Shown here: in pieces, positions 1 through 32,000 of the stretch
How positions within the stretch are numbered: position 1 is the first letter of the stretch
Layout: each line of letters opens with the position of its first letter
NCBI RefSeq assembly: GCF_000092105.1
Contig: NC_014148.1
Span: 2,070,001-2,102,000 of the forward strand
Length of the DNA stretch: 32,000 nucleotides
Source of the DNA: Planctopirus limnophila DSM 3776
GTDB taxonomy: Bacteria > Planctomycetota > Planctomycetia > Planctomycetales > Planctomycetaceae
Direction: 5' to 3'
Made by a program: the position numbers and the translations under genes
The notes under the pieces: generated by a model
Databases searched by the model: none
What the model saw: the letters and a program-made list of their open reading frames with translations, nothing else
Told to the model about the DNA's origin: nothing

Positions 1-304
1 AGGTGGAGCCGTTATCGCTTTGCTTAAACCCTTCCCAGTTGCCAGTGGGGTCGAGGTTCCAATCCTGCTTGAACGCGGTGGATGCCAGAGCGGTTTGGGT
101 GCCGTTGAGTGTGCCGCGGTGGGCGGTCTTTAACCGCTGGAGGCCGTCGTAGGTGTAGAGCCAGTCGTATTGGGCACTGTGGGCGGTGGCGATAGGGTTC
201 TTCCGCCAGATGCGGTTCGAGGCGCGGTCGTAGCCGTACTTGATGCGGTCGAGATCGGTCCCCGCTTTGTGCCAGCGGTTGTCCTTCACGCGGCCAAAGC
301 GATC
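1..304 (-). pseudogene. rhs core fragment (third rhs copy). It runs off the left edge and its 5' part is deleted relative to the 1055..3328 paralog
   Basis: nt 1-304 align collinearly with 2548-2857 (14 mismatches in the first 100 nt by hand count, one 6-nt indel). The minus-strand translation is YD/RHS-repeat sequence: FGRVKDNRWHKAGTDLDRIKYGYDRASNRIWRKNPIATAHSAQYDWLYTYDGLQRLKTAHRGTLNGTQTALASTAFKQDWNLDPTGNWEGFKQSDNGST. Homology then jumps to about 3258-3418, so about 400 nt of the paralog are missing. The conserved start position (GTG 358-360) is out of frame with the core and hits a stop after 24 codons. Confidence 0.6.
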
Positions 305-310
305 GAGGCG

Positions 311-348
311 GAAAAAGCCACTGCTGGAGGATTAGCCCCAGCAGTGGG
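311..348 (-). terminator. terminator-like hairpin inside the rhs junction element (copy A)
   Basis: 10-bp stem CCACTGCTGG (318-327) / CCAGCAGTGG (338-347) with a 10-nt loop. On the minus strand the stem is followed by CTTTTTCC. It lies 3' of the 523..1080 ORF and is positionally homologous to 3274-3303. Confidence 0.5.
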
Positions 349-413
349 AAAAAACTTCACGTCAATTGTCAAAGAGCAGAGAGATCAGGATGGAGGAGGC
401 AAAACTTCTCGTG

Positions 414-463
414 CCGCTGGCACACAGGTCGCTCGATAACGAACAACCTGTGCCACCGAGCGG
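414..463 (-). repeat. conserved imperfect hairpin, rhs junction element copy A
   Basis: GGCACACAGGT (419-429) and ACCTGTGCC (446-454) form a stem with a 2-nt AC bulge. A basal helix CCGCT/AGCGG extends it. The loop contains CGCTCG. The same core occurs at 3375-3409, 6753-6788 and 7312-7349. Confidence 0.7.
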
Positions 464-522
464 GTGGAAAATGTGGTGGTAGGCAACTGAGAAACAAAGG
501 CAGGATGTAGCCTGCACTACGG

Positions 523-1080
523 TTAATCTCTCTCACCAATTTTGCCGTGTTTGTTAACTTCCAAAACGAATCTGCTTTCTCTTTCGGTTGTAATTTCGGC
601 TATCGCACGCTGAGCGTATGAAACAAGAGTTTCATGCGATACTCCCGATCGACTGGCAGAATTCCATCTGTTTTCTATTTCCGCGGAAGCATCATTGAAG
701 CCTCTTTCATAAAACTCAAACATCACGCCGTTGGATTGACCCGAATGAAACAAAAGTCGTTCGGTATTTCCTGCAATCTTGTTTTCAAGCGACGCTTGCC
801 ATCCATAGAAGTGGCCTTCATACCAGTCAGATTTTCCAAGACGAAGAATTGGTGGCTTCTGTCCATCTTTGTCGCTATTTGATACGATACTAGTTGGAGG
901 GATGTCTGAGGGAGCTGTTAAATCTTGCGGATAGGAGAAAATGATTTCTCGGTCTTCTCCTCGTGTCTGTCTGCCGCTTGACGTGTCGCATCCTGTCTGT
1001 ATGAACGCTGTCAGCGCAAACGCCATTGAAAGACATCGGCCATATTTACAAAAACTATTTACTCTTGTTTGCATTCGCAT
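523..1080 (-). CDS. putative exported lipoprotein, candidate immunity protein for the 1055..3328 Rhs tip
   Basis: The ORF lies directly after the rhs stop. From the internal Met at 1080 the N-terminus reads MRMQTRVNSFCKYGRCLSMAFALTAFIQTGC: a basic n-region, a hydrophobic core and a Cys, which is lipobox-like though not canonical at position -3. The region is AT-rich like the toxin tip. The start overlaps the rhs 3' end by 26 nt. No family was recognised. Confidence 0.55.
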   Translation of the reverse strand: MRMQTRVNSFCKYGRCLSMAFALTAFIQTGCDTSSGRQTRGEDREIIFSYPQDLTAPSDIPPTSIVSNSDKDGQKPPILRLGKSDWYEGHFYGWQASLENKIAGNTERLLFHSGQSNGVMFEFYERGFNDASAEIENRWNSASRSGVSHETLVSYAQRAIAEITTERESRFVLEVNKHGKIGERD

Positions 1081-3328
1081 CTCCCCATTCGGCTTGGCAA
1101 ACTGCACAGTAGGCAATCTCATTGAATCGCTTGTTATCTTCGTAAGATTTGATCTTCTCCTTAAACTCTTTGTCATTCTTCCTGAGAACTACCATTGGGT
1201 TAACGTTTCCAAATCCATTGTTTGCGTGATACCAAAGTGCATCATCAGGGTTGAAGTAGAAAAAGTCAAAATTGAAGTAGTCTCCAGCTGATGCAGGGGG
1301 CCTTGAGAGAATAGCGTTCCAGGTTTTCTTGCCATTCAGCGAGAATTTTCCATTTTTTTCATTAATTGCAATTTCACGAGCCCCTCCTGGAGTGCCGTTG
1401 TTCCAGACAATGGCTATCAATCTCGCTTCAGTTCTTGTTCCGTAAATGTTTGTTCCAAATCCTTTGCAACATTCTTTGGTTTCGTTCATGTCCTTCATTC
1501 GCAGTCGCGCCTGTTCAGGATCACGGTAGCAATGTTGTAAATCTGGCAAAAACCCGTCTCGGAGCTCGAATCCGCTTGGGTTGAGTGTGTATCCGGGGAA
1601 GCCGAGCATGCAGAAAGTTACGCCAATGCAGCCGGCTTGTGCAGTATTTATAAAGTGGCCCTTTGGGATTGATGTTTTCACAAGTTGAAAGTTTTTATTC
1701 TGCCATTGAGATAGGGTATCCCATGGGAGCAGATTTTCTGACCATTCGTCCCACCATTGATCAACTGTCAAAACATCAAGACCATAAGGGTCAATAGTGT
1801 TCAATTGATTGACACGCTCATAGAGGGAGAGTCCGTCGACGTATCTCAATGGATCTCTTCGTGTCCATTTCCCTAACTTGAAATGCAAACATCGGTAGCG
1901 GGAATCATAAATCTTTGTGTGCAGATCGTAATGTGAGCCTCCGTATGCGACGATCCATTTGTTTGTGTTAGCTGAAGATGAGAAAATTAGATCTAGTTGT
2001 TGAACTTCCCCATACGGATCATACTCAAACCGTTCTTGTACCTCGCCCGCTTCATCCACAATGGTGGTAACATTCCAATTGGCGTCCTGGAGTGCGTAGA
2101 GACGTTCGTCGAGTGTCGTGGTGGTCGTCCGGTCTCTGAGGAGGCAGTCGTCGATGTATCTCAGGCCCCAGATGTGGTGCTGGCTGAGGGTGGAACTGGA
2201 ATCTGTGCGTTCTTCGATGTTCTGCCAACCGTCCGTGAAGTAGGCGTGAGTCGTTTCATCCAGCACTCCGGAGTCGTAGTTTTTGACAACCACTCGGAAG
2301 TTTCTGGCGTCGTACTGGTACTCGGCGACCGTTTCCAGCGTGCTGGAGACTTCTTCCTCCAGTTTGACCAACCGGTTCCAGGCGTCGTAGGTGGCGGTGT
2401 AGGCTTCGTCCATCTGCTTGGGTTTGGGGATGGTGGTCATGTTGCCGACGGCGTTGTAGGCCGGGTCGGCCCAGGCACTGCCCACCGTGTTGGTGATGTC
2501 GGTGATTTCGTTCACCGGGTTAGCCGTGCGTTCTTGTTCCATGCTCCAGGTGGAGCCGTTGTCACTCTGCTTAAATCCTTCCCAGTTGCCGGTGGGGTCG
2601 AGGTTCCAGTCCTGTTTGAAGGCCGTGCTGGTGAGAGCGGTTTGGGTGTTGTTGAGGGTGCCACGGTTGGCGGTCTTGAGGCGTTGGAGGCCGTCGTAGG
2701 TGTAGAGCCAGTCGTATTCGGCACTGTTGGCCGTGGCGACGGGGTTCTTCCGCCAGATGCGGTTCGAGGCTCGGTCGTAGCCGTACTGGATGCGGGAGAG
2801 GTCAGCGTTGGTCGAGGTGTTGTACCAGCGGGAGTCCTTCACCCGGCCAAAGCGATCCAGGCCGGTGTAGATGTCGCCCGTGTCGGGATCGTTGGAAACG
2901 CCTGCCAGCGTGTACCGCAGGTTCGGTTGGGGGCTGGTTTGCTGGATGACGCCTGCCAGGCCGAGGAATTCGTAATCGACCAGGTGGGTCAGGGAGAAAT
3001 CGTCGTCGATGATGGAGCCGATGCGGCTGAGGGCATCGTTGATTTCGTTGGTGGTGCCGTAGCCGTAGGTGAGTTCCCGACCGTTGGGGTAAGTGAGGCT
3101 CAATGGGCGCACTGTGTTGGTGCTGCCGTTGGCATAACCTCGCTGCACGCTGGGTGTGGTGCCGGTATTCACGGTGCCGTCATGCTCCTGGAACGTCTGG
3201 ATCGACTGCCCAAAATCATTGTACGTGAACTGCACCTGATTAACAGCATTTCCTGAGGTGGCGGCATCGAAAACCCCTGCCGGAGAGTGATCCCCGGCAG
3301 GGGGAGTAAACTTCATGTCGATTGTCAA
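1055..3328 (-). CDS. RHS repeat protein with a variable C-terminal toxin tip and no N-terminal domain
   Basis: YD-type repeats run throughout (YGYDRASNRIW, YTYDGLQRL, YQYDARNFRVV). RHS core end: YDSRYRCLHFKLGKWTRRDPLRYVDGLSLYERVNQLNTIDPYGL. A 240-aa unrelated tip follows. The start is uncertain (TTG 3328 or ATG 3316), and codons 8-20 coincide with a terminator-like hairpin. Confidence 0.9.
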   Translation of the reverse strand: MTIDMKFTPPAGDHSPAGVFDAATSGNAVNQVQFTYNDFGQSIQTFQEHDGTVNTGTTPSVQRGYANGSTNTVRPLSLTYPNGRELTYGYGTTNEINDALSRIGSIIDDDFSLTHLVDYEFLGLAGVIQQTSPQPNLRYTLAGVSNDPDTGDIYTGLDRFGRVKDSRWYNTSTNADLSRIQYGYDRASNRIWRKNPVATANSAEYDWLYTYDGLQRLKTANRGTLNNTQTALTSTAFKQDWNLDPTGNWEGFKQSDNGSTWSMEQERTANPVNEITDITNTVGSAWADPAYNAVGNMTTIPKPKQMDEAYTATYDAWNRLVKLEEEVSSTLETVAEYQYDARNFRVVVKNYDSGVLDETTHAYFTDGWQNIEERTDSSSTLSQHHIWGLRYIDDCLLRDRTTTTTLDERLYALQDANWNVTTIVDEAGEVQERFEYDPYGEVQQLDLIFSSSANTNKWIVAYGGSHYDLHTKIYDSRYRCLHFKLGKWTRRDPLRYVDGLSLYERVNQLNTIDPYGLDVLTVDQWWDEWSENLLPWDTLSQWQNKNFQLVKTSIPKGHFINTAQAGCIGVTFCMLGFPGYTLNPSGFELRDGFLPDLQHCYRDPEQARLRMKDMNETKECCKGFGTNIYGTRTEARLIAIVWNNGTPGGAREIAINEKNGKFSLNGKKTWNAILSRPPASAGDYFNFDFFYFNPDDALWYHANNGFGNVNPMVVLRKNDKEFKEKIKSYEDNKRFNEIAYCAVCQAEWGDANANKSK
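1058..1777 (-). other. variable C-terminal (toxin) domain of the 1055..3328 Rhs protein
   Basis: It begins right after DPYGL (the Leu codon is at 1778-1780). It is visibly AT-richer than the core. It contains NTAQAGCIGVTFCM and, further on, DALWYHANNGFGN. No family was recognised by eye. Confidence 0.7.
3268..3304 (-). terminator. terminator-like hairpin inside the rhs junction element (copy B)
   Basis: Stem CCCCTGCCGG (3274-3283) / CCGGCAGGGG (3294-3303) with a 10-nt loop. On the minus strand it is followed by TTTTCGAT. Relative to copy A, two stem positions differ, and both arms changed so that pairing is preserved. Confidence 0.5.
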
Positions 3329-3360
3329 AGAGCAGAACGATCAAGATAGAGTAGCTAAAA

Positions 3361-3418
3361 CCACATGTGTTGTTGGCACACAGGTCGCTCGTAGACTACA
3401 ACCTGTGCCACTATGTGG
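3361..3418 (-). repeat. conserved imperfect hairpin, rhs junction element copy B
   Basis: GGCACACAGGT (3375-3385) / ACCTGTGCC (3401-3409) with a CGCTCG loop start. The basal helix CCACAT (3361-3366) / ATGTGG (3413-3418) differs in sequence from copy A but is still complementary. Confidence 0.7.
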
Positions 3419-3468
3419 ATGTTTGTGTGGATATTGACGCAATCTCAAATAGTAAGACAACAAAGTGA

Positions 3469-3732
3469 TTACATGCAAAACCAAACCGTTGTTGATATAT
3501 TCCACAGAATCCAAAAAACAATCTGCGTACTTGATGTTTTAAGAAACCATTTGCTGGTTGTTTGTGCGTAATACAAACATGTTATTATATATGCTACTTG
3601 AGGAAGTAAGAGGATCAACTTGAGTTGCAGTGCGTATAGCACTGATTGTGTTGACGGAGATGGACGATTTGCTGTAATTACTGTCGCAGCATCAATGAGA
3701 AACGTCTGGCAAATCGTCCATATAAGCAGCAT
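3469..3732 (-). CDS. small hydrophobic protein (87 aa), possible membrane immunity protein; could be spurious
   Basis: ATG start 39 nt after the stop of 3772..4149, on the same strand. There are three hydrophobic stretches: LLIWTICQTFLIDAATVI, LILLLPQVAYIITCLYYA and QIVFWILWNISTTVWFCM. It lies in the most AT-rich part of the island and ends 57 nt before hairpin B. Confidence 0.3.
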   Translation of the reverse strand: MLLIWTICQTFLIDAATVITANRPSPSTQSVLYALQLKLILLLPQVAYIITCLYYAQTTSKWFLKTSSTQIVFWILWNISTTVWFCM

Positions 3733-3771
3733 AGATTCACTTCTTTCATTAATGCATGGTTGCGAATATGT

Positions 3772-4149
3772 CTATTCAGTGATGTTAACGCCACCGTATA
3801 ATTGAAACCATAGCTCGGGGCAGGGTGGTCGATGTTTCTTAAGACCAAAACTAGAGAAATTAAATATATTCCAGCTCATGTTTCCTGTTTCCATCGTCGG
3901 GACGCCTAATCCAGTCTGTCCACAATGTCCGTTGCGTCCATATCGCTCGTACCATGATGTGGCTGTAATACAGTTGTTAATACCCGTGTAGTATGGGTAT
4001 GGGAATTCGAAATTCTCCACAGCGTTTTGATTTTCCATCCATGCTTTAATGAGAAGCATATCATCCAATTCATCAGAAGCATACTCACCAAAGTTGATGT
4101 AGGGGGGGTCTTCCTTCTCCGCTTTGAATGCCCCAAGTGTTATTGCCAA
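3772..4149 (-). CDS. ORF overlapping the 3' end of rhs 4085..6757: either a frame-shifted continuation of the toxin tip or a separate immunity ORF
   Basis: It lies in the +1 frame relative to the rhs. That frame is open from 4221, but the only starts are TTG 4149 or ATG 4059. A C7 run (minus strand, 4102-4108) sits in the overlap, and 7->6 would fuse the two frames. The product has Cys/His and aromatic-rich sequence (NGHCGQTG, FPYPYYTG). Confidence 0.4.
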   Translation of the reverse strand: MAITLGAFKAEKEDPPYINFGEYASDELDDMLLIKAWMENQNAVENFEFPYPYYTGINNCITATSWYERYGRNGHCGQTGLGVPTMETGNMSWNIFNFSSFGLKKHRPPCPELWFQLYGGVNITE

Positions 4150-6757
4150 ACAGTGGGGCTTGAAAATGTAGTTCAGTGTATTGTTTGTTGGGAATGCCTT
4201 TTGTAAGCATGCCGTGATCTACGTTTAGGCGAATAAATTCATGGAGCTGAAAGCAGGTTTGCCTTCCGGGAGCATTTGGGTCAACGCGGATTATTCTGTT
4301 GAGGTCACACTGGGGTGTCGTTGGTGTGTGAACTTTTACACGCGGTTTAATAGGTTCGGTCTTTAATGTGTAATGATCAGCGTACCCTGTGCACCATATT
4401 CCGTACATAGTCCAGTCAAAATATGGTTCTTTCAATCCGCTAGGGTCTTTTCTCGAGGTAGAGGTATTTCGTGTATATCGCAGGAGTGAGGTGTCGCCTC
4501 CGCTAAACTCAATCGGATCTTCGCTTACGAATCTTCCCACTTCGGCGTCGTACCATCTGGCGCGGTACCAGTGGAGGCCCGTGTCTTCGTCGTATTCTCT
4601 CGCCGTGAAGGTATAATGCGGGAGGGGTTGGCCTGCTGTGCTGCCCGTGATTTGGCCGAAGGTGCTGTAGGTGAGGTGGTTGGTGACGGTGGTGGTACCC
4701 GCGTTGTGTTCGGCCACGTCGCGGATGGTGCCCAGGTGGTCGGCGAGGAGCCACTTGATGTTGCCAATGTCGTCTTCTTCGGCTAATGGCATGTCGATGC
4801 CGGGGCCGTGGAGGAATCGGGTGAGCAGGTCGCCGCTGTCATCGTGGATGAACACGCAGTCACTGGTGGTGCCTTTCGTGGTGGGGTCGAACGTGTAGTG
4901 GCGGATGTCGTTCCACGAGTTGTTGGCAGTCGAGTCCAGCTTGCGGGTAATGCGCTGGTTATGGATGTCGTAGGTGTAGGCCACTCGTTTCTGGGGCGTA
5001 TCGAGTGAGTCGCGGTGTTCGACTTGGGTCAGCCGGTTGCGGTGATCCCATGAATAGACCGTATAGTCGCCGGTGGCGACTTCCGTTTTACGGATGCGGT
5101 TGCCTTCGTCGTCGTAGAGGTATTCGTAGGTGCCGTCTTCCAGAAGCTGGTTGTTGGTGCCGGTGATGTAGCCGGTGTTCGTGCGGTTGCCGGTGAGGTC
5201 GTAGCTGTAGGCTTCATCGGGGGTCGTGGGGTGATCGGCGGCGGTGAGTTGGGCAATGGCGTCGTAGTCGTAAGCTGAGGTACCATCCAGAGTTTCATGG
5301 CTGGAGAGGCGGCGGTCGGCATCGTAGGTGTAGTAGTGCTGGGCCAGGATGGTGGCCGATTGAGCGTGCTTCAACTGCACGATCCGGCCATAATCGTCGA
5401 ACGTGAACGCGCTGTCGGCCAGTGAGGTGCCGCCTGAAACTTGTTCAAAGCGGCTGATGGCATGGGGGCGGTTCAGTACGTCGTAGCCGAACTCGACACG
5501 CTTTTCGGTGACCGAGTTACCGCCCACACTTCCCTGCTGTGTGATCTGCGTGGGCTGCCCCAACGCATTGTGGAGGTAGCTGTTGGTGAAATCGTCGCTG
5601 CTTTCGACTTGTGCCGCCAGCGAGAGGCGATTGCCAGCGCGGTTCCAGTCAGCCGTCAAGAGAACGTGGGGAACATCGTCGGTGCCGTCGTTATCGACCG
5701 TGGCGATGTGGCCGAAAAGGTCGTAAGTGTAGGCATACGCGGAGACATCGTCGGAAATCGACTGCAAGCGTCCTTCGGCATCGTAAGTTCGGCTGACGGT
5801 GTTCACAGTGCTGCCGCCGGTCTTCCAGAGTTCGGTGTCGGGTCGCCCGAGATCATCATGAACAAGTTGAATGACTCGTCCATTGCGATCGGTGCGTGTC
5901 TCTAAGTGACCAGCCGTGTTGTACGCGAAGAATCGCGATTTCCCCAAGGAATTTTCTTCTTCAATCACCCGGCCCACGCCATCGTAGCGCCAGGTGGTCG
6001 TGTTTTCTTCGGCATCAGTCAGCGAGAGTTGATGACCGGCGATATTGTAAGCCAGCGTTGTGACGGCGTCTCTTGCATCAGTGATGGTGAGGACGCGACC
6101 CAAGCCGTCGTAGGTCATCGACTCCGTTAATGCGAGGTTCGCCGGTGTGCGCTGAAGCACGTTTCCACTTTGATCGTACCAGACTTCATCGACCATCGCC
6201 GCACCCACGCTGCCGGTGGTGGGGTTGACGGCGTAGCGGCGGGATTGGTAGGGGCGGCCGAGGGGGTCGTAATCGGTTTCGATGCGGCTTAAGAGTGTGC
6301 CGGTGGGGGAGCCGTCGTAGCGTTCGCTGCGGATGAGTTGGCCGCGGAAGTCGTAGGTTTCTTTCTGGCAGAAGTTTTCTTCGCCCTGGGTGACGAGGCG
6401 GCGGCCACGGTAATCGTAGCTATACGTTGTTTCGCGCGTGGTGCTGCTATCGACGTGTTGCGTCGAGAGAATCGGGCGGCCCGCGATGTCGTATTCGGCT
6501 GCGGAGACGAGGACCGTATCATTTGACGGCCCCTCAGTGAGGGGTTGGGCCGCGGCGGGATCTGAATGGCTCGCAGAGAATGTCTCCCGCGAGCGGAAGG
6601 CCGACAAGCTGTCAATGGCGGAAGCGCCTGTGGAGCCTTGCTTAAGGAAGATTCCTGAAACATACCGCTCCGCTGCCCCACTGCCAGTGGTCGAGTCGTA
6701 TTCAGTAGTCTGGAAAAGTCCGGAGTTCGTTCGCAGGACAATGTCGCAGGGTGGCAC
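4085..6757 (-). CDS. RHS repeat protein with a variable C-terminal toxin tip; appears N-terminally truncated
   Basis: Dense YD repeats (YSYDYRGRRL, YDPLGRPYQS, MTYDGLGRVL, WRYDGVGRVI, YTYDADRRL, YLYDDEGNRI). Core end: YRARWYDAEVGRFVSEDPIEFSGGDTSLLRYTRNTSTSRKDPSGL. An AT-rich tip of 115 aa follows (4088..4432). The GTG start at 6757 comes six codons after an in-frame TAG, lies inside hairpin C, and reads straight into repeat sequence. Confidence 0.9.
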   Translation of the reverse strand: MPPCDIVLRTNSGLFQTTEYDSTTGSGAAERYVSGIFLKQGSTGASAIDSLSAFRSRETFSASHSDPAAAQPLTEGPSNDTVLVSAAEYDIAGRPILSTQHVDSSTTRETTYSYDYRGRRLVTQGEENFCQKETYDFRGQLIRSERYDGSPTGTLLSRIETDYDPLGRPYQSRRYAVNPTTGSVGAAMVDEVWYDQSGNVLQRTPANLALTESMTYDGLGRVLTITDARDAVTTLAYNIAGHQLSLTDAEENTTTWRYDGVGRVIEEENSLGKSRFFAYNTAGHLETRTDRNGRVIQLVHDDLGRPDTELWKTGGSTVNTVSRTYDAEGRLQSISDDVSAYAYTYDLFGHIATVDNDGTDDVPHVLLTADWNRAGNRLSLAAQVESSDDFTNSYLHNALGQPTQITQQGSVGGNSVTEKRVEFGYDVLNRPHAISRFEQVSGGTSLADSAFTFDDYGRIVQLKHAQSATILAQHYYTYDADRRLSSHETLDGTSAYDYDAIAQLTAADHPTTPDEAYSYDLTGNRTNTGYITGTNNQLLEDGTYEYLYDDEGNRIRKTEVATGDYTVYSWDHRNRLTQVEHRDSLDTPQKRVAYTYDIHNQRITRKLDSTANNSWNDIRHYTFDPTTKGTTSDCVFIHDDSGDLLTRFLHGPGIDMPLAEEDDIGNIKWLLADHLGTIRDVAEHNAGTTTVTNHLTYSTFGQITGSTAGQPLPHYTFTAREYDEDTGLHWYRARWYDAEVGRFVSEDPIEFSGGDTSLLRYTRNTSTSRKDPSGLKEPYFDWTMYGIWCTGYADHYTLKTEPIKPRVKVHTPTTPQCDLNRIIRVDPNAPGRQTCFQLHEFIRLNVDHGMLTKGIPNKQYTELHFQAPLFGNNTWGIQSGEGRPPLHQLW

Positions 6758-6788
6758 AGGCTGCTTGTCCGCGAGCTACCTGTGTGCC
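6753..6788 (+). repeat. junction hairpin copy C (loop orientation flipped)
   Basis: GGCACAGG (6753-6760) / ACCTGTGTGCC (6778-6788). The loop ctgcttgtccgcgagct carries GCGAGC next to the right arm, which is the reverse orientation of the CGCTCG seen next to the left arm in copies A, B and D. Confidence 0.6.
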
Positions 6789-6937
6789 GAAGGCAAAAGA
6801 AGTTTGGCTGCTGCAAGCACTGCAATACGAGTCTCTGATGATCTCAGGTGACTCAAGCAGATTTGCGGCTCTGCCAGTCCCCTCCTGTGGCGAAGCCACC
6901 CAAGTAGAAATCATAATCTCAATCGGGGCCACCTGCG
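6778..6937. repeat. repeated intergenic unit X (about 155-160 nt)
   Basis: Collinear with 7339-7491. Shared blocks: ACCTGTGTGCC..AGGCAAAAGA, GACTCAaGCAG, CCTCcTGTGG, and the distal block CCACCcaaGTAGAAATCAtaATcTCAAtCGGGGCCACCTGCG (6896-6937). Confidence 0.7.
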
Positions 6938-6989
6938 GCATAAGCACCTTGGAAGACATTAGAGTTTACCTTGGGTATTCTCCAAGCAA

Positions 6990-7235
6990 TCATTCAATCG
7001 TGTAGGTAATTCCGCGTGCGGTCAATTCATCACAAATAGATCTTACAATTCGATCATGGTCTGCTTTAGTAAAGACATCACTCTCATGAGGTGGAAGCCA
7101 TCCTGTTAACGAAGATTCAAATATATCGAAATCTGTCTGATTGCCATTAACACGCATTAATGCTTCTACAGAAATTTTGGCTTGCCGCCCACCTTCTTCG
7201 AAAGTGATAGCCCCGGTTGTCATGTGGACAATCAT
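6990..7235 (-). CDS. small protein (81 aa; 77 aa from the second Met), orphan immunity-like
   Basis: Clean ORF in an AT-rich segment. Sequence: MTTGAITFEEGGRQAKISVEALMRVNGNQTDFDIFESSLTGWLPPHESDVFTKADHDRIVRSICDELTARGITYTIE. Its size, position in an rhs island and the W-PP...I...I...L...GI pattern recall small alpha+beta polymorphic-toxin immunity proteins. This is from memory only and was not searched. Confidence 0.55.
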   Translation of the reverse strand: MIVHMTTGAITFEEGGRQAKISVEALMRVNGNQTDFDIFESSLTGWLPPHESDVFTKADHDRIVRSICDELTARGITYTIE

Positions 7236-7301
7236 TTTAAGTTCTCACTAGTTACACATTGCAATTGTTTGCCACGAATTTACTTCATGATGGAATAGCA
7301 C

Positions 7302-7360
7302 CTTTGCCTATGGCACACATGTCGCTCGTCTGCAAGTCACCTGTGTGCCATAGGCAAAAG
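7302..7360 (-). repeat. junction hairpin copy D (longest, near-perfect palindrome)
   Basis: CTTTGCCTATGGCACACATGT (7302-7322) pairs with ACCTGTGTGCCATAGGCAAAAG (7339-7360). The 16-nt loop is cgctcgtctgcaagtc. Confidence 0.75.
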
Positions 7361-7491
7361 ATGCATTGTTTCCAAAACTCTCGTGGGCACCTTAAAAGGT
7401 TTCATGTTCGGCTGACTCAGGCAGGCTGCTCATCCTCTGGTCGTTTCACCACCCCGGTAGAAATCAGAATTTCAACCGGGGCCACCCTGCG
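7339..7491. repeat. repeated intergenic unit Y
   Basis: Collinear with unit X. Distal block: CCACCCCGGTAGAAATCAGAATTTCAACCGGGGCCACCCTGCG (7449-7491), with internal dyad CCGGTAGAAAT/ATTTCAACCGG. Confidence 0.7.
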
Positions 7492-7607
7492 AATTCAGCA
7501 CGAGTTTAGAAATGCTTCACGGGACTCGGCAATCGCATCGGAAAACAAGGTTTCATTAATTGGTCCTAAAAGAATGACGAGAATCATTGAGTCCAGCCCC
7601 CTTTGTC

Positions 7608-7925
7608 TTACCCGATGGGTGACTCTTGCTTCGTTGGATTGTCAAATGGAAAGAGCGAACGAAATGCATAAGTTTGGACGCTAGGAAGTGCGTGATGCGA
7701 CAACTCTCTAAGACGCCGAATGAATGCAACAGTGTTGTATCTCTCTGCCGATATTTCGCTCGTAATTAATGTTCCAATATTGACGAGATCATCATTATCA
7801 GACAGCAACAGCCGCAGCAACTCTTCTACATCCCTGCTTTCACGAAACTGATCCACCAAACGTGTCAATCCATCGACTCCATCGGCTCCGCTGTTGACGA
7901 TTTCTAATACTTCATCTTCTATCAT
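7608..7925 (-). CDS. small helical-repeat protein (105 aa from Met at 7925), orphan immunity-like
   Basis: AT-rich ORF. Sequence: MIEDEVLEIVNSGADGVDGLTRLVDQFRESRDVEELLRLLLSDNDDLVNIGTLITSEI..., acidic and HEAT/ARM-like in pattern. No family was recognised with certainty. Confidence 0.55.
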   Translation of the reverse strand: MIEDEVLEIVNSGADGVDGLTRLVDQFRESRDVEELLRLLLSDNDDLVNIGTLITSEISAERYNTVAFIRRLRELSHHALPSVQTYAFRSLFPFDNPTKQESPIG

Positions 7926-8029
7926 TGTGTATCTTCTCCAGTGCACTTTTAAGTTTCTGAAGGAATCCCCTCTCCTATGCTATACGTCTTTCATGAAAGG
8001 TGCGTTCGAGTTCGGTTCCCTTTCAAGTT

Positions 8030-8072
8030 CACAGGGTGGCCCCGGTTGAAATCCTGATTTCGACCGAGGTGG
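8030..8072. repeat. third, inverted copy of the distal block of units X/Y
   Basis: CACAGGGTGGCCCCGGTTGAAATCCTGATTTCGACCGAGGTGG is the reverse complement of the consensus CCACC...GT.GAAATCA..ATTTCAACCGGGGCCACCCTG.G. Confidence 0.7.
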
Positions 8073-8210
8073 CTTTGCAGGGTGAACCAAATTGTGCGTC
8101 AAAGACAGTCCAGAGCTGCAAGCATGGCACAGAGTTGCCTGCATTTCACACTGAAAGTTTAAATTTCATGGATGCGTATGAGTCCATTCGATTCAGACCC
8201 ATGTTAACTG

Positions 8211-9410
8211 CTACCAGCAGCGGCCGCGGAGTTTTTTGAGGGTTTCTTCCAACAAGCGGAGATCCTGGCGGTCGTTGTAGAGGTGGCAGGAGATGCGAAG
8301 GTGGCGGGTGTTGTTCCAGAACATGACGGGGGCCTCGATACGGGCTGTTTCCCAGAGGCCAACCTGAAGCGGGTCGGAGTCGGCCTTCGGGAGTGGCAAC
8401 TCGCTGGGAGGCAAGGGGACCGCGACCATCGTGCCACACCACGCCATGTCCGCTGGAGCGATCGCTTTGGTGCCGAAGAGGTCTTCCAGCATGGCTCGGG
8501 CCTCGCAGGCAAGGGCGAAACCCCGCTTGCGGAAGTGATCGAGGCCAAACGATTCCATGAACTGGATCGCTGTCGGCACCGCGAGGTAGTGGTCTGGGTC
8601 GCGAGTGCCTTGCCAGCGAAGTTCATCCTGCCAGGCTGCGGCACGTCCTGCGACAGGGCGGCCCCAACTCAGCATGGGAGCACGGACCTTCGCTTGCCAT
8701 TCCGGTGCGACGTAAAGGAAGCCAGTTCCTAAGGGAGCACAGAGCCACTTGTGCAGGCTTGCACAATAAAAGGCCGCTCCTAGTTCTCCCAGTGAAAAGT
8801 CCTGCATGGCAATGGCATGCGGGCCATCAATGACGACGGGAATCTCCCGCTGCTTGAATTCGGCCATCAGCTCGCGAACGGGGAAAACGGTCGCGGTTGC
8901 GGATGTCACATGACTGAGAATAACGAGCCGAGTGCGCGGTGTGACGGCGTGGAGCAGGGGCTCGATAACATCTGAGGGATCGTGAAATGGCCTCAGGTTA
9001 GACGTCACGAGTTTGGCACCGGCGACTGTACAGGCTCGTTCCCAGATGCGGCGGACGGCTCCATATTCGTGGTCGTTGAACAGGACTTCGTCGCCGGGCC
9101 TCAGTTCGAACGAGGCGGCGACAACGTTCATGGCGGTGGTAGCGTTTTCGATAAACAGCAGGTCATTGGGAGAGCATTTCAGGAAACTGGCGAGAGCGGC
9201 TTTCGCCTGCTCGACTTCATGATCCAGTTCGCGGACGAAGCCATTCATAGGATTGGCGGCAAGGCGTTGCGACCATTGCTGCCGGGCCTCCTGGACGGGA
9301 AGAGGAGTCGGGCCAAAAGAACCGTGATTGAGGTAAGTCACACCTTCGGCAATCCTCCAGAAGTTCCTTTTGATGTGAGTGGCATCGTTGAGTTGCAGCA
9401 GATCGGTCAT
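8211..9410 (-). CDS. class V aminotransferase-fold PLP-dependent enzyme (isopenicillin-N-epimerase / cysteine-desulfurase-like)
   Basis: Motifs: LNHGSFGPTP, NATTAMNVVA, ILSHVTSATA, VIDGPHA, and the PLP-lysine context ASLHKWLCAPLGTGFLYV. Start placed at MTDLLQLND (9410). The upstream 51 codons of the tracked ORF look non-coding. Confidence 0.8.
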   Translation of the reverse strand: MTDLLQLNDATHIKRNFWRIAEGVTYLNHGSFGPTPLPVQEARQQWSQRLAANPMNGFVRELDHEVEQAKAALASFLKCSPNDLLFIENATTAMNVVAASFELRPGDEVLFNDHEYGAVRRIWERACTVAGAKLVTSNLRPFHDPSDVIEPLLHAVTPRTRLVILSHVTSATATVFPVRELMAEFKQREIPVVIDGPHAIAMQDFSLGELGAAFYCASLHKWLCAPLGTGFLYVAPEWQAKVRAPMLSWGRPVAGRAAAWQDELRWQGTRDPDHYLAVPTAIQFMESFGLDHFRKRGFALACEARAMLEDLFGTKAIAPADMAWCGTMVAVPLPPSELPLPKADSDPLQVGLWETARIEAPVMFWNNTRHLRISCHLYNDRQDLRLLEETLKKLRGRCW

Positions 9411-9633
9411 TGTGAATCGACTACGGGGACTGGAGTGTTGAGAATTCGTTCGTGGAGGCAACCAGAATTGTAATCGATGTTTTGCGAAGAAGGTGGTCTC
9501 CCCCTTTGCAAAACGACCTGCTTCCAGCCACAATGCGACGAATTCACATGCGTTGATCTTCAATGGGTCAATGAACGTGATTCTGATCGAACAGCATTGA
9601 GTCTGGCAAAAGTCGTGAAACGGGAGAATTCCA

Positions 9634-10857
9634 GTGGCAAGTGTAAAGACGTTGGCCAGTGCCGCGTTGACCGAAGGTCGTGGTGTATTCCGATTGTCCC
9701 CGACGTGGGTTCCGCGCTCGTTCCTGCAGCCAGGCCGTCGGCTGAAACTGCATCCAGCAGACTATTACGCCCTGGGAACACATCGCGGCGGGATTGATGA
9801 GCGCTGGTTTGGCTCGACGACAGAAGCTGCCAATGAAGGACGTGCTCACGATGAAGGCCTGAGCTACTGCGTGGCTGGCGGGGAAAAATTCCTGCTGCGG
9901 GATGCAGTCGAAGAACTCGGCGCGGAGATCGTGGGCGAGCACATCTGGTCGAAGTATAAGAAATGGCCGGTCTACTCGAAGTTCTTCGACAACATGGGGC
10001 CTATTCCTCACCACATGCACCAGAACGCCGAGCAGGCCAAGCTGGTCGGTCAGGAAGGGAAGCCCGAAAGTTATTACTTCCCGCCGCAGCTCAACAATGT
10101 GGGGAATAATTTCCCCTATACGTTCATGGGTTTTGAACCCGGGACGACCAAAGAGCAAGTGGTGGCCTGCCTCGATCGCTGGAATGACGGCGATAACGGC
10201 ATCCTCGATCTGTCGAAGGCTTACCGGTTGAAGGTTGGCACAGGCTGGTTGATTCCGCCATGCATTCTGCATGCTCCGGGCTCACTGCTGACTTACGAAC
10301 CACAGTGGGGCAGCGATGTCTTCGGGATGTACCAGTCCATGGTGGAAGGCCGGGCAGTGCCACGTTCACTGCTGACGAAGGACTTCCCGGAAGAGAAGCA
10401 TGGCGATAATCAGTATCTTGTCGACGCGCTCGACTGGGAAGGGAACGTCAATCCGAACTTCAAGGATAGCCACTATCTGGAACCCATCGTGGCTTCGGGG
10501 AGTGACAAAGAAGGCTTTATTGATCGCTGGATCGTTTATGGTCGCATCAAGGGAGCCCAGGATTTCACCGCCAAGGAACTGACCATTCAACCCGGCACCA
10601 AAGTCACTATCAAGGACGGCGGCGCCTACGGCTGGATCACGGTGCAGGGCGAAGGGTCAGTCAATGGCCTGAAGCTGCAGACACCATCGATGATTCGTTT
10701 TGGTCAAATGACGATGGACGAAGTCTTTGTCACCGCCAAGGCTGCTAAAGAAGGTGTAACCTTCGAGAATACAGGGACGGATCCACTGGTCGGTCTGCGT
10801 TATTTTGGCCCGGAAGCTCAGCCCGAAGCTCCAGAGATCGGTGCCTGGAAGAAGTAA
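9634..10857 (+). CDS. cupin-fold protein, class I phosphomannose-isomerase-like (putative sugar isomerase)
   Basis: GTG start with GGGAGA 8 nt upstream. Metal-site-like PIPHHMHQNAEQ and GTGWLIPPCILHAPGSLLTYEPQWGSDV resemble the PMI HxH and HA.G...E.Q..SD motifs. A terminator follows. Confidence 0.55.
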   Translation: MASVKTLASAALTEGRGVFRLSPTWVPRSFLQPGRRLKLHPADYYALGTHRGGIDERWFGSTTEAANEGRAHDEGLSYCVAGGEKFLLRDAVEELGAEIVGEHIWSKYKKWPVYSKFFDNMGPIPHHMHQNAEQAKLVGQEGKPESYYFPPQLNNVGNNFPYTFMGFEPGTTKEQVVACLDRWNDGDNGILDLSKAYRLKVGTGWLIPPCILHAPGSLLTYEPQWGSDVFGMYQSMVEGRAVPRSLLTKDFPEEKHGDNQYLVDALDWEGNVNPNFKDSHYLEPIVASGSDKEGFIDRWIVYGRIKGAQDFTAKELTIQPGTKVTIKDGGAYGWITVQGEGSVNGLKLQTPSMIRFGQMTMDEVFVTAKAAKEGVTFENTGTDPLVGLRYFGPEAQPEAPEIGAWKK

Positions 10858-10887
10858 CGACTATCACGAAGCAAGTGATGCTCTTGG

Positions 10888-10920
10888 GCGGGGGATTGAC
10901 AACAATCCCCCGCATTTTTT
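10888..10920 (+). terminator. rho-independent terminator
   Basis: GCGGGGGATT (10888-10897) / AATCCCCCGC (10904-10913), followed by ATTTTTT. Confidence 0.8.
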
Positions 10921-11012
10921 GATATACTTCTGCGGTGATGGTCTTTGATTTCATCAATCGAGATGAAGAAGTCGCCTGTGATCTGGCAACGAATTTTTCC
11001 TGGAGATTCGCC

Positions 11013-11612
11013 ATGTCGATTGCTCCGATGCCTCCTGTCACACTGGATGAATTTCTGCGGAGTGAAGCGGAAGCTCCCGAGGGTGTGACGTTAGAACTGA
11101 TCGATGGCAAATTGGTGGAGAGGCCATCGATGACGACACGAGGAAGATTGCATGCATTCGTGATGTCGCTTCTCGTCTATGAACTTGTGAGATGGAGCCA
11201 GTCTTTCCATCAAAAACCTGTTGAGATTGGCAGTGGCGAAGCGAGATGCCGTCTGACGATGGAGAATGATACAATTGTTGGTGTTGATGCAGGTGTGTGG
11301 ATTGGTGAACAATATGCGTCACCATCCAACGACCCGCCACTTTACGAAGGCCCACCTGTTGTCGCCGCTGAGATTCTTTCGCCGAGCGATAAAAATGAGT
11401 ATGTCGATGAAAAAATCGCTGCTTATCTTGCCGCTGGTGTTCATCAGGTCTGGATCCTCGATCCGATGTGGCGAACCGTAACGGTCTATCGCCCAGACTC
11501 AAAACCAGCTTTCTATGCCGAAGACGATGTCCTTAATGCGGCTCCCGATTTGCCCGGATTTTCACTGCCTGTTTCCCAGTTTTTCAGCAAGTATGTCAAA
11601 CGACCTGTCTGA
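11013..11612 (+). CDS. Uma2 family (DUF820) putative endonuclease
   Basis: Family-typical pattern: ELIDGKLVERPSMTTRGRLHAFV, VDAGVW, PPVVAAEILSPSD, YLAAGVHQVWILDP..RTVTVYR, PDLPGFSLPVSQFF. ATG at 11013 with GGAGA 7 nt upstream. Confidence 0.8.
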   Translation: MSIAPMPPVTLDEFLRSEAEAPEGVTLELIDGKLVERPSMTTRGRLHAFVMSLLVYELVRWSQSFHQKPVEIGSGEARCRLTMENDTIVGVDAGVWIGEQYASPSNDPPLYEGPPVVAAEILSPSDKNEYVDEKIAAYLAAGVHQVWILDPMWRTVTVYRPDSKPAFYAEDDVLNAAPDLPGFSLPVSQFFSKYVKRPV

Positions 11613-11657
11613 AAATTCCCTTTCAATATCCTTGCCATTTCCTGAGGAAATTCTTCC

Positions 11658-12686
11658 ATGACGCACTCGCTGCCCAAGCTTCATAACGCCATGTGGCCCG
11701 GCCTCGTTGGTAAAGAACCAGGAACAGACCATCCACCCATCAGCCTCGAAAAAATGCTCGAAATGACGGGGAAGGCACATGTTAATGGTGTGACTTACGA
11801 TGGCGTTGATCTGTTCCTGTTTCACCCACACACTGATCCTGATGCAAGTGAAACGGCCATTCGCAACATGGCGGATCTCATAGCTGCCCACGGTCTCAAG
11901 GTGGGTTCCCTGGTGGCACCGGTCTGGCCGGGAACGGTCGGCGATTCGGCCATGGGTGATGAAGCCGCTCGTAAGAAGTTCGTGCTGGCTGTCGAAAAGG
12001 CTTGCCGCATTGGCAAGATTCTGCGTGAGCACGGCGTGCGCGAATATGGCGTCATCCGCATCGATTCTGCGACTGGCACTTCAACATGGCATGATGACCC
12101 CAAAGGGAACACCGCCAAGATCGCCAAGACGTTTCAGGAAGCGGCCAGTGTGGCGGCCAGCTACAACGAGCGCCTGGCAGCCGAAGGCGAGATCTGCTGG
12201 GCGGGGATGCACTCCTGGAAAGATATGGTTGATCTGCTGGAAGCTGTTGATCGTCCGAAGACCGTCGGTTTCCAGGCCGATCTGGCACATACCTACCTCT
12301 ACCTGCTCGGCTACAACGCGGAAGAGCATGCCCTGCTGAAGCCTGGTTACTCAGATGAAGAGTTCTGGGCTGCCTACAAAATCATGACTGACGCACTGCG
12401 TCCATGGACCATCGATTTCCACGTCGCTCAGAACGATGGTTCTGTCCATGGTACTGGCAGCCATGACAAGACCGGTCGCCACTGCCCGGCAGATGATCCG
12501 AATGGCAAGCTGGATATTGTGAAGTGTGCTGGCTATTGGCTGCAGGGAGCCAAAGAACGTGGTATCGAGCATATCTGTTGGGATGGCTGCATGTTCCCGA
12601 ACGCCACTCTGGAAAATCAGCAGACCTGGAACACCATTCTCAAGACAATGATCGATGTCCGCGAGGCTGCTGGCTGGGACAAATAG
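11658..12686 (+). CDS. sugar phosphate isomerase/epimerase (xylose-isomerase-like TIM barrel)
   Basis: N-terminus [13 protein letters not shown], then [49 protein letters not shown]. This pattern is typical of planctomycetal TIM-barrel isomerase-like proteins. SD GAGGAAA. Confidence 0.8.
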
Positions 12687-12737
12687 GCCTTGTCGTCATC
12701 TCCCGCTTGAACTCCCTCTCTATTGAACTCATACGAC

Positions 12738-12778
12738 AAAAGGCAGTGTCTTCTCATGAAGCACTGCCTTTTGTTTTT
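12738..12778 (+). terminator. rho-independent terminator
   Basis: AAAGGCAGTG (12738-12747) / CACTGCCTTT (12762-12771), followed by TGTTTTT. Confidence 0.8.
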
Positions 12779-12949
12779 ACCTGAACACACTTCTATAGAA
12801 CAATATTATTACTGAATCCATGCTTTCAATAACGTCTCTAGCTACTGGCCAGTGCGGGCCTCTGATGGCGCCCCAGAATGCGATATTGCTTCTGATCGTG
12901 ATGTCGCCGGAGCAGCTTCAGCGACTAGTGTAGAAGTGGTGTTGTCGGG

Positions 12950-13867
12950 CTACGTTGACGAACGAGATTCGGTAGATGATACAGGTTCTTGTGAAACAGG
13001 AACTGCTGGCAATTCGTTGACATCAAAGACTTGAACATTGACTTCCATGTGATTGAAGGCATTGGATGGGCCTGACCAGTAGCCGGCCAGTGGCGAGGCT
13101 TTGTCCTGCTCACGAGAAACACCGACCGAGACATGTTCAGCTCCAGCGAGCTTATTATTTGTCGGATCAAAGCCACGCCATCCCGCACCCGGAAGATAGA
13201 TTTCGGTCCAGGCATGTGTTGAGCCATGTTGCTCGGCGCCCATCTGGACATAACCCGTCACAAATCGTGCCGCAAGCCCCCAGTGCCGGGCGGCTTCCAT
13301 CATCAGGACAGCGTAATCTCGACAGGAACCTGTTCCTAAGCGAATCGTTTCACACGGAAGCTGAACGCCCGGTTCTTCCCGATGCATATACTGAAACGAC
13401 TCATAAATGCGTGTATTCAGAGTGGTTAGTAAATCGGCGGTATTGAGGAGTTGTCCCGGTTGATACAGTGTAGAAAGCCATTCATGAATCACCGCGCCGT
13501 CAGCAGGATAGCTGGGTAACCGGAATGGGAACAATTCGACCTGCTCATCAGCACTGTACTGAAATGGATAGGACTGTCCGATGGGATCAATCGAACAACT
13601 CAGGCCATAATCATCATAGAGATCAACTTCGACTTCGCTATAGAAACGAAGTTTACTGGCAGGTTCAAGAAAGTTAATAATTGCTATGCTGTTGCCGTAG
13701 ATATCGCGAACCCAGCGAACTTCTGCAGCCGGCTCGATTTCCAACCTGGAAGAAATAATATGCAGGTCATGACCCTCGCGGGGCCTGACCATGGCACGAT
13801 GCGGGCCGAGCGTTACTGGTTCGTTGTAGTGATATTCGGTGTTATGAATAATCCGGATGCGTTTCAA
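12950..13867 (-). CDS. transglutaminase-family protein (N-terminal bacterial TGase-like region plus TGase core)
   Basis: MKRIRIIHNTEYHYNEPV start (TTG, GAGGA 6 nt upstream). Core Cys/His/Asp context: GTGSCRDYAVLMMEAARHWGLAARFVTGY ... HAWTEIYLPGAGWRGFDPTN. Confidence 0.9.
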   Translation of the reverse strand: MKRIRIIHNTEYHYNEPVTLGPHRAMVRPREGHDLHIISSRLEIEPAAEVRWVRDIYGNSIAIINFLEPASKLRFYSEVEVDLYDDYGLSCSIDPIGQSYPFQYSADEQVELFPFRLPSYPADGAVIHEWLSTLYQPGQLLNTADLLTTLNTRIYESFQYMHREEPGVQLPCETIRLGTGSCRDYAVLMMEAARHWGLAARFVTGYVQMGAEQHGSTHAWTEIYLPGAGWRGFDPTNNKLAGAEHVSVGVSREQDKASPLAGYWSGPSNAFNHMEVNVQVFDVNELPAVPVSQEPVSSTESRSST

Positions 13868-13959
13868 TTGATCCTCGGATGGTTTCTGCAGAACTCACTT
13901 TTGCGAACCATTAATGATGTTTCGCGAGAAGTCTTTGGTATATGAATTGAAGACCTGCC

Positions 13960-16900
13960 TCAATCAGTTACGACCGAGGAGGGCTCTTCGTCTTTTTGAA
14001 CCCTGTATAGGATCGCGTATATCGCTGGCATGACGAGCATGGTCAAGACACAGGCAAAAGAAAGTCCAAACATGATGCAGGCCGCCATCGCTGCAAAAAA
14101 CGGGTCTTTTGTCAGTGGAATCATGCCGAGCACAGTTGTGATGGCCACCATCAGCACAGGTCGAAGTTTACTGACCCCGGCATCAAGAATGGCTGCATAC
14201 TGAGACTTTCCTTCAGCTCGGGCCGTTTGAATTCGACTGAGAACCACAATCGAGTTCTTGATCTGCTCTCCACCAAGACTGAGCACACCGAGCAAGGCCA
14301 TAAATCCAAAAGGCTGCCCTGTGATCAACAACCCGGCCGTCACTCCAATGAGAGCCAGCGGAACGATCAACCAGACCAGGAGAGTCTGACGAATAGAGTT
14401 AAAGAGACAGACCACGATGAAGACCATGATGACCAACGCCATCGGCAATGGCTGCACCAAAGCGGCACGGGCATCGCTGGAGTCTTCATACTCACCGCCC
14501 CAGGTCATCGTGTAACCCGGTGGCAAAGGGATGGATTCGATCTGCTTACGAACTCTTTCAAAGAGTTGACTGGGCAACCCTGTTCGGGGATCCGCATGCA
14601 CCGTTACCGTTTCACGCCGGTTCCTGCGATGAATGATCGGATCTTCCCATTCCAGAGTCGTTCCTGAAACCACCTGGCTAAGTGGAATCATTCGTCCCGC
14701 GAGCGGGCTCCAGATCTGCATGCTCTGGATGGCATTGACATCGCTACGTTCATTGAGTGGGGGACGTGCAATAATTGGTAGTAACCGGGTTTCCTGCGGG
14801 AAAATCCCGCGACCACTCCCCCCCGGTTCCCGATAAAAGCCAACGACTCGACCTTCAAATCCCGATTGTAACGCCTCGGCGACCTCGACGCGGGTAATAC
14901 CATTTCGACGCGCCTGCTGTTCAAAAATCGCTGGTCGAAGCACGAGTTCGCGTTCACGCCAGTTCGTCCTGACGCACAGAGTATTCGGATCTTCTCGGAG
15001 AATTTTGACCGCTTGATCCGAAAGTTCGCGGAGCTTGGAGGCATCCGGGCCATCAAACCGTGCTTGAATTCGACCACCGGCCCCGGGGCCCAGCAGGAAC
15101 TTTTTCGCAATCGTGTTGGCATTGGGGTAATTCTGGTCGAGATGATTCTGAATCGTGTTGATCAATCCCGCGATCTGTGTGGCATCATCGACATCGACCA
15201 GAAACTGAACGAAAGCACGATTTTCCCGCTCTGGACTATAGACCAGAAGAAACCGCAATCCACCGCCACCAACGAACGATGTCACATGCTGCACGGAAGG
15301 TTGTTTTTGAATGTAATTCTCGATTTCCTCAGCAAATGCCTCAGATTCGAGAATGTGCGTCCCGGAAGGCAGAAAACAGTCCACCATGAACTGTGGTCGT
15401 GTGGCTGGAGGGAAGAAACTCTGGTCAACGAATCTGAAGGCATACACGGAGCCGATAAACCCGAGGATCGAGACCGCCACGACACCCCAGCGAAACCGCA
15501 GGCAAAACTCGAGGAGTTTACGGTATGTCTGAAAGAAGATTCCGCCATAAGGATCAGCTGCTTTTTCAGAGCCATTAGGCTGTTTCGTTTTTGCCAGAGG
15601 TGAGAACGATAAGTAACTTAACAGAGGAGTGATCGTGATCGAGGAGACCCAACTCAGGCTGAGTGAAATCAGAATCACCCAGAAGAGTGAATTGCAATAC
15701 TCACCCGTCGAGTCTTCCGAGAGTCCAATAGCGGCAAAAGCAATGACACCAATCGCGGTGGCACCGAACAGCGGCCATTGATTCTGAGAAACCACTTCGC
15801 GCACGGCCTGGAGTTTGTCGTCTCCCCCTTCAATGCGGACCTTAATCCCTTCAATCACAATGATCGCATTATCTGTCAGCATGCAGAGTGCGATGATGAG
15901 TGCTCCCAGCGAGATCCGCTCCATGAGCAATCCACCGACCAAATACATGACGAGGAATGTCGCCATAATCGTGAGGAATAGAACCGCACCAATAATCAGG
16001 CCTGTCTTGCGACCCATGGCGAAGAGCAGCACAACGAAGACAATCGTGACAGCCTTGGCCAGATTAAAGATGAAATCATTCGTGGCAATCGTGACGGCTT
16101 CGGGCTGGAAATTGATATCACCTATTTCAATCCCCAGCGGTTGATCACTTTTGAGTGAGTTCAGTTTATCGCGAACTCCGTAGCCCATCGTCACAACGTT
16201 TCCACCTTGAACTGTGGAAATGCCAATCCCTACAGCTGGTTGACCATCGTAGCGCAGAATTCTTCGGGGAGGATCTTCGTAACCTCTTTGGATATCCGCA
16301 ACATCCCGCAGGCGAAGCTGGCGACCAGAACTGTCGGAATTGATCACGATATCGAGCATCTCTTCAGCCGAATTCAACGCTCCTTCGGGATCGATGGCCA
16401 AGTGCTCTTCACCGACACGAATTCGTCCACCGTCGGCTGCGATGTTTTTCGATTGCAACAGGCTGTAGATCTGCTGCTCGTTAATCCCCAGTTGAGAAAG
16501 TCGTTGTCGGGATATTTCCAGAAAGACGACTTCCTGCTGGGGACTGAAAAGATCGACTTTTTTCACTCCCGGGACAGTGAGCAATTCCCGGCGTAAAAAC
16601 TCCGAGTACCGGCGAAGTTCTGGTTGAGTGAAACCTTCACCAGAAACCGCCAGAAAGATGCCGTAAACATCCCCAAAGTCATCGACGACGAGTGTTCGCC
16701 CGCGGACAGAGGGTGGAAGCTGGCTCTGAACATCGTTGATTTTGCGGCGGAGTTCATCCCAGACCTGGGGAATGGAAAAGCGGTCGTAACGATCCTGAAT
16801 GACAGCCGTGACCACTGAACGACCGCGGACAGATTCGGATTCGACACGCAGCAGTTGCCCCATTTGCTGGCAGGCAGCTTCGATGGGGTTGGTGACTTCT

Positions 16901-17082
16901 TTCGCCACTTCCTCGGCACTGGCACCGGGGTAGGGGGTGATGATCAAAGCTTCTTTGATGGTGAATTCGGGGTCTTCGAGCCTGCCCAGTCTTTCATAAG
17001 CGACGATGCCTCCGAGCAGGATGAAGAACATCGAAACGAAGAGCACACGATTATTGCGAACGGAAAATTCACCGATATTCAT
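13960..17082 (-). CDS. RND efflux transporter permease (AcrB/HAE1-type)
   Basis: 1040 aa with the expected 12-TM architecture. N-terminus: FSVRNNRVLFVSMFFILLGGIVAYERLGRLEDPEFTIKEALIITPYPGASAEEV. Its ATG overlaps the adaptor gene stop (ATGA at 17079-17082). Confidence 0.95.
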   Translation of the reverse strand: MNIGEFSVRNNRVLFVSMFFILLGGIVAYERLGRLEDPEFTIKEALIITPYPGASAEEVAKEVTNPIEAACQQMGQLLRVESESVRGRSVVTAVIQDRYDRFSIPQVWDELRRKINDVQSQLPPSVRGRTLVVDDFGDVYGIFLAVSGEGFTQPELRRYSEFLRRELLTVPGVKKVDLFSPQQEVVFLEISRQRLSQLGINEQQIYSLLQSKNIAADGGRIRVGEEHLAIDPEGALNSAEEMLDIVINSDSSGRQLRLRDVADIQRGYEDPPRRILRYDGQPAVGIGISTVQGGNVVTMGYGVRDKLNSLKSDQPLGIEIGDINFQPEAVTIATNDFIFNLAKAVTIVFVVLLFAMGRKTGLIIGAVLFLTIMATFLVMYLVGGLLMERISLGALIIALCMLTDNAIIVIEGIKVRIEGGDDKLQAVREVVSQNQWPLFGATAIGVIAFAAIGLSEDSTGEYCNSLFWVILISLSLSWVSSITITPLLSYLSFSPLAKTKQPNGSEKAADPYGGIFFQTYRKLLEFCLRFRWGVVAVSILGFIGSVYAFRFVDQSFFPPATRPQFMVDCFLPSGTHILESEAFAEEIENYIQKQPSVQHVTSFVGGGGLRFLLVYSPERENRAFVQFLVDVDDATQIAGLINTIQNHLDQNYPNANTIAKKFLLGPGAGGRIQARFDGPDASKLRELSDQAVKILREDPNTLCVRTNWRERELVLRPAIFEQQARRNGITRVEVAEALQSGFEGRVVGFYREPGGSGRGIFPQETRLLPIIARPPLNERSDVNAIQSMQIWSPLAGRMIPLSQVVSGTTLEWEDPIIHRRNRRETVTVHADPRTGLPSQLFERVRKQIESIPLPPGYTMTWGGEYEDSSDARAALVQPLPMALVIMVFIVVCLFNSIRQTLLVWLIVPLALIGVTAGLLITGQPFGFMALLGVLSLGGEQIKNSIVVLSRIQTARAEGKSQYAAILDAGVSKLRPVLMVAITTVLGMIPLTKDPFFAAMAACIMFGLSFACVLTMLVMPAIYAILYRVQKDEEPSSVVTD

Positions 17083-18422
17083 CGTGTGCTCCCTTCGCTG
17101 GTCGAGGGAGTCGAAGCGAGGCTGTCTCCCAGATCACGAACCTGCATTCCTGGGCGGAGAAACTTGACACCGGCGACAGCAATTCGATCACCCGGGGCCA
17201 GGCCTTCGAGGATTTCGATATCACTGCCAGTGGCTGAACCCACTTTGACTTCTCGTGATTGAGCTTTTAACTCTTCATCGATGAGCCAGACAATCTGCTT
17301 CCCTGCTTCTGACTGACTGAGTGCTGTCACTGGTACGAGGAGAGGACTGCTTCCTAAGACTTCGGCTCGGCGGTAGGTGGCGAGAATGTTGGCAGTCATT
17401 CCCGGAAGAACTTGCAGTCCTGACGGTGTCTGCATGCCTACTCGAACAGTGAATGTCTGTGTGACCGGGTCGGCCACTTGTCCGATCTCGCGAATCCTCA
17501 CAGGAAAGGCCACGCCGGGTGCACCGCTGATCGTGGCAGAGAGCGAGACGATGTCGGCCCGGGTGATGTCTGCCACCATGACTGTCTCGGGAACATCCAC
17601 CAGGATTTCGACTTCATCAACATCCTGAAAGCGGACGACTGGCTCTTTGGCCCTCACATTCTGGCCCTGTTCAACAAATCTCTGAGCAATCACACCATCG
17701 TAAGGAGCTCGGAGCGTGCTGTCCTGAAGATTGAGGTTTGCCTCCACCAGTTGAGCTTCCAGCCCGCGAATCATGGCTTCTTGTGATTGAATATCTTCTT
17801 CTCGACCAATGCTTCCTGCCGCAACAAGTTGCTCGGCAGCCTTGAGCTCTTCCTGAGCGACACGGTAAGCCGCTTCCGACATTTCGTACTGAGCCCGAGT
17901 GACCACATTGGTGGTGACGAGACGCGTGTTGCGTTCGTGCTCTGTTCGTGTTTTCGACAGGCGGGCCTGAGCAGCACGCACCTGGGCCTCACGCCGGAGA
18001 CGTTCTTCGGCCCGTTCACCCTGCATCAGTGCTGCCAGTCCTGCGCGTGCCTGATCGAGCTGGCTCTGCAGAGTGGCAACTCGTGCCTTGAATTCATCCT
18101 GACGTAATTGACCGATGAGTTCGCCTTTGGCGACGCGCTGACCTTCCTTAACGGGAAGATCAACCAGTAATCCGGAAACCTGAAAGGCAAGTTCAACCCG
18201 TTGAGAGGCTTCGACTTTGCCAGGAAATGTGCGACTACGAAGATCTGCCACTGAAGTAATGACTTGAGTCTTCACCGGACGCGGCCCGACGTTGATGATC
18301 TTTGTCTGGGGTGAACAACTGGCGGCAAGGCAGATCATCGAGCAGAGGATTAAGACATGAGAAGATTTCGGCAACGAGAATGTGCCCAGACTCAACCGGT
18401 TTGAGTTCAAGAGTCGCTTCAT
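17079..18422 (-). CDS. RND efflux periplasmic adaptor (membrane fusion protein), lipoprotein
   Basis: Start placed at MKRLLNSNRLSLGTFSLPKSSHVLILCSMICLAASC (signal peptide plus Cys). Also present: a coiled-coil hairpin rich in A/Q/R/E, a barrel-sandwich motif STLRAPYDGVIAQRFVEQGQNV, and a C-terminal beta domain. Confidence 0.9.
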   Translation of the reverse strand: MKRLLNSNRLSLGTFSLPKSSHVLILCSMICLAASCSPQTKIINVGPRPVKTQVITSVADLRSRTFPGKVEASQRVELAFQVSGLLVDLPVKEGQRVAKGELIGQLRQDEFKARVATLQSQLDQARAGLAALMQGERAEERLRREAQVRAAQARLSKTRTEHERNTRLVTTNVVTRAQYEMSEAAYRVAQEELKAAEQLVAAGSIGREEDIQSQEAMIRGLEAQLVEANLNLQDSTLRAPYDGVIAQRFVEQGQNVRAKEPVVRFQDVDEVEILVDVPETVMVADITRADIVSLSATISGAPGVAFPVRIREIGQVADPVTQTFTVRVGMQTPSGLQVLPGMTANILATYRRAEVLGSSPLLVPVTALSQSEAGKQIVWLIDEELKAQSREVKVGSATGSDIEILEGLAPGDRIAVAGVKFLRPGMQVRDLGDSLASTPSTSEGSTR

Positions 18423-18623
18423 GATGAGTTGAATTCCCAGAGGTTTCGGTACTTGATTGGCCCGAAACTGGCAGAGATTTGGATGCATGCAAACTTGGGA
18501 CTGGCCTGAGTTCGATCCTATCGAACTCGACATAAGCTAAGGTGCTGTAACCCGAGTTGGAAAGTCTCTGTCTCTGGAATTTCGTGACGGAGTCAGTTTT
18601 AAGACCATTCTTCACAGAAAAAT

Positions 18624-19359
18624 TTACCGATCGAGATCAACAGAGAAGGTCGGGCTTCCTCCCATGGGGAGCAATGGTCGAAAGCGAGTCAACTTCTGAC
18701 GCATCGCATTTCCGCCGGGATAGAAGGCGAAGCCCAGAAATGCATCGACCGTCCCGGAATCTGCCGGCATCATCAGATTCGTCTCACCATAGAGCGACCA
18801 GTAATCACTGAGAGGGCACATCACTCTGGCCCCTAAAATCGGCATAGCACTCGTACGGTCATCCTGTGGAAACACGAGGACTTCCTGGCCATGACTTTCA
18901 CAGACGCCAACCCAGACCGCTGTCTCAGCCGCTGTCGGCCATACATGATTCCAGTAGACGTTGATCTGATTGATGGCTTGGAGTTGAACTGTGGTCGCAC
19001 CAATCACTGCATCATCCGTCATACCTCGAAGTGTTGACCACACTCCAATCTCGTTGGATTCATTGAGTTCATAGCCCGCTTGAAAACGCCACTGGCTGAG
19101 AAAATTACTGTCGTAATACTCCTGATAGAGGAAGTCGTGTCCGGCCCCCCCAGTTGATGCCGTTGGACAGTCTCTGAAAGACACCGACCGTCGTAAAGAA
19201 CTGAGTCCGACCTTCCGTTCCATCAACTGTTTCGAGGACTGCGACTGCATTACCGGCAGCGACAACGGCAGGTCCAATTTGTGTACCAAGTCCCCAGAAT
19301 GCAGTGTCGAGACAAAGCTTGCCGACAGTCTGCGGTAGTTGGGGGTCAAACCAGGTACC
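18624..19359 (-). pseudogene. remnant of a beta-strand-rich (outer-membrane-barrel-like) planctomycetal protein. It lacks a start and signal peptide and is frame-shifted at a 7-nt run
   Basis: The downstream part (frame of the tracked 338-aa ORF) reads HDFLYQEYYDSNFLSQWRFQAGYELNE...VDAFLGFAFYPGG. The upstream part makes sense only in another frame: WFDPQLPQTVGKLCLDTAFWGLGTQIGPAVVAAGNAVAVLETVDGTEGRTQFFTTVGVFQRLSNGINWGG. The two frames meet at the C7 run 19145-19151, and 7->6 joins them. The upstream frame has no ATG or GTG start. Confidence 0.4.
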
Positions 19360-19362
19360 ACT

Positions 19363-19755
19363 TCACTCGGACACGATTTCGTGAACTTTTCGCACGCCGC
19401 CCAACTGGTAGAAGACCTCAATAGTCTGTGCAATTCCGAGGATCCGGGCCAGAAGAGGAATTTCTTCTCCTTTGGGTCTGTCTGGTTGCCCTTGTCCGTT
19501 CCAGTGCTCATCAAGACACCGAATCGCAAGGGCTGTGGATTCGGAGAATCCCAGATCACGAGCAATCTGGGCACCGCGTTCACAACGTGATTCGACCAGT
19601 TTTCTTGCACCTTCCGGGCCTGTAGCGAACAGGGCGGCAACCTTCAGGATTTTCTGAAGTGGCGAAGCTTCAGGGGCCACGTGTGCCCAACTGAAACTGA
19701 AACAGGCTTGCATTTTTGTCCAGTCGATCGACTTCTGATCCATCGATCCGGCCAA
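19363..19755 (-). pseudogene. degenerate HD-GYP-like domain fragment
   Basis: GAQIARDLGFSESTALAIRCLDEHWNGQGQPDRPKGEEIPLLARILGIAQTIEVF matches the C-terminal half of HD-GYP domains (HHE.WDG.GYP..L.GEEIPL.ARI..VAD.FDA), but the catalytic residues are replaced. There is no HD motif upstream. The TGA at 19360-19362 is followed in frame by SGTWFDPQL, which resembles the usual ..G.QFDP.L end of the domain. Confidence 0.4.
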
Positions 19756-20011
19756 AGAGGTGGCTATTCGTTCTTGCCAATGACATGGGCCCGAAAGTTC
19801 CGTAGACAGACATCCACAGATCAGCCGGGCCCTGAGTTCAACAGGAGAAGCTTACTTTTGAGATTGTCGTCTGTGATGACTTCTGCTCGGAGAACGTTCA
19901 GAATTCACTCAGGCCGGCCACCTTTATCGAATCTGACAGGCTTTCAGGTTTACATGAGGTTTGCCAGCTCGACAAATTCAAAAAACTGCATATTTTATGG
20001 CGAACTTATAC

Positions 20012-20046
20012 AAAAAGGGGCCGATCCCTTTCGAGACCGGCCCCTT
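20012..20046 (-). terminator. rho-independent terminator of the sigma factor gene
   Basis: Read on the minus strand: AAGGGGCCGG, a loop, then CGGCCCCTT followed by TTTTTG. Confidence 0.8.
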
Positions 20047-20104
20047 CTCCTCGCATGGCATGTTTTCGAGTTGTTCATATGAAAGCAATCGACGACGAAG
20101 CGGC

Positions 20105-20977
20105 TTATTCACCGAGAATTCGCTTGGCGATTCGCTTGAGAGCTTCCGATTCGATCTGGCGGACTCGTTCACGAGTGAGTCCCATTTCCTCGCCGATCTC
20201 TTTCAGTGTTTTGGGCTCGGAATCATCCAGGCCAAAACGCAATCTCAAGATTTTCGCTTCCCGCTCATCCATGGTTTCGAGCATGGCATAAACGTGCTTG
20301 AGATTATCGACATCGAGCAATTCATCATCCGGGCCTTTGACCCGCTCATCAGCGACCATATCCGACATCATCCAGCCCGATTCTTCGTCGTCGGTCTGAG
20401 GCGTCGAACTGTAGAGGTGAATCGCTTTTTTAACGATGGAGAGCTTCTTTTTTGGTAGCCCCAGTTCGATGGCAACTTCTTCCTGCGTAGGCGGCCGCTT
20501 GAACTGATCTTCCAGCTTGGCGGTTGCTTTTCGCCACTTGGAAAGGAGTTCCACCATATACGCGGGAATGCGGATGGTTTTGCCGCAGTTGATCAAGGCA
20601 CGTTTGATCGACTGTTTAATCCAGTAGCTGGCATAGGTGCTGAACCGGGTGTTCATGTCCGGGTCGAAACCTTCGACCGCACGAAGCAAGCCCAGATTTC
20701 CCTCTTCGATCAAATCCTGGAGGGGAAGACCTTTACCAACGTAAGCCCGGGCAATGTTGACAACCAGGCGGAGATTGGCGCGAACCATGCGGTCACGGGC
20801 CTCCTTCTCGCCATTGGCAATCCGATTAGCCAGCTCCCGCTCATCGCGAGCCGTCAGCAGGGCAGTCTCGTTGATTTCCCGAAGATATGTTTCGAGGGGT
20901 GTCTGAACTGCTGAACTGCCGCTGGCAATACTGCCACCAGCGTCATCAAGAAACGAAAGACTCAAAGATTTTGACAT
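20105..20977 (-). CDS. RNA polymerase sigma-70 family factor (RpoD/SigA-like, regions 1.2-4)
   Basis: Region 1.2: YLREINETALLTARDERELA. Region 2: NLRLVVNIARAYVGKGLPLQDLIEEGNLGLLRAVEGFDPDMNTRFSTYASYWIKQSI. Region 4: REAKILRLRFGLDDSEPKTLKEIGEEMGLTRERVRQIESEALKRI. Confidence 0.9.
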   Translation of the reverse strand: MSKSLSLSFLDDAGGSIASGSSAVQTPLETYLREINETALLTARDERELANRIANGEKEARDRMVRANLRLVVNIARAYVGKGLPLQDLIEEGNLGLLRAVEGFDPDMNTRFSTYASYWIKQSIKRALINCGKTIRIPAYMVELLSKWRKATAKLEDQFKRPPTQEEVAIELGLPKKKLSIVKKAIHLYSSTPQTDDEESGWMMSDMVADERVKGPDDELLDVDNLKHVYAMLETMDEREAKILRLRFGLDDSEPKTLKEIGEEMGLTRERVRQIESEALKRIAKRILGE

Positions 20978-21924
20978 TTTTTAGGGCTCTGCCGCTGAGG
21001 GTGTCAGGGGATGGCACGTTGTCGGCAGACTGCTCTCAGGCTGCCACTCGGTGTCGCAGAGCGCTGGAATTGAGTCCCACTGCATTCAAACAGGCACAGC
21101 CCCGAATCATCCGGCGGCTTGCGGCCCCTCATGTCGCAGATCTGAGTTCATCAGATCGACCCTCGACATGGGCCAGCTTTGTCATCCTGTTCGCTTCCAA
21201 CACTGATCGACGCTTTGTCTGCCTATGTATATCGACAGGAGGGGGGGAGAATTCGCGGTCTTCTCTCGAAAAATGGCTGTTCCGGTTAGTGAAACCAGGC
21301 AAGAGAGCTAGTCGTGCGGGGCGTAAGGGACGTGCGGGCGCGCCGTCAAATTCTTCGCACATTTCGTAATCGCGCGACTTGACAATGTGTCAATCGTGAG
21401 CCTCCTGCATTCGCAGACACGTCTGTGGCGTTGTCGAAACGTTTCAACATCTTTGCAACGGACAATCGCGCAGGCTTCGAGACTCTAGTTGATTTCACAA
21501 GTCCAAACCAATGAGCATCCGTCGTGCCGTATTGTCGAAATCACCGGGATCAACCAAGGCTTAAAAGAATCAATATCTTCAGTAACCGTCATAATCGGAA
21601 AATCACTGAAAAACGGTGTCATGTGCGCAGTAGCACCTCCAGTCTCCTCCAGCTCAGCCAATAAGCAGAGTCTGTGATGATCTGGAAACTGACACGGAAG
21701 GCCCAGGACGGTTATGCCATCCGAAGGGCTCTTCCAAGAAATGTGATGAAAAATGATCTGCTGATCTGGTTTCTCCCTGCCGTGATGCTTGGCACTCAGT
21801 AGCTGCTTATGGACTTACCGCCCTATCTCATAGTGCTTGATTGCATGGTTGGAACTTCTTCGAGTGACCAACCAATGTCTCATCCAGATGGCCCGGCAAC
21901 AGATGAAGATCGGCACGAAATTGC

Positions 21925-21969
21925 AAAAAAGGGAAAGGCCCGCTGCAAGCATGTCGCAGCGAGCCTTTG
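21925..21969 (-). terminator. rho-independent terminator of 22001..22417
   Basis: Read on the minus strand: AAAGGCTCGCTGC, a loop, then GCAGCGGGCCTTT followed by CCCTTTTTTGC. Confidence 0.75.
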
Positions 21970-22000
21970 CGATTCAGGATGATCTGGAAACCGATTGAAC

Positions 22001-22417
22001 TCATTCCGCCTTGGGCTTGATCCCCGCCAGGTCGAAATTGATGACATTTTCCCCACTGATCACTGCGGCGGATTTTTCAGGGAGGTACATCACCGGAGGT
22101 GGCACCGGCTTGGATTCATCGGTCGAAAGCTCTTCAATGACGATTTTGACTTTACTCATGCCGACAGGCGCTCCTTTGAGGCCACCTGTGTAAGTCAAAC
22201 TGTATTCCCCTTGATCGTTGGTGCGGCCAGTGGCAGCGGCGCCACTTTTCTCTCCCTCAGGAGTGAAAACAATCGTGGCATTGGTCACCGGTGTCGTCCC
22301 TTTGGTAATCACGCCTGTGACTTGTCCCAGATCTGGCGTATCTGATGCTCCTGAACAGCCCATCAAAACCAAGGACACAAACAACGGGGAAATGCAACAG
22401 AATGTTCGAGCAGTCAC
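22001..22417 (-). CDS. small lipoprotein with a carboxypeptidase-regulatory-like (all-beta) domain, partner of the upstream DUF1559 gene
   Basis: GTG start with AAGGAG 12 nt upstream. Signal peptide plus lipobox: MTARTFCCISPLFVSLVLMGC. GVITKGTTPVTNATIVFTPEG....TGRTNDQGEYSL is the CarboxypepD_reg-type pattern. Confidence 0.7.
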   Translation of the reverse strand: MTARTFCCISPLFVSLVLMGCSGASDTPDLGQVTGVITKGTTPVTNATIVFTPEGEKSGAAATGRTNDQGEYSLTYTGGLKGAPVGMSKVKIVIEELSTDESKPVPPPVMYLPEKSAAVISGENVINFDLAGIKPKAE

Positions 22418-22555
22418 TTCTTAAAAAACTCCTTGAGGCAGAGATCCGACTGGGAGGAGGTGAACTCTCAGTGGTGAAGATCCGTAATACAAAGATAACA
22501 GGAGGCCCAGCCACCTGAGACGGGCAGAGATGGTAAACCAACCCCTGCAATGAGA

Positions 22556-22586
22556 AGGGATTGATTGCACGTTGCAATCAATCCCT
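22556..22586 (-). terminator. perfect 14-bp hairpin between the DUF1559 gene and its lipoprotein partner (terminator/attenuator)
   Basis: AGGGATTGATTGCA cgt TGCAATCAATCCCT. On the minus strand it is followed by TCTCATTGC, a weak T tract. Confidence 0.5.
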
Positions 22587-22613
22587 CGTCTATTGAGGCA
22601 ATCTCAACGTTGA

Positions 22614-23702
22614 TTAAAACTCGCCTGAAACCCAGCTGTCGTTGCGGCGACAGATGCCATCCACAACGACTGTTCCGACATTCTGGGAAATAAATCGCAC
22701 AGAACCATCGGCCATCAGGAAGTGGGCACCGCCCGTGTGCTCCGAGTTGAACGTCGAGTGCAACAATCCACCGCTGTCCGAAGGTCCAAAATTATTGACA
22801 CCCACGATGTTGGAGGTCGGAACATCCCAATTGATCAGAGCGGGAGAGCGGGGGGATGTGTAGCCGCCAATTCGAGAGAAGAGGTCGTTGCCTGCTGACC
22901 AGGCGCCACCACGGTGATTGGATGAACGGTAATCGAGAGGGGTCGTGCCGCCCGTTTGACGCATCGCTTTACCCTGCTCTGAGACCATTGCGGTGTTGGA
23001 TGTGCCATCGACAACCTTAGCAATGGTCACAGGATTAATCATCGCACCGTAAGGAACGCTGTAGCCTGGAAAGGGATTGCTGAAGAATGCCTGATCGACC
23101 GATGGGACAATGATCCCATTTCCAACCATCTGGCCATAGCCTGTCCAAGCGGCTTGTGTACGGGCATCCCCGGCTGTGTTGTAGGCACCGCAGATGCCGA
23201 CGTAGTTTGTGATCTGCACGGTGATGGAGTTGACCGCAGAAGCTCCCGGGAGTGCACGAGTATTGGCCGTTGTCGCTGATGTACGACTGGTCGGCAGAGT
23301 GCTGGAAGGACAATTGAGTCCTGGCACCATCAGGCCGTTCTTCACTTCCCAACTGCGATCGGCTCCGGAGGTTCCGTGAAAGTCAGATCCTGAAAAAACC
23401 ATGCGATTGAATGCAGGTGCCTGATCCATCATGGGTAAGACGCGCACGAACCACGAGCAAGACTTATTGAGATTGGCCCCTGATCCTTCAGGCATAAAGG
23501 CAGCAATCGGGAACATTCCAGCCACGTCATGATAATTGTGAATCGCCAATCCCAACTGCTTCAAATTGTTGCGGCACTGTGTGCGGCGAGCCGCTTCGCG
23601 GGCCTGCTGAACAGCAGGCAAAAGCAGGGCAATCAAAATCGCAATGATGGCAATCACCACCAGCAACTCGATCAACGTAAATCCATTTTTCCGTTGCATC
23701 AC
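22614..23702 (-). CDS. DUF1559 protein with prepilin-type N-terminal cleavage/methylation motif and C-terminal H-X9-DG motif
   Basis: N-terminus: [59 protein letters not shown]. Also [11 protein letters not shown], and near the C-terminus [18 protein letters not shown]. Confidence 0.9.
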
Positions 23703-24034
23703 AATTCTCTTTCAAACAGGTAAGAAGAACTCCAAAAAACAAAAGCTCGGAGCAATGAATAGCAAGCACAGCGAATATTGTGCCATGCTTCTTGTGACAA
23801 AATCGTCTATAAACTTGATTGATCATGCACACACAACTCATTGTAGAAAACAACTTAGGATGACGAATAATTGAAAACACCTACATCATGAATCACCGAT
23901 TACATTGATCATATGCACCTGAAAATTCTTCTGGATTCTGTCTCTCATCAAGCACTGCCGTTAATCGATTGCGAGATAATTGGGCATGACAACTGCTGAC
24001 TGCGCAGCATTGAAACAACCACGACTCCATAAAC

Positions 24035-24076
24035 AAAAAGGCCGTCCGACAACCTGTAAGTTGTCGGACGGCCTTT
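24035..24076 (-). terminator. rho-independent terminator of rpsA
   Basis: 17-bp stem AAAGGCCGTCCGACAAC / GTTGTCGGACGGCCTTT. On the minus strand it is followed by TTGTTT. Confidence 0.85.
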
Positions 24077-24120
24077 GAGATCAACACTGCTGTTATCGAG
24101 GAAAATCGCCTTGTGGCTGA

Positions 24121-25914
<1,794 letters not shown>

Positions 25915-26234
25915 GCGTTTTCAATCCTGACTGCACGACTCAAAATCAGGCATAACTTCCGATTCCGGAATGACTTATGCTGTATAGAAAGTCGGCGGCG
26001 GACACCTTGCCAGCTCCTCAGCAAAGCATCCTCTTCTCAAAAATGGAGGAGGTGCGGGGCGACCGGGCACACTGCCCGAAATCCAGACCCGATGGAGCGA
26101 ACCCGGATTTTAGTCACAAACGGACTTTTTTGAAAAGTCTGGAGGCGACGCAATTCCCTACAAAACCGAGAGTTCGGCCAAAAAGCACTCCTGATTCCGG
26201 CAAAGATGCCCCTGCCGGACAAAGGTTTCAGCTT

Positions 26235-27422
26235 TCAAACTTCCGCCGAAGGTGACCAACCGGGTTTGGGAAAATGATGAATGACGCCCGGAGTGAGAGC
26301 TTGCAATTCGAGAACCCGGGACAGGGCAGCATCCACATCTCTCTGCTGCGTATAAACTTCCAGCCCGAATCGTGTCTCATAGCTGGCTCCGGGAGCCAAC
26401 AGGGGCAAACGGCCTTGCTCTCGCTCAAAACTGTGGAAGTTCGGGAAGTTCACACTCGGCTCAATTCCTGTCACATACCCCGTCGCTGTGTCACAGGTGT
26501 TTTTCCAAACCGTCAGCCACGGGAGACTCTGCTTGTCAAATTTGACCGCCAGAGCCAATGGCCCCACGTTGCCTGTTGGAGGAGCCAACACAGCGAGCGA
26601 ATGACCTTGTTCATCAGCGATCGGTTCAAAGTAATAGGCTTCCTCGGCATAGCCGGGGGTGGGAGGCAGGTAGGTCTGCCATGTCGAAATTCCTTTCGCA
26701 GCCTGTGCGTCCCGTGGTGCTAATGTGCGAAAAGGGATATGAACCTGCGAGCCCTGCTGCAGAAACGGCTCGCCGATATTCAGGTGGTAAAGCATGGAAA
26801 GCGGTGCTTCATGGCCGCCAAGATTCGTCATCCGATCACAAATCTCTATGCCCGCCAGATTCGAGCGTAATGTGTACGTCGTTTCGAGCCGGAAACAGTC
26901 ACCAAACATCGACTGCTCTTCCACCACTCCAATCACCTGAATCTGCTGTTTAGATGCAGAGATCTCTACGCGCAGATGATGAGCCGGTAGATTCGCTAAA
27001 CGCCCATGCAGGGTGATGGATTTGCCCGCATCGTTGCCGGGAGGCCCGTTGAACCCCATACCACAACGGCACAAAAGCTCGTTGAATCCATGCAGCCAAC
27101 CCAGACCTCCACGATCCTGCAGGGCCACATACGCGGGGTGAACAGGTCTCGAAACGGGTGAATTCCACTGGAGAGGAAATCCGGAAACGGTTCCTTTCCA
27201 CAATCCCATGCCCCGAGTGGGGAGAATTTCAAATGAGACATCCCCGAGTTGCACAGACAGAACATCGACGCCAGCGGAAACCCCCGTTTTCAATGTGTCA
27301 AATCTGATTGACCAGGGCTGTCCCCAGGCGGGCCCTGCATCGTCCGATGTCGAATTCAGACAAACGGGTGCAGCGTGCCGGTTGGTGGTTTCATCAATCA
27401 GCAGGATCGTCTTTTCATCCAT
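26235..27422 (-). CDS. DUF4432 / aldose-1-epimerase-like (galactose mutarotase fold) protein
   Basis: Family-like motifs: FEILPTRGMGLWKG, ITLHGRLANLPA, LSMLYHLNIGEPFL, VTGIEPSVNFPN. Confidence 0.65.
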   Translation of the reverse strand: MDEKTILLIDETTNRHAAPVCLNSTSDDAGPAWGQPWSIRFDTLKTGVSAGVDVLSVQLGDVSFEILPTRGMGLWKGTVSGFPLQWNSPVSRPVHPAYVALQDRGGLGWLHGFNELLCRCGMGFNGPPGNDAGKSITLHGRLANLPAHHLRVEISASKQQIQVIGVVEEQSMFGDCFRLETTYTLRSNLAGIEICDRMTNLGGHEAPLSMLYHLNIGEPFLQQGSQVHIPFRTLAPRDAQAAKGISTWQTYLPPTPGYAEEAYYFEPIADEQGHSLAVLAPPTGNVGPLALAVKFDKQSLPWLTVWKNTCDTATGYVTGIEPSVNFPNFHSFEREQGRLPLLAPGASYETRFGLEVYTQQRDVDAALSRVLELQALTPGVIHHFPKPGWSPSAEV

Positions 27423-27685
27423 AACTCACTCGATCTCCGGGGAGTAGACTCAAGTTCCCTCTTCAGCGAACAACGTTTTGCACGGTGGAACATGGTAGCA
27501 AAGTGATGTTCATCCCGTGAAACAGTCTGTTCAGTTTCGCTGGCCTCAGATGATTTTGTCAGAGACTTTTTTAAGGGAAGGGGACTACGCACTGGCAAGC
27601 GGCACCATTCCCGATCATGATCATGCCTATTGCTTTGCAGTCATTTTGCAAGTTCAGCGATCTGTGCAGAAGGGAAGAACCCGGG

Positions 27686-28528
27686 ATGAATCTGACGGAA
27701 GTGGAAGTCGAGAAAAGACCTTACAGCCCAGAGTGGTTCGAGGAAGTTCGTCGCCAACTGGGTGATATCGTCTGTCGACAACTGGGCATCTACGCCGTTG
27801 CCGATGACATCCTGCTGAGTGTCGTGATCCCGATTTACAACGAGAAAGATTCTTTCAAAGTTCTTCTAGACCGGGTGAAAGCCGTCCCCATCCGCAAGGA
27901 AATCGTCTTAATCGACGATTGCAGTAAAGACGGCACTCGAGATCAACTGAAGGAGCTTGAAGCCGAACTGGCCCAAAGCCCGCCCGATGAATTCAACAAA
28001 CTCGTCTTTGCCTATCACGAAAAGAATATGGGCAAAGGAGCAGCGGTCAAAACCGGTTTTTCCAAGACCACTGGCCATATCATTATCATTCAGGATGCTG
28101 ACCTCGAGTACGATCCTTCAGAGTACCTGAGGTTGATTCGACCCATCATCGAGGGCAAAGCCGATGTGGTGTTTGGCAGCCGGTTTCTGGGTGATCAGGA
28201 ACATCGAGTGCTGTATTACTGGCACTTCCTGGGGAACACCGTACTGACCACCCTTTCAAACTGTTTCACGAACCTTAATCTCACCGACATGGAAACCTGT
28301 TACAAGGTCTTCACAAGGAAAGCTCTCGATTCGATCTGGCCCACACTCAAGCAGAATCGCTTTGGTATCGAACCTGAGATCACTGCCAAAGTAGCCCGAC
28401 GGAATTTGCGTGTTTACGAGATGTCGATCAGCTATTCGGGCCGCACTTACGAGCAGGGCAAAAAGATCGGCTGGAAGGATGGAGTCCAGGCCTTGTATTG
28501 CATTGTCCGCTACTGGTGGGCCGATTGA
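27686..28528 (+). CDS. family 2 glycosyltransferase (dolichyl/polyprenyl-phosphate sugar synthase-like)
   Basis: [55 protein letters not shown]. Start taken at MNLTEV (27686) with AGAAGGGAAG upstream. Confidence 0.9.
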
Positions 28529-28867
28529 TTTAGGGCGTATTCGCCTGAAGATTCGGTCGAAGATCCTTCTTTCAACGGAAGGATGCCATTCGATTCCATT
28601 GCGACATGGTAACTCTCATCGGGATTTTCTCTCGTTTCTGAGTCTGTTTTCGTATGCCTGTGCATCGATTATGACTTATCGAATGAAATTCGAGGGTTGA
28701 TGGTCGATGCACGGCTCCAGGGGGCAATGTGGTTTGCCCTCAGTACGTCTGACGTATTATGCTTGTGGCATTGCAGTTATTGCCGAAGCAATAGGTCGTC
28801 ATCCTCTGGATGGCTGCCTACCATATGGGACATTGGAAGTTCACCAAGATCGTAGTAAAGAGGCCTC

Positions 28868-30820
28868 ATGGCACCGCTGCCGAAGGATTCCCCGCCCCCA
28901 CCTGCTCCCCGCCTTCCCAGCAACCGGGAAACTGACGACGAACCTAAAAAGTCTTCGTTTCCCGCCTCCTGGGTGATCCTGATTCTCATCCTCACTATTG
29001 GCTTTGTCTGGATGTGGCAGGCTTCTCCTTCCAATCAAGGAAAGCGCGTCGACTACATCTTTGTCTGGCGGCAGGCCGAAGAGGGCAAAATCGCCAAAGT
29101 GACTTATCACGGCGAACTCCTCACGGGAACATGGAAAAACGAAAAGGGAACTGTCGACCCCGAAGATCCTGATAAAATTATTCCTGCCAATTTCAATACC
29201 ATTCTCCCGTTGAAGCAGGATGACGACCTACTGCGGTTACTGCGCGAGAAAGGGGTCAAAATCTCGGCTGAACCTCAGGACCCCGGCCTCGGGATGACCT
29301 TGCTCCTGTGGCTCTCCGGGCCACTCCTGATTCTAGGTGTCTTTTACTACATGATGCGTCGTAACACCGACGCCATGGGTGGCGGCGGCATGATGGGCAA
29401 TTTCATTCGCAGCCCTGCCAAAAAATTCAAAGCCAGCGAACAGATGACAACCTTCGCCGATGTCGCGGCGATGGAGCAGGCCAAAGGCGAACTGGCAGAA
29501 ATCGTCGAGTTCCTCAAAAGTCCGCAGAAGTTTCAAAAACTGGGTGCCCAGATCCCCAAAGGTGTCCTGCTCATGGGGCCACCCGGGACAGGCAAAACTC
29601 TGCTGGCCAGAGCCACAGCTGGCGAAGCGGGTGTCCCTTTCTATTCCATCAACGGCTCTGAGTTCATCCAGATGTTTGTGGGTGTCGGCGCCAGCCGCGT
29701 GCGTGATCTTTTCCGCAATGCGAAGGAAAACAGCCCCTGCATACTGTTCATCGACGAAATTGATGCCGTCGGTCGAGTTCGTGGAGCAGGGCTGGGTGGT
29801 GGACATGACGAGCGGGAACAGACTCTCAATCAGATCCTGAGTGAGATGGATGGTTTTAATCAGACCGAAGCTGTCATTGTGATAGCTGCGACAAACCGTC
29901 CCGATGTTCTCGATCCCGCACTCTTGCGTCCTGGTCGATTTGACCGCCACATTTCGGTGGATCGATCCAATAAAACAGGACGCGAAGCCATCTTGAAGGT
30001 TCATTGCCGGAAGGTGCCATTAGCCGATGATGTCGACCTGGCTGCGATTGCCTCTTCCACGATTGGTTTCTCGGGTGCAGAGCTGAAGAATCTGGTGAAT
30101 GAGGCGGCTTTGGGAGCCGCTCGTGATGGGCGTGATAAAGTTACAAAAGGCGACTTTGATCTGGCTCGCGACCGCGTTCTGATGGGTGCAAAGCGTGAGG
30201 AAGTCTTATCGCCCCATGAACGCGAAATGACGGCTTACCACGAGGCTGGCCACGCCTTACTGGCATGGTTCCAGCCAGAGCTTGATCCGGTTCATAAAGT
30301 GACGATCATCCCGCGTGGGCGCGCTCTGGGTGTGACTCAACTGCTCCCGAACGAAGAGCGATACAACATTGGCGAGAAGCGCATCCATGCCCAACTCGTC
30401 TTCATGCTGGGTGGTCGTGCTGCCGAGAAGCTAGTCTTCGACGAGTATTCGGCTGGGGCCGAAGATGATCTCAAACGGGCCACTCAACTCACCCGGCGGA
30501 TGGTCAGTCATTGGGGGATGAGCGAGGTCATCGGGCCGGTCGCCTTCCGGAGTGGCGAAGAACATCCATTCCTGGGGAAGGAAATGTCAGAGCCTCGCGA
30601 ACACAGCGAAGCGACGGCTCATCTGATCGATCAGGAAGTACAGCGAATTCTGGTCGAAGCCGCCAATAAAGCCCGACAAATGCTGGTCGATCATCGGGAA
30701 GCTCTCGATAAACTTTCGATGGAACTGGTGAAAGCGGAAGCTCTCGATTACGACCAGATGGTCGGGATCATCGGTGAACCAATCCCGAGAACTGAGCACA
30801 CTCTTGTGAGTAATGCGTAA
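28868..30820 (+). CDS. ftsH: ATP-dependent zinc metalloprotease FtsH
   Basis: N-terminal TM segment, Walker [12 protein letters not shown], Walker [10 protein letters not shown], second region of homology [20 protein letters not shown], and zinc site HEAGHAL. Confidence 0.97.
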
Positions 30821-30887
30821 GCTGGGGGATGTGAATCACCAGCGAATTATCGCTATTTGATCCGGGTCTTTCTCACCCACTGTGTGC

Positions 30888-30909
30888 CACTGCTGGCTTG
30901 CCAGCAGTG
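30888..30909 (+). terminator. hairpin downstream of ftsH (no T tract)
   Basis: CACTGCTGG cttg CCAGCAGTG. It has the same stem sequence as the junction hairpin at 318-347. A second 10-bp hairpin, CCTTCTCCCG/CGGGAGAAGG, lies at 31015-31040 in the same convergent gap. Confidence 0.4.
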
Positions 30910-31157
30910 CTCCTCCCATGATGTCTTCGTCGTCAGACCTAATCGAAGACCCCACGGCGTCAGATGATCTTGTTCATCACACGCCAAGTACGTCCGAGCT
31001 CGCCCTCATCCCGACCTTCTCCCGTCGGAACGGGAGAAGGAGAAAAAACTCGTAGCAAGCTCCCAGCGTTTTTAGCCGGATTGCAGTCATGCCAATTCGG
31101 CTCTTTGCACACTACTGGTGAACTCAAAGACTTACGCGAGCGGGAGGATCTTCAGAT

Positions 31158-31349
31158 TTACTTCTTGCCGGCTGCATGAGCTGCTGCGGCTTTGGCAGCC
31201 GCCTCTTCGGCTTCTTTCTGAATCTTGGCCGACTCTTCTGCAGTTTTGGTGGCGACCGGGGTACCGCCACCACCGCATCCGGCGAGCATTGTGGTTGAAA
31301 ATCCACCGAGTACAAGAGTGCAGAGGGAGAGACGAATCAGATGAGTCAT
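31158..31349 (-). CDS. small Ala/Lys-rich lipoprotein (63 aa), partner of the upstream DUF1559 gene
   Basis: MTHLIRLSLCTLVLGGFSTTMLAGC is a signal peptide plus a canonical LAGC lipobox. A low-complexity tail follows: KIQKEAEEAAAKAAAAHAAGKK. Confidence 0.6.
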   Translation of the reverse strand: MTHLIRLSLCTLVLGGFSTTMLAGCGGGGTPVATKTAEESAKIQKEAEEAAAKAAAAHAAGKK

Positions 31350-31384
31350 GGAGCAATTCCGCTGTGTAGGAGGAGTAAAGGAAA

Positions 31385-31411
31385 CGCCTGCCGCGAATAT
31401 CGCGACAGGCG
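31385..31411 (-). terminator. hairpin between the second DUF1559 gene and its lipoprotein partner
   Basis: Read on the minus strand: CGCCTGTCGCG atatt CGCGGCAGGCG followed by TTTCCTTT. One G-T pair in the stem. Confidence 0.5.
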
Positions 31412-31464
31412 CAAAAAGACAAACATCTTTGTACTAAGTATACGGCACTGACTGGTGGCTCAGA

Positions 31465-32000
31465 TTAGAACTCGCCCAGGGTCTCGCCACCGTTCTTGGA
31501 GCCGATGCCGCGATAAAGCGTCAGGTCGATATTCTCGCTCAGGAATTTGACGGCCCCATCCCCCATCAGGAAGTGGGCACCACCGGTATGGCGGCTGCCA
31601 AAGCCTTGGTCTGAACCGCCATTGATGCGATAAAGTCCTTGCCCCGTTGTGGCATCGAGCACGTTGTCCATGATTCGAAGCTGTCCACCAATTGAGCTGC
31701 GACCATTGCAGCCGGCGTTGTTGTTGCCGCCTGCCCAGAGAGGATAATTTCCGTTACCTGTATTGGTTGGTGAGACGTTGGCAGAAATCGAAACTTCACC
31801 CAGCATCGCCGTATTCGACGTTCCATCCGTGATATCACGCATCTTCGTGAACCATGTGTCGTCATTGTTGTTCGACATTAGGAAAATGCCCGTCTGCCTG
31901 TTGCCACGCCAGTTACCATCGGCGCATGTGGTGCTGATTTCACCACCGATGTTGCCCAGATAGTTGGACTTGGCATATCCATCATTATCTTTGGCTGGCA
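31465..32000 (-). CDS. DUF1559 / H-X9-DG protein, C-terminal part (N-terminus beyond the right edge)
   Basis: The frame stays open to nt 32000 (...NYLGNIGGEISTTCADGNWRGNRQTGIFLMSNN...). Motifs: [11 protein letters not shown] and [18 protein letters not shown]. Confidence 0.85.
   Translation of the reverse strand, partial: PAKDNDGYAKSNYLGNIGGEISTTCADGNWRGNRQTGIFLMSNNNDDTWFTKMRDITDGTSNTAMLGEVSISANVSPTNTGNGNYPLWAGGNNNAGCNGRSSIGGQLRIMDNVLDATTGQGLYRINGGSDQGFGSRHTGGAHFLMGDGAVKFLSENIDLTLYRGIGSKNGGETLGEF

Follow-up and report, generated by a model that had tools for sequence, protein, structure and literature searches.

How does a row of rhs toxin genes arise where every copy lacks its 5' end? The usual account of orphan toxin cassettes invokes tips displaced from a neighbouring full-length gene, and that gene is absent here. 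The locus occupies positions 1-8100 of the window, by which we mean the whole 32,000-nt stretch of Planctopirus limnophila DSM 3776 DNA that was analysed. Sequence and ORF analysis revealed three 5'-truncated rhs ORFs arranged head-to-tail on the minus strand. In each, an RHS core and a DPxGL motif are followed by an unrelated, AT-rich tip and then by small ORFs. The island holds five units in a single orientation: ORF112; Imm74; Rhs890 with its tip and small ORFs; Rhs757 with its tip and a lipoprotein; and Plim_1600 with its tip. Toxin-cassette arrays of this kind are known; what is unusual here is the stand-alone form, and the island is not a new secretion system.

A preliminary description of this DNA had proposed three minus-strand rhs ORFs (4085..6757, 1055..3328 and an open frame at 1..304), with cores ending in a canonical motif and followed by tips of 115 and 240 aa. 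All of this was borne out. Profile searches matched RHS_repeat and TIGR03696, identifying the ORFs as genuine RHS-core proteins. Rhs890 (4085..6757, 890 aa) matched RHS_repeat (PF05593, 3e-17), YD_repeat_2x and Rhs_assc_core (TIGR03696, 7e-17 at aa 697-775); its core ends with DPSGL (aa 771-775, nt 4433) and its 115-aa tip spans 4085-4432. Rhs757 (1055..3328, 757 aa) matched TIGR03696 (5.5e-9 at aa 436-517) and RHS_repeat (2.4e-5), with DPYGL at aa 513-517 (nt 1778) and a 240-aa tip at 1055-1777. A low-confidence structural model of this tip bears a resemblance to microbial transglutaminase. YD/RHS repeats were also recognised by TIGR01643 (2.3e-15). The product of 1..304 is identical to the N-terminus of Plim_1600 (P0194), a truncated Rhs of 607 aa that carries a DPLGL motif and tip of its own and runs off the window; this stretch shares 87% nucleotide identity with 2548-2803. 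Plim_1600 enters its core at ...LDRFGRVKD and retains 356 core residues. Altogether, the fragments keep 1.1-2.3 kb of core.

The Rhs890 and Rhs757 cores belong to different families and, as had been suggested, are not close paralogs (22% identity, E 0.015). Serial displacement at one gene therefore cannot explain both. The reported switch from GC-rich core to AT-rich tip was evident in third-position GC content (GC3), which was 0.72-0.82 in the cores versus 0.32-0.46 in the tips and small ORFs.

Relatives confirmed that the N-terminal part is missing, extending further by up to 685 aa (Rhs890 type) and up to 550 aa (Rhs757 type). The GTG "start" of Rhs890 at 6757 and the in-frame TAG six codons ahead of it both lie within an inverted boundary hairpin (6745..6808). 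Two independent sequencing runs matched 6339-7483 at 100%, so the abrupt 5' end of Rhs890 is not an assembly error. Short-read contigs from the same strain stop at 7449..7486, a second boundary palindrome. In an AlphaFold2 (AF2) model of Rhs890, only residues 84-747 were predicted to fold, as a beta-cocoon that reaches about two thirds of the size of solved Rhs shells and matches these with E values of 1e-31 to 1e-38. The best overlay, RhsP (8h8a), aligned 678 columns of a 964-residue shell. No fold was predicted for the first 83 residues. None of the truncated Rhs proteins has a complete shell with an N-terminal plug and a trafficking or secretion domain, and no signal peptide, PAAR or VgrG was found in them.

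The DNA around the island offers no substitute. Positions 8100-32000 carry housekeeping genes and no secretion, PAAR/VgrG or recombinase genes; no full-length rhs lies upstream of the island in the window, in agreement with the preliminary description. Among the best 120 matches of three protein searches, no full-length Planctopirus rhs of either core family appeared. In three Planctopirus-like assemblies (P. limnophila, P. hydrillae and the related VFQR), the cassettes at four loci likewise have no main full-length rhs beside them.

The small ORFs are candidate immunity genes. Overlapping the end of the Rhs757 ORF with its ATG, a 185-aa ORF (523..1080, minus strand) encodes a predicted lipoprotein (...LTAFIQTGC) that belongs to no Pfam family and is the candidate Rhs757 immunity gene. 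It shares 97-100% nucleotide identity with its P. hydrillae copy, with a dN/dS of 0.15. ORF125 (3772..4149, minus strand, 125 aa) shares 65 nt with the end of Rhs890, an overlap that spans a C7 run (~4100-4108). A search of 1.84 billion representatives gave it no real homologue, and it represents either a candidate immunity gene or what is left, out of frame, of the Rhs890 tip. Next to it, a hydrophobic 87-aa ORF (3469..3732, minus strand, GC3 0.36) matched no family in Pfam/NCBIfam-type profile searches and could be a membrane protein conferring immunity to the Rhs890 tip.

Two small AT-rich ORFs upstream of the rhs genes had been noted without being assigned. They are present, and one of them (6990..7235, minus strand, 81 aa) is a full-length Imm74 (PF15603, 2.4e-32), the only recognised immunity family among the small ORFs. 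Imm74 is described as the main immunity partner of Tox-ARC toxins (PMC3482391); no cognate toxin occurs in the window. The other, ORF112 (7608..7946, minus strand, 112 aa, or 105 aa from an ATG at 7925), is AT-rich, has no Pfam or NCBIfam match and is flanked by inverted copies of boundary palindrome B (pair I2; see below). We presume that it is a candidate orphan immunity cassette of unassigned family. Imm74 and the boundary hairpins described below had escaped the preliminary description, and with them the locus reads as a cassette island rather than as rhs ORFs accompanied by junk.

A conserved imperfect palindrome sits at every cassette boundary and belongs to one of two related families, A and B, which have in common the half-site GGTGGCNCNGGTTG and a 4-nt centre. 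A is distinguished by a 2-nt bulge on one arm. It occurs in direct orientation at 399..462 (minus strand; whole unit folds, z = -4.6) and 3357..3412 (minus strand; z = -3.6), inverted at 6745..6808 (inverted-repeat pairs I1/I4; motif on the plus strand at 6750-6763), and as a near-perfect palindrome with 20-nt arms at 7294..7361 (I6; -43.5 kcal/mol, z = -7.2). B is found at 8035..8072 (copy 1, inverted, plus strand), 7449..7486 (copy 2, minus strand) and, in degenerate form, 6896..6933 (copy 3, minus strand). Copy 1 marks the outer edge of the island, adjoining a class-V aminotransferase gene, and folds more stably on the plus strand (-25.6 kcal/mol, z = -3.8) than on the minus strand (-15.0 kcal/mol).

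These elements are tightly confined. The A core pattern had 5 matches versus 0.05 expected and the B pattern 3 versus 0.02, all within 1-8100, while the shared half-site had 6 matches versus 0.22 expected and none in 8100-32000. Across ~79 kb of Planctopirus DNA, the hairpins were found only at toxin/immunity cassette boundaries and never in ordinary intergenic DNA, with no copy outside cassettes in 24 kb of housekeeping DNA here or in loci L007-L010. Exact A-type patterns were restricted to Planctopirus-like DNA (one genome match and two metagenome matches). Rfam returned no attC-like or other match to A or B. On inspection they lack the GTTRRRY/RYYYAAC box, yet as bulged imperfect palindromes they do mark boundaries.

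Before Rhs757 and Plim_1600, a short non-coding leader (3304-3356 and ~314-398, respectively) and a terminator-like hairpin 2 come after A. The latter lies at 3274..3303 (minus strand; 13 pairs, 10 of them G-C, then TTTTCG) for Rhs757 and at 318..347 (minus strand; 12-pair stem, then CTTTTT) for Plim_1600. As previously remarked, the ~20 leading codons of 1055..3328 coincide with a terminator-like hairpin, which proved to be the region's strongest (3303-3274); in 1-8400, the two best sites both lie directly 5' of cores. Indels among leader copies are not multiples of three. Pairing in hairpin 2 reaches 98.6% over 6 copies, 2 of the pairs being compensatory. A good T run is missing from some copies, and hairpin 2 is absent before Rhs890. 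Given this absence and the occurrence of A in both orientations, a terminator role cannot be general.

Sister loci share this architecture. In P. hydrillae and the related assembly, A-bounded truncated cassettes also sit directly behind housekeeping genes. The P. hydrillae locus L008 reads abhydrolase, A, leader, Rhs, immunity, A, leader, Rhs fragment, gltX, whereas L010 (deacetylase, A, leader, Rhs, immunity, A) contains a single cassette between two A copies. At L007, a copy of A comes after the final immunity ORF. Where A opens an array (L008a, L009), its outer arm is degenerate and its inner arm canonical. The chromosomal context of the array differs between P. limnophila and P. hydrillae. 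Further afield, stand-alone truncated rhs genes occur in other Planctomycetaceae (L012), where one such cassette, in an unrelated metagenome-assembled genome of a different genus, has beside it a gene for a REP-associated tyrosine transposase (RAYT; NF047646, 2.6e-40; a single case). Comparable fragmented arrays are present in Blastopirellula marina, with an IS insertion.

Comparison with P. hydrillae also tested the earlier suggestion that tips and downstream ORFs are exchangeable, and a block-wise jump in identity upheld it. Identity to L008 was ~89% in the Rhs757 core (3286-1987), 96-100% over 1987-487, and 62-82% in A and the leader; the exchangeable AT-rich module of Rhs757 begins at ~1987. 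In the core dS was 0.40, in the tip 0.08 and in the immunity gene 0.06, with a dN/dS of 0.1-0.15 for all three. Tip and immunity gene that are 96-100% identical between species beside a core of ~89% indicate that modules have been exchanged horizontally. The exchanged block takes in tip and immunity gene together with the last ~70 core codons, with breakpoints at the core GC/AT switch and just before A. The second P. hydrillae cassette was 93.5% identical to Plim_2663 versus 63% to its positional counterpart Plim_1600. Exchange was seen only among truncated cassettes and between species.

Signs of decay and of constraint coexist. In P. hydrillae, a TGG>TGA change puts a nonsense codon into a tip and a frameshift splits a core ORF; in this sister species the toxins have decayed and the immunity genes have not. 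The truncated Rhs757 core shows a dN/dS of 0.096 at a dS of 0.40 and no stops in 517 codons. This does not look like drift of a silent fragment in place, and calls either for repeated conversion from functional alleles or for real selection on the protein. The junction of leader and core is common to four cassettes although their cores differ by up to 45%, which looks like a maintained architecture.

The preliminary description had left two possibilities. One, that these are silent cassettes which recombine with rhs loci elsewhere, stands in part: silence is the better fit, given a non-coding leader with indels and a hairpin before two of the cores and the nonsense and frameshift mutations in P. 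hydrillae, but the best matches contain no full-length Planctopirus rhs as partner. The other, delivery of short Rhs shells by an uncharacterised route, would accord with the core dN/dS of ~0.1, but we found nothing positive in its support. We consider it reasonably probable that silent orphan toxin/immunity cassettes have accreted in 1-8100 into a stand-alone island, which acts as an immunity bank and recombination reservoir. Orphan rhs fragments elsewhere lack translation and export signals and require recombination for expression (PMC3967940). The truncated toxins here would normally be silent, insulated by the terminator hairpin, and their "N-terminal" codons would be hairpin sequence. The immunity genes would be the part used by the cell, guarding against the Rhs toxins of competitors. 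Conserved core and hairpin A may serve as two homology anchors, or A may be a hairpin-specific recombination site; through these anchors new tip/immunity modules would enter and whole cassettes would move.

The same low dN/dS and absence of stops could instead mean that the truncated Rhs proteins are functional, made from an internal start after the leader and working as TcC-like half-shells that bear the tip and dock to a partner encoded separately or as intracellular toxin-antitoxin-like modules, with A and the terminator-like hairpin forming a regulatory 5' UTR or attenuator. All three ORFs (890, 757 and 607 aa) are intact, the leader/core junction is kept at only 55% core identity, and the overlap between immunity ORF and toxin stop resembles that of a working operon. 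Of the 120 best relatives, about 40% begin within 30 aa of the Rhs757 start, stand-alone truncated rhs genes recur in other Planctomycetaceae (L012), and the folded part of Rhs890 (~665 aa) matches TcC in size (660-675 residues modelled; 4igl_B, 6l7i_G, 5kis_B). Orphan rhs genes that act as toxin-antitoxin-like modules are reported from Salmonella (PMC7043789). Against this, the family shows no conserved split point: its N- and C-terminal ends are scattered and many tails are out of frame. Neither the window nor the L008 flanks contain a TcB-like or other partner gene nearby, the leader is non-coding with a strong stem and Ts directly before the core, and Plim_1600 is down to 356 core residues. 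Mosaic conversion, which is observed here, can also produce a low dN/dS, and the P. hydrillae copies carry inactivating mutations. Functional truncates appear rather unlikely to us.

The hairpins raise a different prospect, that they are sites of dedicated DNA mobilisation (integron-like, or driven by a HUH/Y1 transposase of the REP-associated kind), which would capture toxin/immunity cassettes and move them by means of an enzyme encoded at another place in the genome. Consistent with this are the half-site and centre common to A and B, which occur in either orientation and at cassette boundaries alone; the bulged A arm; the single L010 cassette between two direct A copies amid housekeeping genes; the hybrid-like first A of an array (L008a, L009); the mixture of two Rhs families and immunity-only units in one island; the differing array context in the two species; and the RAYT beside a cassette in another Planctomycetaceae genome. 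However, the window contains no integrase, transposase or RAYT within 24 kb, nor do L008 and L010 within 10 kb, Rfam gave no attC-like match, exact A-type patterns are confined to Planctopirus-like DNA, and the L012 RAYT is one co-occurrence in a different genus. Homologous recombination between repeats of 50-150 nt could yield the same structures, and we regard dedicated mobilisation as unlikely. Similarly improbable is the broader proposition that A and B are recognition sites of a RAYT- or integron-like system, its enzyme encoded elsewhere, that assembles toxin and immunity cassettes from unrelated families into islands in Planctomycetes, and/or that TcC-sized truncates are the selected functional form. 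Finally, the island might be the decaying debris of broken full-length rhs genes, in which neither toxins nor immunity genes now function. The unlike truncation points of the three cassettes, the unfolded start of Rhs890, the homologue-less ORF125 across its C7 run, the inactivated P. hydrillae copies and the fragmented B. marina arrays would all suit this. Yet it is hard to reconcile with long intact ORFs, a dN/dS of 0.1-0.15 in core, tip and immunity gene, boundary elements conserved with compensatory changes, recent tip/immunity exchange between species and a full-length Imm74, and we judge it very unlikely.

To our knowledge, the planctomycetes are a phylum without type VI secretion. An accretion island of silent cassettes would offer a concrete, testable model of the way such a phylum assembles its immunity repertoires and toxin reservoirs. 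If the hairpins are recombinase or RAYT sites, they would represent a new cassette-capture system; if not, the island is a tidy case of exchange anchored by homologous sequence.

Several known systems resemble the island in part. Unlike an integron array, it has no intI or other recombinase in 8100-32000 or in the L008/L010 flanks. Like REP/REPIN elements, A and B are extragenic imperfect palindromes of 38-60 nt that lie 3' of genes in either orientation and form related families; unlike them, they occur only at cassette boundaries in the ~79 kb examined, with no RAYT near. The silent cassettes of Neisseria pilS, mafB and tpsA lack promoters and N-termini and use a conserved 3' repeat as a second homology arm. 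The island shares the promoter-less, N-terminus-less copies and the 3' repeat, though here no expression locus was found. TcC components of ABC toxins (4igl_B, 6l7i_G, 5kis_B) are likewise Rhs-repeat proteins of ~660-700 folded residues that lack an N-terminal trafficking domain; they have an aspartyl-protease/DPxGL end with a hypervariable toxin tip, and their genes often lie at stand-alone loci. TcC needs a TcB partner for shell closure, however, and here there is neither a partner nearby nor a conserved split point.

The toxin-less immunity genes (Imm74 and ORF112) in one orientation recall polyimmunity and orphan-immunity clusters (PMC3482391, PMC5361080, PMC12247911), and their presumed role is likewise protection against the toxins of other bacteria. 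Polyimmunity loci as described by Zhang 2012 are never interrupted by toxin cassettes (PMC3482391), whereas Imm74 and ORF112 are directly followed by rhs cassettes, and no recombinase is associated with them here. The orphan rhs-CT/rhsI modules of Enterobacteriaceae (PMC3150448, PMC3967940) share the 5'-truncated rhs with some core, DPxGL, polymorphic tip and small gene, the lack of translation and export signals, and the AT-rich, horizontally exchanged tip/immunity block. Those orphans lie downstream of a full-length main rhs with a near-identical core (e.g. 522 bp at 95%; PMC3150448, PMC3967940). In contrast, neither this locus nor its sister loci L008, L009 and L010 have a main rhs, the cassettes keep 1.1-2.3 kb of core, two unrelated core families lie side by side, and every boundary is marked by a conserved hairpin.

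Three rhs ORFs on the minus strand, proposed in the preliminary description, proved to be real. Pfam/NCBIfam profiles confirmed the two longer ones: the ORF at 4085..6757 (Rhs890) matched RHS_repeat, YD_repeat_2x, and the RHS-associated core domain, while that at 1055..3328 (Rhs757) matched the core domain and RHS_repeat. Positions 1..304 cover the beginning of Plim_1600, whose full length is 607 aa. As had been noticed, the cores end with a conserved motif (DPSGL at residue 775 of Rhs890, DPYGL at residue 517 of Rhs757) followed by unrelated C-terminal tips of 115 and 240 aa. The described switch in composition was equally clear, with GC3 values of 0.72-0.82 in the cores and 0.32-0.46 in the tips and small ORFs; housekeeping genes in the window have values of 0.56-0.66. 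The cores, held not to be close paralogs, are 22% identical. Rhs890 and Rhs757 are thus not both remnants of one main gene, and the classical serial-displacement origin of rhs cassettes was rejected on these grounds. Secretion genes had been reported as missing, and positions 8100-32000 indeed contain no secretion, PAAR/VgrG, or recombinase genes. Instead, they encode an aminotransferase, Uma2 nuclease, RND efflux pump, sigma factor, ribosomal protein S1, FtsH, and similar genes. Just outside the island (1-8100) lies a conserved 407-aa ORF without a Pfam family (9634..10857, plus strand), beside a Uma2-family putative restriction endonuclease (10935..11612, plus strand).

Every cassette joint carries an imperfect palindrome, an element the preliminary description had missed. 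Family A (399-462, 3357-3412, 6745-6808, and 7294-7361) has the form GGTGGCACAGGTTGCTCG-TCTT-CGAGCGACCTGTGTGCC with a 2-nt bulge, and family B (6896-6933, 7449-7486, and 8035-8072) has the form GGTGGCCCCGGTTGAAAT-TCTG-ATTTCTACCGGGGTGG. The half-site GGTGGCNCNGGTTG and a 4-nt centre are common to both. With at most one mismatch, the GGTGGCNCNGGTTG motif has six matches, all within 1-8100, against 0.22 expected. Copies of A and B were found in both orientations. The B copy furthest out (8035-8072) is in the opposite orientation to the other two, and its plus strand gives the better fold. The A copy at 6745-6808 is likewise inverted, and contains both the GTG at 6757 annotated as the Rhs890 "start" and the in-frame TAG correctly placed six codons upstream of it. 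Three short-read contigs of the same strain (L001, L002, and L003) terminate inside the B copy at 7449-7486 (window 7463-7483), suggesting that B-like sequence recurs often enough to interrupt assembly.

Rhs757 and Plim_1600 are each preceded by A, then a leader of ~60 nt, then a second hairpin (hairpin 2; 3303-3274 with 13 pairs and 347-318 with 12 pairs) trailed by Ts. These are the strongest terminator-like sites of the region, and the former is the hairpin previously seen within the first 20 codons of Rhs757. When six A-leader-hairpin units drawn from three genomes were aligned, leader indels were not multiples of three and hairpin 2 pairing was 98.6%. Hairpin 2 has two positions with substitutions in both arms (three copies replace A-U with C-G, and one replaces C-G with U-A), and several G·U pairs are possible on the sense strand only. 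The non-triplet indels and paired changes therefore identify the annotated "N-terminal" codons of Rhs757 as hairpin sequence, not a protein N-terminus. An Rfam scan of 1-9000 at E ≤ 1 gave only spurious miRNA-hairpin matches on hairpin A. A sigma-70 promoter scan gave two weak matches, below the number in shuffles and with none in the leaders; TTGACA in the leader is not conserved among copies. Directly after hairpin A, most copies carry GTGCCAGCGGCAC (alignment A2 positions 66-78; window 389-401; 12958-12970 of the P. hydrillae locus L008), a small palindrome overlapping A's 3' arm, where an alternative stem could arise. One copy of the unit, U4, lacks it. Pattern scans for A-type units recovered one genome locus and two metagenome loci; the patterns were too strict, and the first scan, on genomes, accepted no gap below 10 nt and hence would miss U4.

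Sequencing error at the 5' junction of Rhs890 was ruled out: positions 6339-7483 are reproduced exactly by two independent short-read assemblies of the strain, and the abrupt end is therefore not an error. At the tip, a C7 homopolymer (4100-4108, minus strand) lies where the Rhs890 frame stops and the overlapping ORF125 (3772..4149, minus strand) goes on, reflecting either a frameshift in the tip or a genuine overlap. An exhaustive search aimed at a frameshift joining tip and ORF125 across this run found no true homologue of ORF125. Among the best 120 relatives of each protein, N-terminal extents vary between -280 and +685 aa relative to Rhs890 and between -162 and +550 aa relative to Rhs757. 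The longest relatives carry hundreds of extra YD-repeat residues, some with FG-GAP/VCBS domains as well. An AlphaFold model of Rhs890 (40-sequence alignment, pTM 0.71) placed the beta-cocoon at residues 84-747 only, leaving the first 83 residues and the tip unstructured. Its best rigid overlay was with RhsP (8h8a; TM 0.60, rmsd 4.1 Å), where 678 columns of a 964-residue shell were covered. About 1020-1080 residues are modelled in solved T6SS Rhs shells and ~660-675 in TcC half-shells; Rhs757 and Plim_1600 retain 517 and 356 core residues, respectively. A split-gene break like that of TcB/TcC was rejected, with N- and C-terminal ends scattered across 118 relatives and no conserved break.

Related cassettes occur at other loci. 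In P. hydrillae, L008 reads abhydrolase, a hybrid-looking A, leader, the Rhs757 orthologue, the same lipoprotein ORF as in the window (523..1080, minus strand; candidate immunity gene of Rhs757), A, leader, a Plim_1600-like fragment, a small ORF, and gltX. Window 3300-135 aligns collinearly with L008 at 91%, and the upstream chromosomal context differs. A related assembly, VFQR, has an abhydrolase locus as in L008 and a single-cassette locus (L010) consisting of deacetylase, A, leader, hairpin 2, Rhs (P0122), a 171-aa ORF, A, and non-rhs DNA. At a further P. hydrillae locus, A comes straight after the final immunity-like ORF belonging to another truncated rhs. Plim_2663 is a fourth P. limnophila cassette with a leader-to-core junction identical in kind, as seen in its translated N-terminus. 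None of these loci has a full-length rhs upstream, and the family's missing N-terminal part, used as a query, had no Planctopirus protein among its best matches. Truncated rhs ORFs, stand-alone or clustered, are common in other Planctomycetes. In Blastopirellula marina, an array with an IS element spans 20 kb of rhs fragments and small ORFs, with one WD40. There, a DDE_Tnp_1 transposase (L011 8617..9990, plus strand; PUHZ01000023) lies immediately 5' of the truncated rhs P0036, whose truncation may be due to IS insertion. A Logan contig from a different sample (L005, SRR27476756) is 97% identical over the housekeeping flank (window 8415-15508) and stops short of the island; a second P. limnophila-like strain therefore exists.

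Sliding identity between the window and L008 fell into zones: 75-95% (about 89%) in the GC-rich core (3286-1987), 96-100% across the last ~70 core codons, tip, and immunity gene (1987-487), and 62-82% in the boundary element of hairpin A and leader. The first breakpoint is the GC-to-AT switch, 210 nt before DPYGL, and the second is immediately ahead of hairpin A. Nei-Gojobori estimates for the same comparison were dS 0.40 and dN/dS 0.096 for the core, 0.08 and 0.11 for the tip, and 0.06 and 0.15 for the immunity gene. The second P. hydrillae cassette matches Plim_2663 at 93.5% identity, against just 63% for Plim_1600, the cassette in the corresponding position. Together with the identity zones, this contrast indicates that cassettes are mosaics which swap segments between loci and species. 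In P. hydrillae, the toxin orthologous to Rhs757 has lost its last 59 residues to a TGG>TGA nonsense mutation (L008 12089-12148), and a frameshift divides the second core into two ORFs (12996-14666). The lipoprotein immunity ORF is intact.

A low-confidence AF2 model of the Rhs757 tip (1055-1792, minus strand; 240 aa; pLDDT 60, pTM 0.68) resembled microbial transglutaminases (5m6q, E 3.6e-6, TM 0.50), and a Cys in GCxGxTxC is invariant across nine homologous tips. As a lead only, this tip may be a Cys-dependent deamidase or cross-linking toxin. When all tips and small ORFs were searched against Pfam/NCBIfam at relaxed thresholds, Imm74 was the sole match. Two small AT-rich ORFs had been described upstream of the cassettes; both exist, but one is not anonymous, as 6990..7235 encodes full-length Imm74 (2.4e-32). 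Imm74 serves as the main immunity protein of Tox-ARC toxins and occurs in polyimmunity loci (Zhang et al., PMC3482391). No Tox-ARC toxin to pair with it is present at the island. The other ORF (7608..7946, minus strand), a presumed immunity gene, belongs to no family, and its composition and flanking repeats are like those of the Imm74 unit. The island therefore opens with two immunity-only units.

We conclude that orphan toxin/immunity cassettes, together with orphan immunity genes, make up a stand-alone accretion island at window 1-8100. Judging from sequence, the toxins are most likely silent: terminator-like hairpins precede them, they have no start and only an incomplete shell, and in the sister species they have decayed. 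The immunity genes would probably be the selected cargo, with the conserved core and hairpin A probably acting as two anchors for module swaps and cassette movement. The chief obstacle to this reading is twofold: the truncated core shows a strong purifying signal, and cassettes only 55% identical have a leader/core junction in common. Both can be accounted for by mosaic conversion, with functional alleles outside these genomes as the donors. A truncated, TcC-sized Rhs protein that is truly functional can account for them too, although such a protein has neither a partner nor a conserved split point, and we consider it unlikely.

We give slightly less credence still to the A and B hairpins being sites of a dedicated, hairpin-specific mobilisation system. 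Such a system would fit the half-site common to both palindromes, their restriction to cassettes in either orientation, the A copy on each side of the L010 cassette, and the hybrid-site-like first A of an array. It would also fit a REP-associated tyrosine transposase in another planctomycete, a Planctomycetaceae MAG (L012 12975..13637, plus strand; JAWKUD010000008; NF047646, 2.6e-40; Pfam negative). There, a lone rhs fragment lies between a kinase gene and a glycosyltransferase gene, in the order truncated rhs (P0128), AT-rich small ORFs, a tiny second rhs core remnant (12626-12941), and transposase. However, no enzyme of this type lies near any of the Planctopirus loci examined.

Compared with known systems, the cassettes of the accretion island have the features of Rhs toxins, the N-terminal part excepted. 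They resemble enterobacterial orphan rhs-CT/rhsI modules (PMC3150448; PMC3967940), but lack the defining position behind a homologous main gene and retain much more of the core. Because toxin cassettes interrupt it, the island falls outside Zhang's definition of a polyimmunity locus (PMC3482391). Nor does it look like an integron, as the window contains no intI and inspection showed no attC signature. It is best classed as a polymorphic-toxin cassette array in variant form: stand-alone, mixed in its core families, and bounded by hairpins.

Follow-up and report, generated by a model that had tools for sequence, protein, structure and literature searches.

REP sequences, which occur as BIMEs and REPINs and are accompanied by RAYT enzymes (TnpA_REP, Y1 HUH), are described from E. 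coli, Pseudomonas and Stenotrophomonas. They are imperfect GC-rich palindromes, in which a bulge or mismatch joins a basal stem of at least 7 bp to a second one, and they are intergenic, multi-copy elements that form singlets and inverted doublets. The rules given in section 38 of PMC6006769 put the tetranucleotide GT[AG]G 0-2 nt from the hairpin, on its 5' side. The units described below, whose foot reads GTGG, have an architecture that fits these rules. In REPtrons, whose Y1 transposase gene is single-copy and IS200-like, this gene lies amid a cluster of units, and the same clustering is seen in P. hydrillae. The units examined here are unlike the described families in having Planctomycetota as hosts, a ~15-nt tail hairpin, two subfamilies and long linkers. 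To our knowledge, REP-type repeats have been little described in Planctomycetota.

The locus considered here lies in a 32-kb stretch of the Planctopirus limnophila genome, the whole of which was analysed and is called the window. It contains an array of rhs genes. Orphan rhs modules that arise by C-terminal displacement are known from the rhs loci of Enterobacteriaceae. As in those arrays, 5'-truncated core fragments lie downstream of a main rhs gene, every fragment has a separate toxin tip and immunity gene, and strains differ in content. Unlike the enterobacterial arrays, the junctions here carry a conserved REP-spacer-hairpin sequence, with the next rhs fragment no more than 18 nt from the hairpin. 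We know of no such fixed junction element in enterobacterial rhs arrays.

Two other known systems invite comparison. Rho-independent terminators share with the second hairpin of these junctions a GC-rich stem (12-13 bp), a loop of 4-6 nt and a T run on the sense strand, past the final gene of a unit. However, only 3-5 T are present here, the T tract of B-type copies doubles as an rhs Phe codon, and termination is a prediction. Integron attC sites also place an imperfect hairpin with extrahelical bases between promoterless cassettes. This candidate was rejected because the sequence lacks an R''/R' core (RYYYAAC/GTTRRRY), the window has no integrase, and copies of the hairpin adjoin housekeeping genes across the genome.

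The ~150-nt module

An initial annotation of this DNA had reported homology over ~150 nt between positions 311-463 (copy A) and 3268-3418 (copy B), with two hairpins read on the minus strand. The homology is real. Positions 314-435 and 3270-3391 are 78% identical without gaps, and a gapped alignment of the two copies has a mean column identity of 83% over 196 columns. Both hairpins form on the minus strand when copy A (-64.7 kcal/mol, z = -4.7) and copy B (-57.9 kcal/mol, z = -3.5) are folded, and the window contains GGCACACAGGT five times, where 0.46 occurrences would be expected by chance. The genes that flank the two copies had been described as unrelated, which is correct upstream only; downstream, both copies are followed by homologous rhs core at different offsets (1-256 and 2548-2803 are 87% identical).

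The module is probably a composite of ordinary parts, in which a REP unit and a terminator-like hairpin together end each rhs toxin-immunity cassette (Table 1). Although first taken as an element in front of the next rhs gene, it is better read, from comparison with strain L083, as belonging to the upstream cassette, of which it forms the 3' end. Its 5' boundary coincides with the GTGG foot of the REP unit. Spacer and GC hairpin are confined to rhs junctions, and seven copies were found in Planctopirus-like genomes (A, B, L083-1, L083-2, L085, L086 and L087). A search of the whole window against Rfam gave no match at gathering score, and only noise at E <= 10 around the elements.

Table 1. Features of the rhs island and the ftsH hairpin, in window coordinates
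Feature	Position	Strand	Evidence
5'-truncated orphan rhs core fragment from LDRFGRVKD; runs off the window	1..309	-	
GC hairpin A; 12 bp at 318-347, then CTTTTTCC	310..347	-	terminator scan, pair counts
Conserved spacer A, TCTGCTCTTTGACAATTGACGTGAAGTTT	352..380	-	copy alignment
REP unit A (holds hairpin 1 of copy A); GTGG foot, CACAGGT/ACCTGTG basal stem, inner stem-loop, GGCACGAGAAGTTTT tail	401..461	-	R1 56 bits, E = 5.9e-15; fold
217-aa ORF, presumed immunity, downstream of Rhs757 toxin tip	523..1176	-	no Pfam match
rhs gene B, 753 aa from module ATG	1055..3316	-	RHS_repeat Pfam match
rhs gene B, C-terminal toxin tip; core end DPYGL at ~1792	1055..1777	-	
GC hairpin B; 13 bp at 3274-3303, then TTTTC	3269..3303	-	terminator scan
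Conserved spacer B, with ATG at 3316-3314	3308..3336	-	
REP unit B (holds hairpin 1 of copy B)	3357..3416	-	R1 38.5 bits, E = 9.9e-10
Two small ORFs (87 and 125 aa) after Rhs890 toxin tip, presumed immunity or orphan	3469..4149	-	no Pfam match
rhs gene, 890 aa; core end DPSGL at ~4447	4085..6757	-	
Inverted REP doublet C, tail to tail; hp1-type 6746-6806, CCCCGG-type 6877-6936	6746..6936	.	R1 63.2, 39.5 bits
Orphan immunity gene, Imm74	6990..7235	-	PF15603, E = 2.4e-32
Inverted REP doublet D; 7313-7367, 7430-7490	7313..7490	.	R1 26.7, 66.3 bits
REP singlet, CCCCGG type; island edge, adjoins aminotransferase gene	8031..8091	-	R1 42.3 bits
Hairpin downstream of ftsH; 10-nt arms common to GC hairpin A	30886..30909	.	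no T tract

Hairpin 1 and the REP family

Hairpin 1 is one unit of a ~60-nt REP family. The GTGG tetranucleotide lies directly at the hairpin foot (GGTGG/AGTGG-CACAGG in A and B; ...CCAC as oriented in alignment A4), and its columns are invariant or nearly so. Above it stands a 7-bp basal stem, either CACAGGT/ACCTGTG or CCCCGGT/ACCGGGG. This stem is joined by a T·T (A·A) mismatch, which is 1x1 and not a bulge, to a covarying inner stem of 4-6 bp. Each unit also has a conserved tail of ~15 nt (AACCTCYTGTGSC) that folds into a small covarying hairpin.

Alignment A4 brings together hairpin 1 and a second hairpin of the window, hpX, as one unit. In this alignment 96.8% of cells are paired, and nine of the 16 pairs show compensatory changes. 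The observed score is reached by none of 500 shuffles. Other details of the hairpin required revision. The AC bulge assigned to the minus strand is actually GU/UG in the 3' arm and reads AC on the plus strand only. The supposed covarying basal helix does not belong to the element: complementarity between 5' flank and 3' tail does not exceed the control, with a mean longest run of 3.05 in 56 family members versus 3.14 in re-paired controls.

REP units are found as singlets and as inverted doublets. Copies A and B are singlets, and most copies from MAGs are doublets. Two subfamilies, with ACA/TGT and CCC/GGG stems, are paired inside doublets, and the linkers between the two units are 60-100 nt long. 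Elements C and D, which had been counted as further two-hairpin junction copies, are each an inverted doublet arranged tail to tail, with one unit on the minus and one on the plus strand. The 5' end of the 890-aa rhs gene abuts a REP unit, and its homologue in L083 extends further upstream.

All seven REP units that covariance model R1 detects in the window lie inside the rhs island (1-8100). For the source genome the scan covered the 32-kb window, and its REP copy number is an extrapolation from relatives. Applied to 382 kb from about 60 Planctomycetota contigs, the model finds ~150 units. A scan for the hairpin arms returned 78 loci, about 60 of them from Planctomycetota; these loci have a wider consensus in common, many are at contig ends, and only one has rhs nearby. 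The neighbours of REP units are heterogeneous (114 different Pfam families), and units adjoin tRNA synthetase, gyrB, queC, DUF1553 and other genes in many Planctomycetota. The initial annotation had proposed a dedicated, cassette-specific two-hairpin element, a view to be given up if the element proved to be a generic dispersed repeat. Hairpin 1 is such a repeat, and the proposal fails for this part of the module.

A gene that may be connected with this family is found in the sister species P. hydrillae. Contig LYDR01000143.1 (L012) contains a Y1_Tnp ORF at 4013-4537 (PF01797, E = 2.4e-18) with the motifs DHVH...YIHENP, and seven REP units at 2771-4666 flank it within 2 kb. To judge from its sequence, this gene encodes an IS200-like, RAYT-like transposase. 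An enzyme of the RAYT type probably maintains and spreads the REP family at the DNA level. The units in copies A and B are singlets that were probably absorbed into the 3' untranslated region of a cassette.

The GC hairpin, the spacer and the rhs junctions

The stem of the second, GC-rich hairpin differs between copies A and B at two pairs, and pairing is kept, as originally observed. Its dimensions had been given as a 10-bp stem with 10-nt loops; the stems extend to 12-13 bp, and the loops have 6 (A) and 4 nt (B). The stem is paired in all seven copies, and pairing reaches 98.6% across six aligned copies. At two pairs both bases have changed, and U·G intermediates occur on the gene-sense strand. 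One G·U is conserved, which on the opposite strand would become a C·A mismatch. In L085, L086 and L087 the stem is kept despite a dead downstream rhs and a decayed spacer, and in L085 it lies between convergent genes.

A role as a terminator, one of the functions first suggested, is the best reading of this hairpin from its sequence, and on the gene strand a terminator scan ranks hairpins A and B above all other terminator-like sites. The T tract is T5 in A, T4 in B and L086, and T3 in the other four copies; because these tracts are short, intrinsic termination is not assured. In copy B the tract runs into the rhs codons F-D-A-A-T, and SFDAATLGSAVNQ is internal rhs core sequence in P0008. The RNA stem-loop and its short T tract would end transcription of the upstream toxin-immunity genes, and termination at this point would insulate the 5'-truncated (orphan) rhs fragment that follows. 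Recurrence of the copy A stem downstream of ftsH had been cited in favour of a generic terminator. The 10-nt arms do recur there, but T tracts are absent from both strands. This hairpin has a weak score with the REP model (E = 0.25).

Between the REP unit and the GC hairpin lies a spacer that carries a TTGAC-N2-TTGAC direct repeat. It is identical in A, B and L083-1 except at two positions, exceeding either hairpin in conservation, and is decayed in L083-2, L085, L086 and L087. The REP unit is absent in L083-2 and L086 and decayed in L083-1, L085 and L087. A model consisting of REP and terminator leaves the most conserved stretch, the spacer TCTGCTCTTTGACAATYGACRTGAAGTTT, without explanation, and this counts against it. 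The GTG of the copy A spacer aligns with the ATG of copy B. Neither codon is present in the four copies with a decayed spacer, and in copy A, GTG-AAG-TTT and the rhs body are in different frames for want of one T (T5, where T6 would be in frame). Together with the pairing of the GC stem in every copy, these features uphold the earlier suggestion that selection acts on structure and not on the encoded peptide.

DPxGL core ends, RHS_repeat matches, an orphan Imm74 gene and strain-variable content mark the region as an rhs orphan cassette array. Copy A joins the rhs core at LDRFGRVKD, which is amino acid 153 of the ATG-started B protein. The long rhs gene of the related strain L083 matches window positions 6515-5028 at 94% identity, beyond which the two sequences part. 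L083 then has a toxin tip of its own, small ORFs and an A-type module, and similarity to the window picks up again at position 4968 (90% identity). In three junction types (LDRFGRVKD, FDAATSG and NIHNQRIT), the displaced rhs fragment starts 2-18 nt past the stem.

The comparison between the window and L083 shows C-terminal displacement, with the module at the 3' end of the incoming core-toxin-immunity segment. A segment consisting of core end, toxin tip, immunity gene, REP unit, spacer and hairpin would recombine into a resident rhs core, and the displaced remainder of that core would then begin just past the hairpin. The module would recur because rhs loci grow in this manner. One aspect of the junctions counts against this explanation, in that simple illegitimate recombination does not predict a fixed 3' end for incoming segments.

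Alternative readings and implications

The module might instead be a neutral relic, its copies alike only through recent junction duplication or gene conversion along with the rhs core. Between A and B, identity in the neighbouring rhs core (87-88%) is close to that in the module itself (78-83%), and B-type copies descend from one event, since all have the same FDAATSG junction. However, decay is uneven: the spacer and the REP have eroded, whereas the GC stem shows compensatory and wobble changes and remains paired. In addition, A-type modules are found at two core positions that are not homologous, which means that the module has moved without the sequence downstream of it. A neutral relic is therefore unlikely.

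Somewhat less probable is a dedicated end or recombination signal that sets the 3' terminus of mobile rhs toxin-immunity cassettes, with cutting or capture just past the hairpin. Such a signal might operate through single-strand DNA processing by a REP-recognising HUH/RAYT enzyme, or through a transcript-derived copy that ends at the terminator. It would fit the narrow spacing of fragment starts at three independent junction types with varying 5' truncation points, the REP foot as 5' boundary, and the strong conservation of the spacer in A, B and L083-1. However, the independent junctions number only three, and REP is missing or decayed in five of the seven copies. No integrase, reverse transcriptase or HUH gene was found in the window, comparison by eye gives no likeness to the attC consensus (R'' RYYYAAC, R' GTTRRRY), and orphan rhs fragments of more distant bacteria are without such a module.

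Least probable of all is a 5' leader that supplies the orphan rhs with a start codon and a short MKF... peptide and uses the hairpin for attenuation or for control of translation. In its favour, B and L083-1 have an ATG that is in frame with rhs (376-aa ORF in L083-1), copy A is one T from this state, and the hairpin begins about 13 nt past the ATG. Against it, four of the seven copies lack the start codon, copy A reads in another frame, and the peptide is altered by the compensatory changes in the stem. The hairpin is also retained upstream of an rhs relic of only 35 codons, no sigma-70-like promoter was found at the spacer, and no protein with the leader is present among 5.8 billion proteins searched. 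The in-frame ATG in two of the three independent junction types hints at expression and counts against the composite of REP unit and terminator-like hairpin, which is the reading preferred here.

These results remove a false lead. The covarying hairpin that precedes rhs cassettes is a genome-wide REP and not a cassette-specific RNA. They also document, across Planctomycetota, a REP/REPIN family with a RAYT-like gene, a family that is not in Rfam. Each toxin-immunity cassette in this lineage ends in a conserved module of REP and hairpin. If this and the spacing of at most 18 nt at three independent junctions hold in more arrays, they would constrain how new toxin tips get captured. A fixed 3' terminus with variable 5' truncation would be expected if cassettes arise from a defined single-stranded or transcript-like intermediate, or by HUH cutting. 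If the module does prove to be an end signal, polymorphic-toxin cassettes would be captured without an integrase.

Homology and folding of the junction modules

The sequences of about 150 nt that stand ahead of two rhs genes (copies A and B of the junction module) are homologous. An ungapped alignment of 314-435 with 3270-3391 gives 78% identity; when gaps are allowed, mean column identity is 83%. The motif GGCACACAGGT occurs five times in the window against an expectation of 0.46. Both copies fold into the two hairpins described in the initial annotation (z = -4.7 and -3.5). Their GC stems, which extend to 12 and 13 bp, differ at two base pairs with pairing retained, as had been observed. In a terminator scan, the two GC hairpins are the strongest terminator-like sites on the gene strand.

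Other features first ascribed to the element need revision. On the downstream side the flanks are related: both are rhs core, 87-88% identical and entered at different points. The covarying 'basal helix' assigned to hairpin 1 does not belong to the element and is absent as a family feature. Sites C (6746-6936) and D (7313-7490) are not additional two-hairpin junctions but tail-to-tail inverted doublets of REP units, resembling REPINs or BIMEs.

The GTG-AAG-TTT frame of copy A ends after 24 codons, and the rhs frame carries a TAA in the hairpin loop. A run of five T after the hairpin (310-317) puts the module GTG out of the rhs frame, and a sixth T would restore V A F F R L D R F G R V K D; the missing T could be a homopolymer slip or a coincidence.

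Hairpin 1 and the REP family

A scan for the arms of hairpin 1, with one genome per species, yields 78 loci. Planctomycetota account for about 60 of these, namely Planctopirus hydrillae, Planctomyces sp., Schlesneria, Lacipirellulaceae and many MAGs. The hairpin sits within a wider consensus in these loci and is often found at contig ends, as repeats are. It is usually followed after 60-100 nt by a second hairpin, CCCCGGTAG...CAACCGGGG, which is present three times in the window (6877-6936, 7430-7490 and 8031-8091). A joint alignment of the two window hairpin types (hp1 and hpX) identifies them as subfamilies of one unit of about 60 nt. Its parts are a tail (AACCTCYTGTGSC) folding into a small hairpin, a main stem where CCC/GGG can replace ACA/TGT, a variable inner stem and an invariant head, CCACC. 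In the alignment, 96.8% of cells are paired, both sides change at 9 of the 16 pairs, and no shuffle out of 500 scores as high. On the opposite strand, a GTGG foot leads into a 7-bp basal stem, followed by a 1x1 mismatch, then a second stem with its loop; this is the canonical REP architecture described in PMC6006769.

Across 382 kb of Planctomycetota loci, a covariance model of the REP unit (R1) detects 150 units. In the window it detects seven, every one within positions 1-8100, and those of copies A and B are singlets. Gene neighbours, surveyed at 28 loci, are heterogeneous and occur in all orientations (for example, tRNA synthetases, gyrB, queC and DUF1553), and rhs is nearby in only one of the 78 loci. 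The dispersal, the mixed neighbours and the REP architecture together show that hairpin 1 is a generic dispersed repeat. The initial annotation had itself named this finding as one that would refute a cassette-specific element. The family is missing from Rfam: nothing in the window reaches the gathering score, and at E <= 10 the surroundings of both element types give only noise.

The fold on the GTGG strand is the more stable in 35 of 36 hp1 and all 15 hpX sequences. This strand asymmetry of REP folding was set aside because the search pattern fixed the arms and doublets put units on opposite strands. The REP tail AACCTCCTGTGG (for example, at 401-415 and 7430-7445) is similar to the 16S rRNA 3' end (anti-Shine-Dalgarno CCUCC), so that the GTGG-foot strand reads an AGGAGG-like motif just after the hairpin.

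A P. hydrillae contig (LYDR01000143.1, locus L012) encodes a 175-aa IS200-like Y1 transposase (PF01797, E = 2.4e-18) whose motifs, DHVH...YIHENP, are class-2 RAYT-like. Seven REP units representing both subfamilies flank this gene within 2 kb (L012 2771-4666). By arrangement, the gene and its flanking units form a REPtron.

Another hairpin, GCCACTGCTGG-CTT-GCCAGCAGTG, lies downstream of ftsH at 30876-30913, and CTGTGTGCCA ahead of it matches the REP arm. Contigs that carry the identical ftsH stop at 30909-30913 in three independent public assemblies, as if breaking there, and at 30880 in a fourth.

Spacer, GC hairpin and cassette junctions

The spacer and GC hairpin are found only at rhs junctions in Planctopirus-like genomes. 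The seven copies are A and B in the window, two on metagenome contig VFQR01001127 from a related strain (L083-1 and L083-2), and one each in P. hydrillae LYDR01000058.1 (L085), a Planctopirus-like genome (L086) and Planctomyces sp. (L087). A spacer scan of metagenomes yields L083, a true relative, and L084, a chance match in coding sequence. Pairing in the GC stem is 98.6% over the six copies that were aligned. At one of the pairs, A has U-A, L083-1 has U·G and B has C-G; one conserved G·U becomes a C·A mismatch if read on the other strand; and L087 has a single additional A·A mismatch.

L083-2 and L086 lack the REP unit, and in L083-1, L085 and L087 it has decayed. Four copies (L083-2, L085, L086 and L087) lack the ATG, and the L086 spacer is unrecognisable. 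The GC stem is retained even next to a downstream rhs reduced to a 35-codon relic opposite a convergent gene. Retention of the stem while REP, ATG, spacer and downstream rhs decay points to selection on the stem of the gene-sense strand, serving the upstream side. The GC hairpin is best read as a putative terminator or 3'-end hairpin, the weak point of a terminator being the short T tract (3-5 T) after the stem.

A, B and L083-1 have almost the same spacer (TCTGCTCTTTGACAATYGACRTGAAGTTT). This most conserved part of the module (352-380 and 3308-3336) includes a TTGAC direct repeat, TTGAC-AA-T(T/C)GAC, which could be a protein-binding site. No sigma-70-like promoter was found at the spacer TTGACA.

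Comparison with L083 reveals how such junctions are built. Its Rhs890 homologue is longer, extending upstream. Identity between the L083 rhs gene and window 6515-5028 is 94%; beyond that stretch the two diverge, with the L083 protein sequence still rhs core. Next come a toxin tip of its own, small ORFs and a module of the A type, and the sequence past the module picks up again at window 4968 with 90% identity. The difference is a C-terminal displacement: a segment made up of core end, tip, immunity, REP, spacer and hairpin would have entered a resident core, and the displaced remainder of that core would start after the hairpin. The same anatomy is seen at copy A, where the fragment begins at LDRFGRVKD, residue 153 of the B protein (a Rhs757-type core), and at the B type, where it begins at FDAATSG, internal core sequence by comparison with the rhs protein P0008. 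The three junctions follow the stem by about 8, 2-5 and 10-18 nt. B-type modules are always joined to the same downstream fragment, and their upstream genes vary (ORF87, ORF274, ORF237 and an ankyrin-repeat protein), a pattern consistent with later replacement of upstream tips. Junction anatomy and B-type pattern therefore argue for the module as the 3' end of a cassette and not the leader of the next gene.

A fixed 3' end of incoming segments is unexpected under plain illegitimate recombination, and the module might instead act as a cassette-end signal for rhs cassettes. Spacer near-invariance would suit such a signal, as would the module ATG, which is in the rhs frame in two of the three junction types (copy A is one T short). 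Yet the window holds no integrase, reverse transcriptase or HUH gene, and orphan rhs fragments of more distant bacteria (L088-L091) have no module upstream. With only three independent junctions, the spacer conservation, ATG frame and fixed 3' end keep a cassette-end signal as a reading of low probability.

Other candidates were rejected. The GC hairpin is not a further REP subfamily, since R1 has no match at 310-350 or 3269-3305 and an arm-pattern search finds, besides copy A, only L083-1 and one look-alike (L021). For the spacer or GC hairpin as a diverged REPIN linker or second unit, alignment gives no convincing homology past the REP tail of about 30 nt. A sigma-54 reading of the hairpin arm (TGGCAC-N5-TTGC) fails by eye on spacing and the -12 element, and an attC reading fails because core sites and integrase are both absent. 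A concatenated three-variant leader peptide query had no match at E <= 10.

In L085 (5085-15117), the rhs relic with its B-type module abuts an opposite-strand block of defence or mobile-element-like genes (UvrD helicase, DUF6946, N6_N4 methyltransferase, Bro-N and ResIII). On an unrelated metagenome contig, an IS21-type pair (rve transposase and IstB) lies just downstream of an rhs orphan array (L091 5778-8127).

The rhs island

The window opens with 8.2 kb whose genes are on the minus strand and form a planctomycete rhs polymorphic-toxin island (table). The remainder carries DUF1559/N_methyl genes, ftsH, an S1 protein, an RND pump and a sigma factor.

Features of the rhs island in minus-strand order (window coordinates)
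Feature	Coordinates	Strand	Remarks
Aminotransferase gene	9563-8211	minus	first in island order
REP singlet	8091-8031		R1
ORF112	7608-7946
REP doublet D	7490-7313		R1
Imm74 immunity gene	7235-6990	minus	Pfam E = 2.4e-32
REP doublet C	6936-6746		R1
Rhs890	6757-4085	minus	then two small ORFs
Module B	3268-3418	minus	after two small ORFs, before Rhs757
Rhs757	3316-1055	minus	then ORF217
Module A	311-463	minus	then rhs fragment running off the window

The Imm74 gene stands alone, without an adjoining toxin gene, and has an inverted REP doublet on either side; ORF112 likewise has REP units on both sides. Exact look-up of the Rhs757 protein gave no record. The start of the 890-aa rhs ORF falls within a REP unit (window 6515-6806; L083 1-300). 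Because the homologous L083 gene extends upstream as rhs core, the window gene seems to be truncated on its 5' side at about 6515, or replaced from that point. With this loss, the island may have no intact main rhs gene here.

Apart from the side claims on flanks, basal helix and sites C and D, the original observation largely holds. Structure over peptide survives from its interpretation, as does a terminator role for the GC hairpin as the best reading; a dedicated two-hairpin cassette element is not supported. The module combines a REP unit of a RAYT-associated family with a terminator-like cassette end.

Follow-up and report, generated by a model that had tools for sequence, protein, structure and literature searches.

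In the survey of polymorphic toxins by Zhang et al. (2012, PMC3482391), nearly all immunity proteins are cytoplasmic, and secreted or lipoprotein immunity proteins accompany toxins that act at the cell surface; the exceptional cases given there include the L,D-peptidase toxins with secreted or transmembrane immunity proteins, the Imm65 lipoprotein that goes with Tox-JAB-1, and Tox-TGase. In the microbial transglutaminases (MTGs), an Asp is the essential partner of the Cys (PMC10318531). A domain of this type, PF09017 (Transglut_prok), is found together with DUF4157 and LysM domains in EAT14, an eCIS-associated toxin of Chitinophaga rupis, whose toxicity is experimentally validated and depends on Cys, Asp and His (PMC11297309).

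In the window, i.e., the whole 32,000-nucleotide stretch of Planctopirus limnophila DNA that was analysed, we uncovered a minus-strand gene pair, Plim_1602 and Plim_1601 (3328..523), which is one cassette in an array of orphan rhs C-terminal modules. The rhs ORF extends from a TTG start at 3328 to a TAG stop codon at 1057..1055 (757 aa; 3328..1055); GenBank starts Plim_1602 at the ATG at 3316 (753 aa; entry P0041, with an exact sequence match). Its core fragment (1778..3328, minus strand, beginning with the TTG at 3328 or else the ATG at 3316) contains RHS/YD repeats (PF05593 RHS_repeat; Pfam, E 2.4e-5) and closes with the Rhs-associated core domain (TIGR03696 Rhs_assc_core, aa 436-517, 1778..2023, minus strand; E 5.5e-9, 36.4 bits, the cut-off being 32.5), the match stopping exactly at DPYGL, at coordinate 1778. 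In characterised Rhs proteins, a motif of the DPYGL type marks the autoproteolysis boundary. Plim_1602 lacks an N-terminal plug or delivery domain, as the core in front of the tip measures only ~517 aa and the start lies inside the core homology; hence, it is an orphan rhs fragment, an N-terminally truncated cassette rather than a complete Rhs toxin, which corrects the earlier reading. The array goes on at 2..307 (minus strand) with the beginning of the following orphan Rhs fragment, which is 86% identical to aa 157-260 of Plim_1602, and the neighbouring fragments begin at differing points of the core. Pfam places an Imm74 gene in the array, and no T6SS or other delivery system is visible within the window. 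A low-GC block at 440..2040 (~0.41-0.47, ~0.44 overall, versus ~0.60 in the core) takes in the tip and the lipoprotein gene together with the final ~90 aa of the core. It marks an exchangeable cassette: at the core/tip junction GC falls, similarity is lost and a small gene stands directly downstream.

As a single sequence, the 240-aa tip (1058..1777, minus strand) matches nothing in Pfam (threshold E <= 1), NCBIfam, PADLOC or the PDB sequences, in keeping with its description in the earlier note as unrecognised; this description holds by eye and by single-sequence search but gives way once the family profile and the structural model, both of which match microbial transglutaminases, are considered. 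An exhaustive search recovered ~20 relatives, known so far from Planctopirus and metagenomes only, nearly all of them positioned behind the DPxGL of Rhs proteins; ~12 lie directly after DPxGL or DYLGL, one of these proteins being at least 1491 aa long. The tip-family profile matches the Kutzneria albida transglutaminase KalbTG (5m6q; E 2.8e-23) and the Streptomyces MTG (1iu4; E 6.2e-16) in two stretches, 9-82 and 98-206, covering ~183/212 profile positions with the Cys, Asp and His aligned. PF09017 itself is matched by 6/18 family members (best E 1.4e-12), the P. limnophila tip not being among them. Structure prediction and Foldseek, both among the checks proposed in the earlier note, point to the same fold: the AlphaFold (AF2) model of the tip (pLDDT 81.4, pTM 0.82) retrieves 5m6q_A as the top Foldseek hit (E 9e-7, TM 0.55-0.59), and the four hits below E 1e-3 comprise KalbTG and MTG structures exclusively, at a probability of 1.00 in every case, the TM-score to the larger MTG being only ~0.35. 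Profile and predicted structure place the tip within the microbial transglutaminase fold, as a small, KalbTG-like and distant homologue of the MTGs.

The predicted acyl-transfer centre of the tip comprises Cys50, Asp171 and His184, whose correspondence to the MTG triad was obtained by counting residues from the printed profile alignment. The predicted nucleophile Cys50 (GCIG, within NTAQAGCIGVTFCM; codon 1628..1630, minus strand) aligns with MTG Cys64; Asp171 (NFDFF; 1265..1267, minus strand) aligns with MTG Asp255 and, with Ala185, forms the only two invariant columns of the family alignment; and His184 (WYHAN, within DALWYHANNGFGN; 1226..1228, minus strand) aligns with MTG His274, its column being His in most members and Gly in 5/19 aligned sequences covering it. 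Thus, the earlier suggestion of a papain-, transglutaminase- or amidase-like Cys/His enzyme was well aimed, in that the Cys and HAN motifs flagged there align with Cys64 and His274; its spacing of ~150 residues is corrected to 134, and the third residue, Asp171, had been missed. A pro-peptide is absent: the tip begins right after DPYGL, and homology to mature KalbTG sets in from tip residue ~5-9. All conserved family residues are kept in the P. limnophila tip, which is intact. The family also has extra conserved cysteines (NCY, ECC and a C-terminal CxxC), which could form a zinc site instead of disulfides and say nothing decisive on compartment.

The gene downstream, Plim_1601 (523..1080, minus strand), codes for a predicted lipoprotein, the candidate exported immunity protein (100% match to a UniRef entry named 'Lipoprotein'). 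From the ATG at 1080 (MRMQTRVNSFCKYGRCLSMAFALTAFIQTGC) to its end at 523 it encodes 185 aa, the 186 reported before being the codon count with the stop included; a second ATG at 1074, preceded by GGAG 6 nt upstream, is the GenBank start (183 aa), and the reading frame also includes a Met at 1026, in agreement with the earlier note. Its overlap with the rhs ORF comes to 26 nt (1055..1080, minus strand), stop codon included, just as first described. The predicted signal peptide (988..1080, minus strand) has an n-region of charge +4, the h-region CLSMAFALTAFI with a mean hydropathy of 2.17, and ends in the lipobox-like QTGC with Cys31. This sequence reads I-Q-T-G-C, in which -2, -1 and Cys fit [LVI][ASTVI][GAS]C; it is atypical at -3, where every homologue has Q or H instead of the usual L, V or I, and the TGC is invariant. 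Four homologues at 51-58% identity all have a hydrophobic N-terminus and the TGC, and the charged n-region, hydrophobic h-region and TGC are kept in five homologues of the Plim_1601 family. Four homologues are solitary, standing away from any tip and beside ParE, Peptidase_S9 or Ank/Kelch genes, which fits orphan immunity genes but also an independent function. Given the ~20 homologues of the tip, the four of the lipoprotein and the drop in GC, both reading frames are beyond chance.

The tip/lipoprotein gene pair is retained in Planctopirus hydrillae, and a related pair is seen outside the genus: the tip's nearest relative there (P0007) is followed by a gene that overlaps the toxin gene by 25 nt and whose product is homologous to Plim_1601 (lipoprotein-family HMM 34.9 bits; BLASTP E 1e-6). 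This overlap, together with the signal and TGC found in all homologues, bears out the earlier view of Plim_1601 as an exported, lipoprotein-type immunity candidate. The partners were read in the window and at 10 further related loci, an 11th (behind P0009) being without DNA. By the criterion of a 12-residue hydrophobic stretch within the first 60 aa, the downstream ORF carries an N-terminal export or anchor signal in 11/11 cases (all partner means at least 2.07 in hydropathy), as against 3/13 control ORFs and 0/3 other immunity candidates of the window array. These partners fall into at least seven families with no detectable similarity to one another, several of their ORFs overlap the toxin gene, and neither the Plim_1601 family nor the other partners match any Imm family in Pfam. 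The 2-3 other immunity candidates of the window array are without an N-terminal signal. Hence, the exported or membrane-anchored partners at all loci read support both immunity by an exported protein and a site of toxin action beyond the cytoplasm, and the target outside the cytoplasm that the earlier note had raised gains ground from this contrast between the signal-bearing partners and the other candidates of the array.

Since an exported or membrane-anchored partner follows the tip and each relative read, the tip is probably a rare case of an Rhs toxin whose action lies outside the cytoplasm. We favour, with somewhat more conviction than doubt, an MTG-like Rhs tip toxin that acts in the envelope and is neutralised by the exported Plim_1601. 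Under such a scheme, the cassette would be joined to a full-length rhs gene by recombination through the conserved core, whereupon the Rhs shell would enclose the tip and autoproteolysis at DPYGL would free it. Such enclosure by the shell and autoproteolytic release of the tip are established for Rhs proteins. The fold and the location of the partner point to delivery of the tip into the envelope of neighbouring bacteria, where Cys50 may attack a gamma-glutamyl amide; its substrate would be a Gln side chain within a protein or, possibly, the gamma-D-Glu-mDAP bond in peptidoglycan. Transfer of the acyl group to an amine would give a cross-link and transfer to water a deamidation or cleavage, in either case with envelope damage as the expected outcome. 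Plim_1601, exported and lipid-anchored at Cys31, would neutralise the tip in the periplasm and protect siblings; we infer this role from the gene overlap, the co-occurrence and the export signals.

The site of action can also be read differently. Production in the cytoplasm of EAT14, the sole PF09017 toxin to have been tested, is lethal to E. coli and yeast (PMC11297309), and MTG-like toxins can therefore have cytoplasmic targets. If the tip acted likewise in the target cytoplasm, as most Rhs tips do (PMC3482391), its exported neighbours would be non-classical inhibitors that, for example, block entry at the membrane, or would be unrelated to it; the Plim_1601 homologues that exist without a nearby tip would fit here too. 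We hold this to be unlikely, because signals for export or anchoring recur in 11/11 downstream ORFs from unrelated families, several overlapping the toxin gene, an arrangement that accompanies surface-acting toxins in the survey of Zhang et al.; moreover, EAT14 is part of another delivery system, directed at least partly against eukaryotes. An orientation of the whole family towards eukaryotes such as protist grazers, with the exported neighbours as co-effectors or accessory factors, seems to us quite improbable: a distant relative (P0034) does occur without an Rhs fusion among LRR and Gln_deamidase_2 genes resembling those of host-directed effectors, and EAT14 affects human cell signalling (PMC11297309), yet downstream genes that are small, varied and closely coupled, together with orphan cassette arrays, are the signature of interbacterial toxin/immunity systems (PMC3482391), and Imm74 is also part of the window array.

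Even with an envelope-acting toxin of this fold, the chemistry might be that of a hydrolase, i.e., a gamma-D-glutamyl-mDAP endopeptidase or amidase, or a protease, like the Tae/NlpC-P60 effectors. Periplasmic immunity is the rule for the cell-wall amidase effectors (Tae/Tai), which speaks for such an activity. MTG belongs to the papain-like superfamily, many transglutaminase-like members of which are hydrolases (PMC10318531), and the EAT14 study raises the same caveat (PMC11297309). Nevertheless, we regard a hydrolase as rather unlikely, since KalbTG and Streptomyces MTG, to which biochemical characterisation within the fold is confined, are both transglutaminases; the Foldseek hits with E < 1e-3 include neither an NlpC/P60 nor a Tae structure, and the tip has no NlpC/P60 match in Pfam. 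Finally, the cassette may be silent or decaying, as the Rhs N-terminal half is missing and the P. hydrillae copy of the tip has a nonsense codon (TGG->TGA at Trp182) with its lipoprotein gene intact. It would then be a non-functional relic, unexpressed, with the lipoprotein gene alone, if anything, under selection. The start inside the Rhs core agrees with this, as do the position of the ORF among arrayed fragments that follow orphan immunity genes and the lack of any full-length rhs upstream in the window. We deem it doubtful, though of some weight, in that the P. limnophila tip retains every conserved family residue; the 8 synonymous and 6 non-synonymous codon differences between P. limnophila and P. 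hydrillae are too few to decide. Orphan cassettes are known from Rhs/CDI biology to be reactivated by recombination, which also counts against a relic.

Returning to the envelope-acting, MTG-like toxin, our analysis defines a small unannotated family (~20 sequences) with a microbial-transglutaminase-type domain as an Rhs payload, and proposes a testable role for the two 'hypothetical protein' genes Plim_1602 and Plim_1601. Rhs tips, like the immunity proteins that go with them, are cytoplasmic in the overwhelming majority (PMC3482391); all partners read here are exported or membrane-anchored. As a tentative generalisation, which we put forward with considerable reserve, this might be an Rhs-delivered antibacterial family that kills from the periplasm by transglutaminase chemistry, cross-linking or deamidating envelope proteins or attacking or re-linking peptidoglycan gamma-glutamyl bonds, and that is countered by membrane-anchored periplasmic inhibitors recruited independently several times. 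In the literature searched, we found no description of transglutaminase-type periplasmic killing by interbacterial toxins. Were the proposal true, envelope protein cross-linking or deamidation would join the known modes of bacterial killing, and the family would offer natural protein inhibitors of MTG-type enzymes, which find wide use in protein labelling and food technology, as well as compact new transglutaminase scaffolds.

Compared with the secreted enzymes, the tip has its fold in common with KalbTG (5m6q), the Streptomyces mobaraensis MTG (1iu4, 3iu0) and PF09017 (Transglut_prok), with profile homology over nearly the whole domain and the Cys, Asp and His at equal aligned positions; it is small like KalbTG (240 versus 225 aa), and those enzymes work outside the cytoplasm, as the tip presumably does. 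However, they stand behind a signal peptide and a pro-peptide as secreted zymogens, whereas the tip stands behind an Rhs core; the cysteines of its NCY, ECC and CxxC are absent from KalbTG and MTG; and, as a presumed toxin, it has a putative immunity gene for a partner, unlike those secreted cross-linking enzymes.

Among effectors, the proposed logic of tip and Plim_1601 resembles that of the T6SS Tae/Tai pairs, in which a papain-superfamily Cys enzyme acts in the target periplasm and the immunity protein is exported and often lipid-anchored; the Tae enzymes, however, are of the NlpC/P60 fold subfamily, are not known to be Rhs-borne and have a proven activity on peptidoglycan, which for the tip is only a possibility. 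Tse5/RhsP1 of Pseudomonas aeruginosa, an Rhs tip that acts on the inner membrane and has a membrane immunity protein, is non-cytoplasmic like the tip as proposed here, but is a pore-forming peptide rather than an enzyme and depends on a T6SS. EAT14 parallels the tip in that an MTG-type domain forms the toxic C-terminal part of an effector that is delivered; it differs in being delivered by a contractile injection system instead of Rhs, in being toxic from the E. coli and yeast cytoplasm and active in human cells, and in that the account drawn on here mentions no immunity partner (PMC11297309), whereas the tip family has exported ones. With the polymorphic toxins of Zhang et al. (PMC3482391), Plim_1602 shares the RHS architecture; secreted or lipobox-bearing immunity proteins are rare exceptions there, and the Tox-TGase of that survey has the classical AvrPphE/animal-type transglutaminase core, in contrast to the MTG type of the tip.

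The Rhs ORF Plim_1602 (ADG67435.1, 753 aa) of Planctopirus limnophila DSM 3776 occupies 3328..1055 on the minus strand and extends to 757 aa if read from a TTG, the GenBank start being the ATG at 3316. It starts within the Rhs-core homology, without an N-terminal domain, and displays RHS repeats in a Pfam search along with a Rhs-associated core domain (aa 436-517) whose final residues are the DPYGL motif, at coordinate 1778; the 240-residue tip then follows at 1777..1058 on the same strand. The neighboring gene, Plim_1601 (1080..523, minus strand; the window copy is 100% identical to it), begins either at ATG 1080 or at the GenBank start, ATG 1074, which has a GGAG 6 nt upstream, and, counted from ATG 1080, its first 26 nt are also the last of the rhs ORF, the stop codon included. 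The sequence details reported in the earlier note, namely the DPYGL, the tip and the overlapping ORF, are correct. The alternative start that it had raised for Plim_1601, Met 1026, is unlikely, because homologs share the stretch upstream of it (M1, Q4, T5 and the charged n-region) and the GGAG precedes ATG 1074. GC content falls from ~0.60 in the Rhs core to ~0.44 between ~2040 and ~440; since this drop takes in the end of the core together with the tip and Plim_1601, the three constitute a single compositionally foreign block.

On its own, the tip recovered nothing significant in Pfam, NCBIfam, PADLOC, the PDB sequences or, by tblastn, a plasmid collection; its best weak match, to the Kutzneria albida transglutaminase KalbTG (5m6q, E 0.2), later proved real. 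A word-index protein search likewise returned no match, although that collection contains both Plim_1602 itself and P0006, a 98%-identical representative. An exhaustive phmmer search of 1.84 billion representatives yielded 25 matches, about 20 of them real; P0016, P0021, P0027 and P0028 were dismissed on inspection as repetitive false positives. Around 12 relatives lie immediately after the DPxGL or DYLGL of Rhs proteins, one of which is at least 1491 aa long. The family alignment is marked by the motifs G-C-[IV]-G, NC[YF], E-C-C, N-[FY]-D-[FY], W-x-H-A-N and a C-terminal C-x-x-C. A distant member, P0034 (391 aa, with a disordered N-terminus; locus L009 2516-3784, JGI 3300037110), is not part of an Rhs protein, and its gene neighbors code for a Gln_deamidase_2 (PF18626) protein and for a signal-peptide-bearing LRR protein; the region looks like a host-directed effector island of a host-associated bacterium.

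The family profile matched 5m6q with E 2.8e-23 and the microbial transglutaminase (MTG) structures 1iu4, 3iu0 and 9ihs with E ~6e-16, in two stretches covering ~183 of 212 profile positions, and 6 of 18 members individually matched PF09017 (Transglut_prok; best E 1.4e-12). AlphaFold was uninformative on the single tip sequence (pLDDT 30.6) and confident with the family alignment (pLDDT 81.4, pTM 0.82); at E < 1e-3 Foldseek matched the tip model only to KalbTG (E 9.4e-7, TM 0.55/0.59) and three MTG entries. On these four lines of evidence, we place the family among the microbial transglutaminases, a fold assignment that we regard as nearly certain, and the suggestion of a transglutaminase-like Cys/His enzyme in the earlier note was right. 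In the printed alignment Cys50, Asp171 and His184 of the tip fall on Cys64, Asp255 and His274 of MTG. Asp171, the Asp of NFDFF and a residue absent from that note, is invariant in the family, and five members have a Gly at the His184 position, a pattern accounted for by the fact that in MTG the essential role of the His has been taken over by the Asp (PMC10318531). Elsewhere in the window, 11 kb off, a gene (12950..13867, minus strand) with a classical transglutaminase core (PF08379 and PF01841) belongs to a different Pfam family from PF09017 and has no similarity to the tip.

The conserved extra cysteines, which in the tip are Cys83, Cys103, Cys104, Cys224 and Cys227, were considered as proof of an oxidizing compartment and rejected as such, given that a zinc site would explain the pattern C-x(0-8)-C ... 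C-x2-C just as well. In the subfamily of P0024, P0034 and P0036, when compared with P0013, the NCY and ECC cysteines and one or both of the CxxC cysteines have been lost together, with the GCIG Cys being kept. This joint loss suggests that the extra cysteines form one structural unit, which may be a zinc site rather than a set of disulfides.

The N-terminus of Plim_1601 combines an n-region of charge +4 with a 12-residue hydrophobic core followed by IQTGC; in four homologs of 51-58% identity the hydrophobic segment is kept and the TGC is invariant, and the UniRef name of the protein is ‘Lipoprotein’. Export is thus well supported by these sequence features, and lipidation is only probable, position -3 of the lipobox being an atypical Q or H. 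The family matches nothing in Pfam, NCBIfam, PADLOC or any PDB sequence. The four homologs stand alone, beside genes for ParE, Peptidase_S9 or Ank/Kelch proteins, and a search next to them for remnants of the tip found none; such solitary occurrences are expected of orphan immunity genes and would also fit a function of their own.

For the partner, the loci of the tip’s relatives supply the decisive evidence. In P0007, which among relatives from outside Planctopirus is the closest (37% identity), the toxin gene is followed by a 190-aa ORF with a 25-nt overlap; the product of this ORF carries a membrane anchor at its N-terminus and shows homology to Plim_1601 (BLASTP E ~1e-6; 34.9 bits with the family HMM). 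P0020 and P0022 have homologous small lipoproteins as partners (…AISSC, …FLQGC), the partner of loci L017/L018 begins …LLLSGAC, those of P0036 and P0034 bear cleavable-looking signal peptides, and those of P0014, P0015 and P0013 feature N-terminal or single transmembrane segments. All 11 partners passed a simple hydropathy criterion; of 13 control ORFs from the window 3 did so, and of the three further immunity candidates in this array none. These partners have no Pfam match and represent at least seven families among which no similarity could be detected. The immunity proteins of polymorphic toxins are cytoplasmic in nearly every case, and secreted, transmembrane or lipobox-bearing ones accompany toxins that act at the cell surface (Zhang et al., PMC3482391).

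The cassette is embedded in an array. Directly downstream, the start of the next Rhs fragment (307..2) is 86% identical to aa 157-260 of Plim_1602. Upstream lies a second Rhs fragment of 890 aa with a different, short and low-GC tip (6757..4085, minus strand), whose core has no tblastn similarity to that of Plim_1602 at E < 1e-5; it is overlapped at its downstream end by a 125-aa ORF without an export signal (4149..3772, minus strand). Beyond this second fragment, at the head of the array, are an Imm74 gene for orphan immunity (PF15603, E 2.4e-32; 7235..6990, minus strand) and a 112-aa acidic ORF (7608-7946, minus strand). The head contains immunity genes only, with no toxin gene before them, and adjoins an aminotransferase gene; farther out come more housekeeping genes, among them an AcrB/HlyD efflux pair and one for a sigma factor. 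Neither a full-length rhs gene nor a secretion system is visible within the 32,000-nt window. This layout is the classical one of rhs C-terminal cassettes arrayed as silent or exchangeable units.

Two types of intergenic repeats are interspersed between the rhs cassettes. One (314-435, 3270-3391, 6745-6808 and 7303-7361) is an element of ~120 nt that immediately precedes two of the orphan Rhs fragments, with 78% identity, and that has related copies in inverted orientation, one of them forming a near-perfect hairpin (7303-7322/7339-7358). The other, of ~45 nt, occurs in three copies (6890-6933, 7449-7493 and 8028-8078). Neither type matches a tRNA or an Rfam family, and they could serve as sites of recombination or regulation in the array.

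The same cassette occurs in Planctopirus hydrillae JC280 (NZ_LYDR01000154.1, locus L012) at 91% nucleotide identity, the sole match in genomes, with none in metagenomes, when related loci were searched with alignment A3; another alignment, A5, retrieved 3 loci. Its tip carries a TGG to TGA change at Trp182, just before the HAN motif (L012 6544-6546, corresponding to window 1232-1234), as well as Cys104 to Ser; the lipoprotein gene downstream, which differs by 4 amino acids, is intact. Either the toxin is decaying and its immunity has been retained, or there is a sequencing error.

Our analysis establishes the fold and homology of the tip, its conserved Cys/Asp/His center, its placement after the Rhs cleavage motif, the overlapping gene and the export-signal rule of the partners. 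We consider it reasonably probable that the tip acts outside the cytoplasm and is countered by an exported immunity protein; any particular chemistry is proposed with much less confidence. We envisage that the cassette would be activated once recombined onto a full-length rhs, whereupon the Rhs shell would free the tip at DPYGL. The tip would then act within the target’s envelope by forming a gamma-glutamyl thioester on Cys50, from which the acyl group would be moved to an amine (cross-linking) or to water (deamidation or cleavage), and the lipid-anchored Plim_1601 would block it in the periplasm of sibling cells. The substrate may be envelope proteins or the gamma-D-Glu-mDAP bond of peptidoglycan, in which latter case the toxin would work like the Tae amidases. 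A cytoplasmic target is conceivable for an MTG-type tip: EAT14 of Chitinophaga rupis, a PF09017 toxin delivered by a contractile injection system, has been shown to kill both E. coli and yeast, with a toxicity that needs its Cys, Asp and His (PMC11297309), and as EAT14 is toxic from the cytoplasm, the fold can have targets there. The setting of P0034 among LRR and glutamine-deamidase genes would fit a host-directed role, and the cassette itself may be silent or decaying, as Plim_1602 is truncated and the P. hydrillae copy broken. The partners’ consistent export or membrane signals are what we would expect if the tip acts outside the cytoplasm.

Within the literature searched, PF09017 was mentioned only in the work on EAT14 (PMC11297309), and we found no account of an MTG-type toxin that is carried by Rhs proteins or acts in the periplasm. 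Should the system prove to kill by transglutaminase chemistry in the periplasm, its interest would be greater. There is precedent for Rhs cassettes, for MTG enzymes and for one MTG-type toxin; what we believe to be new is their combination, that is, a distinct, unannotated MTG-like family of tips on Rhs proteins that is systematically coupled to exported or membrane-anchored partners.
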